Below, piece by piece: positions 1 to 64,000 of a stretch of DNA of 64,000 bases. A program made the translations under genes and the position numbers. The notes under the pieces were generated by a model, which ran no database searches, was not told the DNA's origin, and saw nothing but the letters and a program-made list of their open reading frames with translations. The stretch's first letter is position 1. Each line of letters begins with the position of its first letter. Source of the DNA: an uncultured Gammaproteobacteria bacterium (lineage in GTDB: Bacteria; Patescibacteriota; Microgenomatia; Levybacterales; UBA12049); NCBI GenBank assembly GCA_964515545.1, contig CAZERI010000001.1, forward strand, positions 2,803-66,802. Reading direction: 5' to 3'.

Positions 1-1065
1 ATCTTTCTTGATCGCTTGCTTATATAAAATAGGGTTAGTTTTGATAGACTCATCAGGATCTTTTCCATTTGGGAGAAGAATGATGGTTGCCTGTAATCCT
101 TTCTTTTCAATGAGAGGCAAGCTTCTTTTTATTGCCTCCTGTCCTGCATTATCGCCATCAAAACAGATACTAATCTTGGCTGCATACCGAGCAATGAGGC
201 TAATCTGCATCTCAGTTAAAGCAGTCCCTTTAACAGCAACTACATTACTGACTCCTTCCTGAAAAGAGGAAATGACATCAAATTCTCCTTCCATAAGGAT
301 GGCCTGACCTGCCTTACGAATAGCGTCTTTTGTTATATTAAGCCCATAAAATCCTTCGCCTTTATGATAAATAAGTGTCTCCCTCGTATTAATATATTTT
401 GAAGTCTTCGTCTCCTTATCTAAAACTCTTCCGGAAAATCCGACAACATTATCTCTATGATCAATAAGCGGGAACATCAATCTTCCTCTAAAAAAATCTA
501 CTGCGTCTTTCCCCCTTGGAAAACTCAGCCCTGCTTCGACAAGATCATCAACACTATAGCCTTTCTTTTTTATAAGGTACGTTGAGAGCGCATTACCAAC
601 TCCTGGAGCAAATCCTAATTGGAATGTCTCAATAAGCTTGTCAGTAAGACCACGTTCTAAAAGATATTTTCTAGCTTTTTCTCCTACTTTATGGCGAGTT
701 AAGATGTAGTGATAATATTCACGAGCTAAACTATTTAGCCCATAGAGACGCTCTTTTTTGGAAGCAATCCCCATTTGTTCTTTCGATTGGATGAGTTCAA
801 TCCCTGCCCTTTTAGCAAGAATTCTCAGGGCTTCAGGGAATTCAACCTTTTCATACTCCATAAGAAAGGTATAGATGTCTCCTCCCTTTCCACAACCAAA
901 ACAATGCCAGACCTGTCTTTCTGGGGAAACCATAAATGAGGGAGATTTCTCATTATGAAATGGGCAGACAGCTTTAAAATTCCGTCCTGCTTTTTTAAGA
1001 GTTATAAACTCTGAAAGAAAAGAAACTATATCAATTTTTTCGCGGATTTGTGCTACTTGATCCAT
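1..1065 (-). CDS. dnaG: DNA primase DnaG, N-terminal zinc-binding plus TOPRIM region (partial; C-terminus lies beyond window start)
   Basis: Reverse translation from ATG at 1065..1063 gives MDQVAQIREKIDIVSFLSEFITLKKAGRNFKAVCPFHNEKSPSFMVSPERQVWHCFGCGKGGDIYTF, i.e. a CHC2 zinc finger. Further on come EGEFDV and DGDNAG TOPRIM motifs. The frame stays open to position 1. It is absent from the ORF track because it is truncated at the window edge. Confidence 0.85.
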   Translation of the reverse strand, partial: MDQVAQIREKIDIVSFLSEFITLKKAGRNFKAVCPFHNEKSPSFMVSPERQVWHCFGCGKGGDIYTFLMEYEKVEFPEALRILAKRAGIELIQSKEQMGIASKKERLYGLNSLAREYYHYILTRHKVGEKARKYLLERGLTDKLIETFQLGFAPGVGNALSTYLIKKKGYSVDDLVEAGLSFPRGKDAVDFFRGRLMFPLIDHRDNVVGFSGRVLDKETKTSKYINTRETLIYHKGEGFYGLNITKDAIRKAGQAILMEGEFDVISSFQEGVSNVVAVKGTALTEMQISLIARYAAKISICFDGDNAGQEAIKRSLPLIEKKGLQATIILLPNGKDPDESIKTNPILYKQAIKKD

Positions 1066-1224
1066 AGTCCAACTGCTTACGGCTAACAACTTACTTCCTC
1101 CATCGGAGCGTTAGTTAGTTATCACTTGTAGGCCTGCCTATTGTAGCATGTTAAAAAATATCATTTTTATACAATATTGCTTACAGACTTCCATGATTTT
1201 TTTTGTATACTATATAAACTGCCG

Positions 1225-1992
1225 ATGAAATATAAAGCAATTATTCTTGATGTAGATGGAACACTAGTCACCTACGACTACAACGCATTACCTTCTCAAA
1301 AAGTACAAGAATTTATCAATAAAGCTCTCGAACATGTTGCTGTGTGTATTGCCACAGGAAGATCATTTGCATTTGTTGAGCCAATTTTGCACTCACTCGG
1401 TATTACATATGGTCTCGCTATCGTTAATAATGGTGCGCAGGTTATCGATATTGAGACAAAAAAATCGTATTATAACCAACCCCTCCAGAGTACAGATATA
1501 CAAACAATAATTTCGATTCTTGCTGAAGAAAAAATTTCATTTTTTATGAATGCTGGAAAAGAAGACTTCCGTTATCAAGGGAACTATCTTCCGCCAGCTG
1601 TTTTTAATATCTATAGTAGAGATCTTTTCTCTCAGAAAAAGATCCGACGGGTTATTAAAAAACTACGTAAATACCCAAAAATCAGTATCTTAGAAACAAC
1701 ACACTCTGAACCAGGACTTGGTGGATTTGTTATTACTCATGCACTTGCTACTAAACAACAAGGTATCTGGGAAGCAGCTAAGCTTCTGGATTTGAAACCG
1801 GATGAAATGGTGGGAGTAGGAGATGGATATAATGACTTCCCATTACTGAGAGCCTGTGGATTAAAAGTAGCTATGGGAAATGCAAATGATGATTTGAAAG
1901 AAATTGCTGATTATGTCGCTCCATCCGTTGAGAATGACGGGGTTGCACATGTTATAGAAAAGTATATACTAGCTACCATTGATGAAATATAA
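1225..1992 (+). CDS. HAD-IIB (Cof-type) sugar-phosphate phosphatase family hydrolase
   Basis: Starts MKYKAIILDVDGTLV (the DxDGT HAD motif I). The C-terminal GDGYNDFPLL and KVAMGNA are HAD motifs III/IV. Start taken at the internal Met of ORF 1177..1992. Confidence 0.8.
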   Translation: MKYKAIILDVDGTLVTYDYNALPSQKVQEFINKALEHVAVCIATGRSFAFVEPILHSLGITYGLAIVNNGAQVIDIETKKSYYNQPLQSTDIQTIISILAEEKISFFMNAGKEDFRYQGNYLPPAVFNIYSRDLFSQKKIRRVIKKLRKYPKISILETTHSEPGLGGFVITHALATKQQGIWEAAKLLDLKPDEMVGVGDGYNDFPLLRACGLKVAMGNANDDLKEIADYVAPSVENDGVAHVIEKYILATIDEI

Positions 1993-2749
1993 AGGCCTCA
2001 TGCTTGATGTAGACGGAACGATCATCCCGTATGACTACCAAGCACTTCCCTCACCAAAGGTTATCTCAAGTCTTACACGAGCACGAGAACACGTTACTAT
2101 ATGCCTTGTAACAGGCAGATCTTTTGCTTCTATCGAAAAAATCCTTCATTCACTCGATATGAAATCAGGCTATGCTGTCGTAAATAATGGGGCACATGTG
2201 ATAGATATCGCAACAAAAGACATACTTTATGAAAAGTTGATAAATCCTGATATCACAAAAAAAATAATAATGATATTAAGAAGAGAGAACATTCCATTTG
2301 CTATAAAAGGAAGTCCTTTTAAGCAGGAATATGTTAACTTAGCAGACCAAACTATTCCAGATAGTATGAGTACTCCTATGTTCTTTACCAATGAACTTTT
2401 CTCATCAGAAAAAGCTGACCTCTTAATGAGAGAACTTTCTTCGCTCCCTGATATCTCCTGCCACAAAACACATCATCGAGAACCAAATAAATTTGGTGTA
2501 ATTATTAATCACGTCAATGCCACCAAACAAAATGGAATCTATGAATTAGAAAAATACCTTGGGATAGATCGTGAGCTCATGATTGGGGTAGGGGACGGGT
2601 ATAATGATTTTCCATTACTTATGGCTTGTGGATTAAAAGTAGCTATGGGAAATGCTACCCCTGATCTCAAAGAAATTGCTGATTATGTCGCTCCATCCGT
2701 TGAGAAAGATGGACTCTCCAATGTGGTAGAGAGATTTATCCTCAGCTAA
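1979..2749 (+). CDS. HAD-IIB (Cof-type) hydrolase, tandem paralog
   Basis: MMKYKGLMLDVDGTII ... GDGYNDFPLLMACGLKVAMGNA. The C-terminal 40 aa are almost identical to the upstream paralog. It overlaps the upstream gene by 14 nt. Confidence 0.8.
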   Translation: MMKYKGLMLDVDGTIIPYDYQALPSPKVISSLTRAREHVTICLVTGRSFASIEKILHSLDMKSGYAVVNNGAHVIDIATKDILYEKLINPDITKKIIMILRRENIPFAIKGSPFKQEYVNLADQTIPDSMSTPMFFTNELFSSEKADLLMRELSSLPDISCHKTHHREPNKFGVIINHVNATKQNGIYELEKYLGIDRELMIGVGDGYNDFPLLMACGLKVAMGNATPDLKEIADYVAPSVEKDGLSNVVERFILS

Positions 2750-4273
2750 TTATTCCCACTCCATAGTAGCTGGCGGTTTGGTCGTGATATCATAAACTAC
2801 ACGAGATATTCCCGGCACTTCATTAACAATGCGACTGGAGATTGACTGCAATACTTCATAGGGCAGATGTACCCATTTGGATGTCATAACATCACGAGAC
2901 TCAACAACGCGGACAGCTATTACCTCACCAAAGAATCTTCCATCTCCTTTAACTGCAGTTGACTCGGCCCCTGACATGATGGCAAAAGACATAAAGACTT
3001 TTCTAAATAACCCAGCCTTTACAATTTCTTCTAAAACAATTTTATCTGCAATTCGCTCCTTTCCTAAACGCTCCTTAGTCACTTTTCCTCGTATTCTTAC
3101 TCCATACCCCGGGCCCGGAAAGACTTGCTGCCAGATGAATTCCTCTGGAAGATCCAACTCCGTACCTATCAACCGTACTTCATCTTTATAATACGTTCGT
3201 AGTGGTTCGAGAAGATCTAGTTGCATCTTCTCAGGCAGACCTCCGACATTATGATGACTCTTAATTTTTGAGGCATGTTTGGTTCCCTTGCTTTCAATAA
3301 CATCTGAATAGATCGTTCCTTGAAGTAGGTACTTTACATCGTGTCCTTCAGCCTTTAATTTTTCCATCTCCCGCTCGAACATATCTATATAAAACTTCCC
3401 TATAATCTTTCGCTTCTCCTCAGGATCACTACTATCCTTAAGGCACTCAAGCATCTCACTCTCGCACTCAATAATATCCACAGGAACTTTAAGGTGACCA
3501 AAAATTTCTTTAACTGTCTCAACAGTACCAAGGCGCATAAGACCATTATCTACATGGAAAGGGAAGAACTGTTTACCAATAGCTTTCGCTGTCAGCGCTG
3601 CTGCAACTGTCGAGTCTACGCCTCCTGATACTGCACCAATGACTACTGCATCTCCTACTCTTTGCCGTATACTTTCAATGATTTCCTCAATATCAATTTT
3701 TTTCTCTTTGATCTCAGCTCCGACCATCTCAACAAAGTTTTTTAAAATTTGATCTCCCTGCTCAGTATGTTCTACTTCTGGATGAAATAACATTCCATAA
3801 AGGCGATTAGTATCATCAACAACAACACAGTAGGGGACAGTAGCGGTGGAAGCAATTGTCTCAAAGCGATGAGGAATCCCGACTACTTCATCGCCATGAC
3901 TCATCCAGACAGTCAATTCATCAGGTAACCCTTTGAGTAAAGGATGTTCTTTTTTAATTTTCAAATGAGAGGGACCGTACTCTTTTTTGCCTGAGACAAC
4001 TTCTCCGCCATCTAAAAGCATCATAAGCTGCATTCCATAGCATATACCGAGAATCGGAATCTTACAGGTAAAAATCTCAGCATCAATTGTCGGAGAATCC
4101 TCTCCATAGACAGAGGCTGGACCGCCTGAGAGGATAATCCCTTCTACTTTATTAGCTTTTATAAAAGGGATAGCTTCTTCAGGAGGGATGAACGCAGTGG
4201 TAACTCCAAAATCTTTAATACGACGCTCAATGAGGTTAGCTGTCTGTGAGCCAAAATCGACAACAACGATCAT
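2750..4273 (-). CDS. guaA: GMP synthase (glutamine-hydrolysing)
   Basis: N-terminal class I glutamine amidotransferase (GICYGMQ, HPE). ATP pyrophosphatase P-loop SGGVDSTV. Full-length 507 aa. Confidence 0.95.
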   Translation of the reverse strand: MIVVVDFGSQTANLIERRIKDFGVTTAFIPPEEAIPFIKANKVEGIILSGGPASVYGEDSPTIDAEIFTCKIPILGICYGMQLMMLLDGGEVVSGKKEYGPSHLKIKKEHPLLKGLPDELTVWMSHGDEVVGIPHRFETIASTATVPYCVVVDDTNRLYGMLFHPEVEHTEQGDQILKNFVEMVGAEIKEKKIDIEEIIESIRQRVGDAVVIGAVSGGVDSTVAAALTAKAIGKQFFPFHVDNGLMRLGTVETVKEIFGHLKVPVDIIECESEMLECLKDSSDPEEKRKIIGKFYIDMFEREMEKLKAEGHDVKYLLQGTIYSDVIESKGTKHASKIKSHHNVGGLPEKMQLDLLEPLRTYYKDEVRLIGTELDLPEEFIWQQVFPGPGYGVRIRGKVTKERLGKERIADKIVLEEIVKAGLFRKVFMSFAIMSGAESTAVKGDGRFFGEVIAVRVVESRDVMTSKWVHLPYEVLQSISSRIVNEVPGISRVVYDITTKPPATMEWE

Positions 4274-4297
4274 ACTTTATTATATGCAATATTACTT

Positions 4298-5686
4298 TCA
4301 ATTACGATAGACTATCGCATCACGCTGAGGACCAACAGACAATACGCTAATAGGAGTACCGACGAGTTCCTCAATTTCTGCGAAATACTCCTTTGCCTCA
4401 GGCGGAAAATCAGCAAAGTCCCGAACCTGAGTCGTATCTTTTTGCCATCCCTTCATTGTCTTATAGATAGGCTTTACATCTTCCATACCTGAAGAGCTGA
4501 AATCAGGCATTCTGGAGAACTGCTGTCCCTTAATCTCATATCCAACACAAATATTAACATAGGGAAGATCGTCCAGAATATCACTTTTCGTTAACATCAG
4601 CTCAGTTATTCCCGCAGTCTGAACACCATATTTGGTCGCAACAGCGTCAAACCACCCGGTGCGACGTGGCCTTTTTGTCGTAGCTCCATACTCTCTTCCT
4701 TTTTCTCGCAGATATTCACCCATTTCATCTTCTAGCTCTGTAGGCATCGGGCCTCCACCAACTCTAGTCATATACGCTTTAGCTGTACCAATAACCCGAT
4801 CAACCTCATGAGCTCCTAAACCTGTTGAGATAAGAAAACCTGATACTCCAGGATGGCTTGAAGTAACATAAGGATAACTTCCATTTGTTAAATCAAGAAG
4901 TGCTGCTTGGCCTGCCTCTCCTAAAATAATTTTTCCATCATCATAGGCTTCACGGACTCTATTGTGAGTATTGCCTATCATAGGTCCAAGCCTCTCGGCA
5001 GCCTCTAGATATTTGGCTAGTTCGGCTTCAGGATCTTGATATCGACGGGATTTGGCATCAAAAATGACTTGTCCCAGCATATCGCTAGATAAAGTACCTA
5101 AGTCACTTGCTAATCTTTCCCCGTCAATAACACGCATAAGACGATCTTGACGGTCTGCCTCTCGTAGAAATTTTTCTGGGAATTTAGGATCTAATAAATG
5201 TCCGACTAAAAATCCGTCTCTTAACGCAAGATCTGCATAAGCTTCTCCTATGCCTCGTTTAGTCGTCCCAATACTCGAATCGCCTTTATTTTTTTCCCGA
5301 AGCCCATCCCTCTTGATATGCCATGGCATAACAAGAGGAGCCTGATTCGATATTACCAGCTGAGGGGAAGCGGGGAGACGATCTTTTGCATCATCCAGCT
5401 CGAGGAGAAGCTGAAGAGGATCAACAACTACATGTGCGCCAATAACATTTAAAACGTCCGGATTTGCAAAACCACAGGGCATAAGGTGATTTTTAAATTC
5501 ACCATACTCATTTTCTATGGTGTGTCCCGCATTAGCTCCGCCATTCGTCCTCACTACTACATCGACAAACTGCCCTGCCTCATCCACACCTTTACCTTTG
5601 CCTTCATCACCCCATTGTCCACCTGTAAGATGAGTTACTTGTTCTTTACGCCAATAATGAGCTGATGCTTCTTTAGACCCTGCCAT
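4298..5686 (-). CDS. purA: adenylosuccinate synthetase
   Basis: QWGDEGKGKGVD P-loop, GTTKRGIG and KSDILD motifs typical of PurA. Confidence 0.95.
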   Translation of the reverse strand: MAGSKEASAHYWRKEQVTHLTGGQWGDEGKGKGVDEAGQFVDVVVRTNGGANAGHTIENEYGEFKNHLMPCGFANPDVLNVIGAHVVVDPLQLLLELDDAKDRLPASPQLVISNQAPLVMPWHIKRDGLREKNKGDSSIGTTKRGIGEAYADLALRDGFLVGHLLDPKFPEKFLREADRQDRLMRVIDGERLASDLGTLSSDMLGQVIFDAKSRRYQDPEAELAKYLEAAERLGPMIGNTHNRVREAYDDGKIILGEAGQAALLDLTNGSYPYVTSSHPGVSGFLISTGLGAHEVDRVIGTAKAYMTRVGGGPMPTELEDEMGEYLREKGREYGATTKRPRRTGWFDAVATKYGVQTAGITELMLTKSDILDDLPYVNICVGYEIKGQQFSRMPDFSSSGMEDVKPIYKTMKGWQKDTTQVRDFADFPPEAKEYFAEIEELVGTPISVLSVGPQRDAIVYRN

Positions 5687-5716
5687 AAGTCGTACTGAGT
5701 TTATATTACAAATACT

Positions 5717-6796
5717 ATGCTGTCAATCCAAAGTTTACTTGACACATCAATACATTACTCTCTATACTCAGTTATGGTGGCTGATCATTTCCCTTCTTTC
5801 CCTTTGGCAGAGCTTCATGCTCATTTAGGTACTTCTATCCATCCATCGATTTTTTGGCAGATAGCCCATGACCAAGGTTTCAAACTTCCTCAGCGTGACT
5901 ATCATGAATTTAAAGACTTTGTCCGCCTTTCTCCGACAAATAAAAAACCTCTTAATCAGTATTTTGAGGAAATTTATCACCCCATTCTAGACAAACTCTC
6001 CAGTGGAACGCTCGCTGTTGAGCATGCAACCTACGAAATAATGAGTGGAGCCTATCGATCTAATAATACAACCGTTATTGAACTACGCAATAACCCTATG
6101 AAGCATAATCAGGGCGGGACAATTGATCTTGATCATATGATAATGGCAATGCTCCGTGGGATGGAGCGGGCTTTACTTGAATATCCTACGTTATCTGCAG
6201 GAATTATTTTCTGTCTAGCACGAGAATTCTCACTTGAACAGAATACTGTCATTGTTGAGAAGGCAATTAAGTACCATAGAAGGGGAGTAATAGGGATCGA
6301 TTTTGCTGGCCCTGCAACCCAAACCTTCCACTATAAGGATTATAAAAATCTCGTTAAAAAAGCTGCCTCCGCAGGACTTCGAGTCACCGCTCATAGTGGG
6401 GAAGTCAAAGAAGCAAATGATATGTGGGAAGCAATTGAGGCTATTTCACCAGAACGGATAGGACATGGTATTCATGCAGCCTACGATAAAAAATTAATGA
6501 GGGAGCTTGTCAAGCGAGATATTATCCTTGAACTATGTCCCTTATCAAATATCATGACTAAAGCTGTAGAAAATGAAGAAGAACTTCATTTTATTCTAAG
6601 GACTCTCTTAGAAAACCAAGTGAAATTCTCAATTAATACTGACTGGCCAGAGATGATTGAAAATGCCCGCCTCAAACAGCAATTTCAATTCCTCCTTGAG
6701 AAAAAAATGATGACACAGGAAGAACTAAAAAAATGTAACCACATTGCTTTTGAAAGTACCTTTATTAGAGGAAAGGGATTAGAGCCGTATTTATAA
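5717..6796 (+). CDS. adenosine/adenine deaminase family amidohydrolase
   Basis: ELHAHLG metal-binding His pair near the N-terminus. Also HSGE and SINTDWP (the SxNTDDP-like C-terminal motif). The true start may be the internal Met at 5774, which would leave a divergent promoter gap with purA. Confidence 0.75.
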   Translation: MLSIQSLLDTSIHYSLYSVMVADHFPSFPLAELHAHLGTSIHPSIFWQIAHDQGFKLPQRDYHEFKDFVRLSPTNKKPLNQYFEEIYHPILDKLSSGTLAVEHATYEIMSGAYRSNNTTVIELRNNPMKHNQGGTIDLDHMIMAMLRGMERALLEYPTLSAGIIFCLAREFSLEQNTVIVEKAIKYHRRGVIGIDFAGPATQTFHYKDYKNLVKKAASAGLRVTAHSGEVKEANDMWEAIEAISPERIGHGIHAAYDKKLMRELVKRDIILELCPLSNIMTKAVENEEELHFILRTLLENQVKFSINTDWPEMIENARLKQQFQFLLEKKMMTQEELKKCNHIAFESTFIRGKGLEPYL

Positions 6797-6810
6797 TACG
6801 CTCCTTTACA

Positions 6811-7968
6811 TTAATAATTTTCTCCGCCATTTGTGATAAGGATGTCGTGAGGATGTGACTCAGTGAGTGAGGCTTGAGTGATTTGGATAAACCTCGCTTT
6901 TTCCCAAAGCTCTGGAATCGTTTTGGCTCCCACATAGTACATACCTGATTTAATGCCTCCTACTGACTGGTCGACTAAATCCTTCACTGTACCTTTAACA
7001 GGAACCAGACCTTCGACTCCTTCTGCAACAAGTACACGATCTTTGTAATAACTTTTACCATGGAACTCATCTTCTGATTTAATTTTCGCTCCTTGTTTCA
7101 TAGCAGCAATTGAACCCATTCCTCGATATTCCTTGAATTTATACTCTTCTTTATCCGTGAGAATACTCTGGAATCGATGGGGAACTTGGGAGCGGGTAAG
7201 TGTATGTACCTTACCTGGTGACTCCAATGCAGATGCAAAAAATGATCCCATCATGACACAGCTTGCTCCAGTTGCTAAAGCTTTTACCATATCACCTGAA
7301 TACTTAATTCCGCCATCTGCCATAACGGGAATTCCATATTCCTTAGCTGCTCTCACTGTTTCTTGAAGTGCGGTAATTTGGGGTACTCCCATACCTGAGA
7401 TTACTCGCGTAGTACAGATAGCCCCAGGACCCATACCAACTCTTAGTCCATCAGCTCCTGCTTCAATGAGAGCTTTTGCTCCATCAAAGGTTGCCACACT
7501 TCCTGCTATCACCTGAAGGGAAGGGAAGTGAGATTTAATGTAGGTAAGAGTTGCGACGACATTGTCTGCATATCCATGGGCAGAATCAACTACAACAACA
7601 TCGACTCCTTCTGCAACAAGTGCTTCAACTCGCTCCTCAAAACCTTTATTTGCTCCTACTGCTGCACCTACGAGAAGTGCTTGCCCTGAGCTTGCTGGGT
7701 GGGCCTTTACTTTAGCTACCTCGTGAGCCTGATCAGAGACAGTAAGATTACGATGGATAATACCAATTCCGCCTAATTCAGCTAAGGCTATTGCTAACTC
7801 TGATTCAGTCACAGTATCCATAGGACTTGAAACAAAAGGGGAGTGGAGAAGTATTGACTGGGTGAGTGAGGTCTCTAAATTAATATCCCCTCGCGAAAAA
7901 TCACTAAATCCTGGAAGGAGGAGAACATCATCAAAGGTGAGGGCTTGAGGAAATTTTTGTGGGTCCAT
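6811..7968 (-). CDS. IMP dehydrogenase/GMP reductase family protein (CBS-less GuaB-like)
   Basis: [16 protein letters not shown] and catalytic-loop [21 protein letters not shown]. At 385 aa it lacks the CBS pair of canonical IMPDH. It sits in the guaA-purA cluster. Confidence 0.85.
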
Positions 7969-8296
7969 AATCTATGATACTCACAAAAATTTATAATGTC
8001 AACTATAGTTATCCACAATTAGCAGTCTTATAGTACTGGTGCTTGTCCTGTGAAAACTCTCTTAATTTCCGTGAAATAACTATATCATACTATGTCTTTC
8101 GTATTTTTTTCATTATAGGATGTGAGAGGTCTCTCCTCTTCCCTGTCTCTTTCTTACTTCCTTTAATAACTGGTTAAAAGAAATAAAAAAATCGTTAATG
8201 GTAGACAAAAGTACGTTATCAAAATACAGAATTACTAAGATTACCTGAAGCTCTGGTTCGTGGATTATAAGAGGGACCGCTCTTCCCTTTTCCTAG

Positions 8297-8370
8297 TAGC
8301 AGGAGTGGGGATCGAACCCACGACCTCGGCGTTATGAATGCCGTGCTCTAACCGACTGAGCCATCCTGCC
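8297..8370 (-). tRNA. tRNA-Met (CAT); elongator Met or Ile2-lysidine type
   Basis: Reverse complement GGCAGGATGGCTCAGTCGGTTAGAGCACGGCATTCATAACGCCGAGGTCGTGGGTTCGATCCCCACTCCTGCTA. Cloverleaf with anticodon loop TTCATAA and T-loop TTCGATC. Confidence 0.85.
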
Positions 8371-8577
8371 TTACTTCCCTTTTACGGGATTTAGCCTCAC
8401 AATTATAACAGTTTGACCAGCTTCAAGGCAAATGATATAATCTATTCTCCTCTAAATAGCTGTGCGCCGTCGCGCTGACGCAGTGTTACTGCGATAGCAC
8501 ATCCTTTAAGGGAAGATCGTTGGGAAAAACCCTGTCTGCCGACAGGCAGGCGTAGGTTTTGTCCCAAACGTTAGTAC

Positions 8578-8643
8578 GCGGGGTAGTGTAAGGTGCACGC
8601 GAGGCTCATAATCTTGCAGTCCTGGTTCGATCCTGGCCCCGCA
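8578..8643 (+). ncRNA. tRNA-like element with CAT anticodon loop but aberrant T-arm; part of a larger structured RNA candidate (about 8455..8646)
   Basis: GCGGGGT...GCCCCGCA forms a 7-bp acceptor helix. Loop CTCATAA is flanked by a CGAGG/TCTTG stem. GGTTCGATCC is T-loop-like, but the flanking CCTGG/CCTGG are direct, not inverted, so no T-stem forms. Only 66 nt. Upstream, TTGGGAAAAACC...GGTTTTGTCCCAA make a long-range helix enclosing the CCTGTC/GACAGG hairpin. Confidence 0.3.
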
Positions 8644-8650
8644 ACACAGT

Positions 8651-8684
8651 AGAAGATGACACCAAATTGGTGTCATCTTCTTTA
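8651..8684 (+). terminator. intrinsic terminator-like hairpin (13-bp perfect stem), possibly bidirectional
   Basis: AGAAGATGACACC-AAATT-GGTGTCATCTTCT followed by TT. It lies between the structured RNA (+) and the stop of the ftsB-like gene (-). Confidence 0.45.
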
Positions 8685-8687
8685 GAA

Positions 8688-9032
8688 TCAAAAGAAGAGA
8701 TTCCACCATTGTTGCCAGATAGGAATTACAATCTCCTTGGGAGATGATTTCTTTTGCTCTGAGTCAGAGGGTGTATTACCCATAATGACGACTTTCTCCC
8801 CTGGCTTAACCATAAATAATTTGTTTCTTGCTTCTTCTTCCACAAATTCAGTCCGCTTTACCCGATCAAGCTGATCTTGCAGCTTCTGATTCTCATTTTT
8901 TTCCTGCTGAAGTTCCTTTTGAGCCTCCCCTATGAGATCATGCTTTTGCCAAAGACTAAAAATTGAACGGATTAGGTTATTAATAATAAAGAGTGAAATG
9001 ATGAGTATGAGTAAATAAACTACCTTTTTCAT
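8688..9032 (-). CDS. ftsB: cell division protein FtsB/DivIC family (septum formation initiator)
   Basis: N-terminal TM (LLILIISLFIINNLI), a coiled coil rich in Q/E/K, then EEEARNKLFMVKPGEKVV matching the FtsB C-terminal signature. Confidence 0.7.
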   Translation of the reverse strand: MKKVVYLLILIISLFIINNLIRSIFSLWQKHDLIGEAQKELQQEKNENQKLQDQLDRVKRTEFVEEEARNKLFMVKPGEKVVIMGNTPSDSEQKKSSPKEIVIPIWQQWWNLFF

Positions 9033-9126
9033 TTTTCCTGTTATGACAAACTAATCGATGGATTTTCTACTGTCATTCTTCACTTGACTACTTGCAAATG
9101 AGCTGATATTATGGGATAATTATTCC

Positions 9127-9987
9127 ATGCAACCGACAAAAGTTCGTGACGCCCACCAAAAATTTATTGAATTCCTCAAAGGAAAGAAGCATTCCAGTAG
9201 TACTATTCTAGCATACGGTAAGGACATCGAGCAGTTAGCTTCATTTCTCGAGGAAATCGACAAACATCATGTTAGTGATGTTTCATCGGGTGACTTACAG
9301 GCATTCCTTGCTAAAATGTCTGAGCAGGGTTATACACCTAAATCATTATCAAGAAAGCTCAACTCTACCCGAACATTTTATAGGTTTTTAAAAGTCAATG
9401 AAATGATAACTGACGATCCTTCCCTCCTTGTCTCTCACCCACGCTACGAGTTGGCTCCGCCTCGTATCCTTAAACCTACCGAATATCGTGCGCTTCGCGA
9501 TGCTGCACGTCATGATGCGAGAATGTTTGCTATTATTGAGCTTCTTCTTCAGACTGGTATTAGAATTGGCGAGTTAGCAGAACTACGACTTTCTGATATT
9601 CAAGGTGATGAACTCAAAATCCGTCCTTATGAGAAGCACGAAGAACGCCTTGTTCCCCTTAACCGACCTGGTAAAGAAGCACTTAACAGTTACCTTAAAT
9701 TACGTCCTCAAGTAACTGATGACCATGTCTTTATTACTAAATCTGGTAAGCCATTCCTCGTCCGTAATATTCGTACTGCAATCGAGCGATACTTCCGTAT
9801 CGCTGAGATCGAAAATGCTAAGGTAAATGATCTTCGTCATACCTTCGTAGCACATCATTTAAAACATGGAGTATCTTTAGTACTCCTTTCTAAAATTCTT
9901 GGACACAAAAGAATCTCAACTACTGAAAGATACTTGGAATACGTCAAAGATCGTGCTAAAGACACTTCTTCCCTCTCCGAACTCTAA
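9127..9987 (+). CDS. xerC: tyrosine site-specific recombinase, XerC/XerD family
   Basis: Catalytic signature LRHTFVAHHL (R-H-x-x-R box region) and LGHKRISTTERYLEY (the H-x-x-x-TT-x-x-Y Tyr nucleophile). N-terminal core-binding domain. Confidence 0.85.
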   Translation: MQPTKVRDAHQKFIEFLKGKKHSSSTILAYGKDIEQLASFLEEIDKHHVSDVSSGDLQAFLAKMSEQGYTPKSLSRKLNSTRTFYRFLKVNEMITDDPSLLVSHPRYELAPPRILKPTEYRALRDAARHDARMFAIIELLLQTGIRIGELAELRLSDIQGDELKIRPYEKHEERLVPLNRPGKEALNSYLKLRPQVTDDHVFITKSGKPFLVRNIRTAIERYFRIAEIENAKVNDLRHTFVAHHLKHGVSLVLLSKILGHKRISTTERYLEYVKDRAKDTSSLSEL

Positions 9988-10034
9988 TACTTCCTTCATT
10001 TAGCTTGTTTTTTCTGGTACAATCGCAATACTTA

Positions 10035-10106
10035 GGGTGTGTAGCTCAGTGGTAGAGCGCGTCTCTTATAAAGCCGATGTCCTTGGTTCGATCCCAAGCA
10101 CACCCA
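10035..10106 (+). tRNA. tRNA with anticodon UAU (tRNA-Ile reading AUA) by my reading
   Basis: GGGTGTGTAGCTCAGTGGTAGAGCGCGTCTCTTATAAAGCCGATGTCCTTGGTTCGATCCCAAGCACACCCA. Acceptor GGGTGTG/CACACCC, T-arm CTTGG-TTCGATC-CCAAG, anticodon loop CTTATAA. The anticodon stem has one T-C mismatch. Confidence 0.7.
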
Positions 10107-10107
10107 C

Positions 10108-12465
10108 CTATAATCTTGCTCTTTCGGAGATTTCTGCTTCGACTACTTGGACATTACGTCCATACTTCAGACGAGACAATTCTTTAACCAGCTCTGCCAC
10201 CCGCGGATCCTTCTGGGCTGCTTCAGCTGCAATGTCTTTAGTCGTATCAAGCGAGAATGGTGGTACAGGCTCTCCTCCAACAATTGTTCTCATATAGGCA
10301 TTGAAGCGATCAATATTAATAAGATCTGCCTCGCCGAAGATAGGCTGGAATTCATGAGCTAGGTAATTTGCATCTGTCACACCGACTCTAAATGAGGCTA
10401 TTGTTCCAACATTTCCAAAGATAGCATTCTTAACTTCCTCCTCCATCTGGCCTACGAACTGATTGGCAACGATTAAATTAAGGCGATACTTACGAGCCTC
10501 GGACAGAATCTGGGCGAAATCAGGCGTTGCGAAATTCTGAAATTCGTCTACATAAAGGAAAAAGTCCTTACGGTCTTCCATCGGCATATCCTGCCTACTC
10601 ATCGCAGCAACCAAGATTTTAGGAACTAGCACAAGTCCCAAAAAGCTGGAATTCTCTTCCCCAATTTTCCCTTTGGAAAGGTTAATAAGCAAAATCTTTT
10701 TTGTATCCATTGCTTCTCTGAAATTGAATGCACTCTCAGACTGGCCAATGATATTTCGGATCATTTTATTAGTAACGAACCGGCCAAACTTCGAGACGAT
10801 ATAATCAAGCACTTCTGATTTATGGAAATCTGAAGTCTGGGCAATCTGATCTGTCCAGTAACGCCTGATAACGGGATCTTCAACGCGGGGCAAGAGTTCT
10901 TGAACGAAGTTCTGATCAGTCAGAGCACGGACAACCTCCATAAAAGTAGCTCCTGGCTGATACATACAGGTTAGCATCGCATTACGCACTGCATGCTCAA
11001 AACGGGGACCGATAATTCCTGTCTTATTAGGGTCAAACAGCTTATACATCAGCCCTATCACTGAGGTAACAACCAAATGCTTCTGCTGCTCACTATGTGC
11101 TTCAAGCATATTAAAGCCTAAAGGCTGATCAAGATCTGATGGATCAAAAAGGATGACGTCCTCTGCTCTTTCAGGTGGCATAAGTTGAAGAATATCCTCG
11201 ATTAAGTCACCATGCGGATCAATTACGGCTAATCCTTGGCCATTTTTTATATCTTGGGTGATCATTTGTTTGAGAAATTCTGACTTTCCCGTACCTGTCT
11301 TGCCGATAATATACATATGCCTCTGTCTGTCTGAAGGACTGATAAAGACCGGCTTAGTCAAACCCCTAAAGACACTCTTCCCTAAATACAGTCCCTCAGT
11401 CGGAAGATTAGCAGGAGCCGGAGCTCTCTTTGAATTTACCCAATGAATTCCCGGAGTCTGAACACTCTTATTAGGGAAATGAAAGATAGTTGCCAGTTCA
11501 TCACTGGAGAGAACCGAAGTCTGCCCTCGCAGTGGAAAGTAACGATAAATAAAATCTGTGACAAAAAGGCCTTTAAACCAATGCCTGTTTTTATAAAATT
11601 TATTTACACCAGCATATTGGCCAAATGCATTAACCATATTGGTTAAATGCGCCTCCGCTGCTTCTTTTGTGCTTGAGGAAACGACGATACGGATTACTGT
11701 ATGGAAGCCAGGCTTACTCAACTTATTCTCAATCGCTTCTAATTCTTTTGCGTCTGAGGCATACGTTGCTTTTTCTGGATTGGACTCTGTTTTCTTTGTA
11801 TGAGAAAGGTATTCTCTCCCTTCGTGTTTCCAATGATTTCCAGCAGGTTCAATAAGCATTTGAATCGCAGCTCCCTCTCCTTCCCCCATCTTGGCAAGAA
11901 TTGAAGTTAAAGAGGCCATCCCATCAACTGCCAAATCTTTAAAAACCCGAATAGGCTTATACTCGCTTTCTTTAAGAGCCAATGAGGCAAAAGCCACCTT
12001 ACCTGTCTCAGAGAAGATATTGTACTCCCCTGCTATGGTATTGCCATCTTTTTGCTTGGCTGCCGGATCATTAACCTGAACAATTTCTGCATCGGGATAT
12101 GCTCCATTAATCTGTTTTTCCACAAAGTCCCTGATAGAGGCTGGAACATTGATATAAAATCTAATATCCCCCGGCATTCCGACGACCTCAAATGAAAGAT
12201 GAGTCTGATGCTTAAAATACTCTCGCTTCTTACTTTTATGGAGAGCTGCTAAACCGGCAAAAAGTTGTTCCGCTGCATCAATCTTAATTTCATTGTCCCG
12301 AGGTAGAGAAACCTGCAGAAGTACTGACGTTACAGAAATTTTCTCTCTATCTTTATTCCGAATCCATATAGTAAATACCTTAAAAAAACCAATACAAAAA
12401 AGAACTGTAAAGATAGTCCCAAAGACGATACTCATAAAAGCTGTTAATAATGATTGTGTATCCAT
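10108..12465 (-). CDS. type IV secretion coupling protein (VirD4/TraG/TraD-like T4CP ATPase)
   Basis: N-terminal TM segments, Walker A GKTGTGKS, DPHGD and Walker B VDEFQNF. Overall TraG/TrwB-like architecture, 785 aa. Its stop abuts the tRNA at 10106. Confidence 0.85.
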   Translation of the reverse strand: MDTQSLLTAFMSIVFGTIFTVLFCIGFFKVFTIWIRNKDREKISVTSVLLQVSLPRDNEIKIDAAEQLFAGLAALHKSKKREYFKHQTHLSFEVVGMPGDIRFYINVPASIRDFVEKQINGAYPDAEIVQVNDPAAKQKDGNTIAGEYNIFSETGKVAFASLALKESEYKPIRVFKDLAVDGMASLTSILAKMGEGEGAAIQMLIEPAGNHWKHEGREYLSHTKKTESNPEKATYASDAKELEAIENKLSKPGFHTVIRIVVSSSTKEAAEAHLTNMVNAFGQYAGVNKFYKNRHWFKGLFVTDFIYRYFPLRGQTSVLSSDELATIFHFPNKSVQTPGIHWVNSKRAPAPANLPTEGLYLGKSVFRGLTKPVFISPSDRQRHMYIIGKTGTGKSEFLKQMITQDIKNGQGLAVIDPHGDLIEDILQLMPPERAEDVILFDPSDLDQPLGFNMLEAHSEQQKHLVVTSVIGLMYKLFDPNKTGIIGPRFEHAVRNAMLTCMYQPGATFMEVVRALTDQNFVQELLPRVEDPVIRRYWTDQIAQTSDFHKSEVLDYIVSKFGRFVTNKMIRNIIGQSESAFNFREAMDTKKILLINLSKGKIGEENSSFLGLVLVPKILVAAMSRQDMPMEDRKDFFLYVDEFQNFATPDFAQILSEARKYRLNLIVANQFVGQMEEEVKNAIFGNVGTIASFRVGVTDANYLAHEFQPIFGEADLINIDRFNAYMRTIVGGEPVPPFSLDTTKDIAAEAAQKDPRVAELVKELSRLKYGRNVQVVEAEISERARL

Positions 12466-12467
12466 AC

Positions 12468-12992
12468 TTATTTAGCTATTCCTTGAATTTTCTTGAGAAG
12501 ATACGCTGTGAGCGCTGCCAGCCAGTGCTTGGACTCAGTGATACTAGTCTTTTTTTCGATCTCCTTTGCCTCCAGAGGTGTGTAAGGGAGCTGAACTGTC
12601 GGCTGAGTGGGTATCGTAAGAGGTGTTGCTTCTTTCGCATGCTGGATACCGACTGCTTGATGCTCCTGAGTTAATTGGGGCTGTTCTTTGTTAGGAGCTA
12701 CTTCTACCCCAGCCTCTGCCACCTCCGGAGGAATTTGAGGCGTTACTTCACTCGGTCGGACATATTCAGAAACTGGAGCTTGCAGGATAGGCCCTGCCTC
12801 TTTATGCGGTCCGCTTATCGGATTTTGGGGCTGAGCTATTGGCTTTTGAGCAAATGGCGGAGTACTAGAGGGAACTTTTGGCTCACTCATTAAATTAGGA
12901 TCCATCGTCAACGGCTGCTGAGACACAGGAACAGGCGGAGGAGGAGCCACTTGAGAGGAGGTCTGGGCTGAAGGCTGCTGGGAATTATCCAT
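12468..12992 (-). CDS. Pro/Gln-rich hypothetical protein, translationally coupled to the T4CP gene
   Basis: Low-complexity APPPPVPVSQQP region. Its stop is 2 nt before the T4CP start codon, so they share an operon. Confidence 0.45.
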   Translation of the reverse strand: MDNSQQPSAQTSSQVAPPPPVPVSQQPLTMDPNLMSEPKVPSSTPPFAQKPIAQPQNPISGPHKEAGPILQAPVSEYVRPSEVTPQIPPEVAEAGVEVAPNKEQPQLTQEHQAVGIQHAKEATPLTIPTQPTVQLPYTPLEAKEIEKKTSITESKHWLAALTAYLLKKIQGIAK

Positions 12993-13051
12993 AATAATTA
13001 AATCTTAGCATGAATTACCAAATCAAACAAACCAAACTAGCTTCAACTCTG

Positions 13052-13213
13052 CTATTTTTTATATCTATCATCAGGTGAATTACCATAGGGGCAATTCTTA
13101 CACATACTGCCACAGCAGTATCCCCTCTTCAGATGATACTCTCTGGTAAAAACAATCTTCCCATTTTGATCAACTGAGAAATCTTCATTTTCTTTTGGTA
13201 CACTATCGCTCAT
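13052..13213 (-). CDS. small Cys-rich protein (53 aa), hypothetical
   Basis: Manual translation: MSDSVPKENEDFSVDQNGKIVFTREYHLKRGYCCGSMCKNCPYGNSPDDRYKK, with a YCCxxxCxxCPY cysteine cluster. It overlaps the upstream gene by 11 nt (coupled). It is below the ORF-track size cutoff. Confidence 0.3.
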   Translation of the reverse strand: MSDSVPKENEDFSVDQNGKIVFTREYHLKRGYCCGSMCKNCPYGNSPDDRYKK

Positions 13214-14576
13214 TTTTCTCCTCTGTCTCACGTGGACTGAAAAGGGTTACCAGAATTCCTTTTTCCAAAGATTTATTGGTAGTCTTTTTTTCTTCCTGAC
13301 TTTTGTCATTCATTTTTTCTTCCTGCATTTTTTTTAGACGCTTTTTACGCAACTCATCCTCTGATAACTCATCACAGCGAACAGAAGTACTGCACTTCAT
13401 ACATTGTTCTAAGTATCCCTCTCGAGGACGTTTATTGACATATCTACAGGTAGGACAGGCAAAAAAGAGAGAACCCTTAGAATCAGATTCTTCCTGATTC
13501 ATTGAGGAAAAATCTACCACACCAAAGGGTGAGTTATTACCAGATCTGACTGCAAAACCACTTGAGAAGCCACAACCTGTACTAACAGCTCTCACTGGCT
13601 GAGTACCTAGTACTGCCATCTGTGCCAGTGTTGCTATCCTATCCTGCTGCCAGTCAGCAAAGTATGTCCCGTCTTGGAGAGAATCTACTACTTCATCAGC
13701 TTTATTGACAATGGCGTTATATGCCTTTTTCAGAAGCTCATGGACTTTAGGCGCATTTTCAACGATAAGGAGGTATCGTTTGATGTAAGGCATACATTCT
13801 TGTTTAACAATTTCAAATGCTTCTTCACTCAAGCTGCTATCCAGATCCCGATATAAAAATTGCTGTAATTCTTCAAGAGAAGTAACAAAGCTCTCTCCCG
13901 GACGGAGTTCTACAGGATGAGATAGTAATTCAATATCATCAGGATTATCTGATAGTTCATAGTCCGGCTTGAGAAGCTTAATATTCTCTATAGTCTCCTC
14001 ACGTGTCAGGCCCGACATCGCACGGAGGACCACAATCTCGTTCTCTGACTGCTTATACTGCATATCAATAAAATTATGGCCATATATTGATTGCTCCTCA
14101 AGAGGTGTCTCCTCTGGCAGGTATTCATTACCAGGCCGTGAAGCACAGAACATTAATGTTCCAATAGGAGCCTGACTCATGGCATCCTGAATTTTTTGCT
14201 GGCCTACTATCTCAGCTTGTTCCCGTAATTGATCATGAGGCGATGATCCTTGTTCAAGGCGAGCTATCCTTCCTCGTTCATACCATTCCAAAAGAGGTTT
14301 CTTCTGGCTGCTATCGCGCATAATGCCGTCTTCATCAATAAGATCAATGCGTCGCGATACCGCTGCATTAAGCCTCTCACCAAGCATTGTAACGAGGTTA
14401 AATTCAATCGTTCCATTAAGCCCTTCTAAGCGTCTTGTATATTCATCAGGCTCGGCAAAACGGAGGTGCTGCAGTCTTGTATAAGCATCAACATCAAACT
14501 GAGGATCATACGTCAACTGCTTAGTCTCATGTAATGGCTGAAAGCCTTCAAGTGGTAGTACAAATTCTGCGCTCAT
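13203..14576 (-). CDS. uncharacterised cytoplasmic protein with C-terminal zinc ribbon; first gene downstream of a predicted cobalamin riboswitch
   Basis: 457 aa from the second Met (MSAEFVLPL...). No TM segment. C-terminal CPTCRYV...CMKCSTSVRC. An SD-containing hairpin plus U6 sits immediately 5' of this ATG. The longer ORF start at 14606 would lie inside the terminator hairpin. Confidence 0.65.
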   Translation of the reverse strand: MSAEFVLPLEGFQPLHETKQLTYDPQFDVDAYTRLQHLRFAEPDEYTRRLEGLNGTIEFNLVTMLGERLNAAVSRRIDLIDEDGIMRDSSQKKPLLEWYERGRIARLEQGSSPHDQLREQAEIVGQQKIQDAMSQAPIGTLMFCASRPGNEYLPEETPLEEQSIYGHNFIDMQYKQSENEIVVLRAMSGLTREETIENIKLLKPDYELSDNPDDIELLSHPVELRPGESFVTSLEELQQFLYRDLDSSLSEEAFEIVKQECMPYIKRYLLIVENAPKVHELLKKAYNAIVNKADEVVDSLQDGTYFADWQQDRIATLAQMAVLGTQPVRAVSTGCGFSSGFAVRSGNNSPFGVVDFSSMNQEESDSKGSLFFACPTCRYVNKRPREGYLEQCMKCSTSVRCDELSEDELRKKRLKKMQEEKMNDKSQEEKKTTNKSLEKGILVTLFSPRETEEKNER

Positions 14577-14757
14577 AAAAAAACTCCTCTTCCGAGAGGA
14601 GTACATGCTTGCACTTCTGCTCGGAAGTCCGCTCCGTCATCTGACGGGTGGCGGATTGGGGATCTGACTTTAGCCTTCGATTTACTCAGGCTATCCTGAG
14701 CGTGTCGAAGGATTACAGTTGCGGCACAGTACCGGAATTTCACCAGTTTCACCCGTT
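14577..14757 (-). promoter_or_regulatory. cobalamin (B12) riboswitch candidate with terminator/SD-sequestering expression platform
   Basis: Minus-strand read GGGTGAAACTGGTGAAATTCCGGTACTGTGCCGCAACTGTAA matches the conserved cobalamin-riboswitch core as I recall it (GGTGnAAnTCC...CCGCnACTGTnA). Then a B12-box-like AGTCAGA...CCGCC. It ends with CTCCTCT-CGGA-AGAGGAG plus TTTTTT directly followed by ATG. Confidence 0.55.
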
Positions 14758-14759
14758 AT

Positions 14760-15299
14760 TTATTGTTGTGACCAGATTGTCTCTTTTTTCTTTTCCTTAT
14801 GATTAACAAAACGAGCCATAGTAAAGAGGAGGTCTGACAAGCGATTAATGTATGTAACTACGTACTGATCGAGATCTGCCTGCTGCATTAATGCCACCAA
14901 TCTTCTTTCAGATCGTCTACAAACAGTTCGTGCCTGGTGGAGACTCGCACCTACTCTTCCTCCTCCTGGCAAAATAAAATTATGCAGCTCAGGCATCTGA
15001 GATGTCATAGCATCAATAGCTTTCTCAAACTCAGTGATACGCTCTTCCAGGCGTTTTATTGGCGGAGATGCAGGGTTGGCTAAATACGATCCTATATCAA
15101 ATAGATCGTGCTGAATTTTCTCAAGTTCTTTGGCTAATTTTATGTGTCTTGTCTCGATGGTAGCAACAACTATCCCTACTAAACTATTTAATTCATCAAT
15201 TGTGCCATAGGTATCTACTCTTAGATCTGACTTGAGGACGCGCTGTCCGCCAAATAATGATGTCTTACCACGATCTCCAGTACGAGTATAAATTGGCAT
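14760..15299 (-). CDS. ATP:cob(I)alamin adenosyltransferase, PduO-type
   Basis: N-terminal MPIYTRTGDRGKTSL is the TRTGDxGxTSL PduO/MMAB signature. About 180 aa. Confidence 0.85.
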   Translation of the reverse strand: MPIYTRTGDRGKTSLFGGQRVLKSDLRVDTYGTIDELNSLVGIVVATIETRHIKLAKELEKIQHDLFDIGSYLANPASPPIKRLEERITEFEKAIDAMTSQMPELHNFILPGGGRVGASLHQARTVCRRSERRLVALMQQADLDQYVVTYINRLSDLLFTMARFVNHKEKKKETIWSQQ

Positions 15300-15841
15300 T
15301 ATTGTCTCTTCGCCAACGCAGGCTGCCTCCTCCTAATAAGGTATTCCAGGAATTCAAATAATAAAATAAAACTTGTGGTATAAAGAAGATCTCCAGAAAT
15401 TGTATTTTTAAAAAACGGTAACGCCATAGCAAAACATTCCAAAAGCCCTTTAAGATCTTTTGAGTACATATGTCCTACCAGCCATACTCCAAAATTCGTA
15501 ATAAGAAAGAATAGAACTGAGGCCAGAAGGGTTACGCTAAGAATCCTTCCTGCTGTTTTCTGTTTACGTGCCCAAAGTCCTAATAGACCTGACAGAATAA
15601 AACTCCCATAGACGAAAAATATCGTATCGTGAAAGCCGAGGAAAAAATCTGAAATGATCATAATAGTAAGAGGAACAATAAGTGCATATTTTTTATCCAG
15701 GTATAATCCTCCAAAAAGAGCCAGGGCTGTAATTGGCGCGACATTGGGCATGTGAGGTAAAAGGCGCATCAAAACACCAAAAACAATTATGAAGGTGGGA
15801 AGGAATACTCTATCTCGCATTAGTAAGTCTCTATCCTCCAT
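15299..15841 (-). CDS. polytopic membrane protein, ECF-transporter S-component-like (cobalamin-related by context)
   Basis: 180 aa with 5-6 hydrophobic helices (FLPTFIIVFGVLMRLL...ITALALFGGLYL...). Its stop overlaps the PduO start. It shares an operon with the DUF4430 protein behind a B12 riboswitch. The functional call is inference. Confidence 0.5.
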   Translation of the reverse strand: MEDRDLLMRDRVFLPTFIIVFGVLMRLLPHMPNVAPITALALFGGLYLDKKYALIVPLTIMIISDFFLGFHDTIFFVYGSFILSGLLGLWARKQKTAGRILSVTLLASVLFFLITNFGVWLVGHMYSKDLKGLLECFAMALPFFKNTISGDLLYTTSFILLFEFLEYLIRRRQPALAKRQ

Positions 15842-16233
15842 TCAATCTGGTCACTATCCTTTGTCAGATAATCTGCCGGACCAACTTCTGCCATCTTACC
15901 ATTAACAAAAAATGACCAGTATTCTTTGTTACTCGCATCTGCCTTGCGTTTATTAATAGCTGTTACCAATCCTGTGGAATTCTGCTCTACTGATGTCTGC
16001 TGCTTTAATAATGTCAGCGCATCAACACCTTCCTTACCTGAATATCTAAAAATGTCTGCTGCAACTTTATCATGATTTTGCTGCAGTGTAGGGGTAGGAA
16101 CTCCTTGAGAAGATGTCACATGCTGACGGGACCATACCGCCCCGCCTACCATAATGACAAACAAAAACCCTATGACAAAGATAATGATAGGTGTCCTTTT
16201 AAAAGTCGGTATTCCTTTATTTTTTTCAGCCAT
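15820..16233 (-). CDS. DUF4430-type (transcobalamin-like, BtuG-like) B12-binding protein, membrane-anchored
   Basis: MAEKNKG..., one N-terminal TM, then GVDALTLLKQ...TGLVTAINKRKADASNKEYWSFFVNGKMAEVGPADYLTKDSDQIEWRIETY. This matches the DUF4430 pattern (ALxLL...fVtsI.G...YW.f.VNG...vG...y.lkdgD.I.W). Confidence 0.7.
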   Translation of the reverse strand: MAEKNKGIPTFKRTPIIIFVIGFLFVIMVGGAVWSRQHVTSSQGVPTPTLQQNHDKVAADIFRYSGKEGVDALTLLKQQTSVEQNSTGLVTAINKRKADASNKEYWSFFVNGKMAEVGPADYLTKDSDQIEWRIETY

Positions 16234-16437
16234 AAAAAATCCCTCTCTCCCGAGAAGGACGTACAAACGTTGTTTTCCTGTCTGGCGGAGCCAGACCTCG
16301 CTTCGCGAGGCTCGGGTGTTACTGAAATATTCGTTTTCTGTCTTTACAGTAGCGGCACTGAGAGGGATTTACACCCTACTTACCAAAATATTTCTCTGTT
16401 GTTTTTACACTATTTAGCCTTCTGTTACAAGAAGGAA
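16234..16437 (-). promoter_or_regulatory. cobalamin (B12) riboswitch candidate upstream of the DUF4430/S-component/PduO operon
   Basis: Minus-strand read TAGGGTGTAAATCCCTCTCAGTGCCGCTACTGTAAAG matches the same recalled core (GGTGnAAnTCC....CnGnnCCGCnACTGTnA). Downstream GGTCTGGCTCCGCCAGAC is a B12-box-like segment. It ends with CCTTCTC-GGGA-GAGAGGG hairpin plus ATTTTTT directly before ATG of the DUF4430 gene. Confidence 0.6.
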
Positions 16438-18906
16438 TTAGCACTCACTATAGCCACAGCCATAGCATTTCTTGCAACCTTCTTCGTAAGCAAAACTAGC
16501 AGCTCCACACTCAGGACAAATATCAAATAAATTAGTATTTGTCGTATTTGCCATTGTCTCAACAGGAACAGTTGCTGCAGCAAAACCTAACTGCTGACCA
16601 GCTACTTCTGGTTCATCAACTTTCGTCAGAAAATTTGCAGGCGTTGAGACAGGATGACCATTACCATTACTCACTCCATTCGCCTCCTCTGAGACAGACT
16701 CAGTAACGGACGCATCTGCCTGAATAGGAGTTACTGGCCTGTCCTCTACTTTGCCGTTCACTCTAAAATTTGCGTGCTTGGCGAGTACTTTTGCAACTGC
16801 ATCGGGAAGCGATCTAACTCTATTTTCTCCAAAGCCTACTGATCTAGCTCCACCGATACCTGTCAGCTCTGAAACAACTTCTCTCATACGCTCCCGAGCT
16901 GGTACTGGGCTATGAATCCGAAGAACAAAGGAGATCATACGGCCAAGAGCATCTGCCATTGCCATCACATCTGAACCTGCTTTTCCACCATTAACAAAGA
17001 CTTCAAAAGCATGATCCTTCTCATCATGATTGATCGTAACGTAGACATTACCGATAGGACTTTCTGCTTTATAGGTAGCTCCATGCAGAACTAATGGCCG
17101 TGAGATACGAGGCGTAGCAGGAGCAGGCACGACAGGAGTAACTTCCTTTACTTCTTCTTTCTTCTCAGGCAGGCGTTCTAGAACTCCCATACGTGACCCA
17201 TCCCGCATATAGGTAATGCCTTTAAGACCATAGTCATATGCCTTCATGTAGAGTTCTTTTACATCTTCAACTGTATGAGCTGTTGGAGCATTAACAGTCT
17301 TTGAGATTGAGGAGTCAATGTATTCCTGTGCGACAGCCTGAACTTTAACATGTTCTTCGGGTGTTAAGTCATTAGCTGAAACAAAATAATCTGGTCTTGC
17401 CTCTCCCTCATGCTCTTTTCTCCACTCATCAAAGAGAGGATGATACATAATTTCTTCTCCGCCTCTCCACTTACGTTTAAAGGTAAATTCATAAACAGGC
17501 TCAATACCTGAAGACACACCTGAGACAAGGGACGTCGTACCAGTTGGTGCAATAGTTAATAAGACTGCGTTACGAATCCCCTGATCTGCAATCTTTTTAC
17601 GAAGCTCTTTAGAAAGCTGCTTGATAAAGTAACCATTGAGGTATTTTTCCTTATCAAACATTGGGAAAGCGCCTTTCTCAGCTGCAAGATCAGAACTCGC
17701 ATCATAAGCACTATCACGAAGTGTCTTAAAGATCTTTTCAATAACAGGAAGAGATTTTTTAGATCCATAAGGGAGCTTCATCTTAATAAGAGCATCGCCA
17801 AGCCCCATGATGCCAAGACCCGTACGTCTAATATCTTTAGCGCATTTTTCATTTTCTTTAAAGAAATAATACGTCTGATCAATGACGTTATCAAGCATAC
17901 GCATTGCGACTTTTACGTCTTTACCAAAATTATCAAAGTCGAATTTCTCGTCTTTCACATATGCAGCTAAGTTCATAGCTCCTAGGTTACAAACAGCCCA
18001 CGCCCCGAGTGGCTGTTCCCCACAAGGATTGGTCGCAATGAGGCGTTCAAAATAGTTAGTATTGCTTCTCTTATTAGATCTCTCCATGAAGTGAAGTCCT
18101 GGCTCTGCACTTCTCCAAGCAGCAGTACAGATAAGGTCCCACAACTCCCGTGCTTTTACTGTCTTATAAACGACAACTTTTTTACCAAGAGCCTTCCATT
18201 TATCAATTTCTCCATCCCATTTCTCATCGTATTCAGGATCTGCAATATCAGGATAAACCAGATCCCAATCAGTATCTGCCTTAACGGCCTCCATAAATGC
18301 ATCAGAGATACAGACTGAGAGGTTGGCCCCATTAATCTTGCTAAGGTCTTCCTTAACAGTAATAAACTCCTCCACATCTGGATGCCAGTCCCAGAGCATA
18401 AGCATGGTAGCTCCCCGTCTACTTCCTCCCTGCTGAACAATGTCATGAGTTGCTACTGAAAAAAGTGTCGCCCAATTAACAGGACCCGAACTGGTTCCAT
18501 TTACTTTTTTAACGCGGGCTCCTTTGGGTCTGAGGGATGAGAGATTAAGGCCTACTCCTCCTGATCTTGCCTGAATCTCAACTAGTTGTCCCAAAGACTC
18601 TAAGATACCATGACGTGAGTCTTTAGGACTTGGAATTACAAAGCAGTTGAAGTACGTTACTTGATACTCTGTACCTGCCCCAGAAAGAATTCTGCCTGCA
18701 GGGACGAATTTAAAATCCTCCATGACACGATAGAATTCTTTTTGCCACTTCTTCTGATCAGTTTTCTTCTCTGTTGCAGCAATTCCTCTCGCAACACGTC
18801 TCCACATCTCTTCAGGAGTGCTTTCAATTCGCTCACCGTTTTTATCCTTCAAGGCATAGCGATCTAAAAATACTTTTTGTCTGATTCCGTCAAGTTGTAT
18901 AGCCAT
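16438..18906 (-). CDS. nrdJ: ribonucleotide reductase, class II (adenosylcobalamin-dependent)
   Basis: 822 aa. TNPCGEQPL active-site motif of class II RNR. C-terminal zinc ribbon CPECGAASFAYEEGCKKCYGCGYSEC. Confidence 0.93.
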   Translation of the reverse strand: MAIQLDGIRQKVFLDRYALKDKNGERIESTPEEMWRRVARGIAATEKKTDQKKWQKEFYRVMEDFKFVPAGRILSGAGTEYQVTYFNCFVIPSPKDSRHGILESLGQLVEIQARSGGVGLNLSSLRPKGARVKKVNGTSSGPVNWATLFSVATHDIVQQGGSRRGATMLMLWDWHPDVEEFITVKEDLSKINGANLSVCISDAFMEAVKADTDWDLVYPDIADPEYDEKWDGEIDKWKALGKKVVVYKTVKARELWDLICTAAWRSAEPGLHFMERSNKRSNTNYFERLIATNPCGEQPLGAWAVCNLGAMNLAAYVKDEKFDFDNFGKDVKVAMRMLDNVIDQTYYFFKENEKCAKDIRRTGLGIMGLGDALIKMKLPYGSKKSLPVIEKIFKTLRDSAYDASSDLAAEKGAFPMFDKEKYLNGYFIKQLSKELRKKIADQGIRNAVLLTIAPTGTTSLVSGVSSGIEPVYEFTFKRKWRGGEEIMYHPLFDEWRKEHEGEARPDYFVSANDLTPEEHVKVQAVAQEYIDSSISKTVNAPTAHTVEDVKELYMKAYDYGLKGITYMRDGSRMGVLERLPEKKEEVKEVTPVVPAPATPRISRPLVLHGATYKAESPIGNVYVTINHDEKDHAFEVFVNGGKAGSDVMAMADALGRMISFVLRIHSPVPARERMREVVSELTGIGGARSVGFGENRVRSLPDAVAKVLAKHANFRVNGKVEDRPVTPIQADASVTESVSEEANGVSNGNGHPVSTPANFLTKVDEPEVAGQQLGFAAATVPVETMANTTNTNLFDICPECGAASFAYEEGCKKCYGCGYSEC

Positions 18907-18937
18907 ATAAGTATAATTTGTAAATCCTAATTAGTAA

Positions 18938-19387
18938 TTAATGTATTAACTTCTTTACTTCTTTTTCAAAGTCTTCAACATCTACAAAGCGTCTAAAGAC
19001 ACTCGAAAATCTAATATATGCAATCTTATTTGTCTTTTTTAAGTGATCTGCGACTAACTGCCCAATCCGCTCACTCTGAATTTCTGCTGTATCCTCCCCC
19101 CGCAGCTCATGGATAATATCAGTTAAGATTCTTTCTATCGTATCGAGTGAAACCGTTGTCTTCTCACAAGCGCGAATTAAACCTGCCTTTAATTTCTCTC
19201 TGTTGAACTGTTCTCTCCTGCCGTCTTTTTTTATGACGTGAAGATTAACAGTCTCTATACGCTCATACGTCGTAAATCTACGTTGACACTTATGACATGC
19301 TCGGCGTCTTCTAATCGCGTCCATGTCTTCGCTATCTCTAGTCTCTACTACTTCTGATTCCTGGCTTCCGCAATAGGGACAATGCAT
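18938..19387 (-). CDS. nrdR: transcriptional repressor NrdR
   Basis: MHCPYCGSQESEVVETRDSEDMDAIRRRRACHKCQRRFTTYE zinc ribbon plus ATP-cone. Confidence 0.95.
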   Translation of the reverse strand: MHCPYCGSQESEVVETRDSEDMDAIRRRRACHKCQRRFTTYERIETVNLHVIKKDGRREQFNREKLKAGLIRACEKTTVSLDTIERILTDIIHELRGEDTAEIQSERIGQLVADHLKKTNKIAYIRFSSVFRRFVDVEDFEKEVKKLIH

Positions 19388-19406
19388 ACTCTCAATTTAG
19401 AATTTA

Positions 19407-19447
19407 AAATAGATAATTCTTAACTCTAAATTTTGAATTATCTATTT
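19407..19447 (-). promoter_or_regulatory. perfect 13-bp inverted repeat upstream of nrdR-nrdJ (operator candidate, possibly an NrdR box pair)
   Basis: AAATAGATAATTC (19407-19419) ... 15 nt ... GAATTATCTATTT (19435-19447), AT-rich, immediately 5' of the nrdR start. Confidence 0.4.
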
Positions 19448-19588
19448 AGTGTCCTAAAAGACTATATGGCTCTACCAGTATCTCTGTCAATAGAAAAAAA
19501 TACATAAAACTGCATCTAGGAAATTTCTCGGGAAACAATAGCTTCAACGCTGTAAAAACTCTTACAAATCTTTTCACAGAGGCAGAAA

Positions 19589-20137
19589 TCAATTTTTCAC
19601 CTGGACGATCTGGAGTTGATACGATTGCATACGCGCTTTAAGGCGGGAGAGTTCTTCCCGCTGATCGGGAAGAACCTTTTGAAGGTTTGTCATAAGTAAG
19701 ATATGTTTGGCAGCTGCTCGATCTAATTCATGAAGAAAATTCCCTACATCTCGTCCTTCTTTCTGGAGAGCTGAAGCATCTGTTACCGCATCGTGATAGT
19801 AGTTTTCTCCCTTTTCGATAGTGATCACTGCCAGCTTTCCATTCTTCTTATCTTCATTAACAAGAAAAATAGCTGCTTCAATTCGCTTGTCAGCTTGAAG
19901 AAGGTTAAATTGAGCTTTTTTATAGGGATCAGTTATAAGAAGTAAAATAATTTTGTCCCGCAGCATCTTTATCGGATAGAGAGGATTATTAGGAAGAATG
20001 CCAGGATATGGAAGCGGATAGTCAGAAACAGGAGCGGGAGATGGGATAATCGGGACTGTACCATCTTCCTGTGCCAAACTTTTGCCGGGAAGAAGAAATA
20101 TACTAAGTACTATAACACAAAGAAACCAGTACTTCAT
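19589..20137 (-). CDS. secreted hypothetical protein (signal peptide; DUF5667-like LPxxPLYPxK motif)
   Basis: MKYWFLCVIVLSIFLLPGKSLA signal peptide, then ILPNNPLYPIKMLRDK. Confidence 0.55.
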   Translation of the reverse strand: MKYWFLCVIVLSIFLLPGKSLAQEDGTVPIIPSPAPVSDYPLPYPGILPNNPLYPIKMLRDKIILLLITDPYKKAQFNLLQADKRIEAAIFLVNEDKKNGKLAVITIEKGENYYHDAVTDASALQKEGRDVGNFLHELDRAAAKHILLMTNLQKVLPDQREELSRLKARMQSYQLQIVQVKN

Positions 20138-20180
20138 TTCTCCGAAATCATAGTTGATATTGATGCCTAATGCAAGAGAT

Positions 20181-20777
20181 CTACTTCTTTATCCCTAGAT
20201 GTTCCAAAACCATAGCTAATGCTTCATCCTGATTATGGAAGTAAGTATTAATCACCAGATCATAGTAACTTTTATCGTAATATACCCAATGTGGATCGCC
20301 ATTCGCATATAACTTTCGCCATTTTTCAAGATCATTTATCTCTCTTTTAATTACTTCCTCCTTTGCTTCCTGAATCGAAGCACCTTCCCTATTAACCAGA
20401 CGATCTATACGGATAGATGTCTGATCCACTCCATTTTTATCTTCACAAACTACTAAAATCTTACAGATGTTATCAATCCCTTGAGCATTAAACCCTGCTA
20501 ATTTTGTCTCAACAACCACGTGCTCATCTTCTTGCAGAATCTTTTTTAATTGACGATCAAAAAGGACATCCTCCTCATCCGGGCGTAAATCAGTATCTTT
20601 AGGATCAAGCCCCATTCTTTTTCGGACTGCTTCCCAAAAAATCTCTCCACCTTCTAAGTGTCGCCAGTGGAGCTGATGGGCTAACTTCTTAGCTAGCGTA
20701 GTTGAACCTGAGGCAATTCTGCCAGACAAAGTGACGAGTCTGTAATGGGGAATATCTATCGCATTTCCTGTATTCAT
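20181..20777 (-). CDS. cytidylate kinase-like P-loop NMP kinase family protein
   Basis: LSGRIASGSTTLAKKLAHQLHWRHLEGGEIFWEAV resembles the Cmk N-terminus (GxxGxGKST-like; LxWxxLDSGxIYR). Confidence 0.5.
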   Translation of the reverse strand: MNTGNAIDIPHYRLVTLSGRIASGSTTLAKKLAHQLHWRHLEGGEIFWEAVRKRMGLDPKDTDLRPDEEDVLFDRQLKKILQEDEHVVVETKLAGFNAQGIDNICKILVVCEDKNGVDQTSIRIDRLVNREGASIQEAKEEVIKREINDLEKWRKLYANGDPHWVYYDKSYYDLVINTYFHNQDEALAMVLEHLGIKK

Positions 20778-20795
20778 AGGCTAAAGTATAGCAGA

Positions 20796-21833
20796 TTAGA
20801 CACCTATCATGCGCACTTCTTCAATAAGCCGATTTGCATACCCATATTCATTGTCATACCAGGCAATAACCTTCGCCAATGTCCCACCTACCACTTGAGT
20901 TAAGGACAGATCAATGATACTAGAGTGAGGATTGCCGATAATATCACTTGAGACTAATGGGTCTTCAGTGACTGCCATAATTCCTTTCCACACTGGAGTC
21001 TGGGCTTCGTGCCTGAAGATAGTATTAATTTCCTCTTTACTGGTTGCTTTGCTCAAAACAAAAGTACAATCAGCTAACGAACCGACTGGCACAGGGATCC
21101 GCAAAGAAAGTCCTAAAAATTTTCCTTCAAGTTCTGGAACTGCCTTAGCAGCTGCATCCGTAGCACCGGTTGAGGTGGGAATAATATTGATCCCAGCTGC
21201 TCGTGCCCTTCTATAATCTTTATGACCGCCATCCTGAAGTCTTTGGTCTGAAGTATAGCCATGAACAGTAGTCATCATTGCTTTTTCGACACCGAAATGA
21301 TCCTGCATAATTTTGGCAACAGGTGCAATGCAGTTAGTCGTACAAGAAGCATTACTCACTGTCTTCTGTCCAGAAAATGTAGTGTTGTTAACGCCTAGAA
21401 CTATCGTTGAGGTACCTTCTCCTTTGGCAGGGGCTGACAAAACGACTGCTTTTGCTCCAGCTGTAAGATGTTTTTGTAGATCTTCCTGGGTTTTGAAATG
21501 GCCTGTAGACTCAATAACGACATCTACTCCTACCTCGCCCCAGGGAAGCTTAGTAGGATCTTTCTGTGAATAGATAGGTATTCTTTTATCAGCTATTACC
21601 AATCTCCCTAGGAGATCTTCGGGGTCTTGAGGCAGTTTCTCCTCTATTTCTAAAGGCAGCAACAAGGGACCATAGACTGAATCATACTGCAGCAGGTACT
21701 TCCATCCCTTCAAGTCTGTTGAAGAACCAGCGTTAATTGCTACCACTTCTAAAGCATCTGTATGCTTTTGCAAAATCACCCGATGGGCAACTCTCCCTAT
21801 CCTTCCATACCCATTGATAGCAACACGGATCAT
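20796..21833 (-). CDS. gap: glyceraldehyde-3-phosphate dehydrogenase, type I
   Basis: MIRVAINGYGRIGR Rossmann start. Catalytic SCTTNCIAP. WYDNEYGY near the C-terminus. Confidence 0.95.
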   Translation of the reverse strand: MIRVAINGYGRIGRVAHRVILQKHTDALEVVAINAGSSTDLKGWKYLLQYDSVYGPLLLPLEIEEKLPQDPEDLLGRLVIADKRIPIYSQKDPTKLPWGEVGVDVVIESTGHFKTQEDLQKHLTAGAKAVVLSAPAKGEGTSTIVLGVNNTTFSGQKTVSNASCTTNCIAPVAKIMQDHFGVEKAMMTTVHGYTSDQRLQDGGHKDYRRARAAGINIIPTSTGATDAAAKAVPELEGKFLGLSLRIPVPVGSLADCTFVLSKATSKEEINTIFRHEAQTPVWKGIMAVTEDPLVSSDIIGNPHSSIIDLSLTQVVGGTLAKVIAWYDNEYGYANRLIEEVRMIGV

Positions 21834-21947
21834 ATTCCTAGTATAGCAAAGACCTGATCTTCTCGTGCAAGCCTTATTCTAGTTGACGCACTTTGTAAAA
21901 TCAGCGTATTATGGAAACAGGCTGTCTTTTCAAAGACAGATATTGCT

Positions 21948-22847
21948 GTGAATAAAAAACTAATCATCTCACTTCTCATAGTTCTTCTGCTTGTTATGGG
22001 AGTTTTTGTAGGAGTGTTTCTCTCTCAGCAAAATCAAGATATTCAGCAGCATGCCTCTACTGACACGTCATTAGTAGCAACTGTGGATAATGCACCCGTA
22101 ACCGAACAGGAAATAAAAACCGCCACACGTGAACAATATAATGATAAGGCAATTAATCAAGAAACACTCTCTGATACTCTTGATACTGTTATAGAAAATA
22201 AATTGATTGCTTCTGAGGCAAAGAAAAAAGGCATATCAGTATCAGAACAAGAAGTAGCAGAACGCGCTAAGGTTCTGGGTGGCACTGCCTCAGGGCAAGC
22301 CAGTATTAAAAATCAAGCTCGTGCTGAGATCTTAAAAGAAAAAGTCAGTCAGGTAGTAACTAAAACCCGTCAGGTAGAGTCAGTAGGGTTTTGGTTACCG
22401 CCAGCTAATTATGGGGCACCCCTTACTGCAGCTGAAGCCCAAACGGTAGCATCACAAAAGGCTCAAAAGACTGCAGTCCTCACAGAAATAAAACAAAAAT
22501 TCGATGCTAATAAAGACCCTCTCGCTATAGCTCAGGAGATTCAGAAGAAGTATCCCCTCTTTGCTCCCATCATTGCTGTCAATGGTTATGTTGTCTCCAA
22601 AACTCCAGACACTACCCTTATGACACAGCCAAAGCTCTATACCTATCAGGATGATTTTAAAACCAATACCTATCTCTCACAGATTTTTACTATGAATGAT
22701 GGCGAAGTAAACACTGTTTTAACAGACGCAAATGCTGGAGGAGTGGTCGTCAAAATAATAAATAGTAGTAATGGACAGTATGCAAGCTTTGAGGATTGGC
22801 TTGATAAAAATAAATCCTCCCGTACTAGAATAGTAAAACAACCATGA
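21948..22847 (+). CDS. secreted/membrane-anchored SurA-N-terminal-domain-like chaperone protein
   Basis: N-terminal TM/signal. SurA_N-like helical region (VATVDNAPVTEQEI...LDTVIENKLIASEAKKKGISVSEQEV). No clear PPIase domain. Confidence 0.5.
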   Translation: MNKKLIISLLIVLLLVMGVFVGVFLSQQNQDIQQHASTDTSLVATVDNAPVTEQEIKTATREQYNDKAINQETLSDTLDTVIENKLIASEAKKKGISVSEQEVAERAKVLGGTASGQASIKNQARAEILKEKVSQVVTKTRQVESVGFWLPPANYGAPLTAAEAQTVASQKAQKTAVLTEIKQKFDANKDPLAIAQEIQKKYPLFAPIIAVNGYVVSKTPDTTLMTQPKLYTYQDDFKTNTYLSQIFTMNDGEVNTVLTDANAGGVVVKIINSSNGQYASFEDWLDKNKSSRTRIVKQP

Positions 22848-23563
22848 AATATATAGCGCTTATACTAGTTTTTGTTTCACTCTTCTTTCCTACAACATCT
22901 GTAGATGCTGCCGGAAGTAATCCTTATTGTGTAGGAATGTCCGGAAAGTTTACTGCGACAAATTGGCCAGGTGGCTCAATCATGGTTGCCTGTGCAGGAG
23001 ATACTGGTACGGCTGGCTGTCGAGGAGAGATAGCTACGATTAAACCTGGAGAGTCGTTTGACTTTAATAATTGCACCTGCCCTCCTTATGCAAGTGAAAG
23101 TATTTTTGGAAAATCTGGATGTCTAGTCATCGGAAAAAATCTTAAGATAACCCAACTCAGCAATGGGAATCGTCCAGTACAAGGAGACACTTCTCTTCCT
23201 GAAGGATGTACCCTCAACAAGCCTCAACCAGTTGCGTGTGGAGTAAATGGAGATGTTATCAATGCTCCATTTAGCATCACCTGTACAGCACCTTCGCCGA
23301 CACCTACTCCAAGCCCAACTCCAACACCCACCAGTACTCCTACGCCTACCCCAAGCCCGACCCCAACACCATCGCCAACTTTAACGCCAACACCTACTCC
23401 TACACCATCTTCCTGCCCAATACCAGGAGTCGTCCCTAATATCCATATCACTTGCCCTAACTGCACAGCTGCAGATGCAACTCCAACACCCACCAGTACT
23501 CCTACACCTACTCCACTCATTGTCTCTCCTACAATAACCGTAGTTCCAACCCTGACGCCATGA
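22844..23563 (+). CDS. secreted Cys-rich protein with Pro/Thr-rich repeat tail
   Basis: Signal peptide, 14 Cys, and a (TPTPSP)n low-complexity tail. Start overlaps the upstream stop (coupled). Confidence 0.6.
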   Translation: MKYIALILVFVSLFFPTTSVDAAGSNPYCVGMSGKFTATNWPGGSIMVACAGDTGTAGCRGEIATIKPGESFDFNNCTCPPYASESIFGKSGCLVIGKNLKITQLSNGNRPVQGDTSLPEGCTLNKPQPVACGVNGDVINAPFSITCTAPSPTPTPSPTPTPTSTPTPTPSPTPTPSPTLTPTPTPTPSSCPIPGVVPNIHITCPNCTAADATPTPTSTPTPTPLIVSPTITVVPTLTP

Positions 23564-23564
23564 T

Positions 23565-25022
23565 ATGAAAGCACATAAAAAAGTAATTATCGGCTTTATC
23601 ATCACTATCATCCTTCTTATCGGAGCATTTGTCGCGTACTATCTCTCTCAAAAGCCACAGGAAGTTCGTCAGCACGCTGCCGAAAAACCATTTGGTAAGG
23701 CTGCAGTCTTTTCAGCAACTAACTCTGCTACTGAACCTGTAACAACAGTTAATACCGTGACTCATGACAAGGATTTCACTCTTGAATTTTGGGTCAACCC
23801 AACAGGAGTTCGTGGTCCTGATGGGAATAATTTCATGCCTTTTGTGGAGACAGCTACGCCACATAATTCTTCTAGCTGTGTCGATCAATTTGTCATCGGT
23901 GGAGAACGGAATACAGAAACTAATACCTATTCTGTCCATGCGAGTACTTTCCCTCCAAGTGGTAGTAATGTTCTGCTTACTTCAGACTCCAGTCCAATCA
24001 GGTTGAACGAATGGGCCCATGTCGCTTTTAGCATTAATAATACGACCCATGTCGCCAAATTATTTGTTAATGGCAAACAAATGGACGCAGGAGCAATTCC
24101 TCAGACATTTTGTAGTGATCTCACGTATAGATTGGGCTATGACATAGCAGACGATGGCGATAATTCTCCTATAAACTATGTCGGACAGATGGATGAGATG
24201 AGGCTCTCAGACACTATTCGTTATGATTCTGATTTCACACCAAGTAATACACCCTTTCTCCCTGATTCTCAGACATTAGGTCTCTGGCACTTTGACGGTA
24301 ACCTCAACAATGAGTTTGATAATCAGCCAATGAATGATCCTACTAATGCGGTTACCTATACTGATTCTACCCTACCAGTGACTGCAACTCCTCCAGCTTG
24401 TCAAGCCAACATTTCAACCTGTTCCTGGGATGCAGTCGATACAGCAGTTTCCTACCACTATAAAATCACCCAAATAATAACTGATGATGATGCAATCCCT
24501 ACTCCAGGTGCAAATATCATTAAAGAAGGCGATATCCAGTCACCTGGAACTAGCGTCACATTTGTTTCAGAAGCAAATGCTACTTATACTTGTGAGGTAG
24601 CAGCAACAAATGCTTGCGGTACTGGAGAAAAAGCTTCAGCAACAGCAACTTGTGCTGTACCTACTGCTACTCCAACACCTACTCCTACCACTACTCCTAT
24701 TCCTTCTGCAACGCCTACCTCCAGTCCAACCCCAACACCCACCAGTACTCCTACACCAACGCCTGTTCCATCTGCTACTCCAACACCTACCAAACCTCCT
24801 GTTATTCCTACCTCTACAGTAGTCCCACCTACACCAACAACTGTCGTACCAACTGCAACTCCTGTGCCACCAACCGCAACAGCTGTGGTACCAACAAACA
24901 CAGTAGGGCCTAATACCCCAACGCCTACCTTACCAAGTCCTGGAAGTGCTGTTCAGACCCTCACCATTGCAGGAGGAATTATCTTTACTATTGTTGGAGC
25001 GTTAATCCTCTTTATTCTCTAG
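23565..25022 (+). CDS. surface protein with LamG/concanavalin-A-like lectin domain, PT-rich stalk and C-terminal TM anchor
   Basis: FTLEFWVNPTG ... WAHVAFSINNTTHVAKLFVNGKQ ... GQMDEMRLSDTIRY, typical of a LamG fold. Long PT repeat. C-terminal LTIAGGIIFTIVGALILFIL. Confidence 0.7.
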   Translation: MKAHKKVIIGFIITIILLIGAFVAYYLSQKPQEVRQHAAEKPFGKAAVFSATNSATEPVTTVNTVTHDKDFTLEFWVNPTGVRGPDGNNFMPFVETATPHNSSSCVDQFVIGGERNTETNTYSVHASTFPPSGSNVLLTSDSSPIRLNEWAHVAFSINNTTHVAKLFVNGKQMDAGAIPQTFCSDLTYRLGYDIADDGDNSPINYVGQMDEMRLSDTIRYDSDFTPSNTPFLPDSQTLGLWHFDGNLNNEFDNQPMNDPTNAVTYTDSTLPVTATPPACQANISTCSWDAVDTAVSYHYKITQIITDDDAIPTPGANIIKEGDIQSPGTSVTFVSEANATYTCEVAATNACGTGEKASATATCAVPTATPTPTPTTTPIPSATPTSSPTPTPTSTPTPTPVPSATPTPTKPPVIPTSTVVPPTPTTVVPTATPVPPTATAVVPTNTVGPNTPTPTLPSPGSAVQTLTIAGGIIFTIVGALILFIL

Positions 25023-25034
25023 AAGTGAAGCTAC

Positions 25035-26102
25035 CTAATTCGTAAATTCCTGTACATACATCTTGCCATAAATTCCACCATCAATAACTCCGATTCCTAC
25101 TTTTTTGTAATCAGGAGAAAGAATATTTGCTCTATGCCCGGGACTATTCATCAGGCCTTGATGGGCAAGCTCAGTACTGGGAGCTAATGCTAAATTTTCT
25201 CCTGCATGGGTATAGGTAATACCTGATTCATTCATTCGATCAAAAGGTGATTTACCATCAGGTGTGTAGTGGGAAAAATATCCCTCTGCAAACATCTTTG
25301 ATGCATAGGATCTTGCCAAAATAAGAAGTGAGGCATCTGCTTTAACCGGAGACAATCCTCGAATGGTACGCTCATGATTGACTAAATTAAACATCTGCAC
25401 TTCCGCTGGCTCATCAAAGCTTGCCTGAGTAACTGTAAAATGAAGTGCAATACTTTCCCCACTCTCAGGCTTTACCGTCATTACATTGAGAGTGTCATTA
25501 ATAGCCCCACCAAAAACACTTTGGAGAGAATGCTGTACGCTGACAGTATGTGAAACAAGGGTCTCACCAAGCTTGGAATTAGTTACCAGCTGCTTAAGAG
25601 CAGGCGAAGAAGGCAAAGCAATAACAATAGTGAGCAGGAATGAGAGAATTACATAACTCGAAGCAAGCCCTGGGAGGATTCCTAAGGGATGGTTAAGAGA
25701 CGAAAGGAGGCGAGAAAGAGGATTTTTCTTGGGAAACTCAGGTAATCTATTTATGATTTTTCTCGACAGAAAAACCAGTAGTATCTCACTTAAAAAGGCT
25801 ACCAGAAAAAAGGCAATGGCATTTGCAAAACCTTGAGGAAGTGCAAAAAGACTCACAAGTCCAGCACTTACCTGAGAGAAAAAAATGAGCCCAAGGAGGA
25901 ATGAAAGGATAAAGCAGATAAAGTCGAGTCCTGCAAACCATATTCCAAGCATATATCCTTCATACGAATAAAAAAGTATAACTCCAATGATAAAAACATC
26001 TAAAATATTAATGCCTGCATAACTTACGGAGAGAATACTAATAAAAAATGAAATTATATTACTAAAATACGACATAAGGAGACTGCTACTTATTATAAGC
26101 AT
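25035..26102 (-). CDS. CvpA-family membrane protein fused to C-terminal CAP/SCP (YkwD-like) domain
   Basis: N-terminal 4-TM CvpA-like region. The C-terminus GENLA...MNSPGHRANILSPDYKKVGIGV matches CAP-domain motifs. Confidence 0.7.
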   Translation of the reverse strand: MLIISSSLLMSYFSNIISFFISILSVSYAGINILDVFIIGVILFYSYEGYMLGIWFAGLDFICFILSFLLGLIFFSQVSAGLVSLFALPQGFANAIAFFLVAFLSEILLVFLSRKIINRLPEFPKKNPLSRLLSSLNHPLGILPGLASSYVILSFLLTIVIALPSSPALKQLVTNSKLGETLVSHTVSVQHSLQSVFGGAINDTLNVMTVKPESGESIALHFTVTQASFDEPAEVQMFNLVNHERTIRGLSPVKADASLLILARSYASKMFAEGYFSHYTPDGKSPFDRMNESGITYTHAGENLALAPSTELAHQGLMNSPGHRANILSPDYKKVGIGVIDGGIYGKMYVQEFTN

Positions 26103-26176
26103 TCTATTTCCCTCCTGCTAGAGCGGATCTTGAGTAATTATTTGTGACTCACTCCCCTTGATGCTATTATTAACAA

Positions 26177-28336
26177 ATGACAAAAATAACAAAGATCAAA
26201 AAAATCGTACCTAAAAAACGCTGGAAAGTACTCTTTTTTCTTGTTCCTGTCCTGCTTCTTGCTCTTTTTCTTTATTTCTTTATTTTTCGAGATCTCCCTT
26301 CCCCCACGCGCTTAAGCAGCACCTCACTTCCGCAATCCACTAAGATCTATGATCGAAATGGGATACTCCTCTATACTATATATTCTGATAAAAATCAGTC
26401 TTTTGTTCCGCTAACTAAAATTCCCCAGACACTTCAGCATGCAACAATAGCAATTGAGGATAAGGATTTTTACAAACATGGCCCTGTAGATATTAGAGGT
26501 ATTCTGAGAGCAGCATATGCCACACTTTTTAAAAAGCAACTCCAAGGAGGCTCTACACTCACCCAACAGTTAGTTAAAACAAGTCTTCTTACTCCTGAAA
26601 GGACACTCCAACGTAAGGCGAAAGAACTTTTTGAATCCATTGCCACTGAACTTATCTATCCAAAAAATAAAATCTTGGAAATGTATCTGAATCAGGTTCC
26701 CTACGGCGGAACTGCGTATGGCGTTGACGCTGCATCACAAACCTATTTTGGTAAAAGCGCTGCCCAACTCACGCTACCTGAGGCAGCGCTCCTGGCAGGT
26801 CTTCCTGAATCTCCTACCACCTTCTCGCCTTTTGGATCACATCCCGAGTTGGCAAAAAAACGTCAGCTTGACGTCCTTGCTGCTATGTATAGTGAGGGCT
26901 ATATTACTAAAACAGAATATGAAAAGGCCAAAACTTCCCCTCTTATCTATAAAAAGATCAGCAATCCTATCCTTGCCCCTCATTTCGTCCTGTATGTTAA
27001 AGATTTACTAGTTAAGAAATATGGTTCAAAGACTGTGGAACAAGGAGGATTAAATGTTACTACCAGCCTTGACTTAAATCTCCAGAACTTTACCCAGGAT
27101 ACTGTAGCCAGTGAAGTTGCTAAATTAGATAATTATCACGTAGGCAATGGCGCTGCTCTTATCACCAACCCGGGAACCGGAGAAATATTAGCTATGGTAG
27201 GGAGCAAAAATTACTTTGATGAGGCCTCTGATGGGAATGTAAATGTCACCCTAGCTCTACGTCAGCCTGGATCCTCCATTAAACCAATTAATTACGCCGT
27301 AGGACTTATTAAAGGGTATACGGCAGCTACTCCTTTTATTGATAAAGCGACCTGTTATCCCAATCCAGGAGGAAGTCCTTATTGTCCTAAAAATTATGAT
27401 GGCAAGTTCCATGGTGTTGTTCAGATGCGTTATGCTCTCGGCAACTCGATTAATACCTCTGCTGTTCAGATGTTAAAACTGAATGGAATTGAGGCCATGA
27501 TTGCAACAGCGAGTGCTATGGGTATTACTGAATATGAAAAAGATCCCTCACGATATGGCTTATCATTGACATTAGGAGGAGGCGAAGTAACCATGCTTGA
27601 AATGGCAACTGCTTATGGAGTCTTTGCGAATAGCGGTTATCGGATAGACCTCCACCCAATCTTAAAAGTAACAGATAATCATGGCAGGACACTTGAGCAA
27701 TACTCTCCACCAACAAGTCCTATCTTTGGTAAACGTGTTCTCCCTTCGGGTGTCTCTTTCATCATTTCTAGTATCCTCTCTGATAATGGAGCCCGTCTTC
27801 TTGAGTTTGGACCTTCATCTGAACTGAAAATTGGTAAAAATCTACCAGTATCAGTCAAAACAGGAACTACTAATGATTTTCGGGACAACTGGACAATTGG
27901 GTATACCCCATCAGTCGTTGTCGCCACATGGGTGGGTAATAATGATAATACGCCTATGAGTAACATTGTCTCTGGTGTCACAGGAGCAGCCCCTATCTGG
28001 CATACATTAATGACTCATGTTCTAGGCGACAAGCCTCTCGAAACACCCGTTAAGCCTAGTAATGTAGTAGGCATGAATGTCTGTTCTACATCAGGACTTT
28101 TACCTCCTTCACCTGATAAAGGTAGCTGCCCCACCCGTTTTGAATACTTTATAAAAGGAACACAGCCTAGAAGATCTGATGCTGGACTTCAGAAGGTCTT
28201 TATTGATAAAACAACAAATGATTTAGCCAAACCTGGCCAGACAGAAAATGTTGAAGAACGTGAAGAAGTTATCATTACTGATGCGCTCAACAATCGCTAC
28301 TGTGTCACCTGCTCTCACCCTACTCCAACACCTTGA
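26177..28336 (+). CDS. class A penicillin-binding protein (bifunctional glycosyltransferase/transpeptidase, PBP1)
   Basis: GT51 motifs AIEDKDFYKHGPVD and GGSTLTQQL. Transpeptidase SSIKP (SxxK), SIN (SxN), KTGTT (KTG). Confidence 0.9.
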   Translation: MTKITKIKKIVPKKRWKVLFFLVPVLLLALFLYFFIFRDLPSPTRLSSTSLPQSTKIYDRNGILLYTIYSDKNQSFVPLTKIPQTLQHATIAIEDKDFYKHGPVDIRGILRAAYATLFKKQLQGGSTLTQQLVKTSLLTPERTLQRKAKELFESIATELIYPKNKILEMYLNQVPYGGTAYGVDAASQTYFGKSAAQLTLPEAALLAGLPESPTTFSPFGSHPELAKKRQLDVLAAMYSEGYITKTEYEKAKTSPLIYKKISNPILAPHFVLYVKDLLVKKYGSKTVEQGGLNVTTSLDLNLQNFTQDTVASEVAKLDNYHVGNGAALITNPGTGEILAMVGSKNYFDEASDGNVNVTLALRQPGSSIKPINYAVGLIKGYTAATPFIDKATCYPNPGGSPYCPKNYDGKFHGVVQMRYALGNSINTSAVQMLKLNGIEAMIATASAMGITEYEKDPSRYGLSLTLGGGEVTMLEMATAYGVFANSGYRIDLHPILKVTDNHGRTLEQYSPPTSPIFGKRVLPSGVSFIISSILSDNGARLLEFGPSSELKIGKNLPVSVKTGTTNDFRDNWTIGYTPSVVVATWVGNNDNTPMSNIVSGVTGAAPIWHTLMTHVLGDKPLETPVKPSNVVGMNVCSTSGLLPPSPDKGSCPTRFEYFIKGTQPRRSDAGLQKVFIDKTTNDLAKPGQTENVEEREEVIITDALNNRYCVTCSHPTPTP

Positions 28337-28370
28337 CAGGCTATAGTGATTTAGCTTAGTATGAATACAC

Positions 28371-28973
28371 ATGCGAAACTCCCTTTTTGTATCTTTCTTC
28401 TCACTTTTTTTTATTGTTTCACCTTCTCTGGTGGCAGCTCAAACCCTGACCCCAACTACTCATCAACAAATCCAGACGTTAAAGAATGATTATCAACAAG
28501 CTAGATCAACTGCCCGCACTGCCTTTAAAGAAAAACTTACCCGCATTAAAGATACACGCAAACAAACAATTGTTGATAAAGTAGATACCCGTATACAGGA
28601 AATTAATACTAAGCGTACCACTCAGATGAGTGAAGCTCTTACTCGTTTAACTGCAATTCTTGATAAAGTAGAGACAAAAATAGCAACAGACACCCCTCAG
28701 CCTACCAAAGACATGATCACTGCTGCTCGAACAAAGATAGAAACCGCCCAGGCTTCGGTTGAAACTCAAAAAAATAAGGATTATGTCATTCAAATAACAA
28801 CTGATGCGACACTTGGCCAGGCAGTACGGGCAACACTTCAGACATTCTCTGCAGATATTAATGCAACTCATAAGACAGTCTCTGATGCACGTCTGGCTGT
28901 CATCGAAGCAATAAAAGCATTAGAGACAGCAACTATTTCTCCAACAACAACAGGAGAGGAGGATAACCTCTAA
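28371..28973 (+). CDS. secreted coiled-coil hypothetical protein
   Basis: Signal peptide ending VAAQT, then a heptad-rich sequence. Confidence 0.5.
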   Translation: MRNSLFVSFFSLFFIVSPSLVAAQTLTPTTHQQIQTLKNDYQQARSTARTAFKEKLTRIKDTRKQTIVDKVDTRIQEINTKRTTQMSEALTRLTAILDKVETKIATDTPQPTKDMITAARTKIETAQASVETQKNKDYVIQITTDATLGQAVRATLQTFSADINATHKTVSDARLAVIEAIKALETATISPTTTGEEDNL

Positions 28974-28975
28974 TT

Positions 28976-29395
28976 ATGGATCCTAATACTCAATCTCCAG
29001 CTCAACAGGTACCACCAGTTTCACCTCCAGTTACGGAGACGCCTCCTCCACCAGTTTCGCCGGAGGTAGCTTCGCCCATACAGTCTCCACCGCCTCCTCC
29101 CCAACCTCTTAATAAAGAGGCAAATAAAAAATCAGTAATTCTCATTAGTGGAATTATCATTCTTATTATTATTTTTGTTATTTTGAGTATTGTCCTCCTG
29201 ATGAGAAATGGTGCTTCTGCCCCTAAGGCTGCAACCCAGACACTCAACCAGACTCCTACCTCCATACCAACAGTAACACCACTTCCTTCTCCTGAAGCAA
29301 CTACTTCCAGTGATCTGGATGAGGCTACACAGGTAGATACCGGTGACCCAGCTACTGATATTACTGAGGTCCAACAGGAAGCAGCTCAGCTCTAA
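28976..29395 (+). CDS. Pro-rich single-pass membrane protein, hypothetical
   Basis: PPVSPPVTETPPPPVSP then TM ILISGIIILIIIFVILSIVLL. Coupled to the upstream gene (3-nt gap). Confidence 0.5.
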   Translation: MDPNTQSPAQQVPPVSPPVTETPPPPVSPEVASPIQSPPPPPQPLNKEANKKSVILISGIIILIIIFVILSIVLLMRNGASAPKAATQTLNQTPTSIPTVTPLPSPEATTSSDLDEATQVDTGDPATDITEVQQEAAQL

Positions 29396-29500
29396 TTTCC
29401 ACTTTTACTCCTTTTCAAGCTAAATATCCTTTAGTATAATCATGCGGACCCTGTCCTAAGCAAGAAATTTTGTCTTGATTTTTTGTCGTGACAAATTATT

Positions 29501-31726
29501 ATGCATCTTTTATTTTACTTAATAAGTTGGTTAGGCCTCTTCCTCATCACTATTGGTGATGTTGTTTTTGCTGTCATTTCAGTACTATTTTTTATCCTTT
29601 CAGTATTTTTTAAGTCAATAAAAAGAATTCTTGGCGGAATAACCACTGGCGTTAGAAAAAGCTTTTCACGTGTTGGCAGTCTATTAAGAAAGCCGCGAAC
29701 ATCCCCTCACTACATTCATAAAAATAAAACCCATAGCACGAAAAAGAAACACTATCAAACACTATCACCTATTCTGACTAAATTGCGTTACTTCTTCATC
29801 GGCTTTCTTTTCTCTGCCTTCTTCATTTTTCTCCCCCTCGTTATGTATGTGTTTCTCCAAGACTTACCTCATCCTAATGAATTGGTTACACGGCAAATTC
29901 CCCAGACTACCAAAATATACGATAGGCATGGAACACTCCTGTATGAGTTATATGCAAGCCAAAATCGTACCCTTGTCCCTCTTTCAAGTATTCCAAAGAC
30001 ACTTCAGCAGGCAACCCTCGCTATCGAAGATAAAAATTTCTATAAACATCCAGGTTTTGATATATCGTCAATTATCCGTGCATTAAAAGAAGATCATGAG
30101 GCAGGGAGAATTCTTCAAGGAGGATCCACTATCACCCAGCAATTGATTAAGTCTTCTATGCTTACCCCTGAACAGAGTATTACCAGAAAAGCTAAAGAAA
30201 TCATTCTAGCTTTTTGGGCTGAGAGAACCTACAGTAAAGATAAAATCTTAGAAATGTACTTCAATCAAGTCCCCTACGGCGGAACTGCATGGGGTATAGA
30301 GGCAGCATCGGAAACATATTTTGATAAGAGTGTGGCAGACCTAGATCTAGCACAAAGCGCCTTTTTAGCTGGCCTCACGCAATCTCCCACTACGTATTCT
30401 CCCTATGGTGAAAACCCAACATTATGGAAAAAGCGTCAAAAAGAAGTCCTTTCGCGTATGGTCGCCCTTAAATATATTACTGAAAAACAGGCTAAAGAAG
30501 CTGAAAAAGAACAGTTAGAATTTAGCCGGAATCAAGACGCTTTTAAAGCACCTCATTTTGTTAATTATGTCAAAGATTATCTGGTTAAAAAATACGGTCT
30601 TGCCATGGTTGAAAAAGGCGGACTACATGTTATAACAAGCCTTGACTTACCACTCCAAAATAAAGTGCAGGAAATCGTCAGAGAGGAAGTCAACAAAGAT
30701 GCGTATCTTAATTTAACTAATGGCGCAGCAGTTGTATCAGATCCAAAAAATGGCGATATTTTAGCCATGGTTGGAAGTAAGGATTTTAATGACCCAAATG
30801 GTGGTAATGTCAATGTAACGACCTCTCTTCGTCAACCTGGATCTTCTATAAAACCCGTTACCTATAGCGCTGCTTTGTCTAACGGCTTTACTGCAGCCTC
30901 AATCCTCGATGATTCTCCAGTAAGTTTTCCTACTGGAAGCGGAACATACAGTCCCGTTAACTATGATGGTAAATTCCATGGAAAAATTTCTTTACGATTG
31001 TCACTTGCTAACTCTTTAAATATTCCTGCCGTAAAAACCTTACAAGCAGTCGGTGTACCAACTATGGTTCATTTAGCACGAGATATGGGAGTGAAGAACT
31101 GGGATCCAGATGGAGATTATGGTCTATCAATAACCCTAGGGGCTGCTGAGGTAACTATGCTTGATATGGTAACAGTAAATGGAACACTTGCAAATGGAGG
31201 AAAGCGGGTCGATCTTAACCCTATTCTTAAAATTACTAACTTCAAAGGAGAAGTCTTAGATGATAAAAAAACTATCCCCTCCCGACAAATCTTACAGCCA
31301 GGCGTTGCGTATATTATTTCAAGTATTCTTTCAGACAATACAGCTCGGTCTATGGAATTTGGCCCTAATTCTCCTCTTAATATTCCAGGCCACACAGTGT
31401 CTGTTAAGACAGGTACCACTGATAACAAACGTGATAATTGGACAAACGGCTATACCCCCGATTATGTTGTAAGTGTATGGGTAGGCAATAATGATAACAG
31501 CCCTATGAGCCAAGCACTCGCCTCAGGTATTACTGGTGCTGCACCGATCTGGAATCGGATTATGACTCTTCTTCTGAGTAATAAACCTGATAATAAGATA
31601 CCTATGCCTGATGATATTATTGGCATTCCCTGCAACGGAAGAACTGAGTATTTCCTCAAAGGCACTGAATCCACCGCAAATTGTAGGCAATTCTTTTTTA
31701 CGTCTACTCCCAAGCCGAGTCGCTAG
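29501..31726 (+). CDS. class A penicillin-binding protein, second paralog
   Basis: Same GT51 (LAIEDKNFYKHPGFD, GGSTITQQL) and TP (SSIKP, SLN, KTGTT) motifs. About 45 percent identical to the PBP at 26177. Confidence 0.9.
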   Translation: MHLLFYLISWLGLFLITIGDVVFAVISVLFFILSVFFKSIKRILGGITTGVRKSFSRVGSLLRKPRTSPHYIHKNKTHSTKKKHYQTLSPILTKLRYFFIGFLFSAFFIFLPLVMYVFLQDLPHPNELVTRQIPQTTKIYDRHGTLLYELYASQNRTLVPLSSIPKTLQQATLAIEDKNFYKHPGFDISSIIRALKEDHEAGRILQGGSTITQQLIKSSMLTPEQSITRKAKEIILAFWAERTYSKDKILEMYFNQVPYGGTAWGIEAASETYFDKSVADLDLAQSAFLAGLTQSPTTYSPYGENPTLWKKRQKEVLSRMVALKYITEKQAKEAEKEQLEFSRNQDAFKAPHFVNYVKDYLVKKYGLAMVEKGGLHVITSLDLPLQNKVQEIVREEVNKDAYLNLTNGAAVVSDPKNGDILAMVGSKDFNDPNGGNVNVTTSLRQPGSSIKPVTYSAALSNGFTAASILDDSPVSFPTGSGTYSPVNYDGKFHGKISLRLSLANSLNIPAVKTLQAVGVPTMVHLARDMGVKNWDPDGDYGLSITLGAAEVTMLDMVTVNGTLANGGKRVDLNPILKITNFKGEVLDDKKTIPSRQILQPGVAYIISSILSDNTARSMEFGPNSPLNIPGHTVSVKTGTTDNKRDNWTNGYTPDYVVSVWVGNNDNSPMSQALASGITGAAPIWNRIMTLLLSNKPDNKIPMPDDIIGIPCNGRTEYFLKGTESTANCRQFFFTSTPKPSR

Positions 31727-32378
31727 CGGTAGTAAGAAGCTGGTGATAGCGAGCCTCTGGATTTTCTCCAAAAAGGAAACTCGTGCTTACAAAACGACTT
31801 GCTCCCGCCTGCAAACCTTGCTTTATTGTATGAGTATTAATTCCCCCATCTATCTCAACAGGAAAAAGACCCTCCTCAGCTACTTCCCTGACCTTTCCCA
31901 GATGTTCCGGTATAAATGTCTGGCCAGAAAAACCAGCATTAATTGTCATAATGAGCACAGTATCTAAGTCCTGATGGCTTACTTTGATCTGATCAAGACT
32001 TGTCTTTCCATCAACAGCGAGACCGACTTGACCCATATTTTCTGCCCGCGCCACAAAGCTAGCCTGGTTACTCATCTTTTCAATATGGCCAATAAAACGC
32101 CGAAATCCTGCTTTGCTCCACTCTTCAAGGTAAGCTTCCGGCTCCTCAACCATCATGTGTAACTCAAAGAGCATGTCTTGGGTGTATTTGGCAAAAGGTT
32201 TGGGGTCTAAAAAAGTCTCCTGAGGAGCGAATTTGCCATCACAGATATCAATATGGACACTTTTGGCAAAAGGCTTTATAAGTTCTATCTTTTTCTCATT
32301 TGAAGCCCAGTCTTTTTCAGAGATACCAATACCGGGGAGAATATCAATCATGGTTTTCAAGCTCCATTGTTTTGGCAA
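31704..32378 (-). CDS. rpe: ribulose-phosphate 3-epimerase
   Basis: HIDICDGKFAP, LHMMVEEP, MTINAGFSGQ, EIDGGIN. Confidence 0.9.
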   Translation of the reverse strand: MPKQWSLKTMIDILPGIGISEKDWASNEKKIELIKPFAKSVHIDICDGKFAPQETFLDPKPFAKYTQDMLFELHMMVEEPEAYLEEWSKAGFRRFIGHIEKMSNQASFVARAENMGQVGLAVDGKTSLDQIKVSHQDLDTVLIMTINAGFSGQTFIPEHLGKVREVAEEGLFPVEIDGGINTHTIKQGLQAGASRFVSTSFLFGENPEARYHQLLTTASDSAWE

Positions 32379-32787
32379 TACGTCTGATAAATCTTTCCTC
32401 GGGGGAAAACTCTGTATTCAAAAAGGCTTTGACAATATCTACGGCCTCATCTTGAGAGATAAAATCTGACGGCAGAGCAAGAACATTAAGATCATCATCA
32501 TGACGGCTGGCTCTTGCTTCTTCACTAGAATGACAAACACTGCACCTAATTCCATTTATTTTATTAGCTGCGATACACACTCCTGCTCCGCTTCCACAAA
32601 TTAAAATTCCTCGCGCATCTTTATCACTTGCTACTTTCTGTCCCACAAGTGCTGCAAAATCGACGGCATCATCTTGAGGAGCATACTCGTAAGCTCCCAT
32701 ATCCATAACATCATGACCAGTTAATGTATCTTTTAAAAATTCTTTGAGTTGATACCCTCTATGATCTGCACCTAGATAAATATTCAT
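32344..32787 (-). CDS. rpiB: ribose-5-phosphate isomerase B
   Basis: MNIYLGADHRGYQLKEFL ... ILICGSGAGVCIAANK. 147 aa. Confidence 0.9.
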   Translation of the reverse strand: MNIYLGADHRGYQLKEFLKDTLTGHDVMDMGAYEYAPQDDAVDFAALVGQKVASDKDARGILICGSGAGVCIAANKINGIRCSVCHSSEEARASRHDDDLNVLALPSDFISQDEAVDIVKAFLNTEFSPEERFIRRIAKTMELENHD

Positions 32788-33725
32788 CGTTGTTCTAACT
32801 CCTCAAGAGTTAATAATCCTTTCTGTGAACCGATCTTACTAATAACTGACGCTGCATTATGAGTTCCCCACCTCATACACTCAGCAATTGTCTTTTTCTT
32901 AAGATAAGCTGCTAAAAATCCTGCTGCGTATGCATCTCCAGCTCCTGTTCGTTCGACGACTGGAATATGTAACGCTTCTTTGTGATATATACTACCACGT
33001 TCATCAATACAGTACGAGCCCTTTTCTCCATCGGTAATGACAACGATACGTGGTCCTTTATCTTTCAAGAGCGGTAATAATTCCTTGGCGTCTTCTTTCC
33101 TAGTGGCGATCTTTTCTGCTTCCTCTTTATTAATAAATAGAATAGTCGTAAGAGGCAAGAGAAAGGAGAATGTAGTAACTCCATCCTTAAACTGCAGAGA
33201 GCCAGGATTGAATGCCAAAACCGTTTCATGCTCTTTTGCAACAAAGTGAGCAATTCTCTCGTATACATGCGTCCATGTATGTCCGAGGGAGGTAAGATAG
33301 ATAAGATCAGTCTTAATCGTATCAAAAAAGAAAGGATGCTCTCTTTCCTGATGCTCAACAAAGAGTGTCCGCTCTCCTTGGAAGTTAATTCCGATACTAA
33401 AGGATGACTGCCCTTTATTACGAATAATGTGAGATAAATCTACTTTTTCTTCTTTTAATCCATTAAGTATCTTTTCTGAGAACTCATCTGTTGCTAGCTC
33501 CGCAACTAGCGCTGTAGTAAAACCTGCACGTCTTAACCCAACCCCTACATTACATGCATTACCACCCAGCAAAAATTCAGATGAGCTCAGAAGGATTTTT
33601 TGACCATATGGAACGCCTAATAAGCGTTCAGGTTTATTAAGTTTGATCGTATGATCGTTATCTTGGAGCGTAAGGAATGCATCAATTACTGCATTACCCA
33701 CAGTGATACAGTCGAATGTGGACAT
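32784..33725 (-). CDS. PfkB-family carbohydrate kinase (ribokinase/fructokinase-like)
   Basis: GGNACNVGVGL N-terminal motif. TGAGDAYAAGFL C-terminal PfkB signature. Confidence 0.85.
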   Translation of the reverse strand: MSTFDCITVGNAVIDAFLTLQDNDHTIKLNKPERLLGVPYGQKILLSSSEFLLGGNACNVGVGLRRAGFTTALVAELATDEFSEKILNGLKEEKVDLSHIIRNKGQSSFSIGINFQGERTLFVEHQEREHPFFFDTIKTDLIYLTSLGHTWTHVYERIAHFVAKEHETVLAFNPGSLQFKDGVTTFSFLLPLTTILFINKEEAEKIATRKEDAKELLPLLKDKGPRIVVITDGEKGSYCIDERGSIYHKEALHIPVVERTGAGDAYAAGFLAAYLKKKTIAECMRWGTHNAASVISKIGSQKGLLTLEELEQR

Positions 33726-33737
33726 AGTGAGATAGGA

Positions 33738-34307
33738 TTATTCTGTTCCTACTATCACTATAGCATCTGAGTCTGCAGTTTCAGCAAGTGTCTGGATTTT
33801 AGGATCGACACTATAATCAGCAGATAAATCAGCCTTAAGCTGAGATGCAAATTGATTTTTGCTCTTTTTAATTTGAATTACTGTCTGGGTATAATCAAAC
33901 GTCTCAGCATTTCCGGTAGAAGTAACTGTATACCCTGCATTTTTAAGAAGGGTTGCCACCTTACCTGCCTGACCCGAGACACCTGAACCATTAAGGACTT
34001 CGATCTCAAGAGATTTAGTAGTGGTAGTCGGAGTTACTTTTCCTGAAGGAGTAGGAGTCACTTTTCCACTTGGTGTTGCTGAAAGCTCTGGCGTAGGGGT
34101 GGGAGTAGCTTCGATAGTCGGAGTTGGAGTCGGCGTTGGAGTAGGTATCGGGGTAGCCTTCTGTGAGAGAAAATAATTACCGGCAAAAATAGCTGCACCT
34201 ATAATAAGAATAAAAAGGATAACATAGATAAAAGCTTTTCGCTTGGGCGAAGATGCTTGCCGGGGAGAAGAATTAAAATTGCTTAAATTGCTAAATTGGT
34301 TGTCCAT
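33738..34307 (-). CDS. LytR_C (LytR cell-envelope-related attenuator C-terminal) domain protein with PT-rich linker
   Basis: TM anchor, TPTPTPT linker, then LEIEVLNGSGVSGQAGKVATLLKNAGYTVTSTGNA. Confidence 0.6.
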   Translation of the reverse strand: MDNQFSNLSNFNSSPRQASSPKRKAFIYVILFILIIGAAIFAGNYFLSQKATPIPTPTPTPTPTIEATPTPTPELSATPSGKVTPTPSGKVTPTTTTKSLEIEVLNGSGVSGQAGKVATLLKNAGYTVTSTGNAETFDYTQTVIQIKKSKNQFASQLKADLSADYSVDPKIQTLAETADSDAIVIVGTE

Positions 34308-34423
34308 ATAATCTTTTCGTGCCTTAAATCACCAATGAGTTTAGCATACTTTTACATTTTTGCAACTTGAGCTTAAATTTACTCCTATAATAGTAGAGCT
34401 TAATTATTTGCTATAATGGGTAG

Positions 34424-36172
34424 ATGCCCAAGCTCCAGCGTTTTCTACTGTTTATCTTTTCGGTTATTTTAATCGTTGCTTCGCTTCCTGTTCCTCGCTC
34501 CTATTCTGATGAGCTTGATGATATCAATAAGCAAATAAATGAGTTGACGACTGCACTTAATGAATCAGTGGCAGCCACAAAACCTCTTGAGTCTCAACTC
34601 AATGCAATGCAGTCACAGGTTCAAGGCATTAAGAATCGAGTAAGTGCAATTGAGGCAGATATGGTTGTAAAGAAAAAAAATATCGATAATGGTTATAAAG
34701 ATCTAACGGCTAAAGAGCAGCTTCTTAACCAAACTGTTAGAGACTACTATATTAAAAGTTATTACAATACTCCTCTTCAGCTCTTCTTCTCTGCAGGCTC
34801 TGCCTCAGAAATAACCCAAATTTTGGCTTACCAGCGGGCCAAAACTAATCAAGATAAGAGTGTCATTACTAGTATCGCACTTACTATTACTGATCTGGAA
34901 CAACGTAAAATAGCCTTAGAGGATGAACAAAAGCGCCTCGTATCCTTAAAGGCAACGCTGGATGAACAAACGAAAAAATTAGCCAGCATTGTCGGTGGAG
35001 CTAAGGCCTACCAAAGCCAACTTAATTCTAAAATTGCAGCTCTTACCGCAGAACAGCAGCAATTCATCGCACAAAAACAAGGCACTCTTAATATCCCAAC
35101 CTCTGCCTATACCACTCAAGGAGGATGTTCAAGCGACTTAACCAATGGTAAGGATCCAGGCTTTAGTCCCCGCTTTGCTCTCTTTACCTATGGCGTTCCT
35201 CACCGAGTTGGAATGAGTCAATATGGAGCAAAAGGCCGAGCTGAAGCGGGACAGAACTACCAAGCCATTCTCTCTGCTTATTTTCCTAACACATCTTTTG
35301 GAAGTATCGATCAAGGAACACAGATCCATGTTAAAGGAACAAATGAATATGGACAAAGCTTTGATGATACCTGGAATATAGAAGAATACACCAAGCATAT
35401 CTATGAGATTCCTGCGAGCTGGCCTGGAGAGACGCTTAAAGCACAAGCAATCGCAGCACGTACCTATGGATACAAGATACAAAAAGATAAAGGCTACGTC
35501 TTACCTTCCCAATCGGATCAGGTAGTAAAGAAAGAACTTAATGCTGATTCCTGGATCCAGGCAGTAAATGCTACTGCTGGCCAAATCCTTACCTATAATG
35601 GAGAGCCTATCCAAGCCTGGTTCTCCTCAACTGCAGGAGGTTATACCTTCAGCAGTGGCAGTGTCTGGGGTAGTGACAAACCATGGACCAAGAATGGACC
35701 TGACGCTAATGGCGGGATCAACAGCTGGAGTGATCTTACCAATAACGCCTATGATAAGCAGTCTCCTTGGTTTTACTGCGACTGGGGCGGTAGGAGTCAG
35801 TATAGCGGGACAGCCTGGCTGAAAAGCGATGAGCTTGCAGATATTGCCAACGTCATCTTGCTCGCCCGAAAAGACTCTGGAACTCGCGACCATCTGTACC
35901 AGACTGATAAATCCAATCCCAAAGGGACAGATACTTGGGATGCAAATCGTGTCAAACAGGAGCTAAAAAATCGAGGAGGAAGTCCTTATAACTCTATATC
36001 TGGAGGATCCGTAAGTCCAAACTTCGGATCAGGTACTACATCTTCTATAACACTAAATGGTGATGCCGGCTCAACTACTTTCGATGGGAATGAATTTAAG
36101 AATTTCTTTAATTTAAGAGCTCCTGCTAATATCAATATTGTTGGCCCTCTCTTTAACCTTGAGCAGCGCTGA
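34424..36172 (+). CDS. SpoIID/LytB-domain protein with N-terminal coiled coil (peptidoglycan remodelling)
   Basis: GVPHRVGMSQYGAKGRAEAG and TLKAQAIAARTYGY are the SpoIID/LytB signatures. EnvC-like coiled-coil N-terminus. Confidence 0.75.
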   Translation: MPKLQRFLLFIFSVILIVASLPVPRSYSDELDDINKQINELTTALNESVAATKPLESQLNAMQSQVQGIKNRVSAIEADMVVKKKNIDNGYKDLTAKEQLLNQTVRDYYIKSYYNTPLQLFFSAGSASEITQILAYQRAKTNQDKSVITSIALTITDLEQRKIALEDEQKRLVSLKATLDEQTKKLASIVGGAKAYQSQLNSKIAALTAEQQQFIAQKQGTLNIPTSAYTTQGGCSSDLTNGKDPGFSPRFALFTYGVPHRVGMSQYGAKGRAEAGQNYQAILSAYFPNTSFGSIDQGTQIHVKGTNEYGQSFDDTWNIEEYTKHIYEIPASWPGETLKAQAIAARTYGYKIQKDKGYVLPSQSDQVVKKELNADSWIQAVNATAGQILTYNGEPIQAWFSSTAGGYTFSSGSVWGSDKPWTKNGPDANGGINSWSDLTNNAYDKQSPWFYCDWGGRSQYSGTAWLKSDELADIANVILLARKDSGTRDHLYQTDKSNPKGTDTWDANRVKQELKNRGGSPYNSISGGSVSPNFGSGTTSSITLNGDAGSTTFDGNEFKNFFNLRAPANINIVGPLFNLEQR

Positions 36173-36222
36173 TCTCCCTTTTATGCAGCCAGCTTATTGA
36201 TAAGGTATAATACAGAGGATTT

Positions 36223-36882
36223 ATGGTCAATCTCTATACAGCTGATGAACCTCTGCCCAAAGTAAAACCTAACGCCCATTCTGTATCTTCTCCTGAAGGG
36301 GCTCCAGGACAAGTCAAACTCGGCAAGAATGAACCTCATATACTAGCCAGTTTTCATGAAAATCCTGAAGGGATACGGTTTGCCAACCAAGATTCAGGGG
36401 AAGAGGTCCTGCTGTTCCTCCGTCGCCACTATGTAACTAACCTCTCGTGGCAGATCTCAACTATCATTTTTGTAATATTGCCACTCCTCGCATTTGCCAC
36501 TTTCCCTTACCTCAACCTATCCCTTCCTATTGAAATCCCTTCTAAATACATCCTTATCTTAGTCCTTTTCTACTATCTTATTGTCTTTGGTTATGCCTTT
36601 GTCAGCTTTGTTGTCTGGTTTTATAATGTCGGAATTATCTCCAATCATCGTGTTATTGATATTGATATCAATGGGATTAGCTCAAAAGATGTAGCTGCTA
36701 CTGAACTCAAGGATATTATTGATATTTCCTACAAACAAGCCGGATTAAAACAAAGTCTTTTTGATTATGGGGACGTATTTATGGAGACTGAAGCAGAAAA
36801 ACCCAACTTCGAATTTATCAATGTCCCCCATCCTGCTAAAGTAACTGATCTTATTACTAGACTTAATGTTAACAACCGATGA
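36223..36882 (+). CDS. bPH_2 (bacterial PH domain, YdbS/YdbT-like) membrane protein
   Basis: TM hairpin followed by SNHRVIDIDINGISSKDVAATELKDIIDISYKQAGLKQSLFDYGDVFMETEAE, the bPH_2 pattern. Confidence 0.55.
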   Translation: MVNLYTADEPLPKVKPNAHSVSSPEGAPGQVKLGKNEPHILASFHENPEGIRFANQDSGEEVLLFLRRHYVTNLSWQISTIIFVILPLLAFATFPYLNLSLPIEIPSKYILILVLFYYLIVFGYAFVSFVVWFYNVGIISNHRVIDIDINGISSKDVAATELKDIIDISYKQAGLKQSLFDYGDVFMETEAEKPNFEFINVPHPAKVTDLITRLNVNNR

Positions 36883-37112
36883 TGACACTACCTACCTTTG
36901 CTTTTGATATTGCATTACTGATTAAGCTTCTTTTCCTTGTAATTATAGGTTTGTATGTCCTATTCGTTTTTATTGTTTTTACCAATGTCCGATCATTAAC
37001 AAAGCTTGTGCTGATTAAAAGCTCATCAGGATCTCAGCTGATTACTCTTCTGACATTGATTTACTTAGTACTCACGATTTTCCTTTTTATCCTTGCACTT
37101 GTTATACTATAG
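36879..37112 (+). CDS. small 2-TM membrane protein, hypothetical
   Basis: 77 aa, two hydrophobic helices. Overlaps the upstream stop (coupled). Confidence 0.4.
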   Translation: MMTLPTFAFDIALLIKLLFLVIIGLYVLFVFIVFTNVRSLTKLVLIKSSSGSQLITLLTLIYLVLTIFLFILALVIL

Positions 37113-37116
37113 TGGC

Positions 37117-38928
37117 ATGAGCGGGACAAATTTAAGTTTTGCCAAAGTAGTTGCAACTCCAACTTCCGCCAGCTGGTCACAAGCCTACAATGCTGGAAGT
37201 CTTTTTATTGTTCTCTCGCTCTCAAGTGATAAAGAGGAATTACAGCAAGAATTACCTCAAAAAGGCAAACAAATCCTTACCAACTTAGAAGTAGAGTTCT
37301 TCGGGCTGGAAGAGAAAACGATTGAATCTATCAAGAAAGCTATTGCTACTTCGCTTGGTGAACTTGATGAAGAGATTGTTCTCTCTCTTAGTCTTACTTA
37401 TTGTAAGGATGATGCCTTGTATTGCTTTATCGTAGGAAATGGCCGTATTACTCTTAAAAGAGGCGACAAGGTAGGGGTTATTTTAGAAGAACTTGATGCG
37501 TCTGGACGTGATATGAGAAGTTCTTCAGGCTACCTGGAAACTGATGATTTGATTCTCATCCAGACTTCACAGTTTGCAGAAAGCGTGCCAGCCAAAATAA
37601 TTGGAGAGGCTCTTGATAATACGCTTCCTAATGATATCGCTGAAACAATTTCTCCTAGTGTTCATGGAGGAGATGAAGGCGGTGCTTCAGCAATTATTCT
37701 CTCCTATAAAGGCATGGTACACACCCTTGATGAAGAGACTTTCGAAAAAGATGAGCCAGAGAGTCCGCCTATGGCGACCCCTGAGACTACTCCCCGTTTC
37801 CCAATCAATCAGCCCCCTGATTTAACAAAAGATATTCCTGAGCGTACCTCTCAGATAGATCGTCCCGAGGCTTCTCAAGAAATTGACGAAGAATCAGAAT
37901 CCTCTTCCCGGTTGGGTTCTCTCTTTGACCGCCTCCCTCATATTCCAAGCTATCGCCTACCCCGCCAAAAAAAGCTTCTCCTAGGTGTTACGTTTCTTTT
38001 AGTAGGACTATTAATCGTGAGTATTTTTGTTGTTCAGAGACATAGCCAATCGAATAAAGATCATGCACTATTTGTCCAATTATATAACTCAGCAAAAAAA
38101 GACTATGACGAAGGAGAAGGTCTTCTCTCACTTAATAAAACACTCGCACTTGATGACTATAAATCTGCTAAAACCACTCTGGACCGTGCTTCGGGAAAAT
38201 TCAAGCTAGGTTCACAAGATGCCCAACAGATAGCTGAACTAACAGCTAAGGTTGATGCGAGACTCAATGAATTAAGTGGCTCAACTGCGTCGTCTGTCAG
38301 TGAAGTAAAGGCAGACTCAGCTCCTGTCCTTAAAGCACTACTTGATGAACCTACACTTCTGGGAGCAACGAAGGAAGACGGTATCGTCTATACTCTCTCA
38401 AGCAAGTCTATCTCCAATGATTCAAAAGAACTTATTAAAAATGATAATGACTGGAAAAACGCCAAAGCATTAGGTACCTTTTCCGGGAATTTCTACGTCC
38501 TAGATCAGAAGGAAGGACTTCTTAAATTTGTTCCTGCGGGAGATGGCTATGCAACCTCTACCTATTTCAAGGAAGATAACCCTGATTTAAGTAACGCTAT
38601 TAGTATGGCAATTGATAGTTCAATCTATATCCTTTTTAGCAATGGAGAGCTTTCAAAATATACTAAAGGGGTAAAGGATAGCTTTACGATAAGCGGTGTA
38701 ACCAAACCATTCTCATCTCCCAAAAATATCTATACCTCTCCAGAGATTGAAAATCTTTATGTACTAGACTCCACTAACTCGCGCATCGTCAAGCTGGATA
38801 AAGCAGGCACTTTTGTTGCTGAATATACCTCTGATACTCTCAAAAACACCAAAGCCATTACTATTAGTGATGATGAGAAGACAGCCTATCTTCTCTCAGG
38901 CAATAAGATCTATAAACTTCCGCTCTAA
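37117..38928 (+). CDS. hypothetical membrane protein (central TM; C-terminal beta-rich extracytoplasmic domain)
   Basis: Start set at MSGTNLSF. TM LLLGVTFLLVGLLIVSIFVV. No confident domain match. Confidence 0.5.
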   Translation: MSGTNLSFAKVVATPTSASWSQAYNAGSLFIVLSLSSDKEELQQELPQKGKQILTNLEVEFFGLEEKTIESIKKAIATSLGELDEEIVLSLSLTYCKDDALYCFIVGNGRITLKRGDKVGVILEELDASGRDMRSSSGYLETDDLILIQTSQFAESVPAKIIGEALDNTLPNDIAETISPSVHGGDEGGASAIILSYKGMVHTLDEETFEKDEPESPPMATPETTPRFPINQPPDLTKDIPERTSQIDRPEASQEIDEESESSSRLGSLFDRLPHIPSYRLPRQKKLLLGVTFLLVGLLIVSIFVVQRHSQSNKDHALFVQLYNSAKKDYDEGEGLLSLNKTLALDDYKSAKTTLDRASGKFKLGSQDAQQIAELTAKVDARLNELSGSTASSVSEVKADSAPVLKALLDEPTLLGATKEDGIVYTLSSKSISNDSKELIKNDNDWKNAKALGTFSGNFYVLDQKEGLLKFVPAGDGYATSTYFKEDNPDLSNAISMAIDSSIYILFSNGELSKYTKGVKDSFTISGVTKPFSSPKNIYTSPEIENLYVLDSTNSRIVKLDKAGTFVAEYTSDTLKNTKAITISDDEKTAYLLSGNKIYKLPL

Positions 38929-38957
38929 TTTACAATCTCTTCCTGATCCTCTATCAT

Positions 38958-39401
38958 ATGCTCATGAAAATAAGTAATAAACGTGCCTATTATGATTACG
39001 AACTCATGGAGACTTTTGAGGCTGGGATCAATCTTCAAGGCCAAGAAGTAAAAGCAGTCAGGGAGGGTCATGCCGACCTTACAGGCAGTTTTGCCAGAAT
39101 CGTCGGCAGTGAAGCATATCTAGTCAATGCCAAGATCTTTCCCTATGAATATGCGAGGACTTCAGACTATGATCAAAATCGAACAAGAAAATTACTCCTT
39201 CATAAGAAGCAGATCATCAGTATCAAGGCTAAAACAGACGGCTCAAACTTGACAATCGTGCCTGTTTCATTGTATACTACGCGTAATCTCATTAAGGTCG
39301 AACTCGCACTTGGAAAGTCACGAAAACAATTTAACAAGCGCGAACAGAAAAAACGGCGAGATTTGGACCGAGAGACACAAGCTCTCCTCAAATCCCGCTA
39401 A
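38958..39401 (+). CDS. smpB: SsrA-binding protein SmpB
   Basis: KRAYYDYELMETFEAGINLQGQEVKAV ... typical SmpB. tmRNA is immediately downstream. Confidence 0.9.
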   Translation: MLMKISNKRAYYDYELMETFEAGINLQGQEVKAVREGHADLTGSFARIVGSEAYLVNAKIFPYEYARTSDYDQNRTRKLLLHKKQIISIKAKTDGSNLTIVPVSLYTTRNLIKVELALGKSRKQFNKREQKKRRDLDRETQALLKSR

Positions 39402-39465
39402 AGATCTTAATTTAAAATCAGTATTCGCTTATGCTCTTTGAGACCGGAACGCTTGAAGAGTATAA

Positions 39466-39885
39466 GGGGATGAACTGATTCGACGAGATCTGTACTTTAA
39501 AAACTGCAAGCCGACATTGATTAGCTGTCGTAAAACATGATCAAAAAAATAAATGCTAAAAATAGCATTGAAGCTTTAAGAGCTGAGAAGGATGCGATTC
39601 TCGCAGAACTTCAATCTCTTACTGCTCCTCGCGCTTACGCTTTCGCAGCTTAAGAGCATATGAGGTGTCTTTCTGGTCTTTCTTAACGGGATCTTAAAGG
39701 CATAATATAAGTTGAGTGATGTCATAAAGTTTGGTTTGGCTTTGTGACTAATCTTAAGCAAACCTAGATGAAGTTATACCTGTTCGTTGGTTACGGCTTC
39801 ACCACACTTATGAACGGACTACGCTTGTAGATGTTTTTAATTTACTTTTTCGGACTCCGGATCACACCCGGACATCTCCACACCA
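39466..39885 (+). ncRNA. ssrA: tmRNA (SsrA)
   Basis: 5' GGGGATGAACTGATTCGACG consensus. Internal tag reading frame ...GCTCCTCGCGCTTACGCTTTCGCAGCTTAA (...APRAYAFAA*, stop at 39651-39653). 3' tRNA-like end with T-arm TCCGG-ATCACAC-CCGGA and acceptor CATCTCC pairing GGGGATG, then ACCA. Confidence 0.85.
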
Positions 39886-39888
39886 AAA

Positions 39889-39913
39889 GCCACTTGGAAA
39901 CAAGTGGTTTTTT
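39889..39913 (+). terminator. rho-independent terminator after tmRNA
   Basis: GCCACTTG-GAAA-CAAGTGG followed by TTTTTT. Confidence 0.75.
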
Positions 39914-39931
39914 ATTTGCTATACTGAGCTA

Positions 39932-40531
39932 ATGGACTGGGAGATACTTCTTAATAACACTCCTCATACGTTCACTGCTGAGGATTTACCTGCCTTAATC
40001 CATGGAGAAAAAGGTGCAGGAACCTCCCTCTTCTCCCTCCAACTCTTAACGCAACTCTATGAACAGGGAGAGCCATTCTTAGTCCTCAGTAGCAGTGGTG
40101 AGGTAAAAAATGCAGTTCTTACAACAATAAAAAAAGCTGATGAGTTCAGTGAAATTATGGATGAGAATGATATTCCAACCCTGCATGACAAACAGATATT
40201 GTACATGGGAAGTGAAATGGAGCATCTCACTTCTAAAGTCATTTCAGACTTAGAGGACTTCTCAGAACGGATTGTTCTTATTAATAAATTTGAAGGATTT
40301 ACCAATGACACTCTCGCACTCTTCTATGGTCACGCCAAGACAATATATTGCGGAGATCTGAACATATCGGATGCGAAAGAACCGCTCCTCCAGCTTAAAT
40401 ACAATACTAAGGTTTTCTACTCTCCACTCCACAACGACTTTCGTCTTACTCTTCCTGAACTTGAGAGATATCATGGCTACTATCAAGGACGAATAGATCA
40501 AGGTACCATTAGCCTCCAGCAGAGAAGCTAG
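39932..40531 (+). CDS. hypothetical protein (degenerate RecA/KaiC-like P-loop-like segment GEKGAGTS lacking Lys)
   Basis: ORF only. No confident motif. Confidence 0.45.
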   Translation: MDWEILLNNTPHTFTAEDLPALIHGEKGAGTSLFSLQLLTQLYEQGEPFLVLSSSGEVKNAVLTTIKKADEFSEIMDENDIPTLHDKQILYMGSEMEHLTSKVISDLEDFSERIVLINKFEGFTNDTLALFYGHAKTIYCGDLNISDAKEPLLQLKYNTKVFYSPLHNDFRLTLPELERYHGYYQGRIDQGTISLQQRS

Positions 40532-40556
40532 TTCTTTCTGCTACAATGAGCATTCA

Positions 40557-41429
40557 ATGGCCCATATCCTTAACTCACTCCACTTCTCACCCCAACAACC
40601 ACAAGGTAAAGAGGATACAATTACTCTCCCGCTTCTCACAAAACTTGGTGTTCCTCACGCTATCTCCATTGGTCCTCAGGCTCACAACATGGCTGAATTA
40701 TTTAATCATTCACATGAGGATCTTAAAGCGCGACAGAACGAATTTTTATCTAAAAACAACCTCGAAACTCTTGATAAAGCATATTTCAGCACAGTCCCGA
40801 CGGAAAAAGACAAGACAATTGAAGATATTGTACTCCCCAATAACTCGTCACAGGCAATTGCTTTACCTGCTGATGTTGTCTTTACTCAAGTAGCCTTGAC
40901 TCCTCTTATTCATAAACCAGCTGACTGCCCCACAGCAATTATCTATGCAGAAAAAGATGATAACTCTATTTTAGGACTCGCTCATTTAGGAAGACCTCAG
41001 GTAAATAAACGAGTTACTGAGCAGGCTATCGATCATTTATTCAATCATTATCAGATTAAGCCTCAGGATATTTATATCGCAATAAGTCCAAGTATTGGAC
41101 CAAAGCACTACTTTATAAAAGCAAAGGATCAGGAGATACATCACTTTATCGACAGAGAATACTGGAGAGAATATGCATGGAAAGATACTCTACAAAATGA
41201 AACCATCATCCGAATAGATGTCCTAGGGAAAATCCTCTCTATCTTAGAGAAGAAAGGTATTCCTCCAGAAAATATTGAGGCTTATGGGCATGATGATACA
41301 GTGGATACCTATGAGTTGGCATCTCTTATTCCTCAATTATCCTTTTCTCACCGCTTTGCTATAGGAACTAATCAACCTCAGAAAAATGGTAGAGTTATGG
41401 TAGCTGCCCAACTAGAGCCCATGAGCTAA
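40557..41429 (+). CDS. hypothetical protein (weak resemblance to YfiH/PgeF-like fold; unconfirmed)
   Basis: 290-aa ORF. LAHLGRPQVNKRVTEQAI...ISPSIGPKHY. No catalytic Cys/His pattern verified. Start uncertain. Confidence 0.4.
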   Translation: MAHILNSLHFSPQQPQGKEDTITLPLLTKLGVPHAISIGPQAHNMAELFNHSHEDLKARQNEFLSKNNLETLDKAYFSTVPTEKDKTIEDIVLPNNSSQAIALPADVVFTQVALTPLIHKPADCPTAIIYAEKDDNSILGLAHLGRPQVNKRVTEQAIDHLFNHYQIKPQDIYIAISPSIGPKHYFIKAKDQEIHHFIDREYWREYAWKDTLQNETIIRIDVLGKILSILEKKGIPPENIEAYGHDDTVDTYELASLIPQLSFSHRFAIGTNQPQKNGRVMVAAQLEPMS

Positions 41430-42101
41430 TGCTACTCCATAAACTGATTTGGCCCCAGCTCTTTTTAGGACACCTGCTGCTTCATTAAGAGTGGCTCCTG
41501 AGGTTACGACATCATCCACAAGAAAAACAGTCTTCCCCTGAACCAACTGTCTATTCTTACAGGCAAAGATACCTTTGATATTCTGTCTCCTCTCTAGCTG
41601 AGTTTTACCTACCTGAGATGGAGTTGCTTTCACTCTCACTAGTGCCTCTTGTGTGGTGATGCTTAATTTTTTACTTAACCCCTGAGACAAAATCAGCGCT
41701 TGGTTGTAGCCTCTTTCCCTCTGTCTCCTACCATGAAGTGGTATAGGAACAAAAAGCGAATCGGCTATACATTTTTTAATAAATACTTCTTGCTGAATGA
41801 GTCCCTCATATAATAAATCCACTAGCAGTGAGGAAAGCGTATGAAGATAAGGAGCGAATTTAAATTGATAAACAAGCTTTTTGGTAAGCCCTTTATAGAC
41901 AAGACTCGCAAAAATACCATCTATGGTATACCGATTTCTACACGGTGGGTGTGTTAAACCACTGACAGCCTGTCTTCCACATACACCACAGATAAATGTG
42001 ACATCAAAATCTAATAAGACAAAACAGTTGGAACAGAGATACTCACCAAACTTTTTGCAGTTAATACACTTCTTAGGAAAGAATACAGCTAACAGATCCA
42101 C
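41412..42101 (-). CDS. comF: ComF-family protein (competence protein F, phosphoribosyltransferase domain)
   Basis: N-terminal 4-Cys zinc finger (CINCKK...CSNC...CGVCG). C-terminal PRTase motif VFLVDDVVTSGATL. Confidence 0.8.
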   Translation of the reverse strand: MDLLAVFFPKKCINCKKFGEYLCSNCFVLLDFDVTFICGVCGRQAVSGLTHPPCRNRYTIDGIFASLVYKGLTKKLVYQFKFAPYLHTLSSLLVDLLYEGLIQQEVFIKKCIADSLFVPIPLHGRRQRERGYNQALILSQGLSKKLSITTQEALVRVKATPSQVGKTQLERRQNIKGIFACKNRQLVQGKTVFLVDDVVTSGATLNEAAGVLKRAGAKSVYGVALAHGL

Positions 42102-42182
42102 ACCTCAAGTGTAGCAAAGACACATTTGATGATATAATCCATACACGAATCGTCTCTCATACAAATTACGAGCAATTTGAGA

Positions 42183-42270
42183 GGAGGGGTCGCATAGCTG
42201 GTCTAGTGCGCACGCTTGGAAAGCGTGTATGCCCGCAAGGGTATCGGGGGTTCGAATCCCCCCTCCTCCG
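42183..42270 (+). tRNA. tRNA-Ser (GGA)
   Basis: GGAGGGGTCGCATAGCTGGTCTAGTGCGCACGCTTGGAAAGCGTG + long variable arm + GGGGG-TTCGAAT-CCCCC + CTCCTCC-G. Anticodon loop TTGGAAA. Discriminator G. Confidence 0.85.
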
Positions 42271-42392
42271 CCTTCGGTCGCCAAAGTGACCTACGGCGGA
42301 CATAGTCCGCTTATAAAGTCGCGAAGGAGACTAATACCATATAAAAAAGACTCCATGTACATGGAGTCTTTTTTAATTTACCCATAAAAGCA

Positions 42393-42845
42393 TTACTTAC
42401 TAGTTGGTTCTACTTTTTTTGCCCCTGATTTGCTTGCTACCCTAATTTTCTTTGGTTCAGCTTTTTGGACTTTTTTGAATGTTAGTTTGAGAACACCATC
42501 TTCAAGCTCTGCTTTAGGCTCCTCATCACTTACAACTCCCTGAGGAAGACGGAAGGAATAATTGTAGGATGATGCCATTGAAGTCATGAAGTATCGTCTT
42601 TTATCTTTTTCCTCCTGACGATCCTCACTAGCTGCTGTAACGCGGACTACTCCTTCATCAATGGAGACGTCAACGTTATTTCCCGAAATACCAGGAAGTG
42701 CAGCTTCTGCAACGATTGATTCTTCAGTCTCATAAAGGTTGAGACCCTGCCCCATCATACGAGAAATACCAGGGAGAGTTGGGACGTCCCAATCATCATC
42801 AAGCATGGATTGAAGATTCCATGGATTCCAGCGGATTATTGCCAT
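42393..42845 (-). CDS. Hsp20/alpha-crystallin family small heat-shock protein
   Basis: MAIIRWNPWNLQSMLDDDW ... GVLKLTFKK. 150 aa. Confidence 0.9.
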   Translation of the reverse strand: MAIIRWNPWNLQSMLDDDWDVPTLPGISRMMGQGLNLYETEESIVAEAALPGISGNNVDVSIDEGVVRVTAASEDRQEEKDKRRYFMTSMASSYNYSFRLPQGVVSDEEPKAELEDGVLKLTFKKVQKAEPKKIRVASKSGAKKVEPTSK

Positions 42846-42937
42846 GTAGATTCACCTCCTTTAATCAAGTTTGACTTGATTAGCACTTTTATACCACGAG
42901 TGCTAATATCTTGTCAAGAGGCGCTCCGGACAAAGGC

Positions 42938-43028
42938 GGAGGAGACAGGATTCGAACCTGCGCGAGCCCTTTTAGAGGCTCAGAGGCTTAGCATGCCCCC
43001 GCAATGGACCAACTATGCGACTCCTCCC
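42938..43028 (-). tRNA. tRNA-Ser (GCU)
   Basis: Reverse complement GGAGGAGTCGCATAGTTGGTCCATTGCGGGGGCATGCTAAGCCTC + long variable arm + GCAGG-TTCGAAT-CCTGT + CTCCTCC-G. Anticodon loop ATGCTAA. Confidence 0.85.
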
Positions 43029-43037
43029 AAAAAACGT

Positions 43038-43109
43038 ACCTCTGGCGGGAATCGAACCCGCAGCTCAGGATCCGGAATCCCGTGGTTTATCCATTAGCCT
43101 ACAGAGGCG
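43038..43109 (-). tRNA. tRNA-Arg (CCG)
   Basis: Reverse complement GCCTCTGTAGGCTAATGGATAAACCACGGGATTCCGGATCCTGAGCTGCGGGTTCGATTCCCGCCAGAGGTA. Anticodon loop TTCCGGA. T-arm GCGGG-TTCGATT-CCCGC. Confidence 0.8.
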
Positions 43110-43138
43110 ATTCTCTATCTACAACTACTTTAACGAGG

Positions 43139-43222
43139 CGGAGGGAGGGAGATTTCCGACTCGCTTTGCTTCCTGGACTGCCTTGCCTATGGCTCGGCTT
43201 GCTTCTCATCTCCCTCCTCTCG
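43139..43222 (-). pseudogene. decayed tRNA-Ser-like remnant (partial duplicate of the adjacent tRNA-Ser 3' and 5' ends)
   Basis: GCGGAGGGAGGGAGATT (17 nt identical to the 3' end of tRNA-Ser(CGA)) followed by degenerate T-loop TCCGACTC, and ...CATCTCCCTCCTC resembling the 5' acceptor. No cloverleaf. Confidence 0.35.
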
Positions 43223-43231
43223 TTGTTTTGC

Positions 43232-43322
43232 GGAGGGAGGGAGATTCGAACTCCCGGTCTAGAAAAAGATCCAGACGGCGGTTTTCGAAACCGCTGCACT
43301 AAACCACTATGCGATCCCTCCC
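43232..43322 (-). tRNA. tRNA-Ser (CGA)
   Basis: Reverse complement GGAGGGATCGCATAGTGGTTTAGTGCAGCGGTTTCGAAAACCGC + long variable arm + GGGAG-TTCGAAT-CTCCC + TCCCTCC-G. Anticodon loop TTCGAAA. Confidence 0.85.
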
Positions 43323-43335
43323 ACTTTTTCTTAGT

Positions 43336-43409
43336 ACTCTCGAGAAGATTCGAACTTCCGACCTCAACGTCCGCAACGTTGCGCTCTATCCAACTGAGCT
43401 ACGAGAGCT
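43336..43409 (-). tRNA. tRNA-Arg, anticodon GCG by my reading (needs tRNAscan confirmation)
   Basis: Reverse complement GCTCTCGTAGCTCAGTTGGATAGAGCGCAACGTTGCGGACGTTGAGGTCGGAAGTTCGAATCTTCTCGAGAGTA. Perfect anticodon stem CAACG/CGTTG with loop TTGCGGA. Confidence 0.65.
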
Positions 43410-43472
43410 TATTAAGGCTAAAATAGTGTGTGTATTGTACCCAATATTATGATGTGAAGCAAATAACTATAG

Positions 43473-44066
43473 CTATAAACGATGCTCTAAGGGGAAATTC
43501 TTCTCAAGCCAGCTGGCTGATTTTTCCATAAAGGTAGGCTTAACATACTCCCTATAAGGAAGGAAGTGTAAAAGGACATCGCGAACTTGTTCCTGATGCA
43601 TATTCCCCAAGACAAGAGTCAACTCTCCAGGATACCACGCTTTGGTTCCGACGATCAGAGTAGTTACTCCATTTTGGGTCTTAAAATAAAAGTCATAAAG
43701 CTCTTGCCATAAGAAAAAATGGTCCTCTACCATGAGTCCCTCTGAAGTTACTTTATAGTGGAAGTCATGTGGCGCAACAGTATTAAGAGCATATACCAAA
43801 AATACAAGAGCCAGTACCAGTGCCATGAGGACGTATTGCGAAAAGAGGAAAAGAATAATCTCTAGCAAAAGCATAATGATTAAAATATTGAGGAAATACT
43901 CCCTATTCTTTTTCTGAAAAGGTCTTCCTGGCGCAGACCATGCTAGAAGAGTTTTTAATTCATAAAGGGAAGAGTCTTCAAAGTCTGGTGTGAAAGATCC
44001 AGTGGCATGTTCTGGGAGAAGCTCTTCATGGGGAGCTTCAATGAGTAGTTCTTTATTTGATTCCAT
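43473..44066 (-). CDS. membrane protein, probable bPH_2-type (TM hairpin plus PH-like domain), hypothetical
   Basis: Two TM helices (ILIIMLLLEIILFLF / LMALVLALVFLVYAL) followed by a soluble domain. Confidence 0.5.
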   Translation of the reverse strand: MESNKELLIEAPHEELLPEHATGSFTPDFEDSSLYELKTLLAWSAPGRPFQKKNREYFLNILIIMLLLEIILFLFSQYVLMALVLALVFLVYALNTVAPHDFHYKVTSEGLMVEDHFFLWQELYDFYFKTQNGVTTLIVGTKAWYPGELTLVLGNMHQEQVRDVLLHFLPYREYVKPTFMEKSASWLEKNFPLEHRL

Positions 44067-44150
44067 ACTTTTACTCTATAAGAGTAAAGCGTTCCGGTCA
44101 AGTCGTGCCTTGTTCTTGCTTTGGCTGATCTGATATACTTTGTATCCGTT

Positions 44151-44240
44151 GGAGAGGTCGCATAGTGGTCTAGTGCGGATGTCTTGAAAACATCTGAGGG
44201 TTCACGCCCTCCGCGAGTTCGAATCTCGCCCTCTCCGCCA
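44151..44240 (+). tRNA. tRNA-Ser (UGA), CCA encoded
   Basis: GGAGAGGTCGCATAGTGGTCTAGTGCGGATGTCTTGAAAACATC + long variable arm + GCGAG-TTCGAAT-CTCGC + CCTCTCC-G-CCA. Anticodon loop CTTGAAA. Confidence 0.85.
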
Positions 44241-44308
44241 AGTTCGCGAAAGAGGATATCCATTCCTCTCAACTTGACAGGATCTAGGAAATCCAGCACA
44301 CTGATTCT

Positions 44309-46600
44309 ATGTCCTTTTCTGCCCGATTACTACGCTTTCTTTGTGCTTTTATTTTATTCATTGCAGTAGCTCCTCTACCAGCTTTTGCTCAATCCGTTCA
44401 AACGCCTTTTCAACAATCTGAACAGACCTCTAAACAAATTCAAGTAATCCTGGTAGGATTTAGTGGAACCGCAATTTGTGCATTATCAGGAATCGATATT
44501 TTCCATCCAGGCTATAACTGTCTTGGACAAAAGATAATTAAGGATGGAACTACTCCCTCCTCACAAATTAACACCCAGCCTCTGGGAGCACTTGGACTTC
44601 TAACCAGCGGGATAGGAGCTCTCTATCAAAAGCCATTTAGCACTGAAGATTCTGTAAAGTATTTTGCTAATAATTTCGGCATCGCTAAAAAAACGTTAGC
44701 CCAAGGCCAACCAAGCACTAATCCTCAGGATGGAACTACGGGAGGTTTTCAATCATTTTCATTCGTCCAAGATATGTTCTTAACGCTAAGAAACATCAGC
44801 TTCCTTTCACTTGTATTCGTTTTTATTTTAATAGGAATTGCTATTATGCTCCGTTTTAAGATCGATCCTCGTACAGTCATGAGTCTCCAAAATCAAATTC
44901 CAAAAATTATTATCGGCATTCTCATGATCACTTTCTCTTTCTCCATTGCAGGGATATTGGTTGATGGAATGTGGATTGTGACCTATTTTGGAATAAATAC
45001 CATAGGAAGTATCGCTCAAAAGGATTGCACTGATGGGACAGATGGAACTACATTTGCCGGAGTTGCCACTCGACAGATTTTAAATAACCCTGTCGCCTTT
45101 ACCTCACATGTCTTCTCTGATGCTGGATGCTTTGGCACTCTTAGTGGGATAGGTGGTATATCAAAAGATATAGGATCTGCTATGAGCTCGGGAATTACTG
45201 ATGCCATACTCACCTCACTCAACTTTGATAATCAATCTGACCTAAACTGCGGAACAGGTTTAAAAATTGGGATTTTAGGAGGAAGTGGAAGTATTGGAGA
45301 CTGTATCCAAAAAGGAATTTACAGCTTTCTAACCTGGCTTATAAGTATTGTTGCATTTCTTATCGTCCTTATCGCCATTTTTGTAGCCCTTATTAGACTA
45401 TGGATAACGTTAGTGAAAGCATATGTGTATATCATCCTTGATGTTATCACCGCACCCCTTCAAATTTTGGTTGGTATACTTCCTGGTGGAAAAATGGGAT
45501 TTGGCAAGTGGTTCCGCCATATTACCGGCTACCTTCTCCTCTTCCCTGCCAGTGCTATACTTATTTTCCTTGCTTTAGCTTTTGCTCTCAATCCTGGACT
45601 GAAAGATCCCTCAAATACCACCGATACGTTTTTCCCTCCATTAATTGGCGTACCTGGCACATCAGGCAATTTAGGGGTTCTTGTCGCTTTTGGTCTTATT
45701 ATGATCTTGCCCGAAGCACTTGAAATGATTAAAGAAGCTTTGCAGATTAAGAGTAATAGTAGAGTCTCATCAGCAATTGTCGGCGGATTTGGCCGTGGAG
45801 TCGGCCCTGCGCAAGCACTTGGAGGAGTAGGAAGCGGACTCTTCGGTAAGGATAAGAATGGCAATCCTCAAGTTGGAAGACTTATTGCGGGACGTATCTG
45901 GACAAATAAAATGGGTCCCCAATCTGCCATGGGGAATAAACGCCCTATGAGCTGGTATTATCGAACCCGACGAGATTTTGATGATCGTAAGCGAAGACTC
46001 ATTAATGAAGACAGAGGAAATATTAGACAGCAAGCTGAACAGTATGCACAACATCAAGCACTTTATAACGGGAGAGACCGTACCGAGGCATTTACCGAGT
46101 TTATGGATAAGCATTACTATCAGAGGCAGTCGTCTCACCAGGCTAATCAAGCCACGAATAATAATCCTAATCAGCACGCCAATGCTGCTACCCCTGGCGC
46201 AGGGGGTTCTCCAGCACCTTCTACGGGAAGTCATCCTCACGGAGGAACTTCTACAGGCGGACATGGAGGAGCAGCTTCTAGCGGTACTACCCATACTCCA
46301 TCAGGAGCTTCGGGTACATCTGCCACTGGACACACGTCTTCACCTCCTACAGAATCTCCTCCAGTCGGAGGAGCTACGCCGGGAGCAGGAGATAACTCTC
46401 CTATTGCCCGCTTAAAAGTCAAGTGGTTTGGAAATGATCTTAAGTTTGAAGATGGAACTGGTACAGTATTTGCCCAAAAATCAGGTACTAGCTATAAAGT
46501 AGAGACCCCTACATCAACTGGCATTACTACCAAGTATCTGAGTCGATCAGACTTTAATCGCTGGCTAAGTGATCACAACTACGAAGAAGTCACCGCTTAA
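44309..46600 (+). CDS. polytopic membrane protein, VirB6/TrbL-like T4SS channel component candidate with Gly/Ser/Thr-rich C-terminal tail
   Basis: Signal peptide, then at least 5 long hydrophobic segments (e.g. IYSFLTWLISIVAFLIVLIAIFVALIRLWITLVKAYVYIILDVITAPLQILVGILPG). C-terminal 250 aa low-complexity (GGTSTGGHGGAASSGTTHTPSGASGTS). Confidence 0.55.
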   Translation: MSFSARLLRFLCAFILFIAVAPLPAFAQSVQTPFQQSEQTSKQIQVILVGFSGTAICALSGIDIFHPGYNCLGQKIIKDGTTPSSQINTQPLGALGLLTSGIGALYQKPFSTEDSVKYFANNFGIAKKTLAQGQPSTNPQDGTTGGFQSFSFVQDMFLTLRNISFLSLVFVFILIGIAIMLRFKIDPRTVMSLQNQIPKIIIGILMITFSFSIAGILVDGMWIVTYFGINTIGSIAQKDCTDGTDGTTFAGVATRQILNNPVAFTSHVFSDAGCFGTLSGIGGISKDIGSAMSSGITDAILTSLNFDNQSDLNCGTGLKIGILGGSGSIGDCIQKGIYSFLTWLISIVAFLIVLIAIFVALIRLWITLVKAYVYIILDVITAPLQILVGILPGGKMGFGKWFRHITGYLLLFPASAILIFLALAFALNPGLKDPSNTTDTFFPPLIGVPGTSGNLGVLVAFGLIMILPEALEMIKEALQIKSNSRVSSAIVGGFGRGVGPAQALGGVGSGLFGKDKNGNPQVGRLIAGRIWTNKMGPQSAMGNKRPMSWYYRTRRDFDDRKRRLINEDRGNIRQQAEQYAQHQALYNGRDRTEAFTEFMDKHYYQRQSSHQANQATNNNPNQHANAATPGAGGSPAPSTGSHPHGGTSTGGHGGAASSGTTHTPSGASGTSATGHTSSPPTESPPVGGATPGAGDNSPIARLKVKWFGNDLKFEDGTGTVFAQKSGTSYKVETPTSTGITTKYLSRSDFNRWLSDHNYEEVTA

Positions 46601-46613
46601 GGAGTAGATAGGC

Positions 46614-49388
46614 TTATTTAAGACTTTTTAAGAGGGCTTTAAAGAAGTTCTTCCCTGTACTTGCCGTCGTTTTAGCAACAGCTATTCCTCCATCTCTAAA
46701 GCCACGTCGCACCTCACCAACATTGGCGATACTGCGAAGCCACTTAATATCTTCTCTCGTAAAGAAGCGTCCTGGGATCACGGTATTTTTGAGATCATTT
46801 TCATCTACTAAAAGATCTCCTGGTATGATTTCAAGCGCCCTGATAACAGCCTCTATAGTCGCTCCATCCCATTTAGGATAGGGGCTATTGTGGTCGATAT
46901 GAGAATAAATATCTGCTGCTACTCTTCCTAAGGCTATTTGTTTGAACATCTGAATTCTTCCTTTATCTGTGTCTATTAGACGTGGATCTACGACATGATT
47001 GAGGACTTTCCCTGTCGGATTCCCATCTTTATCCTTTATTTCCTTACCATCCTTATCATACTGAGGCAGACGCATCCAGAACTGCTCCCGATCAATAAGC
47101 TCATGTCCGAACATAGAATCAGCAAGTGACATATCTGCAAATACATGAGGCGTACCATTCACATCAACCTGAGGAAGACCTTGATGGATCTTAGGATCAT
47201 ACTCAACGATATCTCTGACTTGCTTGCTATAAAGATTAGGCCACCCCTGATATCCATAACGGAGAGGCTTAAGGAATCCTTCCTGAATTTTTTGACCAAA
47301 AGATGCTGGATCGTAGAGTATCCCTCCAAATCGAGCCTGTTCAACTATTTTATCCAAATGCAACTCATCTGCTCCGATGAAGGACTTATATTCCTGTACC
47401 CAGCGAAAAATACCATTGTTGTAAAGGTTGACTTCACTCAGATCAGGGAATGTCAATTCACTAAGGATACGTCTGGATTCAGCAGTCTCTTCCTCAACCT
47501 TTCGCTCTTCAGCCTCTGTAAGAGTTCCCATACCATTTCTCTCATCAATTTCAAGTGCTGGAGGAGTAATACGGGCTAAATCTTCAATAATTTCGCGAAC
47601 TAGCTTCCCATCCTGATTACGAATCGAATCCAGGTAATTTACTCCCAACGTCTTAATGAGGCCGACATTGTACATGTTCCCAAACATCCCACCCTTGCTA
47701 GGGCCAGCTAATTTTTTCCGGTAATTTTGGAAACGAAGCCATTTCGCTTGAGCATCATAAGCAGTTCCTCCTAAATCGTTACGAGTTGCAATTCCTGTCC
47801 AGCGAGTTGTCAAAAATGCATAGTCTTCTGCCATCTCAGTGGTGTCTGTATCCATCACAAAGCCTCCATTCTCACGGAGGTATTCCCCATCTTTACCCCT
47901 CAGATACATGTGATACTTATGACCGATAGCGTCTTGGATCAGTCCCCGTACCATTCCTCTTACACGAGGATCTACCTGAGCTTGAGGGAAGATATTCATA
48001 TACTTAATGAATGCTTCTCTATTTTTTACTTTGCCGTCAGGGCCGAATATCGTATCTAAATTCGCATTAGAGATATATTTTTCCTCCAGGTGACCGAGAC
48101 TTTCTCCTGAAAATCTATTAGATTCATTTTCCTTACCAGCCAAATGTGAACGCACTCTTTCAAAGCCTTTTCGGGTAAAGAAGTCTGAATTCCCGCCTAT
48201 CATCTCTTGAAGCTTTTCATAATCTGCTAAGTGATAATATGCAGCGATAGCCGTAGCGATACTTTGTCCCATTCGGGTATCCTGCTTCTTATAATCTCTT
48301 ACATATTTTCTGTGCTCATGATGCCCCTCGCCTTCATGTCCCTGATGGGCTTGGAGAGTCTCTCCTTCATGAAGCGGTGGATCAAGTTTGGCTTTAGCCT
48401 CCATTGGCATTTCCAAAAGCCAATGCCACATACTTTTCCCATTCCAAGTATTACGAGTCATATTGTTGTCTTTGAAAATAGACTGCATCACTCCGTCTAT
48501 TCCGCCCTCATCACTCATACCCTTTCCACCTGTTCGGTAGGTAATATCACGACCGCGTACGATCATACGGACGAATAATTCACGACGAATTTGTTGGGCA
48601 AGCTCGGCATGAACTGCTCCATCCTGATCAGTAAAGAACTTCTCATCATCTTCGAGGATCTGACTCATGTGAATATGTCTATTACCAAAAGGGATACCTA
48701 CTTTAGCAAAGTAGTTGACTGGAGTATCTGGGCCATCCTCTCCCTCAAAAAAGACCATACGCTTACGAATCCAGCGCAGGAAATTAGCTTCATTAATGAC
48801 TGTTCTTTCACGTTCTTTTCCATCCTCATCTATATAAGTGCCTTCTTTTTTAAAAAGCGGGAACTTGTCCTGGAACTCCGGCTCATACTCAGCAATTGAA
48901 CGTACCAGCTCATTAATAGTATTTGGCTGCCTGTAAGATTTGTTTAGCTCCTTACGTTCTTTTGAGGTTAATTCATCATCATCTGCTAATGCTCTTCTTG
49001 GGTCTATAAACTGTCTATGGAGAGACTCAGGAGATTGTGCTCCAGAAGAAGCAGGATTTTCTAAGCGGGGTTCTACAAGACTTTGAAGAATTCTATTTCT
49101 TAGGAGTGCTTGTTCCTGAGGAGTAAGTTCACGACCAAGGTTTGCTTCCTGAGCAGCTCTCTCCTGACTCATGATCACATCAAGCATCTGCCTCATATTC
49201 TCCGTAGCTGGCTGTGGAGTAGACGGTGCTGCGCCTGTTAATTCATCAATTTCCCATGCGGGAATCTCTGGTGTAGGACTACTTGATGCCATAAATTCTC
49301 CTGTACCACTAGCATACGATCTATGAGGCTGTGAAGTCAACGCATCCCCCTCCCCTGGGACAAAGTTGTGAGGTCTATATTCTTTCAT
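46614..49388 (-). CDS. large (924 aa) soluble protein of unknown function
   Basis: Long ORF with coding-like composition, no TM and no motif I can assign. His-rich patch HQGHEGEGHHEHRK. Downstream of, and co-oriented with, the ATPase-wHTH gene. Confidence 0.65.
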   Translation of the reverse strand: MKEYRPHNFVPGEGDALTSQPHRSYASGTGEFMASSSPTPEIPAWEIDELTGAAPSTPQPATENMRQMLDVIMSQERAAQEANLGRELTPQEQALLRNRILQSLVEPRLENPASSGAQSPESLHRQFIDPRRALADDDELTSKERKELNKSYRQPNTINELVRSIAEYEPEFQDKFPLFKKEGTYIDEDGKERERTVINEANFLRWIRKRMVFFEGEDGPDTPVNYFAKVGIPFGNRHIHMSQILEDDEKFFTDQDGAVHAELAQQIRRELFVRMIVRGRDITYRTGGKGMSDEGGIDGVMQSIFKDNNMTRNTWNGKSMWHWLLEMPMEAKAKLDPPLHEGETLQAHQGHEGEGHHEHRKYVRDYKKQDTRMGQSIATAIAAYYHLADYEKLQEMIGGNSDFFTRKGFERVRSHLAGKENESNRFSGESLGHLEEKYISNANLDTIFGPDGKVKNREAFIKYMNIFPQAQVDPRVRGMVRGLIQDAIGHKYHMYLRGKDGEYLRENGGFVMDTDTTEMAEDYAFLTTRWTGIATRNDLGGTAYDAQAKWLRFQNYRKKLAGPSKGGMFGNMYNVGLIKTLGVNYLDSIRNQDGKLVREIIEDLARITPPALEIDERNGMGTLTEAEERKVEEETAESRRILSELTFPDLSEVNLYNNGIFRWVQEYKSFIGADELHLDKIVEQARFGGILYDPASFGQKIQEGFLKPLRYGYQGWPNLYSKQVRDIVEYDPKIHQGLPQVDVNGTPHVFADMSLADSMFGHELIDREQFWMRLPQYDKDGKEIKDKDGNPTGKVLNHVVDPRLIDTDKGRIQMFKQIALGRVAADIYSHIDHNSPYPKWDGATIEAVIRALEIIPGDLLVDENDLKNTVIPGRFFTREDIKWLRSIANVGEVRRGFRDGGIAVAKTTASTGKNFFKALLKSLK

Positions 49389-49457
49389 GGCCAGAGTATA
49401 TGGCCAGAAGCATCCTAGTCCTTGAGAAAATCCTTATAAAATCCTTTTAGAGCGCCT

Positions 49458-50771
49458 TTACTGACTAAATTTTACGCCTCTTCCTTTAAGAGTATGGAGA
49501 AAATGAGGATGAGTGGGGTTACTTTCTATTTTTCTTCTTAGTCTAAAAAGAAGCTGATCTATCGCCTGATCTGAAATCCCTTCACTTGATTTATCTTCTT
49601 TCCAAACGATATGGATGATAGTCTCTCTGTCTACTACCTCTCCGACGTGCTGGAGCAGATAACGGAAAAGTCTAAATTCCCCCTTCGTTAGATCATCTGA
49701 GAACACTACCTCTCCCCGCTTAATGGTATTGGTAGCCTCATCATAGACGAACTTAGCCTGATTTTGGCTGAATAGCCCTGCCTCTATGGCATCTTTAAAA
49801 AGAGGGAGGCAAAGCGTATTAGCCTTTACAAGACCTACTGCTTCTAAGTAAGGATTAGTACTAAAATCACCAGCCATGATGCTGGCCTGCTCCGAAGGAC
49901 TTAATTCCTGCCAAAGACTGATAAGTGCTGTCTGAAGTGTTTTTTGATTGAGTAAGAATTTAGATATATTATCCGGCATCTCCGAAAGGGTGATGAGTGC
50001 TTCAAGCGAAACAATTAAAAGCCTCATATGTCCTCCTGTTACATATATCAACTCTTCCTTTACTCGCTGGGGAACTTTCTTACCCACTAACTTCTCCAGA
50101 TAGCTAATCCGAAATTCACTACTCTCTCTGTCTAGTAGCGGAAGATAAATAGTATGTCCTACTACAAAGTCACTAAAAATAGATATGATCTGTGGTTCAA
50201 GCGTCTCCTCAAGTGGTCTTGCAACTGAAAAAATAGCTGCAAAACGATACTTAGCCTTATCTTGAAGTGAGCGGAGGAGGATAAAAAAACGGTCATTTAC
50301 CTGAGGAATATAATCATCGAAATTCTGGCAGAGAAAAATTACTGTTAACTTTTTTTCAATTGCCAAATACTCAATCGTATTTTTGAGATACTGAGCATAG
50401 ACCAGCTCATCGTTATAGGAAAGAGCATCTTTGAAAAGAGCGTCTGTTTTTTCATATTCTTCACTCATCTCCCGCTCGCGAAGAGAATTTAAAAGACACA
50501 AAAAAATATACTTCAAGATATCAGGATATGATCTTTGTCTTACTTCAGAAAAGTTAATCATGACAAAATGGACGATGCCATGATATTTAGGGAAATGCCT
50601 CAGCCTTACTGCCTTGTTATAAGCCAAAAGTCCTAATATATTTGATCTTCCCACCCCAGGCAGGCCAATGAGTTGAGAGGAATTCCCTTCTTTAATAAAG
50701 CTAACTGTCTTTTCAAGTTCGTTATCCCAGCTTTCCTCAGGATAAAGTGACTCGAAGTATTTTACTTCCAT
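49458..50771 (-). CDS. one-component regulator: N-terminal STAND/AAA-like P-loop NTPase fused to C-terminal OmpR/PhoB-type winged-helix DNA-binding domain
   Basis: P-loop IGLPGVGRSNILGLL. C-terminus LTKGEFRLFRYLLQHVGEVVDRETIIHIVWK...DQLLFRLRRKIE...LHTLKGRGVKF matches Trans_reg_C. Confidence 0.7.
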   Translation of the reverse strand: MEVKYFESLYPEESWDNELEKTVSFIKEGNSSQLIGLPGVGRSNILGLLAYNKAVRLRHFPKYHGIVHFVMINFSEVRQRSYPDILKYIFLCLLNSLREREMSEEYEKTDALFKDALSYNDELVYAQYLKNTIEYLAIEKKLTVIFLCQNFDDYIPQVNDRFFILLRSLQDKAKYRFAAIFSVARPLEETLEPQIISIFSDFVVGHTIYLPLLDRESSEFRISYLEKLVGKKVPQRVKEELIYVTGGHMRLLIVSLEALITLSEMPDNISKFLLNQKTLQTALISLWQELSPSEQASIMAGDFSTNPYLEAVGLVKANTLCLPLFKDAIEAGLFSQNQAKFVYDEATNTIKRGEVVFSDDLTKGEFRLFRYLLQHVGEVVDRETIIHIVWKEDKSSEGISDQAIDQLLFRLRRKIESNPTHPHFLHTLKGRGVKFSQ

Positions 50772-50849
50772 ACATAACTATTGTATGGCATCCTCCTAGG
50801 ATGTTCAAACCAACTTGCAAAGTAATCTCAAGCTATCTACTATGAATAT

Positions 50850-52760
50850 ATGCGCAAAGTTCTACTTTTATTGGTCTCCCTTTTCTTTAGCATTATTTAT
50901 CTTACTAACTCTACTATTGCAGAAGCAGATTCAGTCACAGTAGGCGACAATGCTACACTCACGTCGACCTTCCCCCTGTTTGATAATAATAAGGTTGTCA
51001 GCGACGTAGAGTTTGTCATAAATACATCATCTGACGGTAGTGGTACAGATCTTGACACAATCCGTTATCTTATTGGTGGAGATGGTTGTAAATTGCAGAA
51101 TTCAGAAACTCAAAATTTTAGCAATCTCAAATGCTATTTTAATAAAAGATACGCTCCTGATACCCAAGTTACGATTCAGCAAGATTTCCAAACAGGCTCA
51201 CTAACCCCCGACTCCTTCCCTACAACCTATTATTATTTTGTACGCAAGACAAATGGAGGACCTTATAGCCAAGTCATACCTCTAACCCTTAATCAACCTT
51301 CCGATGTTGCAAAAATCAACCTATCTGCATCAGGAGCTGTATGGGGCAAAAAGGGAACAATTACTCTAGGCAATCTCCCTAAGGCATTTTCTCAACAAAA
51401 AGCTACTATTACTATCCACCGAAACGCTGGCGGAATGGATGATAAGCACTTCTCAGTATTTGTCAACGGCGATAAGGAGAAGAGCAAGGCTATCTGCTCC
51501 AGTCCTTCAGGAGATGACATCTTTGCCTTTAATGATAAAGACTGTTCAGACGGTAAGTTTGTTGTTGATGTCAATTATCTGGTCTCTGTATTCCCACAGC
51601 CCGCAACAGTAGTTAATATCCCTGTTCCTCAAGCATCACTTCAGGATACCTATACACTCTCTCTTGCAGGACCTAATACTGCATCTACTACTCTCGTTGT
51701 ATTATATAGTCCAACTGGTGTAACTCTGGAGGCTAGTCAAACTTCGGTGACTACTGGGACAAAAGTTTCATTTACCGCAAGTGGTTGCCCTGATGGATCA
51801 AAGATTGATTTTGCTTATGGATCTGATACCTCAACAAAAGATGTCAAAGATGGTAAGGCAACTTTTGAAAAGACATTGGAGGGACAAGGCGGTGAAGCTT
51901 TTTCAGTTACTGCTACCTGCCAGGCAACCGGCAGAAGGTCAAATACTGTCTCTGTAACAATAGATAAGCCAGGTGAGGAAAGAACAGAAATTGATCCTCC
52001 TCTTCCTATCGCTGCTGATACCCCCTTCACCATCATTGTTCATGGTATGGAAAGTGATGGGCAATGCTACTTTATCGAAATAAAAGATGTGAACGCTGAT
52101 AAATATCTTGATCCTGGAAATAGGGACGCTCTCCTGGGGGGGGATTGTAGTAGTGGAGTAGATGATGGAGGCAAAAATCCCGCTTCAGTCACTCTCGGAG
52201 GGACAGCTCACCATACTGAGCAATTATATGACCTCTTTAAGTCCAATAATGATACTTATACTGTAACTTTTGATAAAGGTCTCCCTGATGGGGCATATCA
52301 ATTCAGACTTTATACATCCAACAAAGGGACCAGCCCCTGCTGGCCATATGACTGCCGAAATGAGGCTGATGACCCTCATCACTCTGCCGACCTTGATTTT
52401 ATTATTGGGAATGGGGAGTTTACAGCAATTGCTGCTCCCTCTCCTGCTTGCGGAGAGACCAACGACGTCGGAGAATGTACCTCTGTAAATACGGCTATCG
52501 GCCCGCTCCCAATCCAACTCTCAGAATTTACTAAGACTATTTTTTCTGTCCTTCTTAGTATCTCAGGCATTATCATACTCTACATTGTCATTCGTTCTGG
52601 CTATATCCTCCTCTTCTCCCAAGGAAATGCTGAGAAAGTAAAAGAAGCGCAAGATAGACTAACCTCTGCTGTTGTTGGCCTCCTCTTTCTCATCTTCTCC
52701 CTCATTGTCCTCCAGACTATAGGTGTTGATATACTCCATATACCTGGATTCGGCGCATGA
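50850..52760 (+). CDS. large secreted protein with C-terminal VirB2/TrbC-like pilin domain (pilin-fused adhesin/minor pilin candidate)
   Basis: Signal peptide. About 540-aa extracellular Cys-containing region. The C-terminus TIFSVLLSISGIIILYIVIRSGYILLFSQGNAEKVKEAQDRLTSAVVGLLFLIFSLIVLQTIG is homologous to the downstream pilin paralogs. Confidence 0.65.
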   Translation: MRKVLLLLVSLFFSIIYLTNSTIAEADSVTVGDNATLTSTFPLFDNNKVVSDVEFVINTSSDGSGTDLDTIRYLIGGDGCKLQNSETQNFSNLKCYFNKRYAPDTQVTIQQDFQTGSLTPDSFPTTYYYFVRKTNGGPYSQVIPLTLNQPSDVAKINLSASGAVWGKKGTITLGNLPKAFSQQKATITIHRNAGGMDDKHFSVFVNGDKEKSKAICSSPSGDDIFAFNDKDCSDGKFVVDVNYLVSVFPQPATVVNIPVPQASLQDTYTLSLAGPNTASTTLVVLYSPTGVTLEASQTSVTTGTKVSFTASGCPDGSKIDFAYGSDTSTKDVKDGKATFEKTLEGQGGEAFSVTATCQATGRRSNTVSVTIDKPGEERTEIDPPLPIAADTPFTIIVHGMESDGQCYFIEIKDVNADKYLDPGNRDALLGGDCSSGVDDGGKNPASVTLGGTAHHTEQLYDLFKSNNDTYTVTFDKGLPDGAYQFRLYTSNKGTSPCWPYDCRNEADDPHHSADLDFIIGNGEFTAIAAPSPACGETNDVGECTSVNTAIGPLPIQLSEFTKTIFSVLLSISGIIILYIVIRSGYILLFSQGNAEKVKEAQDRLTSAVVGLLFLIFSLIVLQTIGVDILHIPGFGA

Positions 52761-53086
52761 AAGACTTACTAGCACTTACTATTGGGACTACCCCTATTGA
52801 GGCCCCTAATGGAATCCCTACAGGAGGCCTGCCAAAAGCCTATGATATCGGCTCAAGTATCCTTCTGCTTATCTTTGTCGTTGCCATCCTCCTAGCCCTT
52901 GCTTTTATCATCTGGGGGAGTATCAGATGGATTATGTCAGGAGGAGATAAAACCAAAGTTCAAAGCGCCCGCAATACGCTTATTTATGCTGTGGTAGGGC
53001 TTATTTTTATTTTCCTTTCTTTCCTTATCATCAACCTCATCACGTACTTCTTCAACGTTCCTTCTGTCACTACTTTACCCCAGTAA
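52757..53086 (+). CDS. VirB2/TrbC-like T4SS pilin paralog 1
   Basis: Two hydrophobic helices separated by IWGSIRWIMSGGDKTKVQSARNTLIYAVVGL. Overlaps the upstream stop. Confidence 0.6.
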   Translation: MKDLLALTIGTTPIEAPNGIPTGGLPKAYDIGSSILLLIFVVAILLALAFIIWGSIRWIMSGGDKTKVQSARNTLIYAVVGLIFIFLSFLIINLITYFFNVPSVTTLPQ

Positions 53087-53131
53087 ATTTGCCTATTGAC
53101 AACTCTTTTAGACTCTGCCTAATATAGATAT

Positions 53132-53551
53132 ATGTTAAACAAATTGAAATCTACCACAGGTCTTACAGCTCTTGCTTTTGCTGCTTCTACTGCTGTGCCG
53201 ATGCTTGCTTCTGCAGCTACATATGATCTTTGTCCTAGAAAATCAGGCGGAGACTTTAGTGTACTCTGTAATCTTAACTTTAACGGTACGTTTGGCAATA
53301 TCATCACTATTGTCTTTATCGTTGCTATTATCCTCGCTCTTGCTTATCTTATCTGGGGTGGTATCAAATGGGTCCTCTCAGGTGGTGACAAAGCTAAAGT
53401 GGATGCTGCCCGTCAGGCAATCGTCGCTGCTATTGTAGGGCTTGTAATCGTCTTTTTGGCCTACTTTATCATTAATATCGTTGTCCCTATCTTTGTCCCT
53501 AATTTTAGCCTACAAACCCTTTCTCTCCCTACTATCAACCAGCAGCAGTAA
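53132..53551 (+). CDS. VirB2/TrbC-like T4SS pilin paralog 2
   Basis: Signal peptide (AVPMLASAAT), then IITIVFIVAIILALAYLIWGGIKWVLSGGDKAKVDAARQAIVAAIVGLVIVFLAYFIINIVV. Confidence 0.65.
   Translation: MLNKLKSTTGLTALAFAASTAVPMLASAATYDLCPRKSGGDFSVLCNLNFNGTFGNIITIVFIVAIILALAYLIWGGIKWVLSGGDKAKVDAARQAIVAAIVGLVIVFLAYFIINIVVPIFVPNFSLQTLSLPTINQQQ
53287..53436. repeat. 150-bp tract identical to 54134..54283 (pilin core, copy A)
   Basis: Read directly: TACGTTTGGCAATATCATCACTATTGTC...GCAATCGTCGCTGCTATTGT is identical in both copies. Flanks are diverged, about 85 percent downstream and unrelated upstream. Confidence 0.9.
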
Positions 53552-53606
53552 TCTTCTGAGAAATCTTTTGTCTTGTTATTCTTTTTGTATTTGTTACTAT
53601 TAATAT

Positions 53607-53933
53607 ATGTTTCATGATTGGGAAGGCTGTCTAGCAGGGCCTGACAATACAATTCCTACTATCCAGTGTGTTTTCCCTCTTTTTCAAAACATCGTTTCAG
53701 CTGCTTTGCTATTAGGAGGAGTAACTGCGCTTATTTTCCTTATCTGGGGTGGATTCAAGCTTCTGAGATCCCAAGGCGACCAAAAGCAAGTCCAGGGAGC
53801 CCGCCAGACGATAACCTATGCTCTTATTGGGCTTATCCTTATCTTCCTCTCATTCTTTATCATAAATACCATAGCCACTCTTACTGGCTTTGAATGTATA
53901 AAGACACTAAGTAGCTTCCAGGACTGTAAATAA
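53607..53933 (+). CDS. VirB2/TrbC-like T4SS pilin paralog 3
   Basis: LLLGGVTALIFLIWGGFKLLRSQGDQKQVQGARQTITYALIGLILIFLSFFIINTI. Confidence 0.6.
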   Translation: MFHDWEGCLAGPDNTIPTIQCVFPLFQNIVSAALLLGGVTALIFLIWGGFKLLRSQGDQKQVQGARQTITYALIGLILIFLSFFIINTIATLTGFECIKTLSSFQDCK

Positions 53934-53945
53934 GAGCTAGGTTAC

Positions 53946-54473
53946 TTGACAAGCCCCTCTGCCTCCACCTATCATGGACTCATGCTTAAGAAAGCATTAT
54001 CCTTTATTGGATTCTCCGGCTTTATTGGTATCCTTTCTGGCATACTGCCTCTGCCTGCTCTAGCTGGGATTTGTCCTACCAGTACTGGAGGGGCGAACTT
54101 TAGCGGACTTTGTAACCTCAGTTTCTCTGGTAATACGTTTGGCAATATCATCACTATTGTCTTTATCGTTGCTATTATCCTCGCTCTTGCTTATCTTATC
54201 TGGGGTGGTATCAAATGGGTCCTCTCAGGTGGTGACAAAGCTAAAGTGGATGCTGCCCGTCAGGCAATCGTCGCTGCTATTGTGGGGCTTATCTTTGTTT
54301 TCCTGTCCTACTTTATCATCAATATCGTTGTGCCTATCTTTGTCCCTGGCTTCTCCCTGCAAAAGCTTTCCTTGCCAACTATTAATGGGGACGGCGGAGA
54401 CCATAGTAGCGATCCACTTGAATGTTCAAGGGCCGGAGGATCTTGGGACTCATCTACAAATACCTGTAACTAA
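53946..54473 (+). CDS. VirB2/TrbC-like T4SS pilin paralog 4 with extra C-terminal Cys-containing extension
   Basis: The core is identical at protein and DNA level to paralog 2. Unique N-terminal region and C-terminal tail DGGDHSSDPLECSRAGGSWDSSTNTCN. Confidence 0.65.
   Translation: MTSPSASTYHGLMLKKALSFIGFSGFIGILSGILPLPALAGICPTSTGGANFSGLCNLSFSGNTFGNIITIVFIVAIILALAYLIWGGIKWVLSGGDKAKVDAARQAIVAAIVGLIFVFLSYFIINIVVPIFVPGFSLQKLSLPTINGDGGDHSSDPLECSRAGGSWDSSTNTCN
54134..54283. repeat. 150-bp tract identical to 53287..53436 (pilin core, copy B)
   Basis: Same as above. Even the spurious antisense/alternate-frame ORFs (53172.. and 54139..) share identical peptides. Confidence 0.9.
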
Positions 54474-54486
54474 TATCTTCCATAGC

Positions 54487-54855
54487 TTAGCTATTAGCTA
54501 CCTGCTTTTCAGTCATTACCTGCTGTAATTGTCCACGAATACTTGAAAGATTAGTCTGAGGATCTCCTATCACTGTGTGCTCCAACTTCTCCATTTCCAT
54601 CTTTGTCTGCTCTTTTATAGTTTTATAAAAGGCTTCATCGACATTCGTCTCAGGAGGAAGCTTGTCTATAGCCATCTGCACATTGCGTTGATAGTGAAGT
54701 GAGAAAATCGAGTCATAAAGACCTCGGATAATTGCCTCAATGGCTGCTGATCGTTCCAGGTCAAGGGTAGGCAGTACTCTCAGGAGATCTGCCTTATAAA
54801 GGGTATCAAAAGGAAGTGTCTTGATGATATCTTCGAGCTTGAGATTGCTATCCAT
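54487..54855 (-). CDS. small cytoplasmic protein, member of a local two-gene paralog pair, unknown function
   Basis: 122 aa. IIKTLPFDTLYKADLL...IRGLYDSIFSLHYQRNVQMAIDK is paralogous to the next gene. Confidence 0.5.
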   Translation of the reverse strand: MDSNLKLEDIIKTLPFDTLYKADLLRVLPTLDLERSAAIEAIIRGLYDSIFSLHYQRNVQMAIDKLPPETNVDEAFYKTIKEQTKMEMEKLEHTVIGDPQTNLSSIRGQLQQVMTEKQVANS

Positions 54856-54876
54856 ATATTTATCCAGCTGTGGAGA

Positions 54877-55236
54877 TTAGTGAGTAGCTGGAGACTTTTT
54901 TTGCAAAATTTGATCTATCTTAGATCTAGCATCAGATAAATCTACTGAGATAGTAGTATCTACAAATTCGCTAAGCAGATCCTGCTCTGTCTTCTCTTTA
55001 ACTTTTTTATAGAAATCTTTTGTTAAAGGGTTGTCTTTATCATTACTCTTCTCCATTTCAAGACGAATATTCTCTTGGAGTTTTAGCTCATATAATCCAT
55101 CATATAAGTCCCAAATAACGCGCTCTATTGAGAACTTCTGATCAGGATCAAGATTATCAAATGAACCCATCAGGCTTTCCTTAAATTCATTATCAAAAGG
55201 GAGAATCTTTATAATATTTTTAGTCGTTAATTCCAT
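54877..55236 (-). CDS. small cytoplasmic protein, paralog of 54487..54855
   Basis: MELTTKNIIKILPFDNEFKESL...VIWDLYDGLYELKLQENIRLEMEK. Start 2 nt after the stop of the 972-aa gene (coupled). Confidence 0.5.
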   Translation of the reverse strand: MELTTKNIIKILPFDNEFKESLMGSFDNLDPDQKFSIERVIWDLYDGLYELKLQENIRLEMEKSNDKDNPLTKDFYKKVKEKTEQDLLSEFVDTTISVDLSDARSKIDQILQKKSPATH

Positions 55237-55237
55237 A

Positions 55238-58156
55238 TTACGATAAAGCCAGCGCCTCCTCCTGCAATCTATCCATAATAGCAGCAAATCCTACGCGAAG
55301 ATGCCTTCGATCAAGTGTTCCTCTTTCTATTCGTGTATTCATCTCTGTAAAGACAGCAGGCAGACTATTTCTAACACCTAAGTTGAGGCTCTGATTTAAT
55401 AACCGAGCCAGCTTATCTGGAGGTAACACTGTCGATATCTGACTGAAGTACTCACTTCTATTTCGATCTGAACGGCTGCGGTAATCAAAGAAAAGATCCA
55501 TGAGTTCAAAATATCCCTTTGGGGGATGCTTCTTATCAACCAGGTCTTGCTCGCTTTGTGAAAGTATTGCCCTATCAGCTGCTGCATATCGGGCAAGGTT
55601 GGTAACTTTATCTCTTGCTGCTGCCTCATGGGTGATCTCCTGAGAGGCGATAAAGAGTGACTCCTGTCTCTCAATCATGTCAAGAGAAAGCTGGAGCTGT
55701 ACCTTCTCAGCACTCAGAGTAGGTGCAAGATCTTTAGCTTTAGTATCTATTGCTTCTATCTGCTTATCATCATCTTTAATTCCTTCTTCAAGTCCTGCCC
55801 GATACCTATTGCGAAGCATCCGAGCTGCTTCTGGTTTAGCAAGAGCCAGCTCAGCCCTTACGTCACTTCCCCTTCTAGCCAATCTTGCTCTTAATACAGC
55901 ATAGGCTGCATCCGTAGAAAGAATATGAATAAGCTCGGCATCTGACTTTGTATTAAGCAGATCATCTAACGTAATCCGTAATCCTGCCACAATCTCGGCT
56001 AAAGCCAGGCGCTGATCTCTGGGACTTGGGTCAACTATCTCCTCCCGTCTTGCCTTAAGCTCAGACTTAGCCTGAATTATCATCTTTCGGAGAGCAGCCT
56101 TCTCATCAGGTGTGCTGTTAGGAAAAGAATATGGTGGAGCTACAGCCATAATGATGAGCTGATCAACAGTCTGTGATTCTAAAAGGGCATCAGTAATCGT
56201 CGCACCTGTCGTCCGGCGCAAAGTCTCATAGGATAGACGAGTGGCTACAAGCTCTTTAGGAGCTTGCACCAGGAGTTCTCTCTGAGCCTCCTCAAATGTT
56301 TTGGTTGTATCTCTAAAGGTATCATCTAGCCCCTGTAACCCCTCTCTTTTACTCTTAAGCTCGGCTATCTCTTCCTCGAGCCTCCGTATCTCATCTCCAT
56401 ACACTGAGTTGGCATGATCAGCAGCTTCTTGCTTTATATCGTTTTGTATGTCAGGAGTCAGTTTGTCAGAAGGACCAAGAGCCGCTCTTGTAGCAGCTAG
56501 ACGTCGTGTCCGCTCAGCCTCAAGTTCCCGGTTGTAGTTATTTTTTGCAGTCTCTAACTCGACTTCTTTTCCTGTATTAGGAGTAGCTGTTCTATCTCTT
56601 AATGAGGTATTAATTGTCGTTATTTCGACAGTTACAGCTGCATTGACCTGTCCACTGGTGGGATTAGGTGGAATGGTGGTAAGTCCATAGGGAGGCTTCT
56701 CCAATTTATCAACCGTCTCCTTCAAAGTCTTTAATGCTTCGTCGCTAGCTTTAAACCGATCAAGCTCTGCCTGCCTTCCATCTCTCTCGCCTGCCAGAGT
56801 CTGCCTCCGCTCATTCTCCTGCTTCATCCTCCGCTCAAGTACACGTGAGGCATCCCCATTATATTCACTCAGTCTAGTCCTCAAAGTAGCTACCGGACGA
56901 TCTTTGGATCTGGTTTTTATATCCGCTTCATTTCTAATATTCTCCTTGGCATATTTCGTCATTACTTTAGATCGAGCTTTAGTCATCCGATCCTGATTCT
57001 CTGCAAGAGTATGAGCAGCTGGATCATACCCGCCTTCATAATACGCATCGATGATATCTTTACCTACCAGCGAAGAGGATTGTTCAAATCCGCCCAGTGT
57101 TGTATTCTCAAAAAGATTTAACTCAGGCATGGTGTCTAATCGGTCTTCCGGTACGCCTAAGTCTTTGTATAAATCTCTGCGGAGTTCTAATGCCTGGAGT
57201 CCTTCATCTCTCAAGCGACTCACATACTGTTTATCTCCGTTGGGTTCCACTGTTTGATTCGCTACATCGACATTAAACTTAGTAAGATCGATGTTATACA
57301 TGATCTTGAAGTACTCTACCTCATCGGCATTAGTCTGAAGAGCAGCTAAGGCATCAACTGATCTTTTAATCTCAAGGGTCTTACCCGTCCTAAATAACTT
57401 TCCTGTCTCATTACCTCCAACCAACCCTGCAACTCCTGCAGCAAAACCCACTCCTCCTCCTACTACAAAACCACGGAGTCCATCAGCTTTTCCCCCAATA
57501 TCTGCTCCAGCCATCGCAGAGCCAGCTAATGTTCCCACCACTGCTCGGAATTTACCCAAATGCTCTTCTGGCCCAATTTCATGCAGCTTCGGTCGAAGAG
57601 TGCCATGCCAAGCGCGGTTAGCAGCCCCTTGCCCCTGATCTTTTCCCTGCCTGTATACTCCTGGATCAACGACGTCATCTCGCTCCCCAGGTCTATTCGT
57701 TGTAGCATATGCTCCTACGACTTGCAGCTTACGACTACCAAGCTGCTGCAAAAGACCATCCGCAAATTTGAGACCGTTGGTACTGCCTAAGAAATCAGCT
57801 ATTTTTGCTGCACGCACATCAGCATTTTCATCACCCATCAGAATCCAGGCTTGTCTTTCCTCCTCATGCCCGGGGATATCTAAAAGAGCAGGATTTTTTT
57901 CCTGAACCCTCGCTAAATTATCCATGTACTGATCAAGTTGCTTTCGTAGTCTTTGAATGACAACTTCACTTATTTCCGAGTATTCCGATTTTGTAAGATT
58001 ATCTTTACCAGTTAGCTTTTTCTTATCCAGCTCATTGCCAGGATTATCCTCAAAAAGGAAAGCATCACGACGAACTGAGATAGTCTGTCCCTCCGCGACA
58101 TTTTTGCCAGCGGGACGACTAGGTTGTGCTGTTTCTAGATGACCTAAATCAGCCAT
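55238..58156 (-). CDS. giant (972 aa) coiled-coil-rich protein with internal Gly-rich hydrophobic segment, unknown function
   Basis: Long E/R/K/L/A-rich helical regions. GLRGFVVGGGVGFAAGVAGLVGG segment. No recognised catalytic motif. Confidence 0.65.
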   Translation of the reverse strand: MADLGHLETAQPSRPAGKNVAEGQTISVRRDAFLFEDNPGNELDKKKLTGKDNLTKSEYSEISEVVIQRLRKQLDQYMDNLARVQEKNPALLDIPGHEEERQAWILMGDENADVRAAKIADFLGSTNGLKFADGLLQQLGSRKLQVVGAYATTNRPGERDDVVDPGVYRQGKDQGQGAANRAWHGTLRPKLHEIGPEEHLGKFRAVVGTLAGSAMAGADIGGKADGLRGFVVGGGVGFAAGVAGLVGGNETGKLFRTGKTLEIKRSVDALAALQTNADEVEYFKIMYNIDLTKFNVDVANQTVEPNGDKQYVSRLRDEGLQALELRRDLYKDLGVPEDRLDTMPELNLFENTTLGGFEQSSSLVGKDIIDAYYEGGYDPAAHTLAENQDRMTKARSKVMTKYAKENIRNEADIKTRSKDRPVATLRTRLSEYNGDASRVLERRMKQENERRQTLAGERDGRQAELDRFKASDEALKTLKETVDKLEKPPYGLTTIPPNPTSGQVNAAVTVEITTINTSLRDRTATPNTGKEVELETAKNNYNRELEAERTRRLAATRAALGPSDKLTPDIQNDIKQEAADHANSVYGDEIRRLEEEIAELKSKREGLQGLDDTFRDTTKTFEEAQRELLVQAPKELVATRLSYETLRRTTGATITDALLESQTVDQLIIMAVAPPYSFPNSTPDEKAALRKMIIQAKSELKARREEIVDPSPRDQRLALAEIVAGLRITLDDLLNTKSDAELIHILSTDAAYAVLRARLARRGSDVRAELALAKPEAARMLRNRYRAGLEEGIKDDDKQIEAIDTKAKDLAPTLSAEKVQLQLSLDMIERQESLFIASQEITHEAAARDKVTNLARYAAADRAILSQSEQDLVDKKHPPKGYFELMDLFFDYRSRSDRNRSEYFSQISTVLPPDKLARLLNQSLNLGVRNSLPAVFTEMNTRIERGTLDRRHLRVGFAAIMDRLQEEALALS

Positions 58157-58171
58157 ATAGTATCAGCATAG

Positions 58172-59530
58172 TTGAAGTTACCTCTCTTTTCAAGTAAGAT
58201 TGATCCTATGGAAACCTCTGCCGAAACACCCATCACACCACCAGTGGAGGAGGTATCTCCACCTACTACAGGATCCTCTTCAGAGACACCTGACGAATCC
58301 CCTACCGATACGCCTGAAGGTGGAGCTGACACCTCAGAGAAGAAAAGAGATGTAAGCTCTGAACAACAAAGACGCGAGTTAGGATATGTAGCCGATACTC
58401 TGCGAAATAGAAAAATAGAAGCTGCTCTTGCCAAGCTAGAAACCGGCGAGTCTCTGAGCGAGGGAGAAAAAAAACTTATTGGACTTCATAATTTAGTTAC
58501 TAAAGAAGAGGGAGACTATACAAGCGAGGGTGCTGAAGGGGTGGATAACAGCATTCCCTTTACAGAGGGTAAGCCTGTCTTTATTGAGGTCAGCTCAGGG
58601 GTAAAACGTCAGCTTCTTTCGATTACAGGACGGCACACAACAGCAGATAATCAATCCTATTTTTCCTGCCAATTCAAAGCTGTCGACGAAGGGACAATCT
58701 TTGGGAGAGACATCCCTGTAAGTGAGGTCATAAAAGCACAATATCTTTCTGAAGCAGCAGTGATTGCCCAGGATTTTACGCCCGCAGAGCAGCAGCTTCT
58801 CAATCTCCACAACGATATTCTCCGCGATGGCGAATCTGCGCTAACATCACAAAAGACAGAAGAGATAAATGAACTTATTACTAACGTTTCTGAGGAGCAA
58901 GGGATCATCACATCAGGAGATATTGTCGGCCTTCTGGACTCTCAAGCTGAGACTATTCCCCCCGAACAACAGGCACAACTCCAACAGGCTCGAGCAGCAC
59001 TTGAGAAGATGAATGTTATAACAGATGGATCGCAAATGGCTGAAGTACTGACTACTCTTGGCATTAGCCAAGAAGGCTTAGCTACTGAAACGAGTAAGGT
59101 ATCTGAAGAACTCCAACAACTTCAAGAGCAATTAGCCAAAACCCCAGACGATGAAGCACTCAAAGAACAACTTACTAAGAAGCAAAAGTACCTAGAAACT
59201 ATGCAATCCATCCAAGAACAAGTCGCTTCGGGGCTAGACTTTAGCAAATACTTCGAAAACGTTAGAACAGGAAAAGTAACACCTGAACAGCGTCAAGCCT
59301 TAGCTGAAGCTATGCGTAAAGGAGATATCCAAGGAATGCTTGCTGCTATGCCCGAATTCGCTGATGATCCAACTGATACTCCCGAAGAAAAAGCAGAAAA
59401 AGAAGCCCAAAGAAAGGCATTGGCTGAAAGGATGGCCACTGGCGGGCTTATAGGCCTGGGAGCCATCCTCGGTATCATGTGGCAAGTCGTCTCTGTTGAA
59501 TCCAAAGAACTCAAGAAATCCCTGAGATAA
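58172..59530 (+). CDS. acidic coiled-coil protein with C-terminal TM anchor, unknown function
   Basis: E/Q-rich, PT-rich N-terminus. C-terminal GGLIGLGAILGIMWQVVSV. Divergent from the 972-aa gene with a 15-bp gap. Confidence 0.5.
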   Translation: MKLPLFSSKIDPMETSAETPITPPVEEVSPPTTGSSSETPDESPTDTPEGGADTSEKKRDVSSEQQRRELGYVADTLRNRKIEAALAKLETGESLSEGEKKLIGLHNLVTKEEGDYTSEGAEGVDNSIPFTEGKPVFIEVSSGVKRQLLSITGRHTTADNQSYFSCQFKAVDEGTIFGRDIPVSEVIKAQYLSEAAVIAQDFTPAEQQLLNLHNDILRDGESALTSQKTEEINELITNVSEEQGIITSGDIVGLLDSQAETIPPEQQAQLQQARAALEKMNVITDGSQMAEVLTTLGISQEGLATETSKVSEELQQLQEQLAKTPDDEALKEQLTKKQKYLETMQSIQEQVASGLDFSKYFENVRTGKVTPEQRQALAEAMRKGDIQGMLAAMPEFADDPTDTPEEKAEKEAQRKALAERMATGGLIGLGAILGIMWQVVSVESKELKKSLR

Positions 59531-59647
59531 TTTTCACAGAAATTGGTACTATTTACATCCTCTTTTGACACACTTTGAATGGCTTGAAAGCAGATTTTTC
59601 ACGTTATAGCATGTTATTATCACTACTTATTAGTGTGATCACTGTCT

Positions 59648-60868
59648 ATGGAAAATCATCCTATCCCACAAGATGTAACAGGATTTCAGTTTAAGCTTAT
59701 CGGCAATATGACGGTAAAGCAGTTTGCCTACTTAGCAGCTGGAGGAGTCATTGCCGTCCTCTTTTACTATCTGCCTGTTTTTATTCTCCTTAAGCTGGTA
59801 ATCATGGTCTTAGGCGGAGGGTTAGGGGCTGCCCTTGCCTTTCTTCCTGTTGAGGGACGTCCACTAGATCTTATGATTACCAATTTCATTCGAGATCTCT
59901 TTGCCCCCACTCAATATATGTACCATAAAGAGGGAGGCATGCTGGCTATTTCCATGATTTCTCTCACACCACCCAAACCCGAAAAAAAAACTACCTCTCA
60001 AAAAAAGAAAACTGAAGATAAGCAGTTTGAACGCGAGGTTAAACTTAATGAGTTTCTTAGTCATTTAGCAAAAAGTGCCCACACTAAATTAGATGAGAGA
60101 GAAGATCTGTACTTATCGGCTATCTTTAACCCTAATGCTACTCCGCAGTTAGTCTCTCTTTTTGAACAAAAGGCAGCTGCCGGACACGAGTTATCAGACG
60201 AGGAAGCTCTCCGCGTGAAGATGATCCAGTCCCCTGAGGATATGGAGCATCAGCTGGAGAGAGAATCCGAAGCTATCAAACAGGAACTTGCCTTAGCGGT
60301 AAAAGAAGAACAAACACTTCAAGAGAAGCACCAATCAACTGCTGAGGTGCATGTCCATGTCGGAGATCTGGAAAAACAACTCCAAGACATGCTCCAACAG
60401 AAGCAGCAGCTCGAACAGGAACTTTTAAAGCTGAAAGGACAACAGCCAGTAAATCCTCCTCAAAACCAAGAAACACCCTCTCAGAAGCCTGCTACTCAGG
60501 ATTCCCAAAATGTACGCGTTGTTCCCACTGACAAAGCATCCAGCATCGGACTTCCTGCAGTGCCTGATGTTCCTAATATCGTCCTAGGAATTGTTAAAGA
60601 TCCAAGGGGAAATGTTCTCTCGGGAATTCTCGTTGAGATTCGTGATAAAGACGGCAGTCCCGTCCGCGCATTTAAGACAAATGGTCTTGGCCAATTTGCC
60701 TCAGCCACCCCCCTGAGTAATGGAGTCTATACAGTAGAATTTGAAGACCCTAAAGGCAAGCAGCAATTTGAAGTCGTACAAATTGAAGCGAAAGGAGAGA
60801 TAATGCTGCCTCTTGAGATTATTTCTCATGACGCCAGAGAGCAACTAAGAAAAGAGCTTTTTAACTAA
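59648..60868 (+). CDS. membrane protein with N-terminal 2-TM domain (VirB3/PrgI-like position and topology), central coiled coil and C-terminal beta domain
   Basis: FKLIGNMTVKQFAYLAAGGVIAVLFYYLPVFILLKLVIMVLGGGLGAALAFLPV. Located two genes upstream of virB4. Confidence 0.5.
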   Translation: MENHPIPQDVTGFQFKLIGNMTVKQFAYLAAGGVIAVLFYYLPVFILLKLVIMVLGGGLGAALAFLPVEGRPLDLMITNFIRDLFAPTQYMYHKEGGMLAISMISLTPPKPEKKTTSQKKKTEDKQFEREVKLNEFLSHLAKSAHTKLDEREDLYLSAIFNPNATPQLVSLFEQKAAAGHELSDEEALRVKMIQSPEDMEHQLERESEAIKQELALAVKEEQTLQEKHQSTAEVHVHVGDLEKQLQDMLQQKQQLEQELLKLKGQQPVNPPQNQETPSQKPATQDSQNVRVVPTDKASSIGLPAVPDVPNIVLGIVKDPRGNVLSGILVEIRDKDGSPVRAFKTNGLGQFASATPLSNGVYTVEFEDPKGKQQFEVVQIEAKGEIMLPLEIISHDAREQLRKELFN

Positions 60869-60874
60869 ATCTTT

Positions 60875-61534
60875 ATGAAAACATCTGCCCAGAAAAATCA
60901 CAATTCAACCCAAAAATTCACTGAGATTGTTGATATCGTTGATGATATCGTTCTCTTCTCAGGAGGAACTGCCGGCATTGTTATTGAGATTACTGCCAGT
61001 AACTTTGCCCTTCTTTCTAAAAAAGAACAGGATGCTAAAATCTATGCCTATGCCTCTCTTCTCAATTCGCTTACGTTCCCTATCCAAATTATCATTCGTA
61101 ACAAACGTATGGATATCAGCTCATACTTAAAGGATCTCGAGGAGCAGGAACTAGGAACAAAAAATGATCTTCTGGCTCGTCACATCGCTATGTATCGTGA
61201 CTTTGTCCGCGAGATGGTAAAAGTTAATGTAGTTTTAAATAAAGCCTTCTATGTCGTCATAGGATTTTCTTCTCTCGAGGCAGGCCTAAGCGGAGTAAAA
61301 TCACAAGTGGCTAGAAATGAAGTCGAAAAAGAAGCATTTGTCACTGCAGCTCAGAAGGCGTTATATAACAAAGCTGATTCTGTCCATCAACAGCTTGGCA
61401 AGCTGGCTGTGACTGCCAAAACACTTGAGAAGGAAGAGCTCATTAAACTCTTCTATGATATTTTTAATGATGCTCCTATCCAAGGTACCCAGGCTGATTC
61501 AGATATTAATACGCCTTTAATAAAACCTGCCTAA
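60875..61534 (+). CDS. hypothetical cytoplasmic protein immediately upstream of virB4
   Basis: 219-aa ORF, coupled to the VirB4 start (1-nt gap). Confidence 0.5.
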   Translation: MKTSAQKNHNSTQKFTEIVDIVDDIVLFSGGTAGIVIEITASNFALLSKKEQDAKIYAYASLLNSLTFPIQIIIRNKRMDISSYLKDLEEQELGTKNDLLARHIAMYRDFVREMVKVNVVLNKAFYVVIGFSSLEAGLSGVKSQVARNEVEKEAFVTAAQKALYNKADSVHQQLGKLAVTAKTLEKEELIKLFYDIFNDAPIQGTQADSDINTPLIKPA

Positions 61535-61535
61535 T

Positions 61536-63623
61536 ATGGGATTATTTAATAAAAAACAGCCAGTACCTCAGCCAGCAGCCCAGACTGGAACACCTGCTGT
61601 GCCTTCCACCCAACCGACAGCAGCCTCGAGTGTTAAAGCAACAAAAAGTTCTACACCTCAGGCAAATGGTATTCAAAAACTTGAGAAGGGCATGATGTCA
61701 CTTGTTGATCTCATTGCTCCTTCCTCAGTTGAGGTAGATTTCCGTTACATCAGGGTGGGAGAGAAATTTTATTCGACATTGTTTATCGTCGGCTATCCCC
61801 GTTTTGTCTCACCAAACTGGCTGCAGCCTATTATTGACTACGACCATACGTTGGATATCTCCATGTTTTGTTATCCTACTCAATCAGGGGATGTTCTCTC
61901 AGATCTCCGGCGTAAAATTGCTGAGATGGAAGCAACCATTATGTCTGATGAGGAGAATGGCAAACCAGCTAATCCTACTGTCCAAGCAGCACTTGAGGAC
62001 GCTCTGGCTCTCCAGGAAGAATTAGCAAAAGGTGTAGAGAGATTTTTTCAGTTTAGCTTCTATATCAACCTCTCAGCAGATAGTGTCGGTGAGTTAGAGG
62101 AAGCAACCAAGCAACTCCGGACAACTCTCGCCTCTCTTCTTCTCACAGCCAAGACAGCTACACTCCAGATGGAAGAGGGCTTTAAATCAAGTATTCCTAT
62201 GGCCCAGGATCGCCTTTTTATTACCAGAAATATGGATACTACTTCCCTTGCCTCAACTTTCCCTTTCACATCCGCTGTACTGACACAAAATAAGGGCGTG
62301 ATGTATGGAGTCAACCAGCAGAATGGCTCTCTTATTATCTTTGATCGTTTCTCCCTAGAGAACGCCAATGAGGTAGTACTCGGTAAATCTGGAGCCGGAA
62401 AATCTTATCTTATTAAGCTTGAGATCATGCGTCAATTTATGTTAGGAACTGAGGTTATTGTGGTAGATCCAGAAGGTGAGTATGAGACATTGGTGGGAGA
62501 ATTAGGTGGAGAGATCGTAGAATTCTCATCTGCCTCCCCTATCAAAATTAATCCTTTTGATCTCTCTCAACTCTATGAACCAGGAGAAAATGAATTAGGG
62601 CTTAAGATTCTCTCTCTCCATGGACTCATGAAACTAATTATGGGAACCTTAGATGCTGAACACGATGCAATCCTTGATAGAGCGTTAGTTGAGACATATC
62701 ATCAGAAAGGCATTACCCCCGATCCTGCTACTCAAAAACTAACTCCACCACTTCTTGAGGATCTTTATAAGACTCTTCTCGGTATGGAGACTCAAGCAGG
62801 TAAAGAAATGGCATTTCAGCTTGAAAAATTTATTAAAGGAAGTGCCTCAGGTATTTTTAACCAAGCCTCAAATTTCGATATCACAAATCCCTTAACTGTA
62901 TTTAATATTAAAAATCTTGAGGAAGAGTTACGCCCTATTGCCATGCATATTATTCTTGATTTCGTCTGGACAAAGGTTAAGAAATCTCTTAAAAAGCGAC
63001 TCCTCGTTTTAGACGAAGCGTGGTATATGATGAAGTTTGAAGACTCAGCTTCATTTGTCTACTCTATTGCCAAGAGAGCACGTAAATATTACTTGGGACT
63101 TACTACCGCGACACAAGACGTAGAAGACTTCCTCAAAACGGATTATGGTAAAGCAGTTCTTACTAATTCATCTATCCAAATTCTTCTTAAGCAGGGAACT
63201 GCTGAGGTTGATTTAGTGGGAGAAACCTTTTACTTATCAGAAGGCGAGCGTGAACTCCTCCTTTCTGCGGATATTGGAGAAGGACTCTTCTTTGCCGGAC
63301 AAAATCACGTAGCACTCAAGGTACTTGGTGCCCCATTTGAACATGATCTTATTACTTCCAACCCAGAGGAGCTTATCCATAATCAGCAGCCTCTCTCTCA
63401 AGAGGTGCAGACTCCCGTGCCTGAAACTACTCTCCCTGATGGAATTCCAGACAATACGACTCCACCCCTACCTGTCCCTGATCAGTCAGTACCTGTAGCA
63501 GCACCGGAAACTCCTGCTACGCCTGCTGCTCCTCCATCATCAAACGTATCAGGAGAGACTCCGCCTCCAGCCAACAACCCTTCCTTAAATGGAATTCCTA
63601 CCCCTTCAAATCAGGTTCAATAA
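61536..63623 (+). CDS. virB4: type IV secretion ATPase VirB4/TrbE family
   Basis: Walker A VVLGKSGAGKSYLIK, VVVDPEGEY, Walker B LLVLDEAWYMM, RKYYLGLTTATQ. 695 aa with PT-rich C-tail. Confidence 0.9.
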   Translation: MGLFNKKQPVPQPAAQTGTPAVPSTQPTAASSVKATKSSTPQANGIQKLEKGMMSLVDLIAPSSVEVDFRYIRVGEKFYSTLFIVGYPRFVSPNWLQPIIDYDHTLDISMFCYPTQSGDVLSDLRRKIAEMEATIMSDEENGKPANPTVQAALEDALALQEELAKGVERFFQFSFYINLSADSVGELEEATKQLRTTLASLLLTAKTATLQMEEGFKSSIPMAQDRLFITRNMDTTSLASTFPFTSAVLTQNKGVMYGVNQQNGSLIIFDRFSLENANEVVLGKSGAGKSYLIKLEIMRQFMLGTEVIVVDPEGEYETLVGELGGEIVEFSSASPIKINPFDLSQLYEPGENELGLKILSLHGLMKLIMGTLDAEHDAILDRALVETYHQKGITPDPATQKLTPPLLEDLYKTLLGMETQAGKEMAFQLEKFIKGSASGIFNQASNFDITNPLTVFNIKNLEEELRPIAMHIILDFVWTKVKKSLKKRLLVLDEAWYMMKFEDSASFVYSIAKRARKYYLGLTTATQDVEDFLKTDYGKAVLTNSSIQILLKQGTAEVDLVGETFYLSEGERELLLSADIGEGLFFAGQNHVALKVLGAPFEHDLITSNPEELIHNQQPLSQEVQTPVPETTLPDGIPDNTTPPLPVPDQSVPVAAPETPATPAAPPSSNVSGETPPPANNPSLNGIPTPSNQVQ

Positions 63624-63659
63624 CCATGATTTGTGCTAAGATAGAGCTACTTACTGCCT

Positions 63660-64000
63660 ATGGTTGATGATACTCTGCCACCAGAAAATGATATCCCTCA
63701 AGAAGATCAACCTGATCTTAATAACCCTGATGATCAGGATCATGAACAAAGCCACTCGTCTCGTCCCTCTCCAAAAAAGACCTACGACCAGCTTAAAAAC
63801 CTAAAAAACCTGCGAGGGACACCTAAGCCTCCTTTAGGAACACCAGCTCCGACAGCCGGAGTAGGATCTGCTGCTGCTGGAGAAGGAGCCACGGCAGGAA
63901 CTGGAGTAGCGGGAAGTACTGGTACTGGTGCTGCTGCTACAAGTGCAGGAACGGCTGCAGGAAGTACAGGCGCTGCAGCCTCAGGTGCCGGAGCTGCAGC
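63660..64000 (+). CDS. partial ORF, acidic N-terminus then Gly/Ala/Thr-rich low-complexity region (continues beyond window)
   Basis: ATG at 63660. Open to window end: MVDDTLPPENDIPQED...GTPAPTAGVGSAAAGEGATAGTG. Confidence 0.4.
   Translation, partial: MVDDTLPPENDIPQEDQPDLNNPDDQDHEQSHSSRPSPKKTYDQLKNLKNLRGTPKPPLGTPAPTAGVGSAAAGEGATAGTGVAGSTGTGAAATSAGTAAGSTGAAASGAGAA

Follow-up and report, generated by a model that had tools for sequence, protein, structure and literature searches.

Pilin arrays of type IV secretion systems

Tandem arrays of VirB2-like pilin genes are already known from the type IV secretion systems (T4SSs) of Patescibacteria, where clusters of 2–11 genes of the Pfam family PF18895 are abundant in Microgenomatia, the class containing Levybacteria, and where the wider locus includes a VirB4 ATPase (Quinonero-Coronel et al., 2025; PMC12102498). 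Within such arrays, proteins share on average 25% and at most 54% identity in this survey, in whose text the word 'conversion' is absent. In the one cultivated species tested, Southlakia epibionticum, the array is described as essential and the system as required for epibiotic growth, as related in a later paper (Wang et al., 2023, cited in PMC12857230). An amplification of VirB2 homologues for host interaction is also found in the Trw system of Bartonella, which carries tandem copies of trwL (virB2) and trwJ (PMC2610397). The copies are described as thought to be co-expressed, diversifying selection on surface parts has been reported, and the title of Nystedt et al. places concerted evolution beside diversification. 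Concerted evolution of VirB2 arrays is already known in this genus.

The locus investigated here is contained in a window of 64 kb, by which we denote the entire stretch of DNA that was analysed and, judged from its sequence, it represents an array of VirB2-like pilin genes in the T4SS of an uncultivated member of the Patescibacteria (Levybacteria-type). It shares with the arrays described above the Pfam family, the tandem organization and the VirB4 ATPase, and with Bartonella the amplification of VirB2 homologues, whereas the latter is a diderm alphaproteobacterium with a plasmid-derived MPF-T system and 7–8 trwL copies, and the selection on its surface parts contrasts with pilin termini evolving here at dN/dS below 1. 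Five co-oriented genes, all on the plus strand and arranged with the same synteny in related contigs, constitute the array. The first (50850–52760) encodes a protein of 636 amino acids with a signal-like N-terminal segment, a long ectodomain and a C-terminal two-helix pilin-type domain (residues 557–623), whose score of 23.1 bits (E 7.9e-5) is below the PF18895 (T4SS_pilin) gathering score of 26.6 bits. The position of this gene is retained in relatives; the last ~95 residues of its product are highly conserved, and the ectodomain is unalignable among the window and the related genomes L129, L048 and L128. Its stop codon overlaps the start of P1 (ATGA), which is followed by P2, P3 and P4. Since all four score above the gathering threshold, the four tandem pilin genes of the original prediction stand as counted, although a fifth, weaker pilin domain terminates the 636-residue protein.

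P1 (52757–53086, 109 residues, 33.0 bits) consists of two hydrophobic helices, has orthologues with which it was aligned and shows no evident signal peptide. P2 (53132–53551, 139 residues, 32.9 bits, with a weak second match to PF04956 TrbC/VirB2 at E 7.5e-4) starts with a Sec-type signal peptide (…ASA|A), followed by an N-terminal loop with a Cys-x12-Cys motif, helix 1, a basic loop, helix 2 and a short tail. P3 (53607–53933, 108 residues, 40.9 bits) contains four cysteines and defines a subtype that is conserved across Levybacteria arrays, the array pattern being found in most of 46 genome loci. P4 (53982–54473, 27.8 bits) corresponds to a 163-residue NCBI product (P0001) and is P2 with a different signal peptide (…ALA|G) and an additional 28-residue C-terminal Cys-loop tail (C-x5-GG-x-W-x-SSTN-x-C-N), which is conserved in P0002–P0006 and in the distant locus L004. 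Both signal peptides were predicted by inspection of their n-, h- and c-regions. At the amino acid level, P2 and P4 are 72% identical, exceeding the maximum of the published survey and including an identical core of 50 residues, whereas P1 and P3 share 39–50% with either and are thus more distant, as had been proposed.

Both P2 and P4 are preceded by promoter-like sites that were identified in consensus scans, TTGACA-18-TAATAT at 53096–53125 (10/12 matches) and TTGACA-18-TATCAT at 53946–53975 (11/12 matches). In either case, the -10-like element ends 6 nucleotides ahead of the ATG, and the -35/-10-like pairs are conserved in five genomes, that of P2 in all five related arrays. No Shine-Dalgarno-like motif was found before P2. 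The reading frame of P4 had originally been started at TTG 53946. While this open reading frame is present, the TTG coincides with the first base of the conserved TTGACA -35-like hexamer, and the start is thus most likely ATG 53982.

A module of core T4SS genes is located 5–9 kb downstream of the array in an association whose synteny is conserved in relatives. It comprises, on the plus strand, a VirB3-like PrgI protein that carries a CarboxypepD_reg-like domain as a fusion (59648–60868; PF12666, 37.9 bits, cut-off 27), a TrsD-like protein similar to the N-terminal portion of VirB4 (60875–61534; weak matches to VirB4_plasma with E 3.8e-9 and to TrsD with E 2.3e-3, each under its NCBIfam cut-off) and a VirB4-like conjugal-transfer ATPase of the CD1110 family (61536–63623; NF045971, 388.5 bits, cut-off 325), which also matches the TraG P-loop domain PF19044 with 92.6 bits. 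Unlike in the Patescibacteria systems compared, large uncharacterised genes separate array and virB4. An AlphaFold2 (AF2) model of P4, of low overall confidence (mean pLDDT 61), displays helices at residues 52–81 and 86–120 (pLDDT 70–83), which form a hydrophobic hairpin with the short positively charged loop KWVLSGGDKAKVDAARQ. A Foldseek search of this model against the PDB, for which a two-helix hairpin of low confidence is poorly discriminating, gave no match at E<4, and a profile search of PDB sequences yielded no relevant match and no solved pilin. Because neither fold nor sequence matched a solved pilin, the VirB2-class assignment rests on Pfam and genomic context.

The identical tract of P2 and P4

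In agreement with the initial description, P2 and P4 share an exact block of 150 nucleotides (53287–53436 and 54134–54283, both on the plus strand). The match is maximal, the next base differing at either end, and no longer repeat occurs anywhere in the window. The two copies are direct repeats whose starts are 847 bp apart. Their 50 codons encode TFGNIITIVFIVAIILALAYLIWGGIKWVLSGGDKAKVDAARQAIVAAIV, which, by comparison with the AF2 helices of P4, comprises helix 1 together with the short basic loop and the first part of helix 2, in agreement with the TM1, loop and part of TM2 previously assigned. Outside of the block, both ends are diverged as had been noted, with nucleotide identities of 46% in the signal-peptide region, 63% in the mature N-terminus and 74.5% in the 3' TM2 region. 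On its 5' side, the tract is limited by a 3-nucleotide indel (an AAT codon, directly 5' of the P4 copy), beyond which the sequences diverge, and on its 3' side mismatches resume. In two related genomes without the tract (L048 and L129), P2 and P4 are only 81% identical over the same 150 nucleotides, a level at which a run of this length would be expected with a chance of 0.81^150 ~ 2e-14. Among 614 within-locus pilin pairs, the longest exact match has a median of 10 nucleotides and a 90th percentile of 14.

We consider it very probable that this block is the product of a recent gene conversion between P2 and P4. Evidence comes from a codon alignment of the window with four related arrays, from which neighbour-joining trees were calculated separately for the 5' part and the core. 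In the 5' part, sequences follow gene position, with P4 of the window grouping with P4 of L048 and L129 (bootstrap 100) and P2 with their P2 (bootstrap 80). In the core, conversely, P2 and P4 of the window join each other (bootstrap 100). This conflict is reflected in pairwise identities, since the signal region of P2 is 75% identical to its orthologues in L048 and L129 vs 46% to P4, whereas its core is identical to P4 and no more than 83% identical to any orthologue. As sequences of the signal-peptide region sort by position in the array across four related arrays, the duplication of P2 and P4 is old. Within the core, P2–P4 identity depends on the genome, amounting to 100% also in L128 and to 96.7% in L131. 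Synonymous differences in this region are 0/37 in the window, compared to 25/38.5 in L048 and 22/38.7 in L129, and within the window dS drops from 1.76 in the signal region to 0 in the core to return to 1.17 in the 3' TM2 region. In a Sawyer-type permutation with 206 polymorphic sites, a concordant run of 54 was not reached in any of 5000 shuffles (p<2e-4).

The locus alignment, which had been suggested as a check across strains and was made here with related genomes, revealed recombination in several lineages. Conversion recurs independently with other boundaries and partners: P2 and P4 share an exact tract of 265 nucleotides in L128, which takes in almost the whole mature N-terminus, and one of 97 nucleotides in L131, whereas P1 and P2 are the partners in L129 (59 nucleotides), where the loop of P1 has been turned to the P2 type. 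Further exact tracts, all in the loop or core, are found in L004 (109, 68 and 44 nucleotides), L072 (86 nucleotides) and, within the range of 45–109 nucleotides, in L112 and L026. In the window and these seven other loci, every tract makes the conserved core or loop uniform instead of moving variable segments. The locus thus displays the three features of concerted evolution, a core that groups by genome between flanks that group by orthology, an excess run of identity and independent events. The donor in the window was probably P2, an assignment that is tentative as it relies on a difference of a few percent in the identity of the window core to P2 orthologues (83.3% and 82.0%) and P4 orthologues (76.7% and 80.7%).

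Alternative explanations

The tandem, co-oriented arrangement and the common architecture of both genes would also be expected if P4 had newly arisen from P2 and its core had not yet had time to diverge. We regard such a simple recent duplication as highly improbable, in line with the original prediction of a conversion, since flanks saturated at synonymous sites border a core with a dS of 0 and since P2 and P4 have positional orthologues with matching signal peptides and tails in three other lineages, the P4-type tail being found even in L004. Even less credence is given to selection on the nucleotide sequence, for example by an embedded regulatory or RNA element, for which we found no favourable evidence. 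Orthologues differ at 17–23% of block positions, with an almost invariant protein (dN/dS 0.04–0.05), and as nearly all of these differences are synonymous, the nucleotide sequence is free to drift between genomes. A third concern arises from the data, which are all metagenome assemblies, mostly from short reads and of low coverage (~2.3–2.4x for the ENA contigs L133 and L134). With 150 nucleotides being near a common read length, and with L001 starting 38 nucleotides inside the P2 copy and L133 ending 55 nucleotides inside the P4 copy, merely similar sequences could have been made identical or a single consensus threaded through both. Yet exact matches to both proteins, P2 and P4, are encoded on one NCBI contig of 420,909 nucleotides, and independent assemblies of the same strain reproduce the structure, among them the SPAdes contig L134, which extends across the two copies with 100% identity to the window (53086–54765). 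Moreover, the assembly of L131 separated near-identical copies that differ at five single bases, so that collapse is not inevitable, and tracts in related lineages have other lengths. Although perfect identity holds at the level of assemblies, in which a small number of true differences might have been lost, the contrast to the 19% divergence of unconverted pairs would persist, and we thus judge an artefact to be very unlikely. The repeat nevertheless breaks or misjoins short-read assemblies, and pilin counts in surveys of metagenome-assembled genomes may be too low or chimeric.

The block had also been proposed as a possible substrate for recombination that varies the exposed pilin ends, and with them antigenicity or receptor specificity. 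In a programmed form of such variation, recombination would shuffle the N- and C-terminal ends or delete and fuse genes to alter antigenicity or host-receptor specificity. In the pilE/pilS system of Neisseria, gene conversion between pilin copies transfers variable segments from promoterless, partial silent copies into a single expressed gene. That system concerns type IV pili, whereas the T4SS pilins described here are encoded by two complete copies between which the conserved core is transferred. P2 and P4 are both full open reading frames with their own conserved promoter-like sites and thus neither is a silent cassette; neither silent promoterless donors nor a transfer of variable exposed segments was found. 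The termini, whose dN/dS had been put forward as a further check, show pairwise Nei-Gojobori values of 0.02–0.55 in the N-terminal and tail segments where these are measurable, calculated for short segments of 20–30 codons with dS saturated in many pairs, and the tail of P4 is conserved. Five other assemblies of the same strain show the full array and contain no variants of the tract. Variation of this kind would still be consistent with a speculated role of pilin arrays in the adaptation of Patescibacteria to different hosts (PMC12102498) and with the near-identical strains L128 and L131, which differ almost solely inside the array, although these differences resemble an exchange of alleles between strains and not one between paralogues. 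The only candidate recombinant is a 1035-bp Logan contig (L132, SRR30113344; protein P0117), which joins positions 52744–53436 of the window directly to 54284–54625 and thereby creates a P2::P4 fusion with a deletion of 847 bp that removes P3, exactly as expected from crossing-over in the tract. This 1-kb contig originates from a k-mer assembly, and another Logan contig (L135, identical to the window at 53453–54508) passes straight through one repeat copy, illustrating that such contigs take a single path through the repeat. L132 may thus reflect either genuine recombination or a shortcut taken in assembly, and as the P3 subtype is kept in most arrays, its loss is probably costly. Taken together, we consider programmed variation to be unlikely, and the antigenic or receptor-specificity role is not borne out. 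A low probability is also assigned to core crossing-over at an appreciable natural frequency, which would generate P2::P4 fusions devoid of P3 together with the reciprocal duplications, with the tract acting as structural on/off switch of pilus subunit composition. If true, such a switch would act on the T4SS pilus of an ultrasmall bacterium.

Concerted evolution of the pilin core

The conversion between P2 and P4 would have proceeded by intrachromosomal, non-reciprocal homologous recombination between the direct repeats, presumably in a RecA-dependent manner, with P2 as probable donor overwriting 50 codons that span helix 1, the cytoplasmic loop and the beginning of helix 2. Since related genomes show further conversions that differ in boundaries and partners, the part of these pilins that forms the membrane and packing core evolves in concert within a genome. 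The signal peptides and the tail of P4 remain distinct. By retaining interchangeable cores, P2 and P4 may use a common assembly machinery or reside in the same filament, to which P4 would add a surface tail. The surface exposure of the termini is here assumed by analogy with the topology described for VirB2/TraA pilins in the literature.

T4SS pilin arrays belong to a small set of conserved features that are candidate host-contact structures in Patescibacteria. The repeated conversion of the helix-loop-helix core in some of their members refines the picture of uniformly divergent arrays, and suggests that P2 and P4, joined by P1 in some lineages, are subunits with a common core and hence probably a common assembly pathway. 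Strong variation in the locus is located in the ectodomain of the pilin-fusion protein encoded upstream, and it is this hypervariable region, and not the termini of the small pilins, that constitutes the better candidate for host specificity.

The pilin array and its surroundings

The four tandem genes P1 (52757-53086), P2 (53132-53551), P3 (53607-53933) and P4 (53946/53982-54473) are co-oriented small open reading frames, which all exceed the gathering score of the Pfam family PF18895 (T4SS_pilin). A 636-residue open reading frame (50850-52760), whose stop codon overlaps the start of P1, ends in a weaker pilin domain (23.1 bits compared to a cut-off of 26.6). The original prediction of tandem pilin paralogs hence stands, except for their number, with five rather than four genes containing a pilin domain. 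The proposed start of the fourth paralog at 53946 probably has to be revised as well, since this TTG opens a conserved -35-like TTGACA hexamer, and translation most likely begins at the ATG at 53982; the NCBI product of this gene has 163 residues. P2 and P4 share 72% of their amino acids compared to 25-50% for every other pair, and P4 resembles P2, from which it is set apart by a signal peptide of its own and a C-terminal tail of 28 residues with two cysteines.

Both genes hold a copy of the predicted 150-nucleotide block (53287-53436 and 54134-54283), which we confirm to be identical at 150 of 150 positions. The match is maximal, as it cannot be extended by a single base at either end, and it constitutes the longest repeat of the whole 64-kb window; without gaps, the comparison extends at 90% identity over 252 nucleotides. 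Its product encompasses helix 1, a short basic loop and the first part of helix 2. In an AlphaFold model of P4, which is of low confidence (mean pLDDT 61, pTM 0.31, based on a 17-sequence alignment), the helices comprise residues 52-81 and 86-120. A Foldseek comparison of this model with the PDB returned helical matches only, all with E>4, and a profile search over PDB sequences a single irrelevant match; the Pfam assignment gains nothing from structure searches.

The -35/-10-like pairs preceding P2 (53096-53131) and P4 (53946-53981) are kept in the window and in the four related arrays L048, L128, L129 and L131, with the -10-like element of both genes ending exactly 6 nucleotides before the ATG. 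Since, in addition, no Shine-Dalgarno-like motif is found before any of the five pilin genes, their mRNAs may be leaderless.

Downstream of the array, a PrgI/VirB3-like gene (59648-60868) and a TrsD-like gene of 219 residues (60875-61534), which resembles the N-terminal part of VirB4, precede a VirB4-like ATPase gene (61536-63623; NF045971, 388.5 bits compared to a cut-off of 325). The latter two are separated by one nucleotide, and VirB4 function appears split between them. An NCBIfam search with the large neighbouring proteins (763, 924, 972 and 452 residues) identified no family. Just 3' of the array, two adjacent small genes on the reverse strand (54487-54855 and 54877-55287), encoding 122 and 136 residues, appear paralogous and share the N-terminal motif …I(K)xLPFD…; their synteny is kept in relatives, with 118-119 residues each, and a Pfam search assigned neither to a family. 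Six tRNA genes (four Ser, two Arg; 42183-44240) are located just 5' of the secretion-system region. Elsewhere, the window contains a tRNA-Ile with anticodon UAU (10035-10108), two tRNA-Met(CAU) genes (8296-8370 and 8577-8645), one of only 69 nucleotides, and degenerate Pro/Thr-rich coding repeats of linker-like appearance with a periodicity of 6-12 nucleotides in two neighbouring genes (23279-23515 and 24648-24812). The adjacent reading frames 1177-1992 and 1979-2749 form another tandem paralog pair, which shares a 164-nucleotide segment at 79% identity (1807-1970 and 2579-2742) without a conversion-like exact tract.

Homologues of the pilins were found in Patescibacteria, mainly in Levybacteria/Levyibacteriota MAGs. 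In most of 46 genome loci, the array comprises a large protein whose C-terminus gives a weak pilin match, followed by genes of about 110, 135 and 105-130 residues, and P4 is an addition of the window's lineage to this pattern. The synteny of five genes and their flanks is common to L048, L128, L129, L131 and one protein-only JGI contig. The lineage of the nearest long related contig (61,911 bp, encoding the proteins P0006 and P0011), which is absent from the 80 metagenome-scan loci, was compared at the protein level only.

Origin of the identical core

We have compared P2 and P4 of the window with their counterparts in the four related arrays in a codon alignment. In the signal-peptide region, the window P2 is 75% identical to P2 of L048 and L129 and 46% to the window P4, which is itself 63% identical to P4 of the same two arrays. 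In the core block, the two window copies are fully identical to each other and each no more than 83% identical to any ortholog. Neighbour-joining trees of the two partitions disagree, as expected for conversion; bootstrap values are perhaps partly misplaced after rerooting, and only clades also found in the identity matrices were relied upon. In a Sawyer-type permutation of 206 polymorphic sites, the run of 54 concordant sites between the window copies was reached in none of 5000 shuffles. The 50 core codons contain no synonymous difference at 37 sites in the window, compared to 25 at 38.5 in L048 and 22 at 38.7 in L129 (Nei-Gojobori), and dS of the window pair amounts to 1.17 in the segment directly 3' of the tract. 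The chance of 150 identical bases is about 2e-14 if the unconverted divergence of 19% is taken as baseline. At its 5' edge, the tract adjoins a 3-nucleotide indel, namely an AAT codon that occurs in P4 but not in P2.

The same columns differ strongly between arrays. P2 and P4 of L128 share 265 exact nucleotides, including most of the mature N-terminus and almost all of helix 2, and those of its sister strain L131 are 96.7% identical in the core. In L048 and L129, core identity is only 81%, with longest exact matches of 14 and 21 nucleotides. Together, the conflicting partitions, the permutation result and the absence of synonymous differences bear out the original prediction of gene conversion, and we consider it highly probable that P2 and P4 descend from an old duplication followed by recent conversion. 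The window block resembles the P2 orthologs (83.3% and 82.0%) slightly more than the P4 orthologs (76.7% and 80.7%), which tentatively suggests P2 as donor.

Two other origins of the identity can be dismissed. A recent duplication of P2/P4 is ruled out by the flanking dS above 1 and by the presence of positional orthologs. Selection on the nucleotide sequence of the block is equally ruled out, because orthologs differ at 17-23% of its positions, at synonymous sites throughout, with a dN/dS of 0.04-0.05. The repeat structure is also reproduced by several independent assemblies of the same strain from other samples. L134 (ENA, SPAdes) and L135 (Logan) match window positions 53086-54765 and 53453-54508 at 100%, and L001 (NCBI metagenome) matches 53325-55035 with one mismatch. 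The latter begins within the P2 copy, and L133 (48169-54188) ends within the P4 copy, as short-read assemblers stop at genuine repeats. Since all same-strain assemblies are short-read or of low coverage, a few true differences could be smoothed away, although collapse is not automatic, as the L131 assembly has kept five single-base differences between near-identical copies. L133 differs from the window at 53823, 53830, 53862 and 53868, four positions that all lie in a 46-nucleotide stretch of P3 helix 2. These differences may be errors rather than micro-conversion, because one replaces an invariant glycine and the coverage of L133 is about 2.3x.

Recurrent tracts and the exposed ends

Exact tracts recur in other loci. 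In the sister lineage of L129 and L048, the tract shared with P2 sits in P1 instead of P4, with 59 (2131-2189 and 2572-2630) and 37 exact nucleotides (3900-3936 and 4341-4377), respectively, and it changes the amino acids of the P1 loop (in the window IRWIMSGGDKTKVQSARN) to those of the P2 type (IKWVLSGGDKAKVDAARK). Among more distant Levybacteria-type loci, L004, where one of three P2-like genes has a P4-type tail, contains tracts of 109, 68 and 44 nucleotides, and L072, L112 and L026 contain tracts of 86, 50 and 45 nucleotides, all located in the helix-loop-helix region. Such matches are rare: across 614 within-locus pilin pairs from 106 loci, counts that are approximate because some contigs are present in two collections, the longest exact match has a median of 10 and a 90th percentile of 14 nucleotides, and a match of 40 or more is seen in just 10 pairs from 8 loci. 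In L128, the -10 and start region of P4 has come to resemble that of P2, suggesting that another small tract was converted there. The location of the tracts could reflect that the core, as the most conserved part of the genes, would offer homology long enough to seed recombination, which every conversion would in turn renew.

The original prediction also regarded the tract as a substrate for variation of the exposed pilin ends, a reading that finds no support. P2 and P4 are complete and each is preceded by a conserved -35/-10-like pair, thus neither is a silent cassette. The tracts found make the sequence uniform and do not transfer variable segments, and in L128 homogenization extends even to the mature N-terminus. 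dN/dS of the mature N-terminus and the P4 tail ranges from 0.02 to 0.55, values of low power given short segments and an often saturated dS, and the tail motif C-x5/6-GG-x-W-x-x-(S/T)-TN-x-C is kept even in L004. Same-strain assemblies contain no variant tract, with the exception of the 1035-bp contig L132 (Logan, SRR30113344), where window positions 52744-53436 are fused to 54284-54625. The resulting 847-bp deletion removes P3 and generates a P2::P4 fusion of 164 residues (P0117). Although crossing-over within the tract would be expected to give this junction, a k-mer assembler working at low coverage would just as much be expected to create it in error, and L135, also from Logan, likewise runs through a repeat copy. 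An exact look-up of the P3 protein for SRR30113344 returned matches in other samples only and none from that run. We regard it as quite improbable that L132 represents a real and frequent recombinant.

Specificity may instead reside in the large secreted protein encoded upstream (window 50850-52760; L128 3418-4749; L131 2231-3559; L129 689-1975; L048 2482-3768). Its C-terminal 95 or so residues form a highly conserved pilin-type hairpin, its ectodomain is unalignable between lineages, and the whole protein varies in length from 428 to 636 residues. It is a candidate host-recognition subunit on a pilin anchor. L131 is identical to L128 (offset +1190) at L131 positions 1-1770 and shows two differences at 4839-8433, compared to about 290 at 1771-4838. 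This stretch covers the 5' end of a divergently transcribed regulator gene, the fusion gene, where part of the N-terminal ectodomain is nearly unalignable, P1, P2, P3 and the first 28 nucleotides of P4, with its right-hand boundary at most about 80 nucleotides from where the P4 conversion tract begins. The pattern looks as if the array of one strain had been replaced by the allele of another; two co-existing alleles, each caught by a different assembly or mixed during assembly, could also account for it. Under both readings, the ectodomain of the fusion protein emerges as the likely determinant of specificity.

Relation to known pilin arrays

In Patescibacteria, VirB2-like pilin genes are known to form tandem arrays of 2-11 members, with an identity between members of 25% on average and 54% at most and a proposed role in the adaptation to different hosts (PMC12102498); the word 'conversion' is absent from the text of this survey. 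In Southlakia epibionticum, the T4SS and a six-gene pilin cluster are essential (PMC12857230). The tandem trwL/virB2 copies of the Bartonella Trw system provide the classical parallel. The finding thus amounts to a further case of a process already described, at a locus of a kind already described. Its small contribution is that some members of Patescibacteria arrays are far more alike than reported in the survey, a likeness that results from recurrent conversion of their core.

Follow-up and report, generated by a model that had tools for sequence, protein, structure and literature searches.

A type IV secretion locus of a Microgenomatia patescibacterium encodes a pilin module fused to a hypervariable ectodomain

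Introduction

What is a secreted protein of 636 aa, ending like a small pilin, doing at the head of a pilin gene array? Classical VirB2-type mature pilins measure ~7-10 kDa, some of them cyclised or acetylated, and to our knowledge none carries a large N-terminal ectodomain in nature. The protein in question is the product of pil1, a gene in the 64-kb stretch of DNA that we analysed as a whole (hereafter the window), which contains a chromosomal monoderm-type type IV secretion system (T4SS) of a Levybacteria-like Microgenomatia patescibacterium, a placement based on the nearest loci (Levybacteria and other Microgenomatia). In Southlakia, the one genetically tractable patescibacterium, epibiotic life requires both the T4SS and the pilin array (PMC10633639). 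A 2025 survey of Patescibacteria T4SSs detected no adhesin (PMC12102498), a pilus made of PF18895 proteins has never been observed, and reviews call a Patescibacteria pilus a possibility.

Results

Gene product and topology

The pil1 reading frame runs from ATG to TGA, and four independent assemblies (L001-L004) encode an identical protein. Its stop codon overlaps the ATG of pil2 (ATGA), so that translation of the two genes appears to be coupled. The hydropathy profile contains exactly three hydrophobic segments (aa 1-24, ~559-592 and ~602-633) and none within aa 25-558, while structure models predict helices at aa 559-589 and 594-623. The original prediction of a secreted protein with a C-terminal TM-loop-TM arrangement is thus borne out by the ORF, the signal peptide and the hydropathy together. 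With the cleavage site placed according to the A-x-A rule, the predicted mature protein has ~610 aa, and its topology would put the ectodomain outside the cell. A signal, two hydrophobic helices and a short polar or charged loop constitute the layout of PF18895-type pilins, and signal-like N-termini occur in 74 of the 83 extended pilins of related loci.

The proposed boundaries needed adjustment. The pilin module is complete, as had been claimed, but the conserved module plus neck spans ~105 aa (530-636) rather than 65; likewise the ectodomain does contain Cys, but the stretch ahead of the neck comes to ~500 aa, not 540. The 12 Cys are arranged in six local pairs, of which five (10 Cys) fall within aa 27-529. 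The neck carries a Cys loop and the motif PSPAC-x8-C-TSVNTAIGP, and in alignments with stand-alone pil1 orthologues this same motif forms the mature N-terminus, directly after the signal-peptide cleavage site.

Table 1. Features of pil1 and of the surrounding T4SS locus, in window coordinates.
Feature	Coordinates	Strand	Basis
Coupling-protein-like ATPase (TrwB / T4SS-DNA_transf), 40 kb from the pilin array	10108..12465	-	Pfam
Hydrophobic protein, 763 aa	44309..46600	+	BLAST homologues beside pilins; hydrophobic stretches by eye
Regulator, 437 aa, divergent from pil1	49458..50771	-	Pfam, synteny
Replaceable cassette	50818..52482		blastn and protein comparison with syntenic locus L010
pil1, modular pilin gene	50850..52760	+	ORF list, junction sequence, identical ORF in four assemblies
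Sec-type signal peptide, aa 1-26, MRKVLLLLVSLFFSIIYLTNSTIAEA / DS (putative cleavage site)	50850..50927	+	Sequence, hydropathy
Ectodomain, aa 27-529	50928..52436	+	Predicted secondary structure, mosaic identity, Cys positions, no Pfam family, one close homologue
Neck, aa 530-556	52437..52517	+	Alignment with stand-alone pil1 orthologues, motif scan
Pilin module, aa 557-636: TM1, loop SQGNAEKVKEAQDR, TM2, tail GVDILHIPGFGA	52518..52757	+	PF18895, hhalign, predicted helices, hydropathy
pil2, 109-aa pilin	52757..53086	+	PF18895 33 bits, orthogroup analysis
pil3, 139-aa pilin	53132..53551	+	PF18895 32.9 bits, TrbC PF04956 E 7.5e-4
pil4, 108-aa pilin	53607..53933	+	PF18895 40.9 bits
pil5, pil3 paralogue	53946..54473	+	PF18895 above cut-off, repeat common to pil3
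PrgI (VirB3-like) with CarboxypepD_reg-like domain	59648..60868	+	Pfam
TraC-like protein, 219 aa	60875..61534	+	Weak Pfam match; PF26593 on orthologues
VirB4-type ATPase	61536..63623	+	PF19044 E 2.6e-26

The C-terminus as a pilin module

PF18895 (T4SS_pilin) matches aa 557-623 of pil1 over profile positions 5-70 of 71 (E 7.9e-5), with a score of 23.1 bits that lies just below the gathering cut-off of 26.6 bits. Fused orthologues score above that cut-off (L043 33.1, L027 30.9, L018 32.1, L060 34.7 and L074 33.4 bits), P0002 bears PF18895 in its precomputed annotation, and all four ORFs downstream of pil1 pass. Similarity of the C-terminus to these four pilins had been proposed, with profile alignment set beforehand as the refuting test; aligned with a profile of the four ORFs, aa 564-624 gave an hhalign probability of 92.6% and E 4.5e-7, which upheld the similarity. 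The nearest relatives of the module are stand-alone pilins of 115-136 aa (50-56% identity over 97-99% of the query), and a further match is a 68-aa fragment (63% identity over 76%). In the two stand-alone relatives whose contigs were read (P0152 and P0160), the match comes first among the pilin genes and follows immediately on the Trans_reg_C regulator that also accompanies pil1. The Cys loop and the VNTAIGP motif are kept between pil1 and the stand-alone pilins, as is every invariant pil1 position, including SQGN-EKVK in the loop and ILHIPGF in the tail. Judged by these alignments, the C-terminus of pil1 is a genuine pilin module, orthologous to the stand-alone pilins, and not a generic anchor.

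The description of this module as VirB2-like holds in part. A Pfam scan of the fused protein gave no match to PF04956 (TrbC/VirB2), while pil3 matches that family near full length at a sub-threshold 20.1 bits (cut-off 27.9). A profile of 112 modules aligned with Agrobacterium tumefaciens VirB2 in a topologically sensible manner, at an hhalign probability of 1.1% that is not significant. Because direct similarity to classical VirB2 is not significant, the label is carried by membership of the PF18895 family and by published annotation. Nothing meaningful emerged when PDB sequences were searched with a profile of the pil1 alignment, and the Pfam and NCBIfam scans of pil1 found neither a type 4 pilus (T4P) pilin family nor, at E up to 1, a VirB5-family match.

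A conserved array within a T4SS locus

The order regulator, pil1-pil4, PrgI, TraC-like protein and VirB4 is conserved. Across 26 syntenic loci the pil1 orthogroup always comes first and ranges from 128 to 671 aa, whereas pil2-4 measure 62-188 aa (97-188 aa without one apparently truncated ORF); the array comprises four conserved, ordered orthogroups of which only pil1 varies in length. The window contains no separate short pil1, and the fused protein, as the sole pil1 orthologue of the array, must consequently supply the pil1 role. The pil5 gene, whose start is likely the ATG at 53982, shares with pil3 a 252-nt repeat that is 90% identical.

The regulator, which also adjoins pil1 in related loci, has a C-terminal Trans_reg_C domain of the OmpR/PhoB type (Pfam) and, by eye, an N-terminal P-loop-like motif. 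PrgI, the TraC-like protein and VirB4 lie 7-11 kb downstream of pil1 on the same strand, with synteny in >20 loci, placing pil1 within a T4SS gene cluster as expected of a PF18895 pilin. The 763-aa hydrophobic protein has conserved homologues next to the pilin genes of many loci and no Pfam or NCBIfam match; by inference only, it is a candidate VirB6 analogue. No relaxase was found among the ORFs of the window scanned with Pfam, and pil3 had no match in 72,556 plasmids (tblastn).

A hypervariable ectodomain replaced between relatives

Compared with the syntenic locus L010, DNA similarity stops exactly at the borders of the cassette, while both flanks are ~70% identical (blastn). The L010 neighbours are 60-74% identical to those of the window, except for a truncated 924-aa homologue at 43%, and the two pil1 proteins align only over aa 489-634. 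Among close relatives with modules that are 73-89% identical we found three unrelated distal ectodomains, the third of them (L093) on a 73% identical module. Relative to P0002 the protein is a mosaic, with stretches of 30-43% identity against others of 73-97%: aa 31-150 and 421-510 are hypervariable and aa 151-390 form a conserved core. Conservation across the different types of cassette extends to the 40-70 membrane-proximal aa that precede the neck. On this comparative evidence, the ectodomain is a hypervariable cassette that is replaced wholesale between close relatives.

The ectodomain is rich in T, D, G and S and is predicted to be all-beta in AlphaFold2 models of low confidence. Structure prediction, which had been suggested as a check for Ig-like or lectin-like folds, did return an Ig-like stretch (aa 290-360, pLDDT 62-79), but both models were poor overall, the mean pLDDT being 40 with one sequence and 43 with two. 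Foldseek against the PDB retrieved generic Ig/FN3 strings with TM below 0.2, so that tandem beta-sandwiches are only suggested by the models. No named family was found for the ectodomain with Pfam and NCBIfam on pil1 and with Pfam on ten other extended pilins, nor did these family scans recognise a binding domain. Full-length and four-sequence profile searches of a 5.8-billion-protein set each returned only pil1 itself and P0002. The ectodomain has no paralogues within the 64-kb window (tblastn) and no internal repeats. A diversity-generating retroelement or other repeat-driven variation was considered and rejected, since no direct repeat anywhere in the window involves 50850-52760.

Distribution of the fusion

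Orthologous fused ORFs are present in P0002, L043, L027 and dozens of other genomes, and the extended pil1 architecture occurs in at least 51 of 80 species-level genomes. The proposed search for pilin-module fusions elsewhere thus recovered them in most related genomes, where they are not rare. The literature that we searched contained no account of such a fusion.

Discussion

Our analysis leans towards pil1 as a modular pilin, either minor or at the tip, whose fast-evolving adhesin is exposed on the cell exterior. This reading is based on the homology and orthology of the module, the elements of its topology, the synteny of the locus, the length range of pil1 and the replacement of the cassette; from these we infer filament assembly, position in the filament and adhesin function. 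In this lineage, an ectodomain of ~500 aa separates the signal peptide from the N-terminus of the mature pilin. Sec export and cleavage of the signal peptide would leave the ectodomain outside the membrane, with the TM1-loop-TM2 hairpin as an anchor and its positively charged loop in the cytoplasm. The intact module would permit entry, as a minor or tip subunit, into whatever pil2-pil4 assemble, be it a pilus or an extracellular channel extension. With its distal head, the N-terminal, beta-rich and disulfide-braced stalk would point away from the cell and bind some target of the host bacterium, and exchange of the distal cassette between close relatives would retune specificity. VirB2-type filaments pack tightly, so on steric grounds an N-terminal load of 55 kDa would fit only at the tip or at sparse positions. 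The sole pil1 orthologue of the array, an outside topology and a hypervariable cassette would fit the idea of a minor pilin or tip adhesin, as far as sequence can tell. Hypervariability could, however, stem from relaxed constraint or from immune or phage evasion, and not from host specificity.

It may instead be that the hairpin is only a bitopic anchor, perhaps docked beside the T4SS; the beta-rich stalk of ~500 aa would then cross the wall and expose an adhesin or another surface function on the cell body, with no polymerisation with pil2-4. A membrane-anchored surface protein of this kind agrees just as well with the topology, a monoderm envelope could be crossed by about five Ig-sized segments, the steric load speaks against incorporation into a shaft, and published work gives no evidence of filament formation by PF18895 proteins. 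Nevertheless, we regard this as rather unlikely, given that the module is conserved far beyond the needs of an anchor (97-100% identity to P0002 over aa 571-636, against values down to 30% in the ectodomain) and retains all invariant pil1 positions, that the array with its conserved orthogroups and order has no other pil1 orthologue, and that translation appears coupled to that of pil2.

Cleavage at or near the neck, which would turn pil1 into a soluble secreted protein and an ordinary short pilin, with the fusion as a means of co-expressing and co-exporting cargo and pilin, seems to us improbable. Such processing would be in keeping with the long, processed leaders of classical VirB2, TraA and TrbC and with a neck that reproduces the mature N-terminus of stand-alone pil1. 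Against it, hydropathy reveals no second signal-peptidase-like hydrophobic segment ahead of the neck, neither a protease domain nor a conserved motif for cleavage was found ahead of the Cys loop in the extended pil1 proteins, and the conserved membrane-proximal aa fit a stalk better than a discarded pro-region. That the fusion is an artefact, either of mis-assembly or a frameshift joining a secreted-protein gene to a short pilin gene, or of a two-helix anchor similar by chance, is hardly credible: the sub-threshold PF18895 score of pil1 alone would suit it, but it is contradicted by the identical ORF in independent assemblies and by the fused orthologues, as well as by the hhalign alignment and the identity to stand-alone pil1 pilins.

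Several known systems can be set beside the modular pilin proposed here. The PF18895 arrays described in Patescibacteria (Wang et al. 2023, PMC10633639; Quinonero-Coronel et al. 2025, PMC12102498) belong to the same Pfam family and have the same monoderm-type chromosomal T4SS context (VirB4, PrgI, TraC-like/TrsD) with tandem divergent pilins; the lack of a relaxase among the ORFs scanned here agrees with them too. The published pilins are treated as small, whereas pil1 carries its large hypervariable ectodomain, and here the array consists of ordered orthogroups of which only one varies in length. Modular T4P pilins such as PilB and PilC of Streptococcus sanguinis (PMC8179133, PMC9934059) combine a polymerising module with a bulky adhesive module, as proposed here, and are minor pilins in a monoderm. 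They belong, however, to an unrelated filament superfamily, with a class III signal peptide, a single N-terminal helix and the extra module at the C-terminus, while pil1 begins with a Sec-type signal (MRKVLLLL...AEA|DS), carries its extra module N-terminally and ends in the two-helix hairpin; the relation is one of analogy, not membership.

Classical TrbC/VirB2/TraA pilins (PF04956), which polymerise together with phospholipid to form an extracellular conjugative pilus, resemble pil1 in their leader, two hydrophobic helices, short charged loop and gene position beside VirB3/VirB4 homologues, but the mature subunit is small (~70-100 aa) and has no extra domain. The VirB5 tip adhesin shares the role proposed for pil1, that of a minor component of the pilus tip for target contact, although VirB5, a soluble helical protein encoded apart from VirB2 and docking on it, has no sequence relationship to pil1, in which the candidate adhesin is covalently part of the pilin. 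In so far as the survey citing them (PMC12102498) describes them, Bartonella Trw and Anaplasma loci have several divergent pilin paralogues each (amplified VirB2/VirB5), read as adaptation to different host surfaces; there, small pilins differ in copy number and by point divergence, whereas pil1 varies by exchange of a large fused cassette.

A bolder reading, which we advance tentatively and with some doubt, is that pil1 supplies the adhesin so far missing from the essential T4SS of Patescibacteria, located either on the tip of a VirB2-type filament or where the channel opens, and that cassette exchange determines to which host bacterium the epibiont can attach and on which it can feed. If true, no VirB2-family pilin with a large fused domain would have been known in nature before, and the finding would place the logic of phage receptor-binding proteins on a secretion-system pilin. 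The extended-pilin architecture would also explain why PF18895 dominates freshwater-specific structure clusters (10.1101/2025.04.23.650224).

In summary, pil1 is probably an undescribed but widespread host-recognition head on a secretion-system pilin. The principle of the modular pilin, so far one of type 4 pili, would thereby reach the VirB2-type family, which is unrelated to them, and a pilin that is conserved except for one large exposed cassette offers a concrete candidate for the determinant of host specificity in Patescibacteria.

A secreted protein ending in a conserved pilin module

The ORF pil1 encodes 636 aa, and since the identical protein occurs on contigs of four independent assemblies (L001-L004), it is neither an assembly nor a frameshift artefact. 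Hydropathy reveals only three hydrophobic segments, namely a signal-like N-terminus (aa 1-24, with cleavage likely after AEA26) and two C-terminal helices (aa ~559-592 and ~602-633), between which lie ~530 hydrophilic, T/D/G/S-rich residues holding 12 Cys as six local pairs. The original prediction of a 636-aa secreted protein with a Cys-containing domain ahead of a pilin module was thus borne out. It had also proposed that the C-terminus aligns with the four downstream pilins (pil2-pil5), the check being whether it is merely a generic membrane anchor. The pil1 C-terminus matches Pfam PF18895 (T4SS_pilin) over profile positions 5-70 of 71 (E 7.9e-5), scoring 23.1 bits, slightly below the 26.6-bit cut-off that all four downstream ORFs pass, and hhalign places a profile of these ORFs on residues 564-624 (probability 92.6%, E 4.5e-7). 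The anchor test therefore fails to refute the pilin similarity, and family membership of pil1 is supported by homology and orthology despite its own score lying just under the curated cut-off. A relationship to classical pilins is at most tentative: pil3 gives a sub-threshold TrbC/VirB2 match (E 7.5e-4), and hhalign against authentic A. tumefaciens VirB2 gave a probability of 1.1%, which is not significant.

Across 5.8 billion clusters, full-length pil1 had a single close homologue, P0002 (626 aa, 65% identity), on a contig completely syntenic with the window. The C-terminal 89 aa used as query retrieved stand-alone PF18895 pilins of 115-136 aa (50-56% identity over 97-99% of the query); on both contigs read, those of P0152 and P0160, the array opens with the short pilin gene, which immediately follows the same regulator and precedes the PrgI, TraC-like and VirB4 genes. 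These short pilins consist of a signal peptide, C-x(n)-C-x-VNTAIGP, TM1, the loop SQGNPEKVKEARERLTSA, TM2 and the tail ILHIPGF (alignment A4). Every element from the Cys loop on is kept in the 636-aa protein (residue ~530 onward), which has ~500 extra residues between signal peptide and Cys loop. Assigning every pilin module in 26 syntenic loci to the window paralogue that it matched best resolved the array into four ordered orthogroups, pil1-pil2-pil3/5-pil4, with pil1 first in every case (128-671 aa) and pil2-4 spanning 62-188 aa (97-188 aa leaving out one apparently truncated ORF). A separate short pil1 is absent from the window, which leaves the fused protein as the sole pil1 there. The pil1/pil2 junction is an ATGA overlap.

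The ectodomain as a replaceable cassette

Locus L010 shares the gene order of the window, and the proteins encoded around its pil1 are 60-74% identical (43% for the truncated 924-aa homologue). Its pil1, P0113 (442 aa), aligns only with window aa 489-634 (66% identity), and no similarity was detectable between the distal 460 residues. At the DNA level, ~70% identity extends over 49287-50817 and again over 52483-56263, with no homology in between. L092 carries an L010-type head (84% identity to P0113), and L093 a third, unrelated ectodomain on a module 73% identical. The comparison with P0002 is itself a mosaic, with 30-43% identity at aa 31-150, 73-97% at aa 151-390, 30-37% at aa 421-510 and 97-100% at aa 571-636. 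Two weak full-length relatives (L043 and L027, 662-671 aa, 24-25% identity; alignment A5) conserve eight of the window Cys positions; most ectodomain pairs between species had no similarity, and no DGR-type repeats accounted for the variation. Judged from these alignments, the ectodomain is a replaceable cassette.

Two AlphaFold2 runs on pil1 were poor (mean pLDDT 40.2 and 43.4) and concur on beta strands throughout aa 27-550, an Ig-like unit at aa 290-360 of modest confidence and a C-terminal helical hairpin. A Foldseek search of the PDB yielded nothing beyond generic multi-Ig/FN3 strings with low TM. Together with a Cys spacing of one pair per ~100 residues, the models allow no more than the view that the ectodomain is probably a chain of some five beta-sandwich domains. 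Such chains are typical of adhesin stalks.

Distribution of extended pilins

With the pil1 profile, a module-bearing ORF of at least 190 aa was found in at least 51 of 80 species-representative loci, and 74 of the 83 extended ORFs (at least 190 aa) in these loci have a signal-like N-terminus. In Levybacteria-type loci pil1 reaches at least 196 aa in 23 of 26; Roizmanbacteria-type loci have one extended pilin (244-553 aa) adjoining the hydrophobic membrane protein gene, and Magasanikbacteria arrays have several extended members. A separate metagenome scan again recovered pil1 ORFs of 179-486 aa, while an exhaustive profile search of 1.84 billion representatives gave 59,047 matches (E <=1e-3). 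Fusions of pilin and ectodomain are thus frequent among database sequences. Since no tested ectodomain matched a Pfam family, they were never visible as a named domain combination.

Among the best 150 of the 59,047 matches, 135 carry 2-12 pilin modules per polypeptide (P0003-P0151, e.g. P0003, P0020, P0111, P0068), and HMMER counts reach 17. P0003 comprises a signal peptide and six modules joined by 10-30-aa linkers, P0111 a ~500-aa S/N/Q- and Cys-rich ectodomain with four modules, and other multi-module pilins have C-terminal non-pilin extensions of 200-570 aa. No account of such tandem 'poly-pilins' in this family seems to exist in the literature searched.

Genomic context

A chromosomal origin of the window is evident from its genes for GMP synthase, adenylosuccinate synthetase, GAPDH, ribonucleotide reductase, two class A PBPs and nine tRNAs; its T4SS is of the monoderm type described for Patescibacteria. 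Among species-level genomes, the nearest loci bear the labels Levyibacteriota, Shapiro-, Roizman-, Gottesman- and Magasanikbacteria, and several come from evidently mislabelled 'Gammaproteobacteria' MAGs; VirB4 is 64-70% identical in Levybacteria-type loci. The window thus most likely derives from a Levybacteria-like bacterium within Microgenomatia. T4SS and pilin loci typical of Patescibacteria are present in many GenBank MAG records named 'uncultured Gammaproteobacteria' or 'Pseudomonadales bacterium' (e.g. L012, L014, L015, L018, L026, L029); these labels look wrong.

Features of the T4SS locus and other genes of the window
Feature	Position	Strand	Remarks
tRNA-Ile (anticodon TAT)	10035-10108		adjoins coupling-protein gene
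Coupling-protein-like ATPase	10108-12465		
Gene with Pro/Thr-rich linker	22844-23563		
Laminin_G_3/concanavalin-like secreted protein with Pro/Thr-rich linker	23565-25022		
Degenerate 12/18-nt periodic repeats	23279-23421, 24648-24790		encode the linkers of these two neighbouring genes
Two class A penicillin-binding proteins	26177-28336, 29501-31726		transglycosylase + transpeptidase; 1.2 kb between; common 53-nt repeat, 77% identity
Six tRNA genes (four Ser, two Arg)	42183-44240		clustered directly upstream of T4SS-associated membrane protein gene
Large hydrophobic protein	44309-46600		conserved beside pilin genes in other loci
924-aa protein	46614-49388	-	no family match
437-aa regulator, Trans_reg_C domain	49458-50771	-	divergent from pil1
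pil1	50850-52760	+	
pil3/pil5 direct repeat	53287-53538, 54134-54385		252 nt, 90% identity
Paralogous pair, ~120 aa each	54487-55287	-	no family match
972-aa protein	55238-58156	-	no family match
452-aa protein	58172-59530	+	no family match
PrgI/VirB3-like, TraC-like, VirB4	59648-63623		

A Trans_reg_C regulator of 430-500 aa always adjoins pil1 (window; L006, L008, L010, L012, L013, L027, L043), its orientation varying by lineage: divergent in the window, L010, L013, L027 and L043, co-directional in L006, L008, L012 and L015. The five-gene pilin layout recurs in L010, and the pil3/pil5 repeat suggests that the array recently underwent an internal duplication or gene conversion. The family-less proteins of the T4SS locus, the 452-aa protein excepted, have L010 homologues, and the gene list of the P0002 contig has ORFs that match them in order and size. 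These proteins could be components or substrates of the T4SS that are peculiar to the lineage.

Possible role of pil1

VirB2, TraA and TrbC have their two ends outside the membrane and on the outer face of the filament, and the loop joining the helices is cytoplasmic or luminal, so an N-terminal addition to the pilin module would be exposed. We favour, with some reserve, pil1 as a minor or tip pilin of modular build, on which a fast-evolving adhesin would be displayed. This reading is best supported because the module is extremely conserved, all pil1-specific motifs are retained, pil1 is the sole orthologue in its array, it is apparently translationally coupled to pil2 and its distal part behaves as a cassette. 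The same C-terminal helices might instead only hold a surface protein in the membrane without polymerising, which we regard as unlikely though worth keeping in mind; a pro-protein cleaved at the Cys-loop neck is more doubtful still, and a fusion arising by artefact or chance is scarcely credible given its recurrence in independent assemblies. The suggested tip adhesin or minor pilin is thus plausible and strengthened by the comparative data, if unproven.

VirB2-like pilin arrays of Patescibacteria are already published, being essential in Southlakia (PMC10633639), and have been surveyed across 3,035 genomes in a study that noted the 'small size' of the pilin protein and detected no adhesins (PMC12102498); a T4SS pilus in these bacteria is treated in the literature only as a possibility. 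We found no paper on extended PF18895 pilins among open-access papers and bioRxiv, and the pil1 type is widespread and apparently undescribed. Functionally, its closest analogy is in Streptococcus sanguinis (PMC8179133, PMC9934059), whose modular type IV pilins come from a filament family of no relation and have their domains arranged the other way round. The pil1 protein is a concrete candidate for the part through which an essential machine of Patescibacteria recognises its host.
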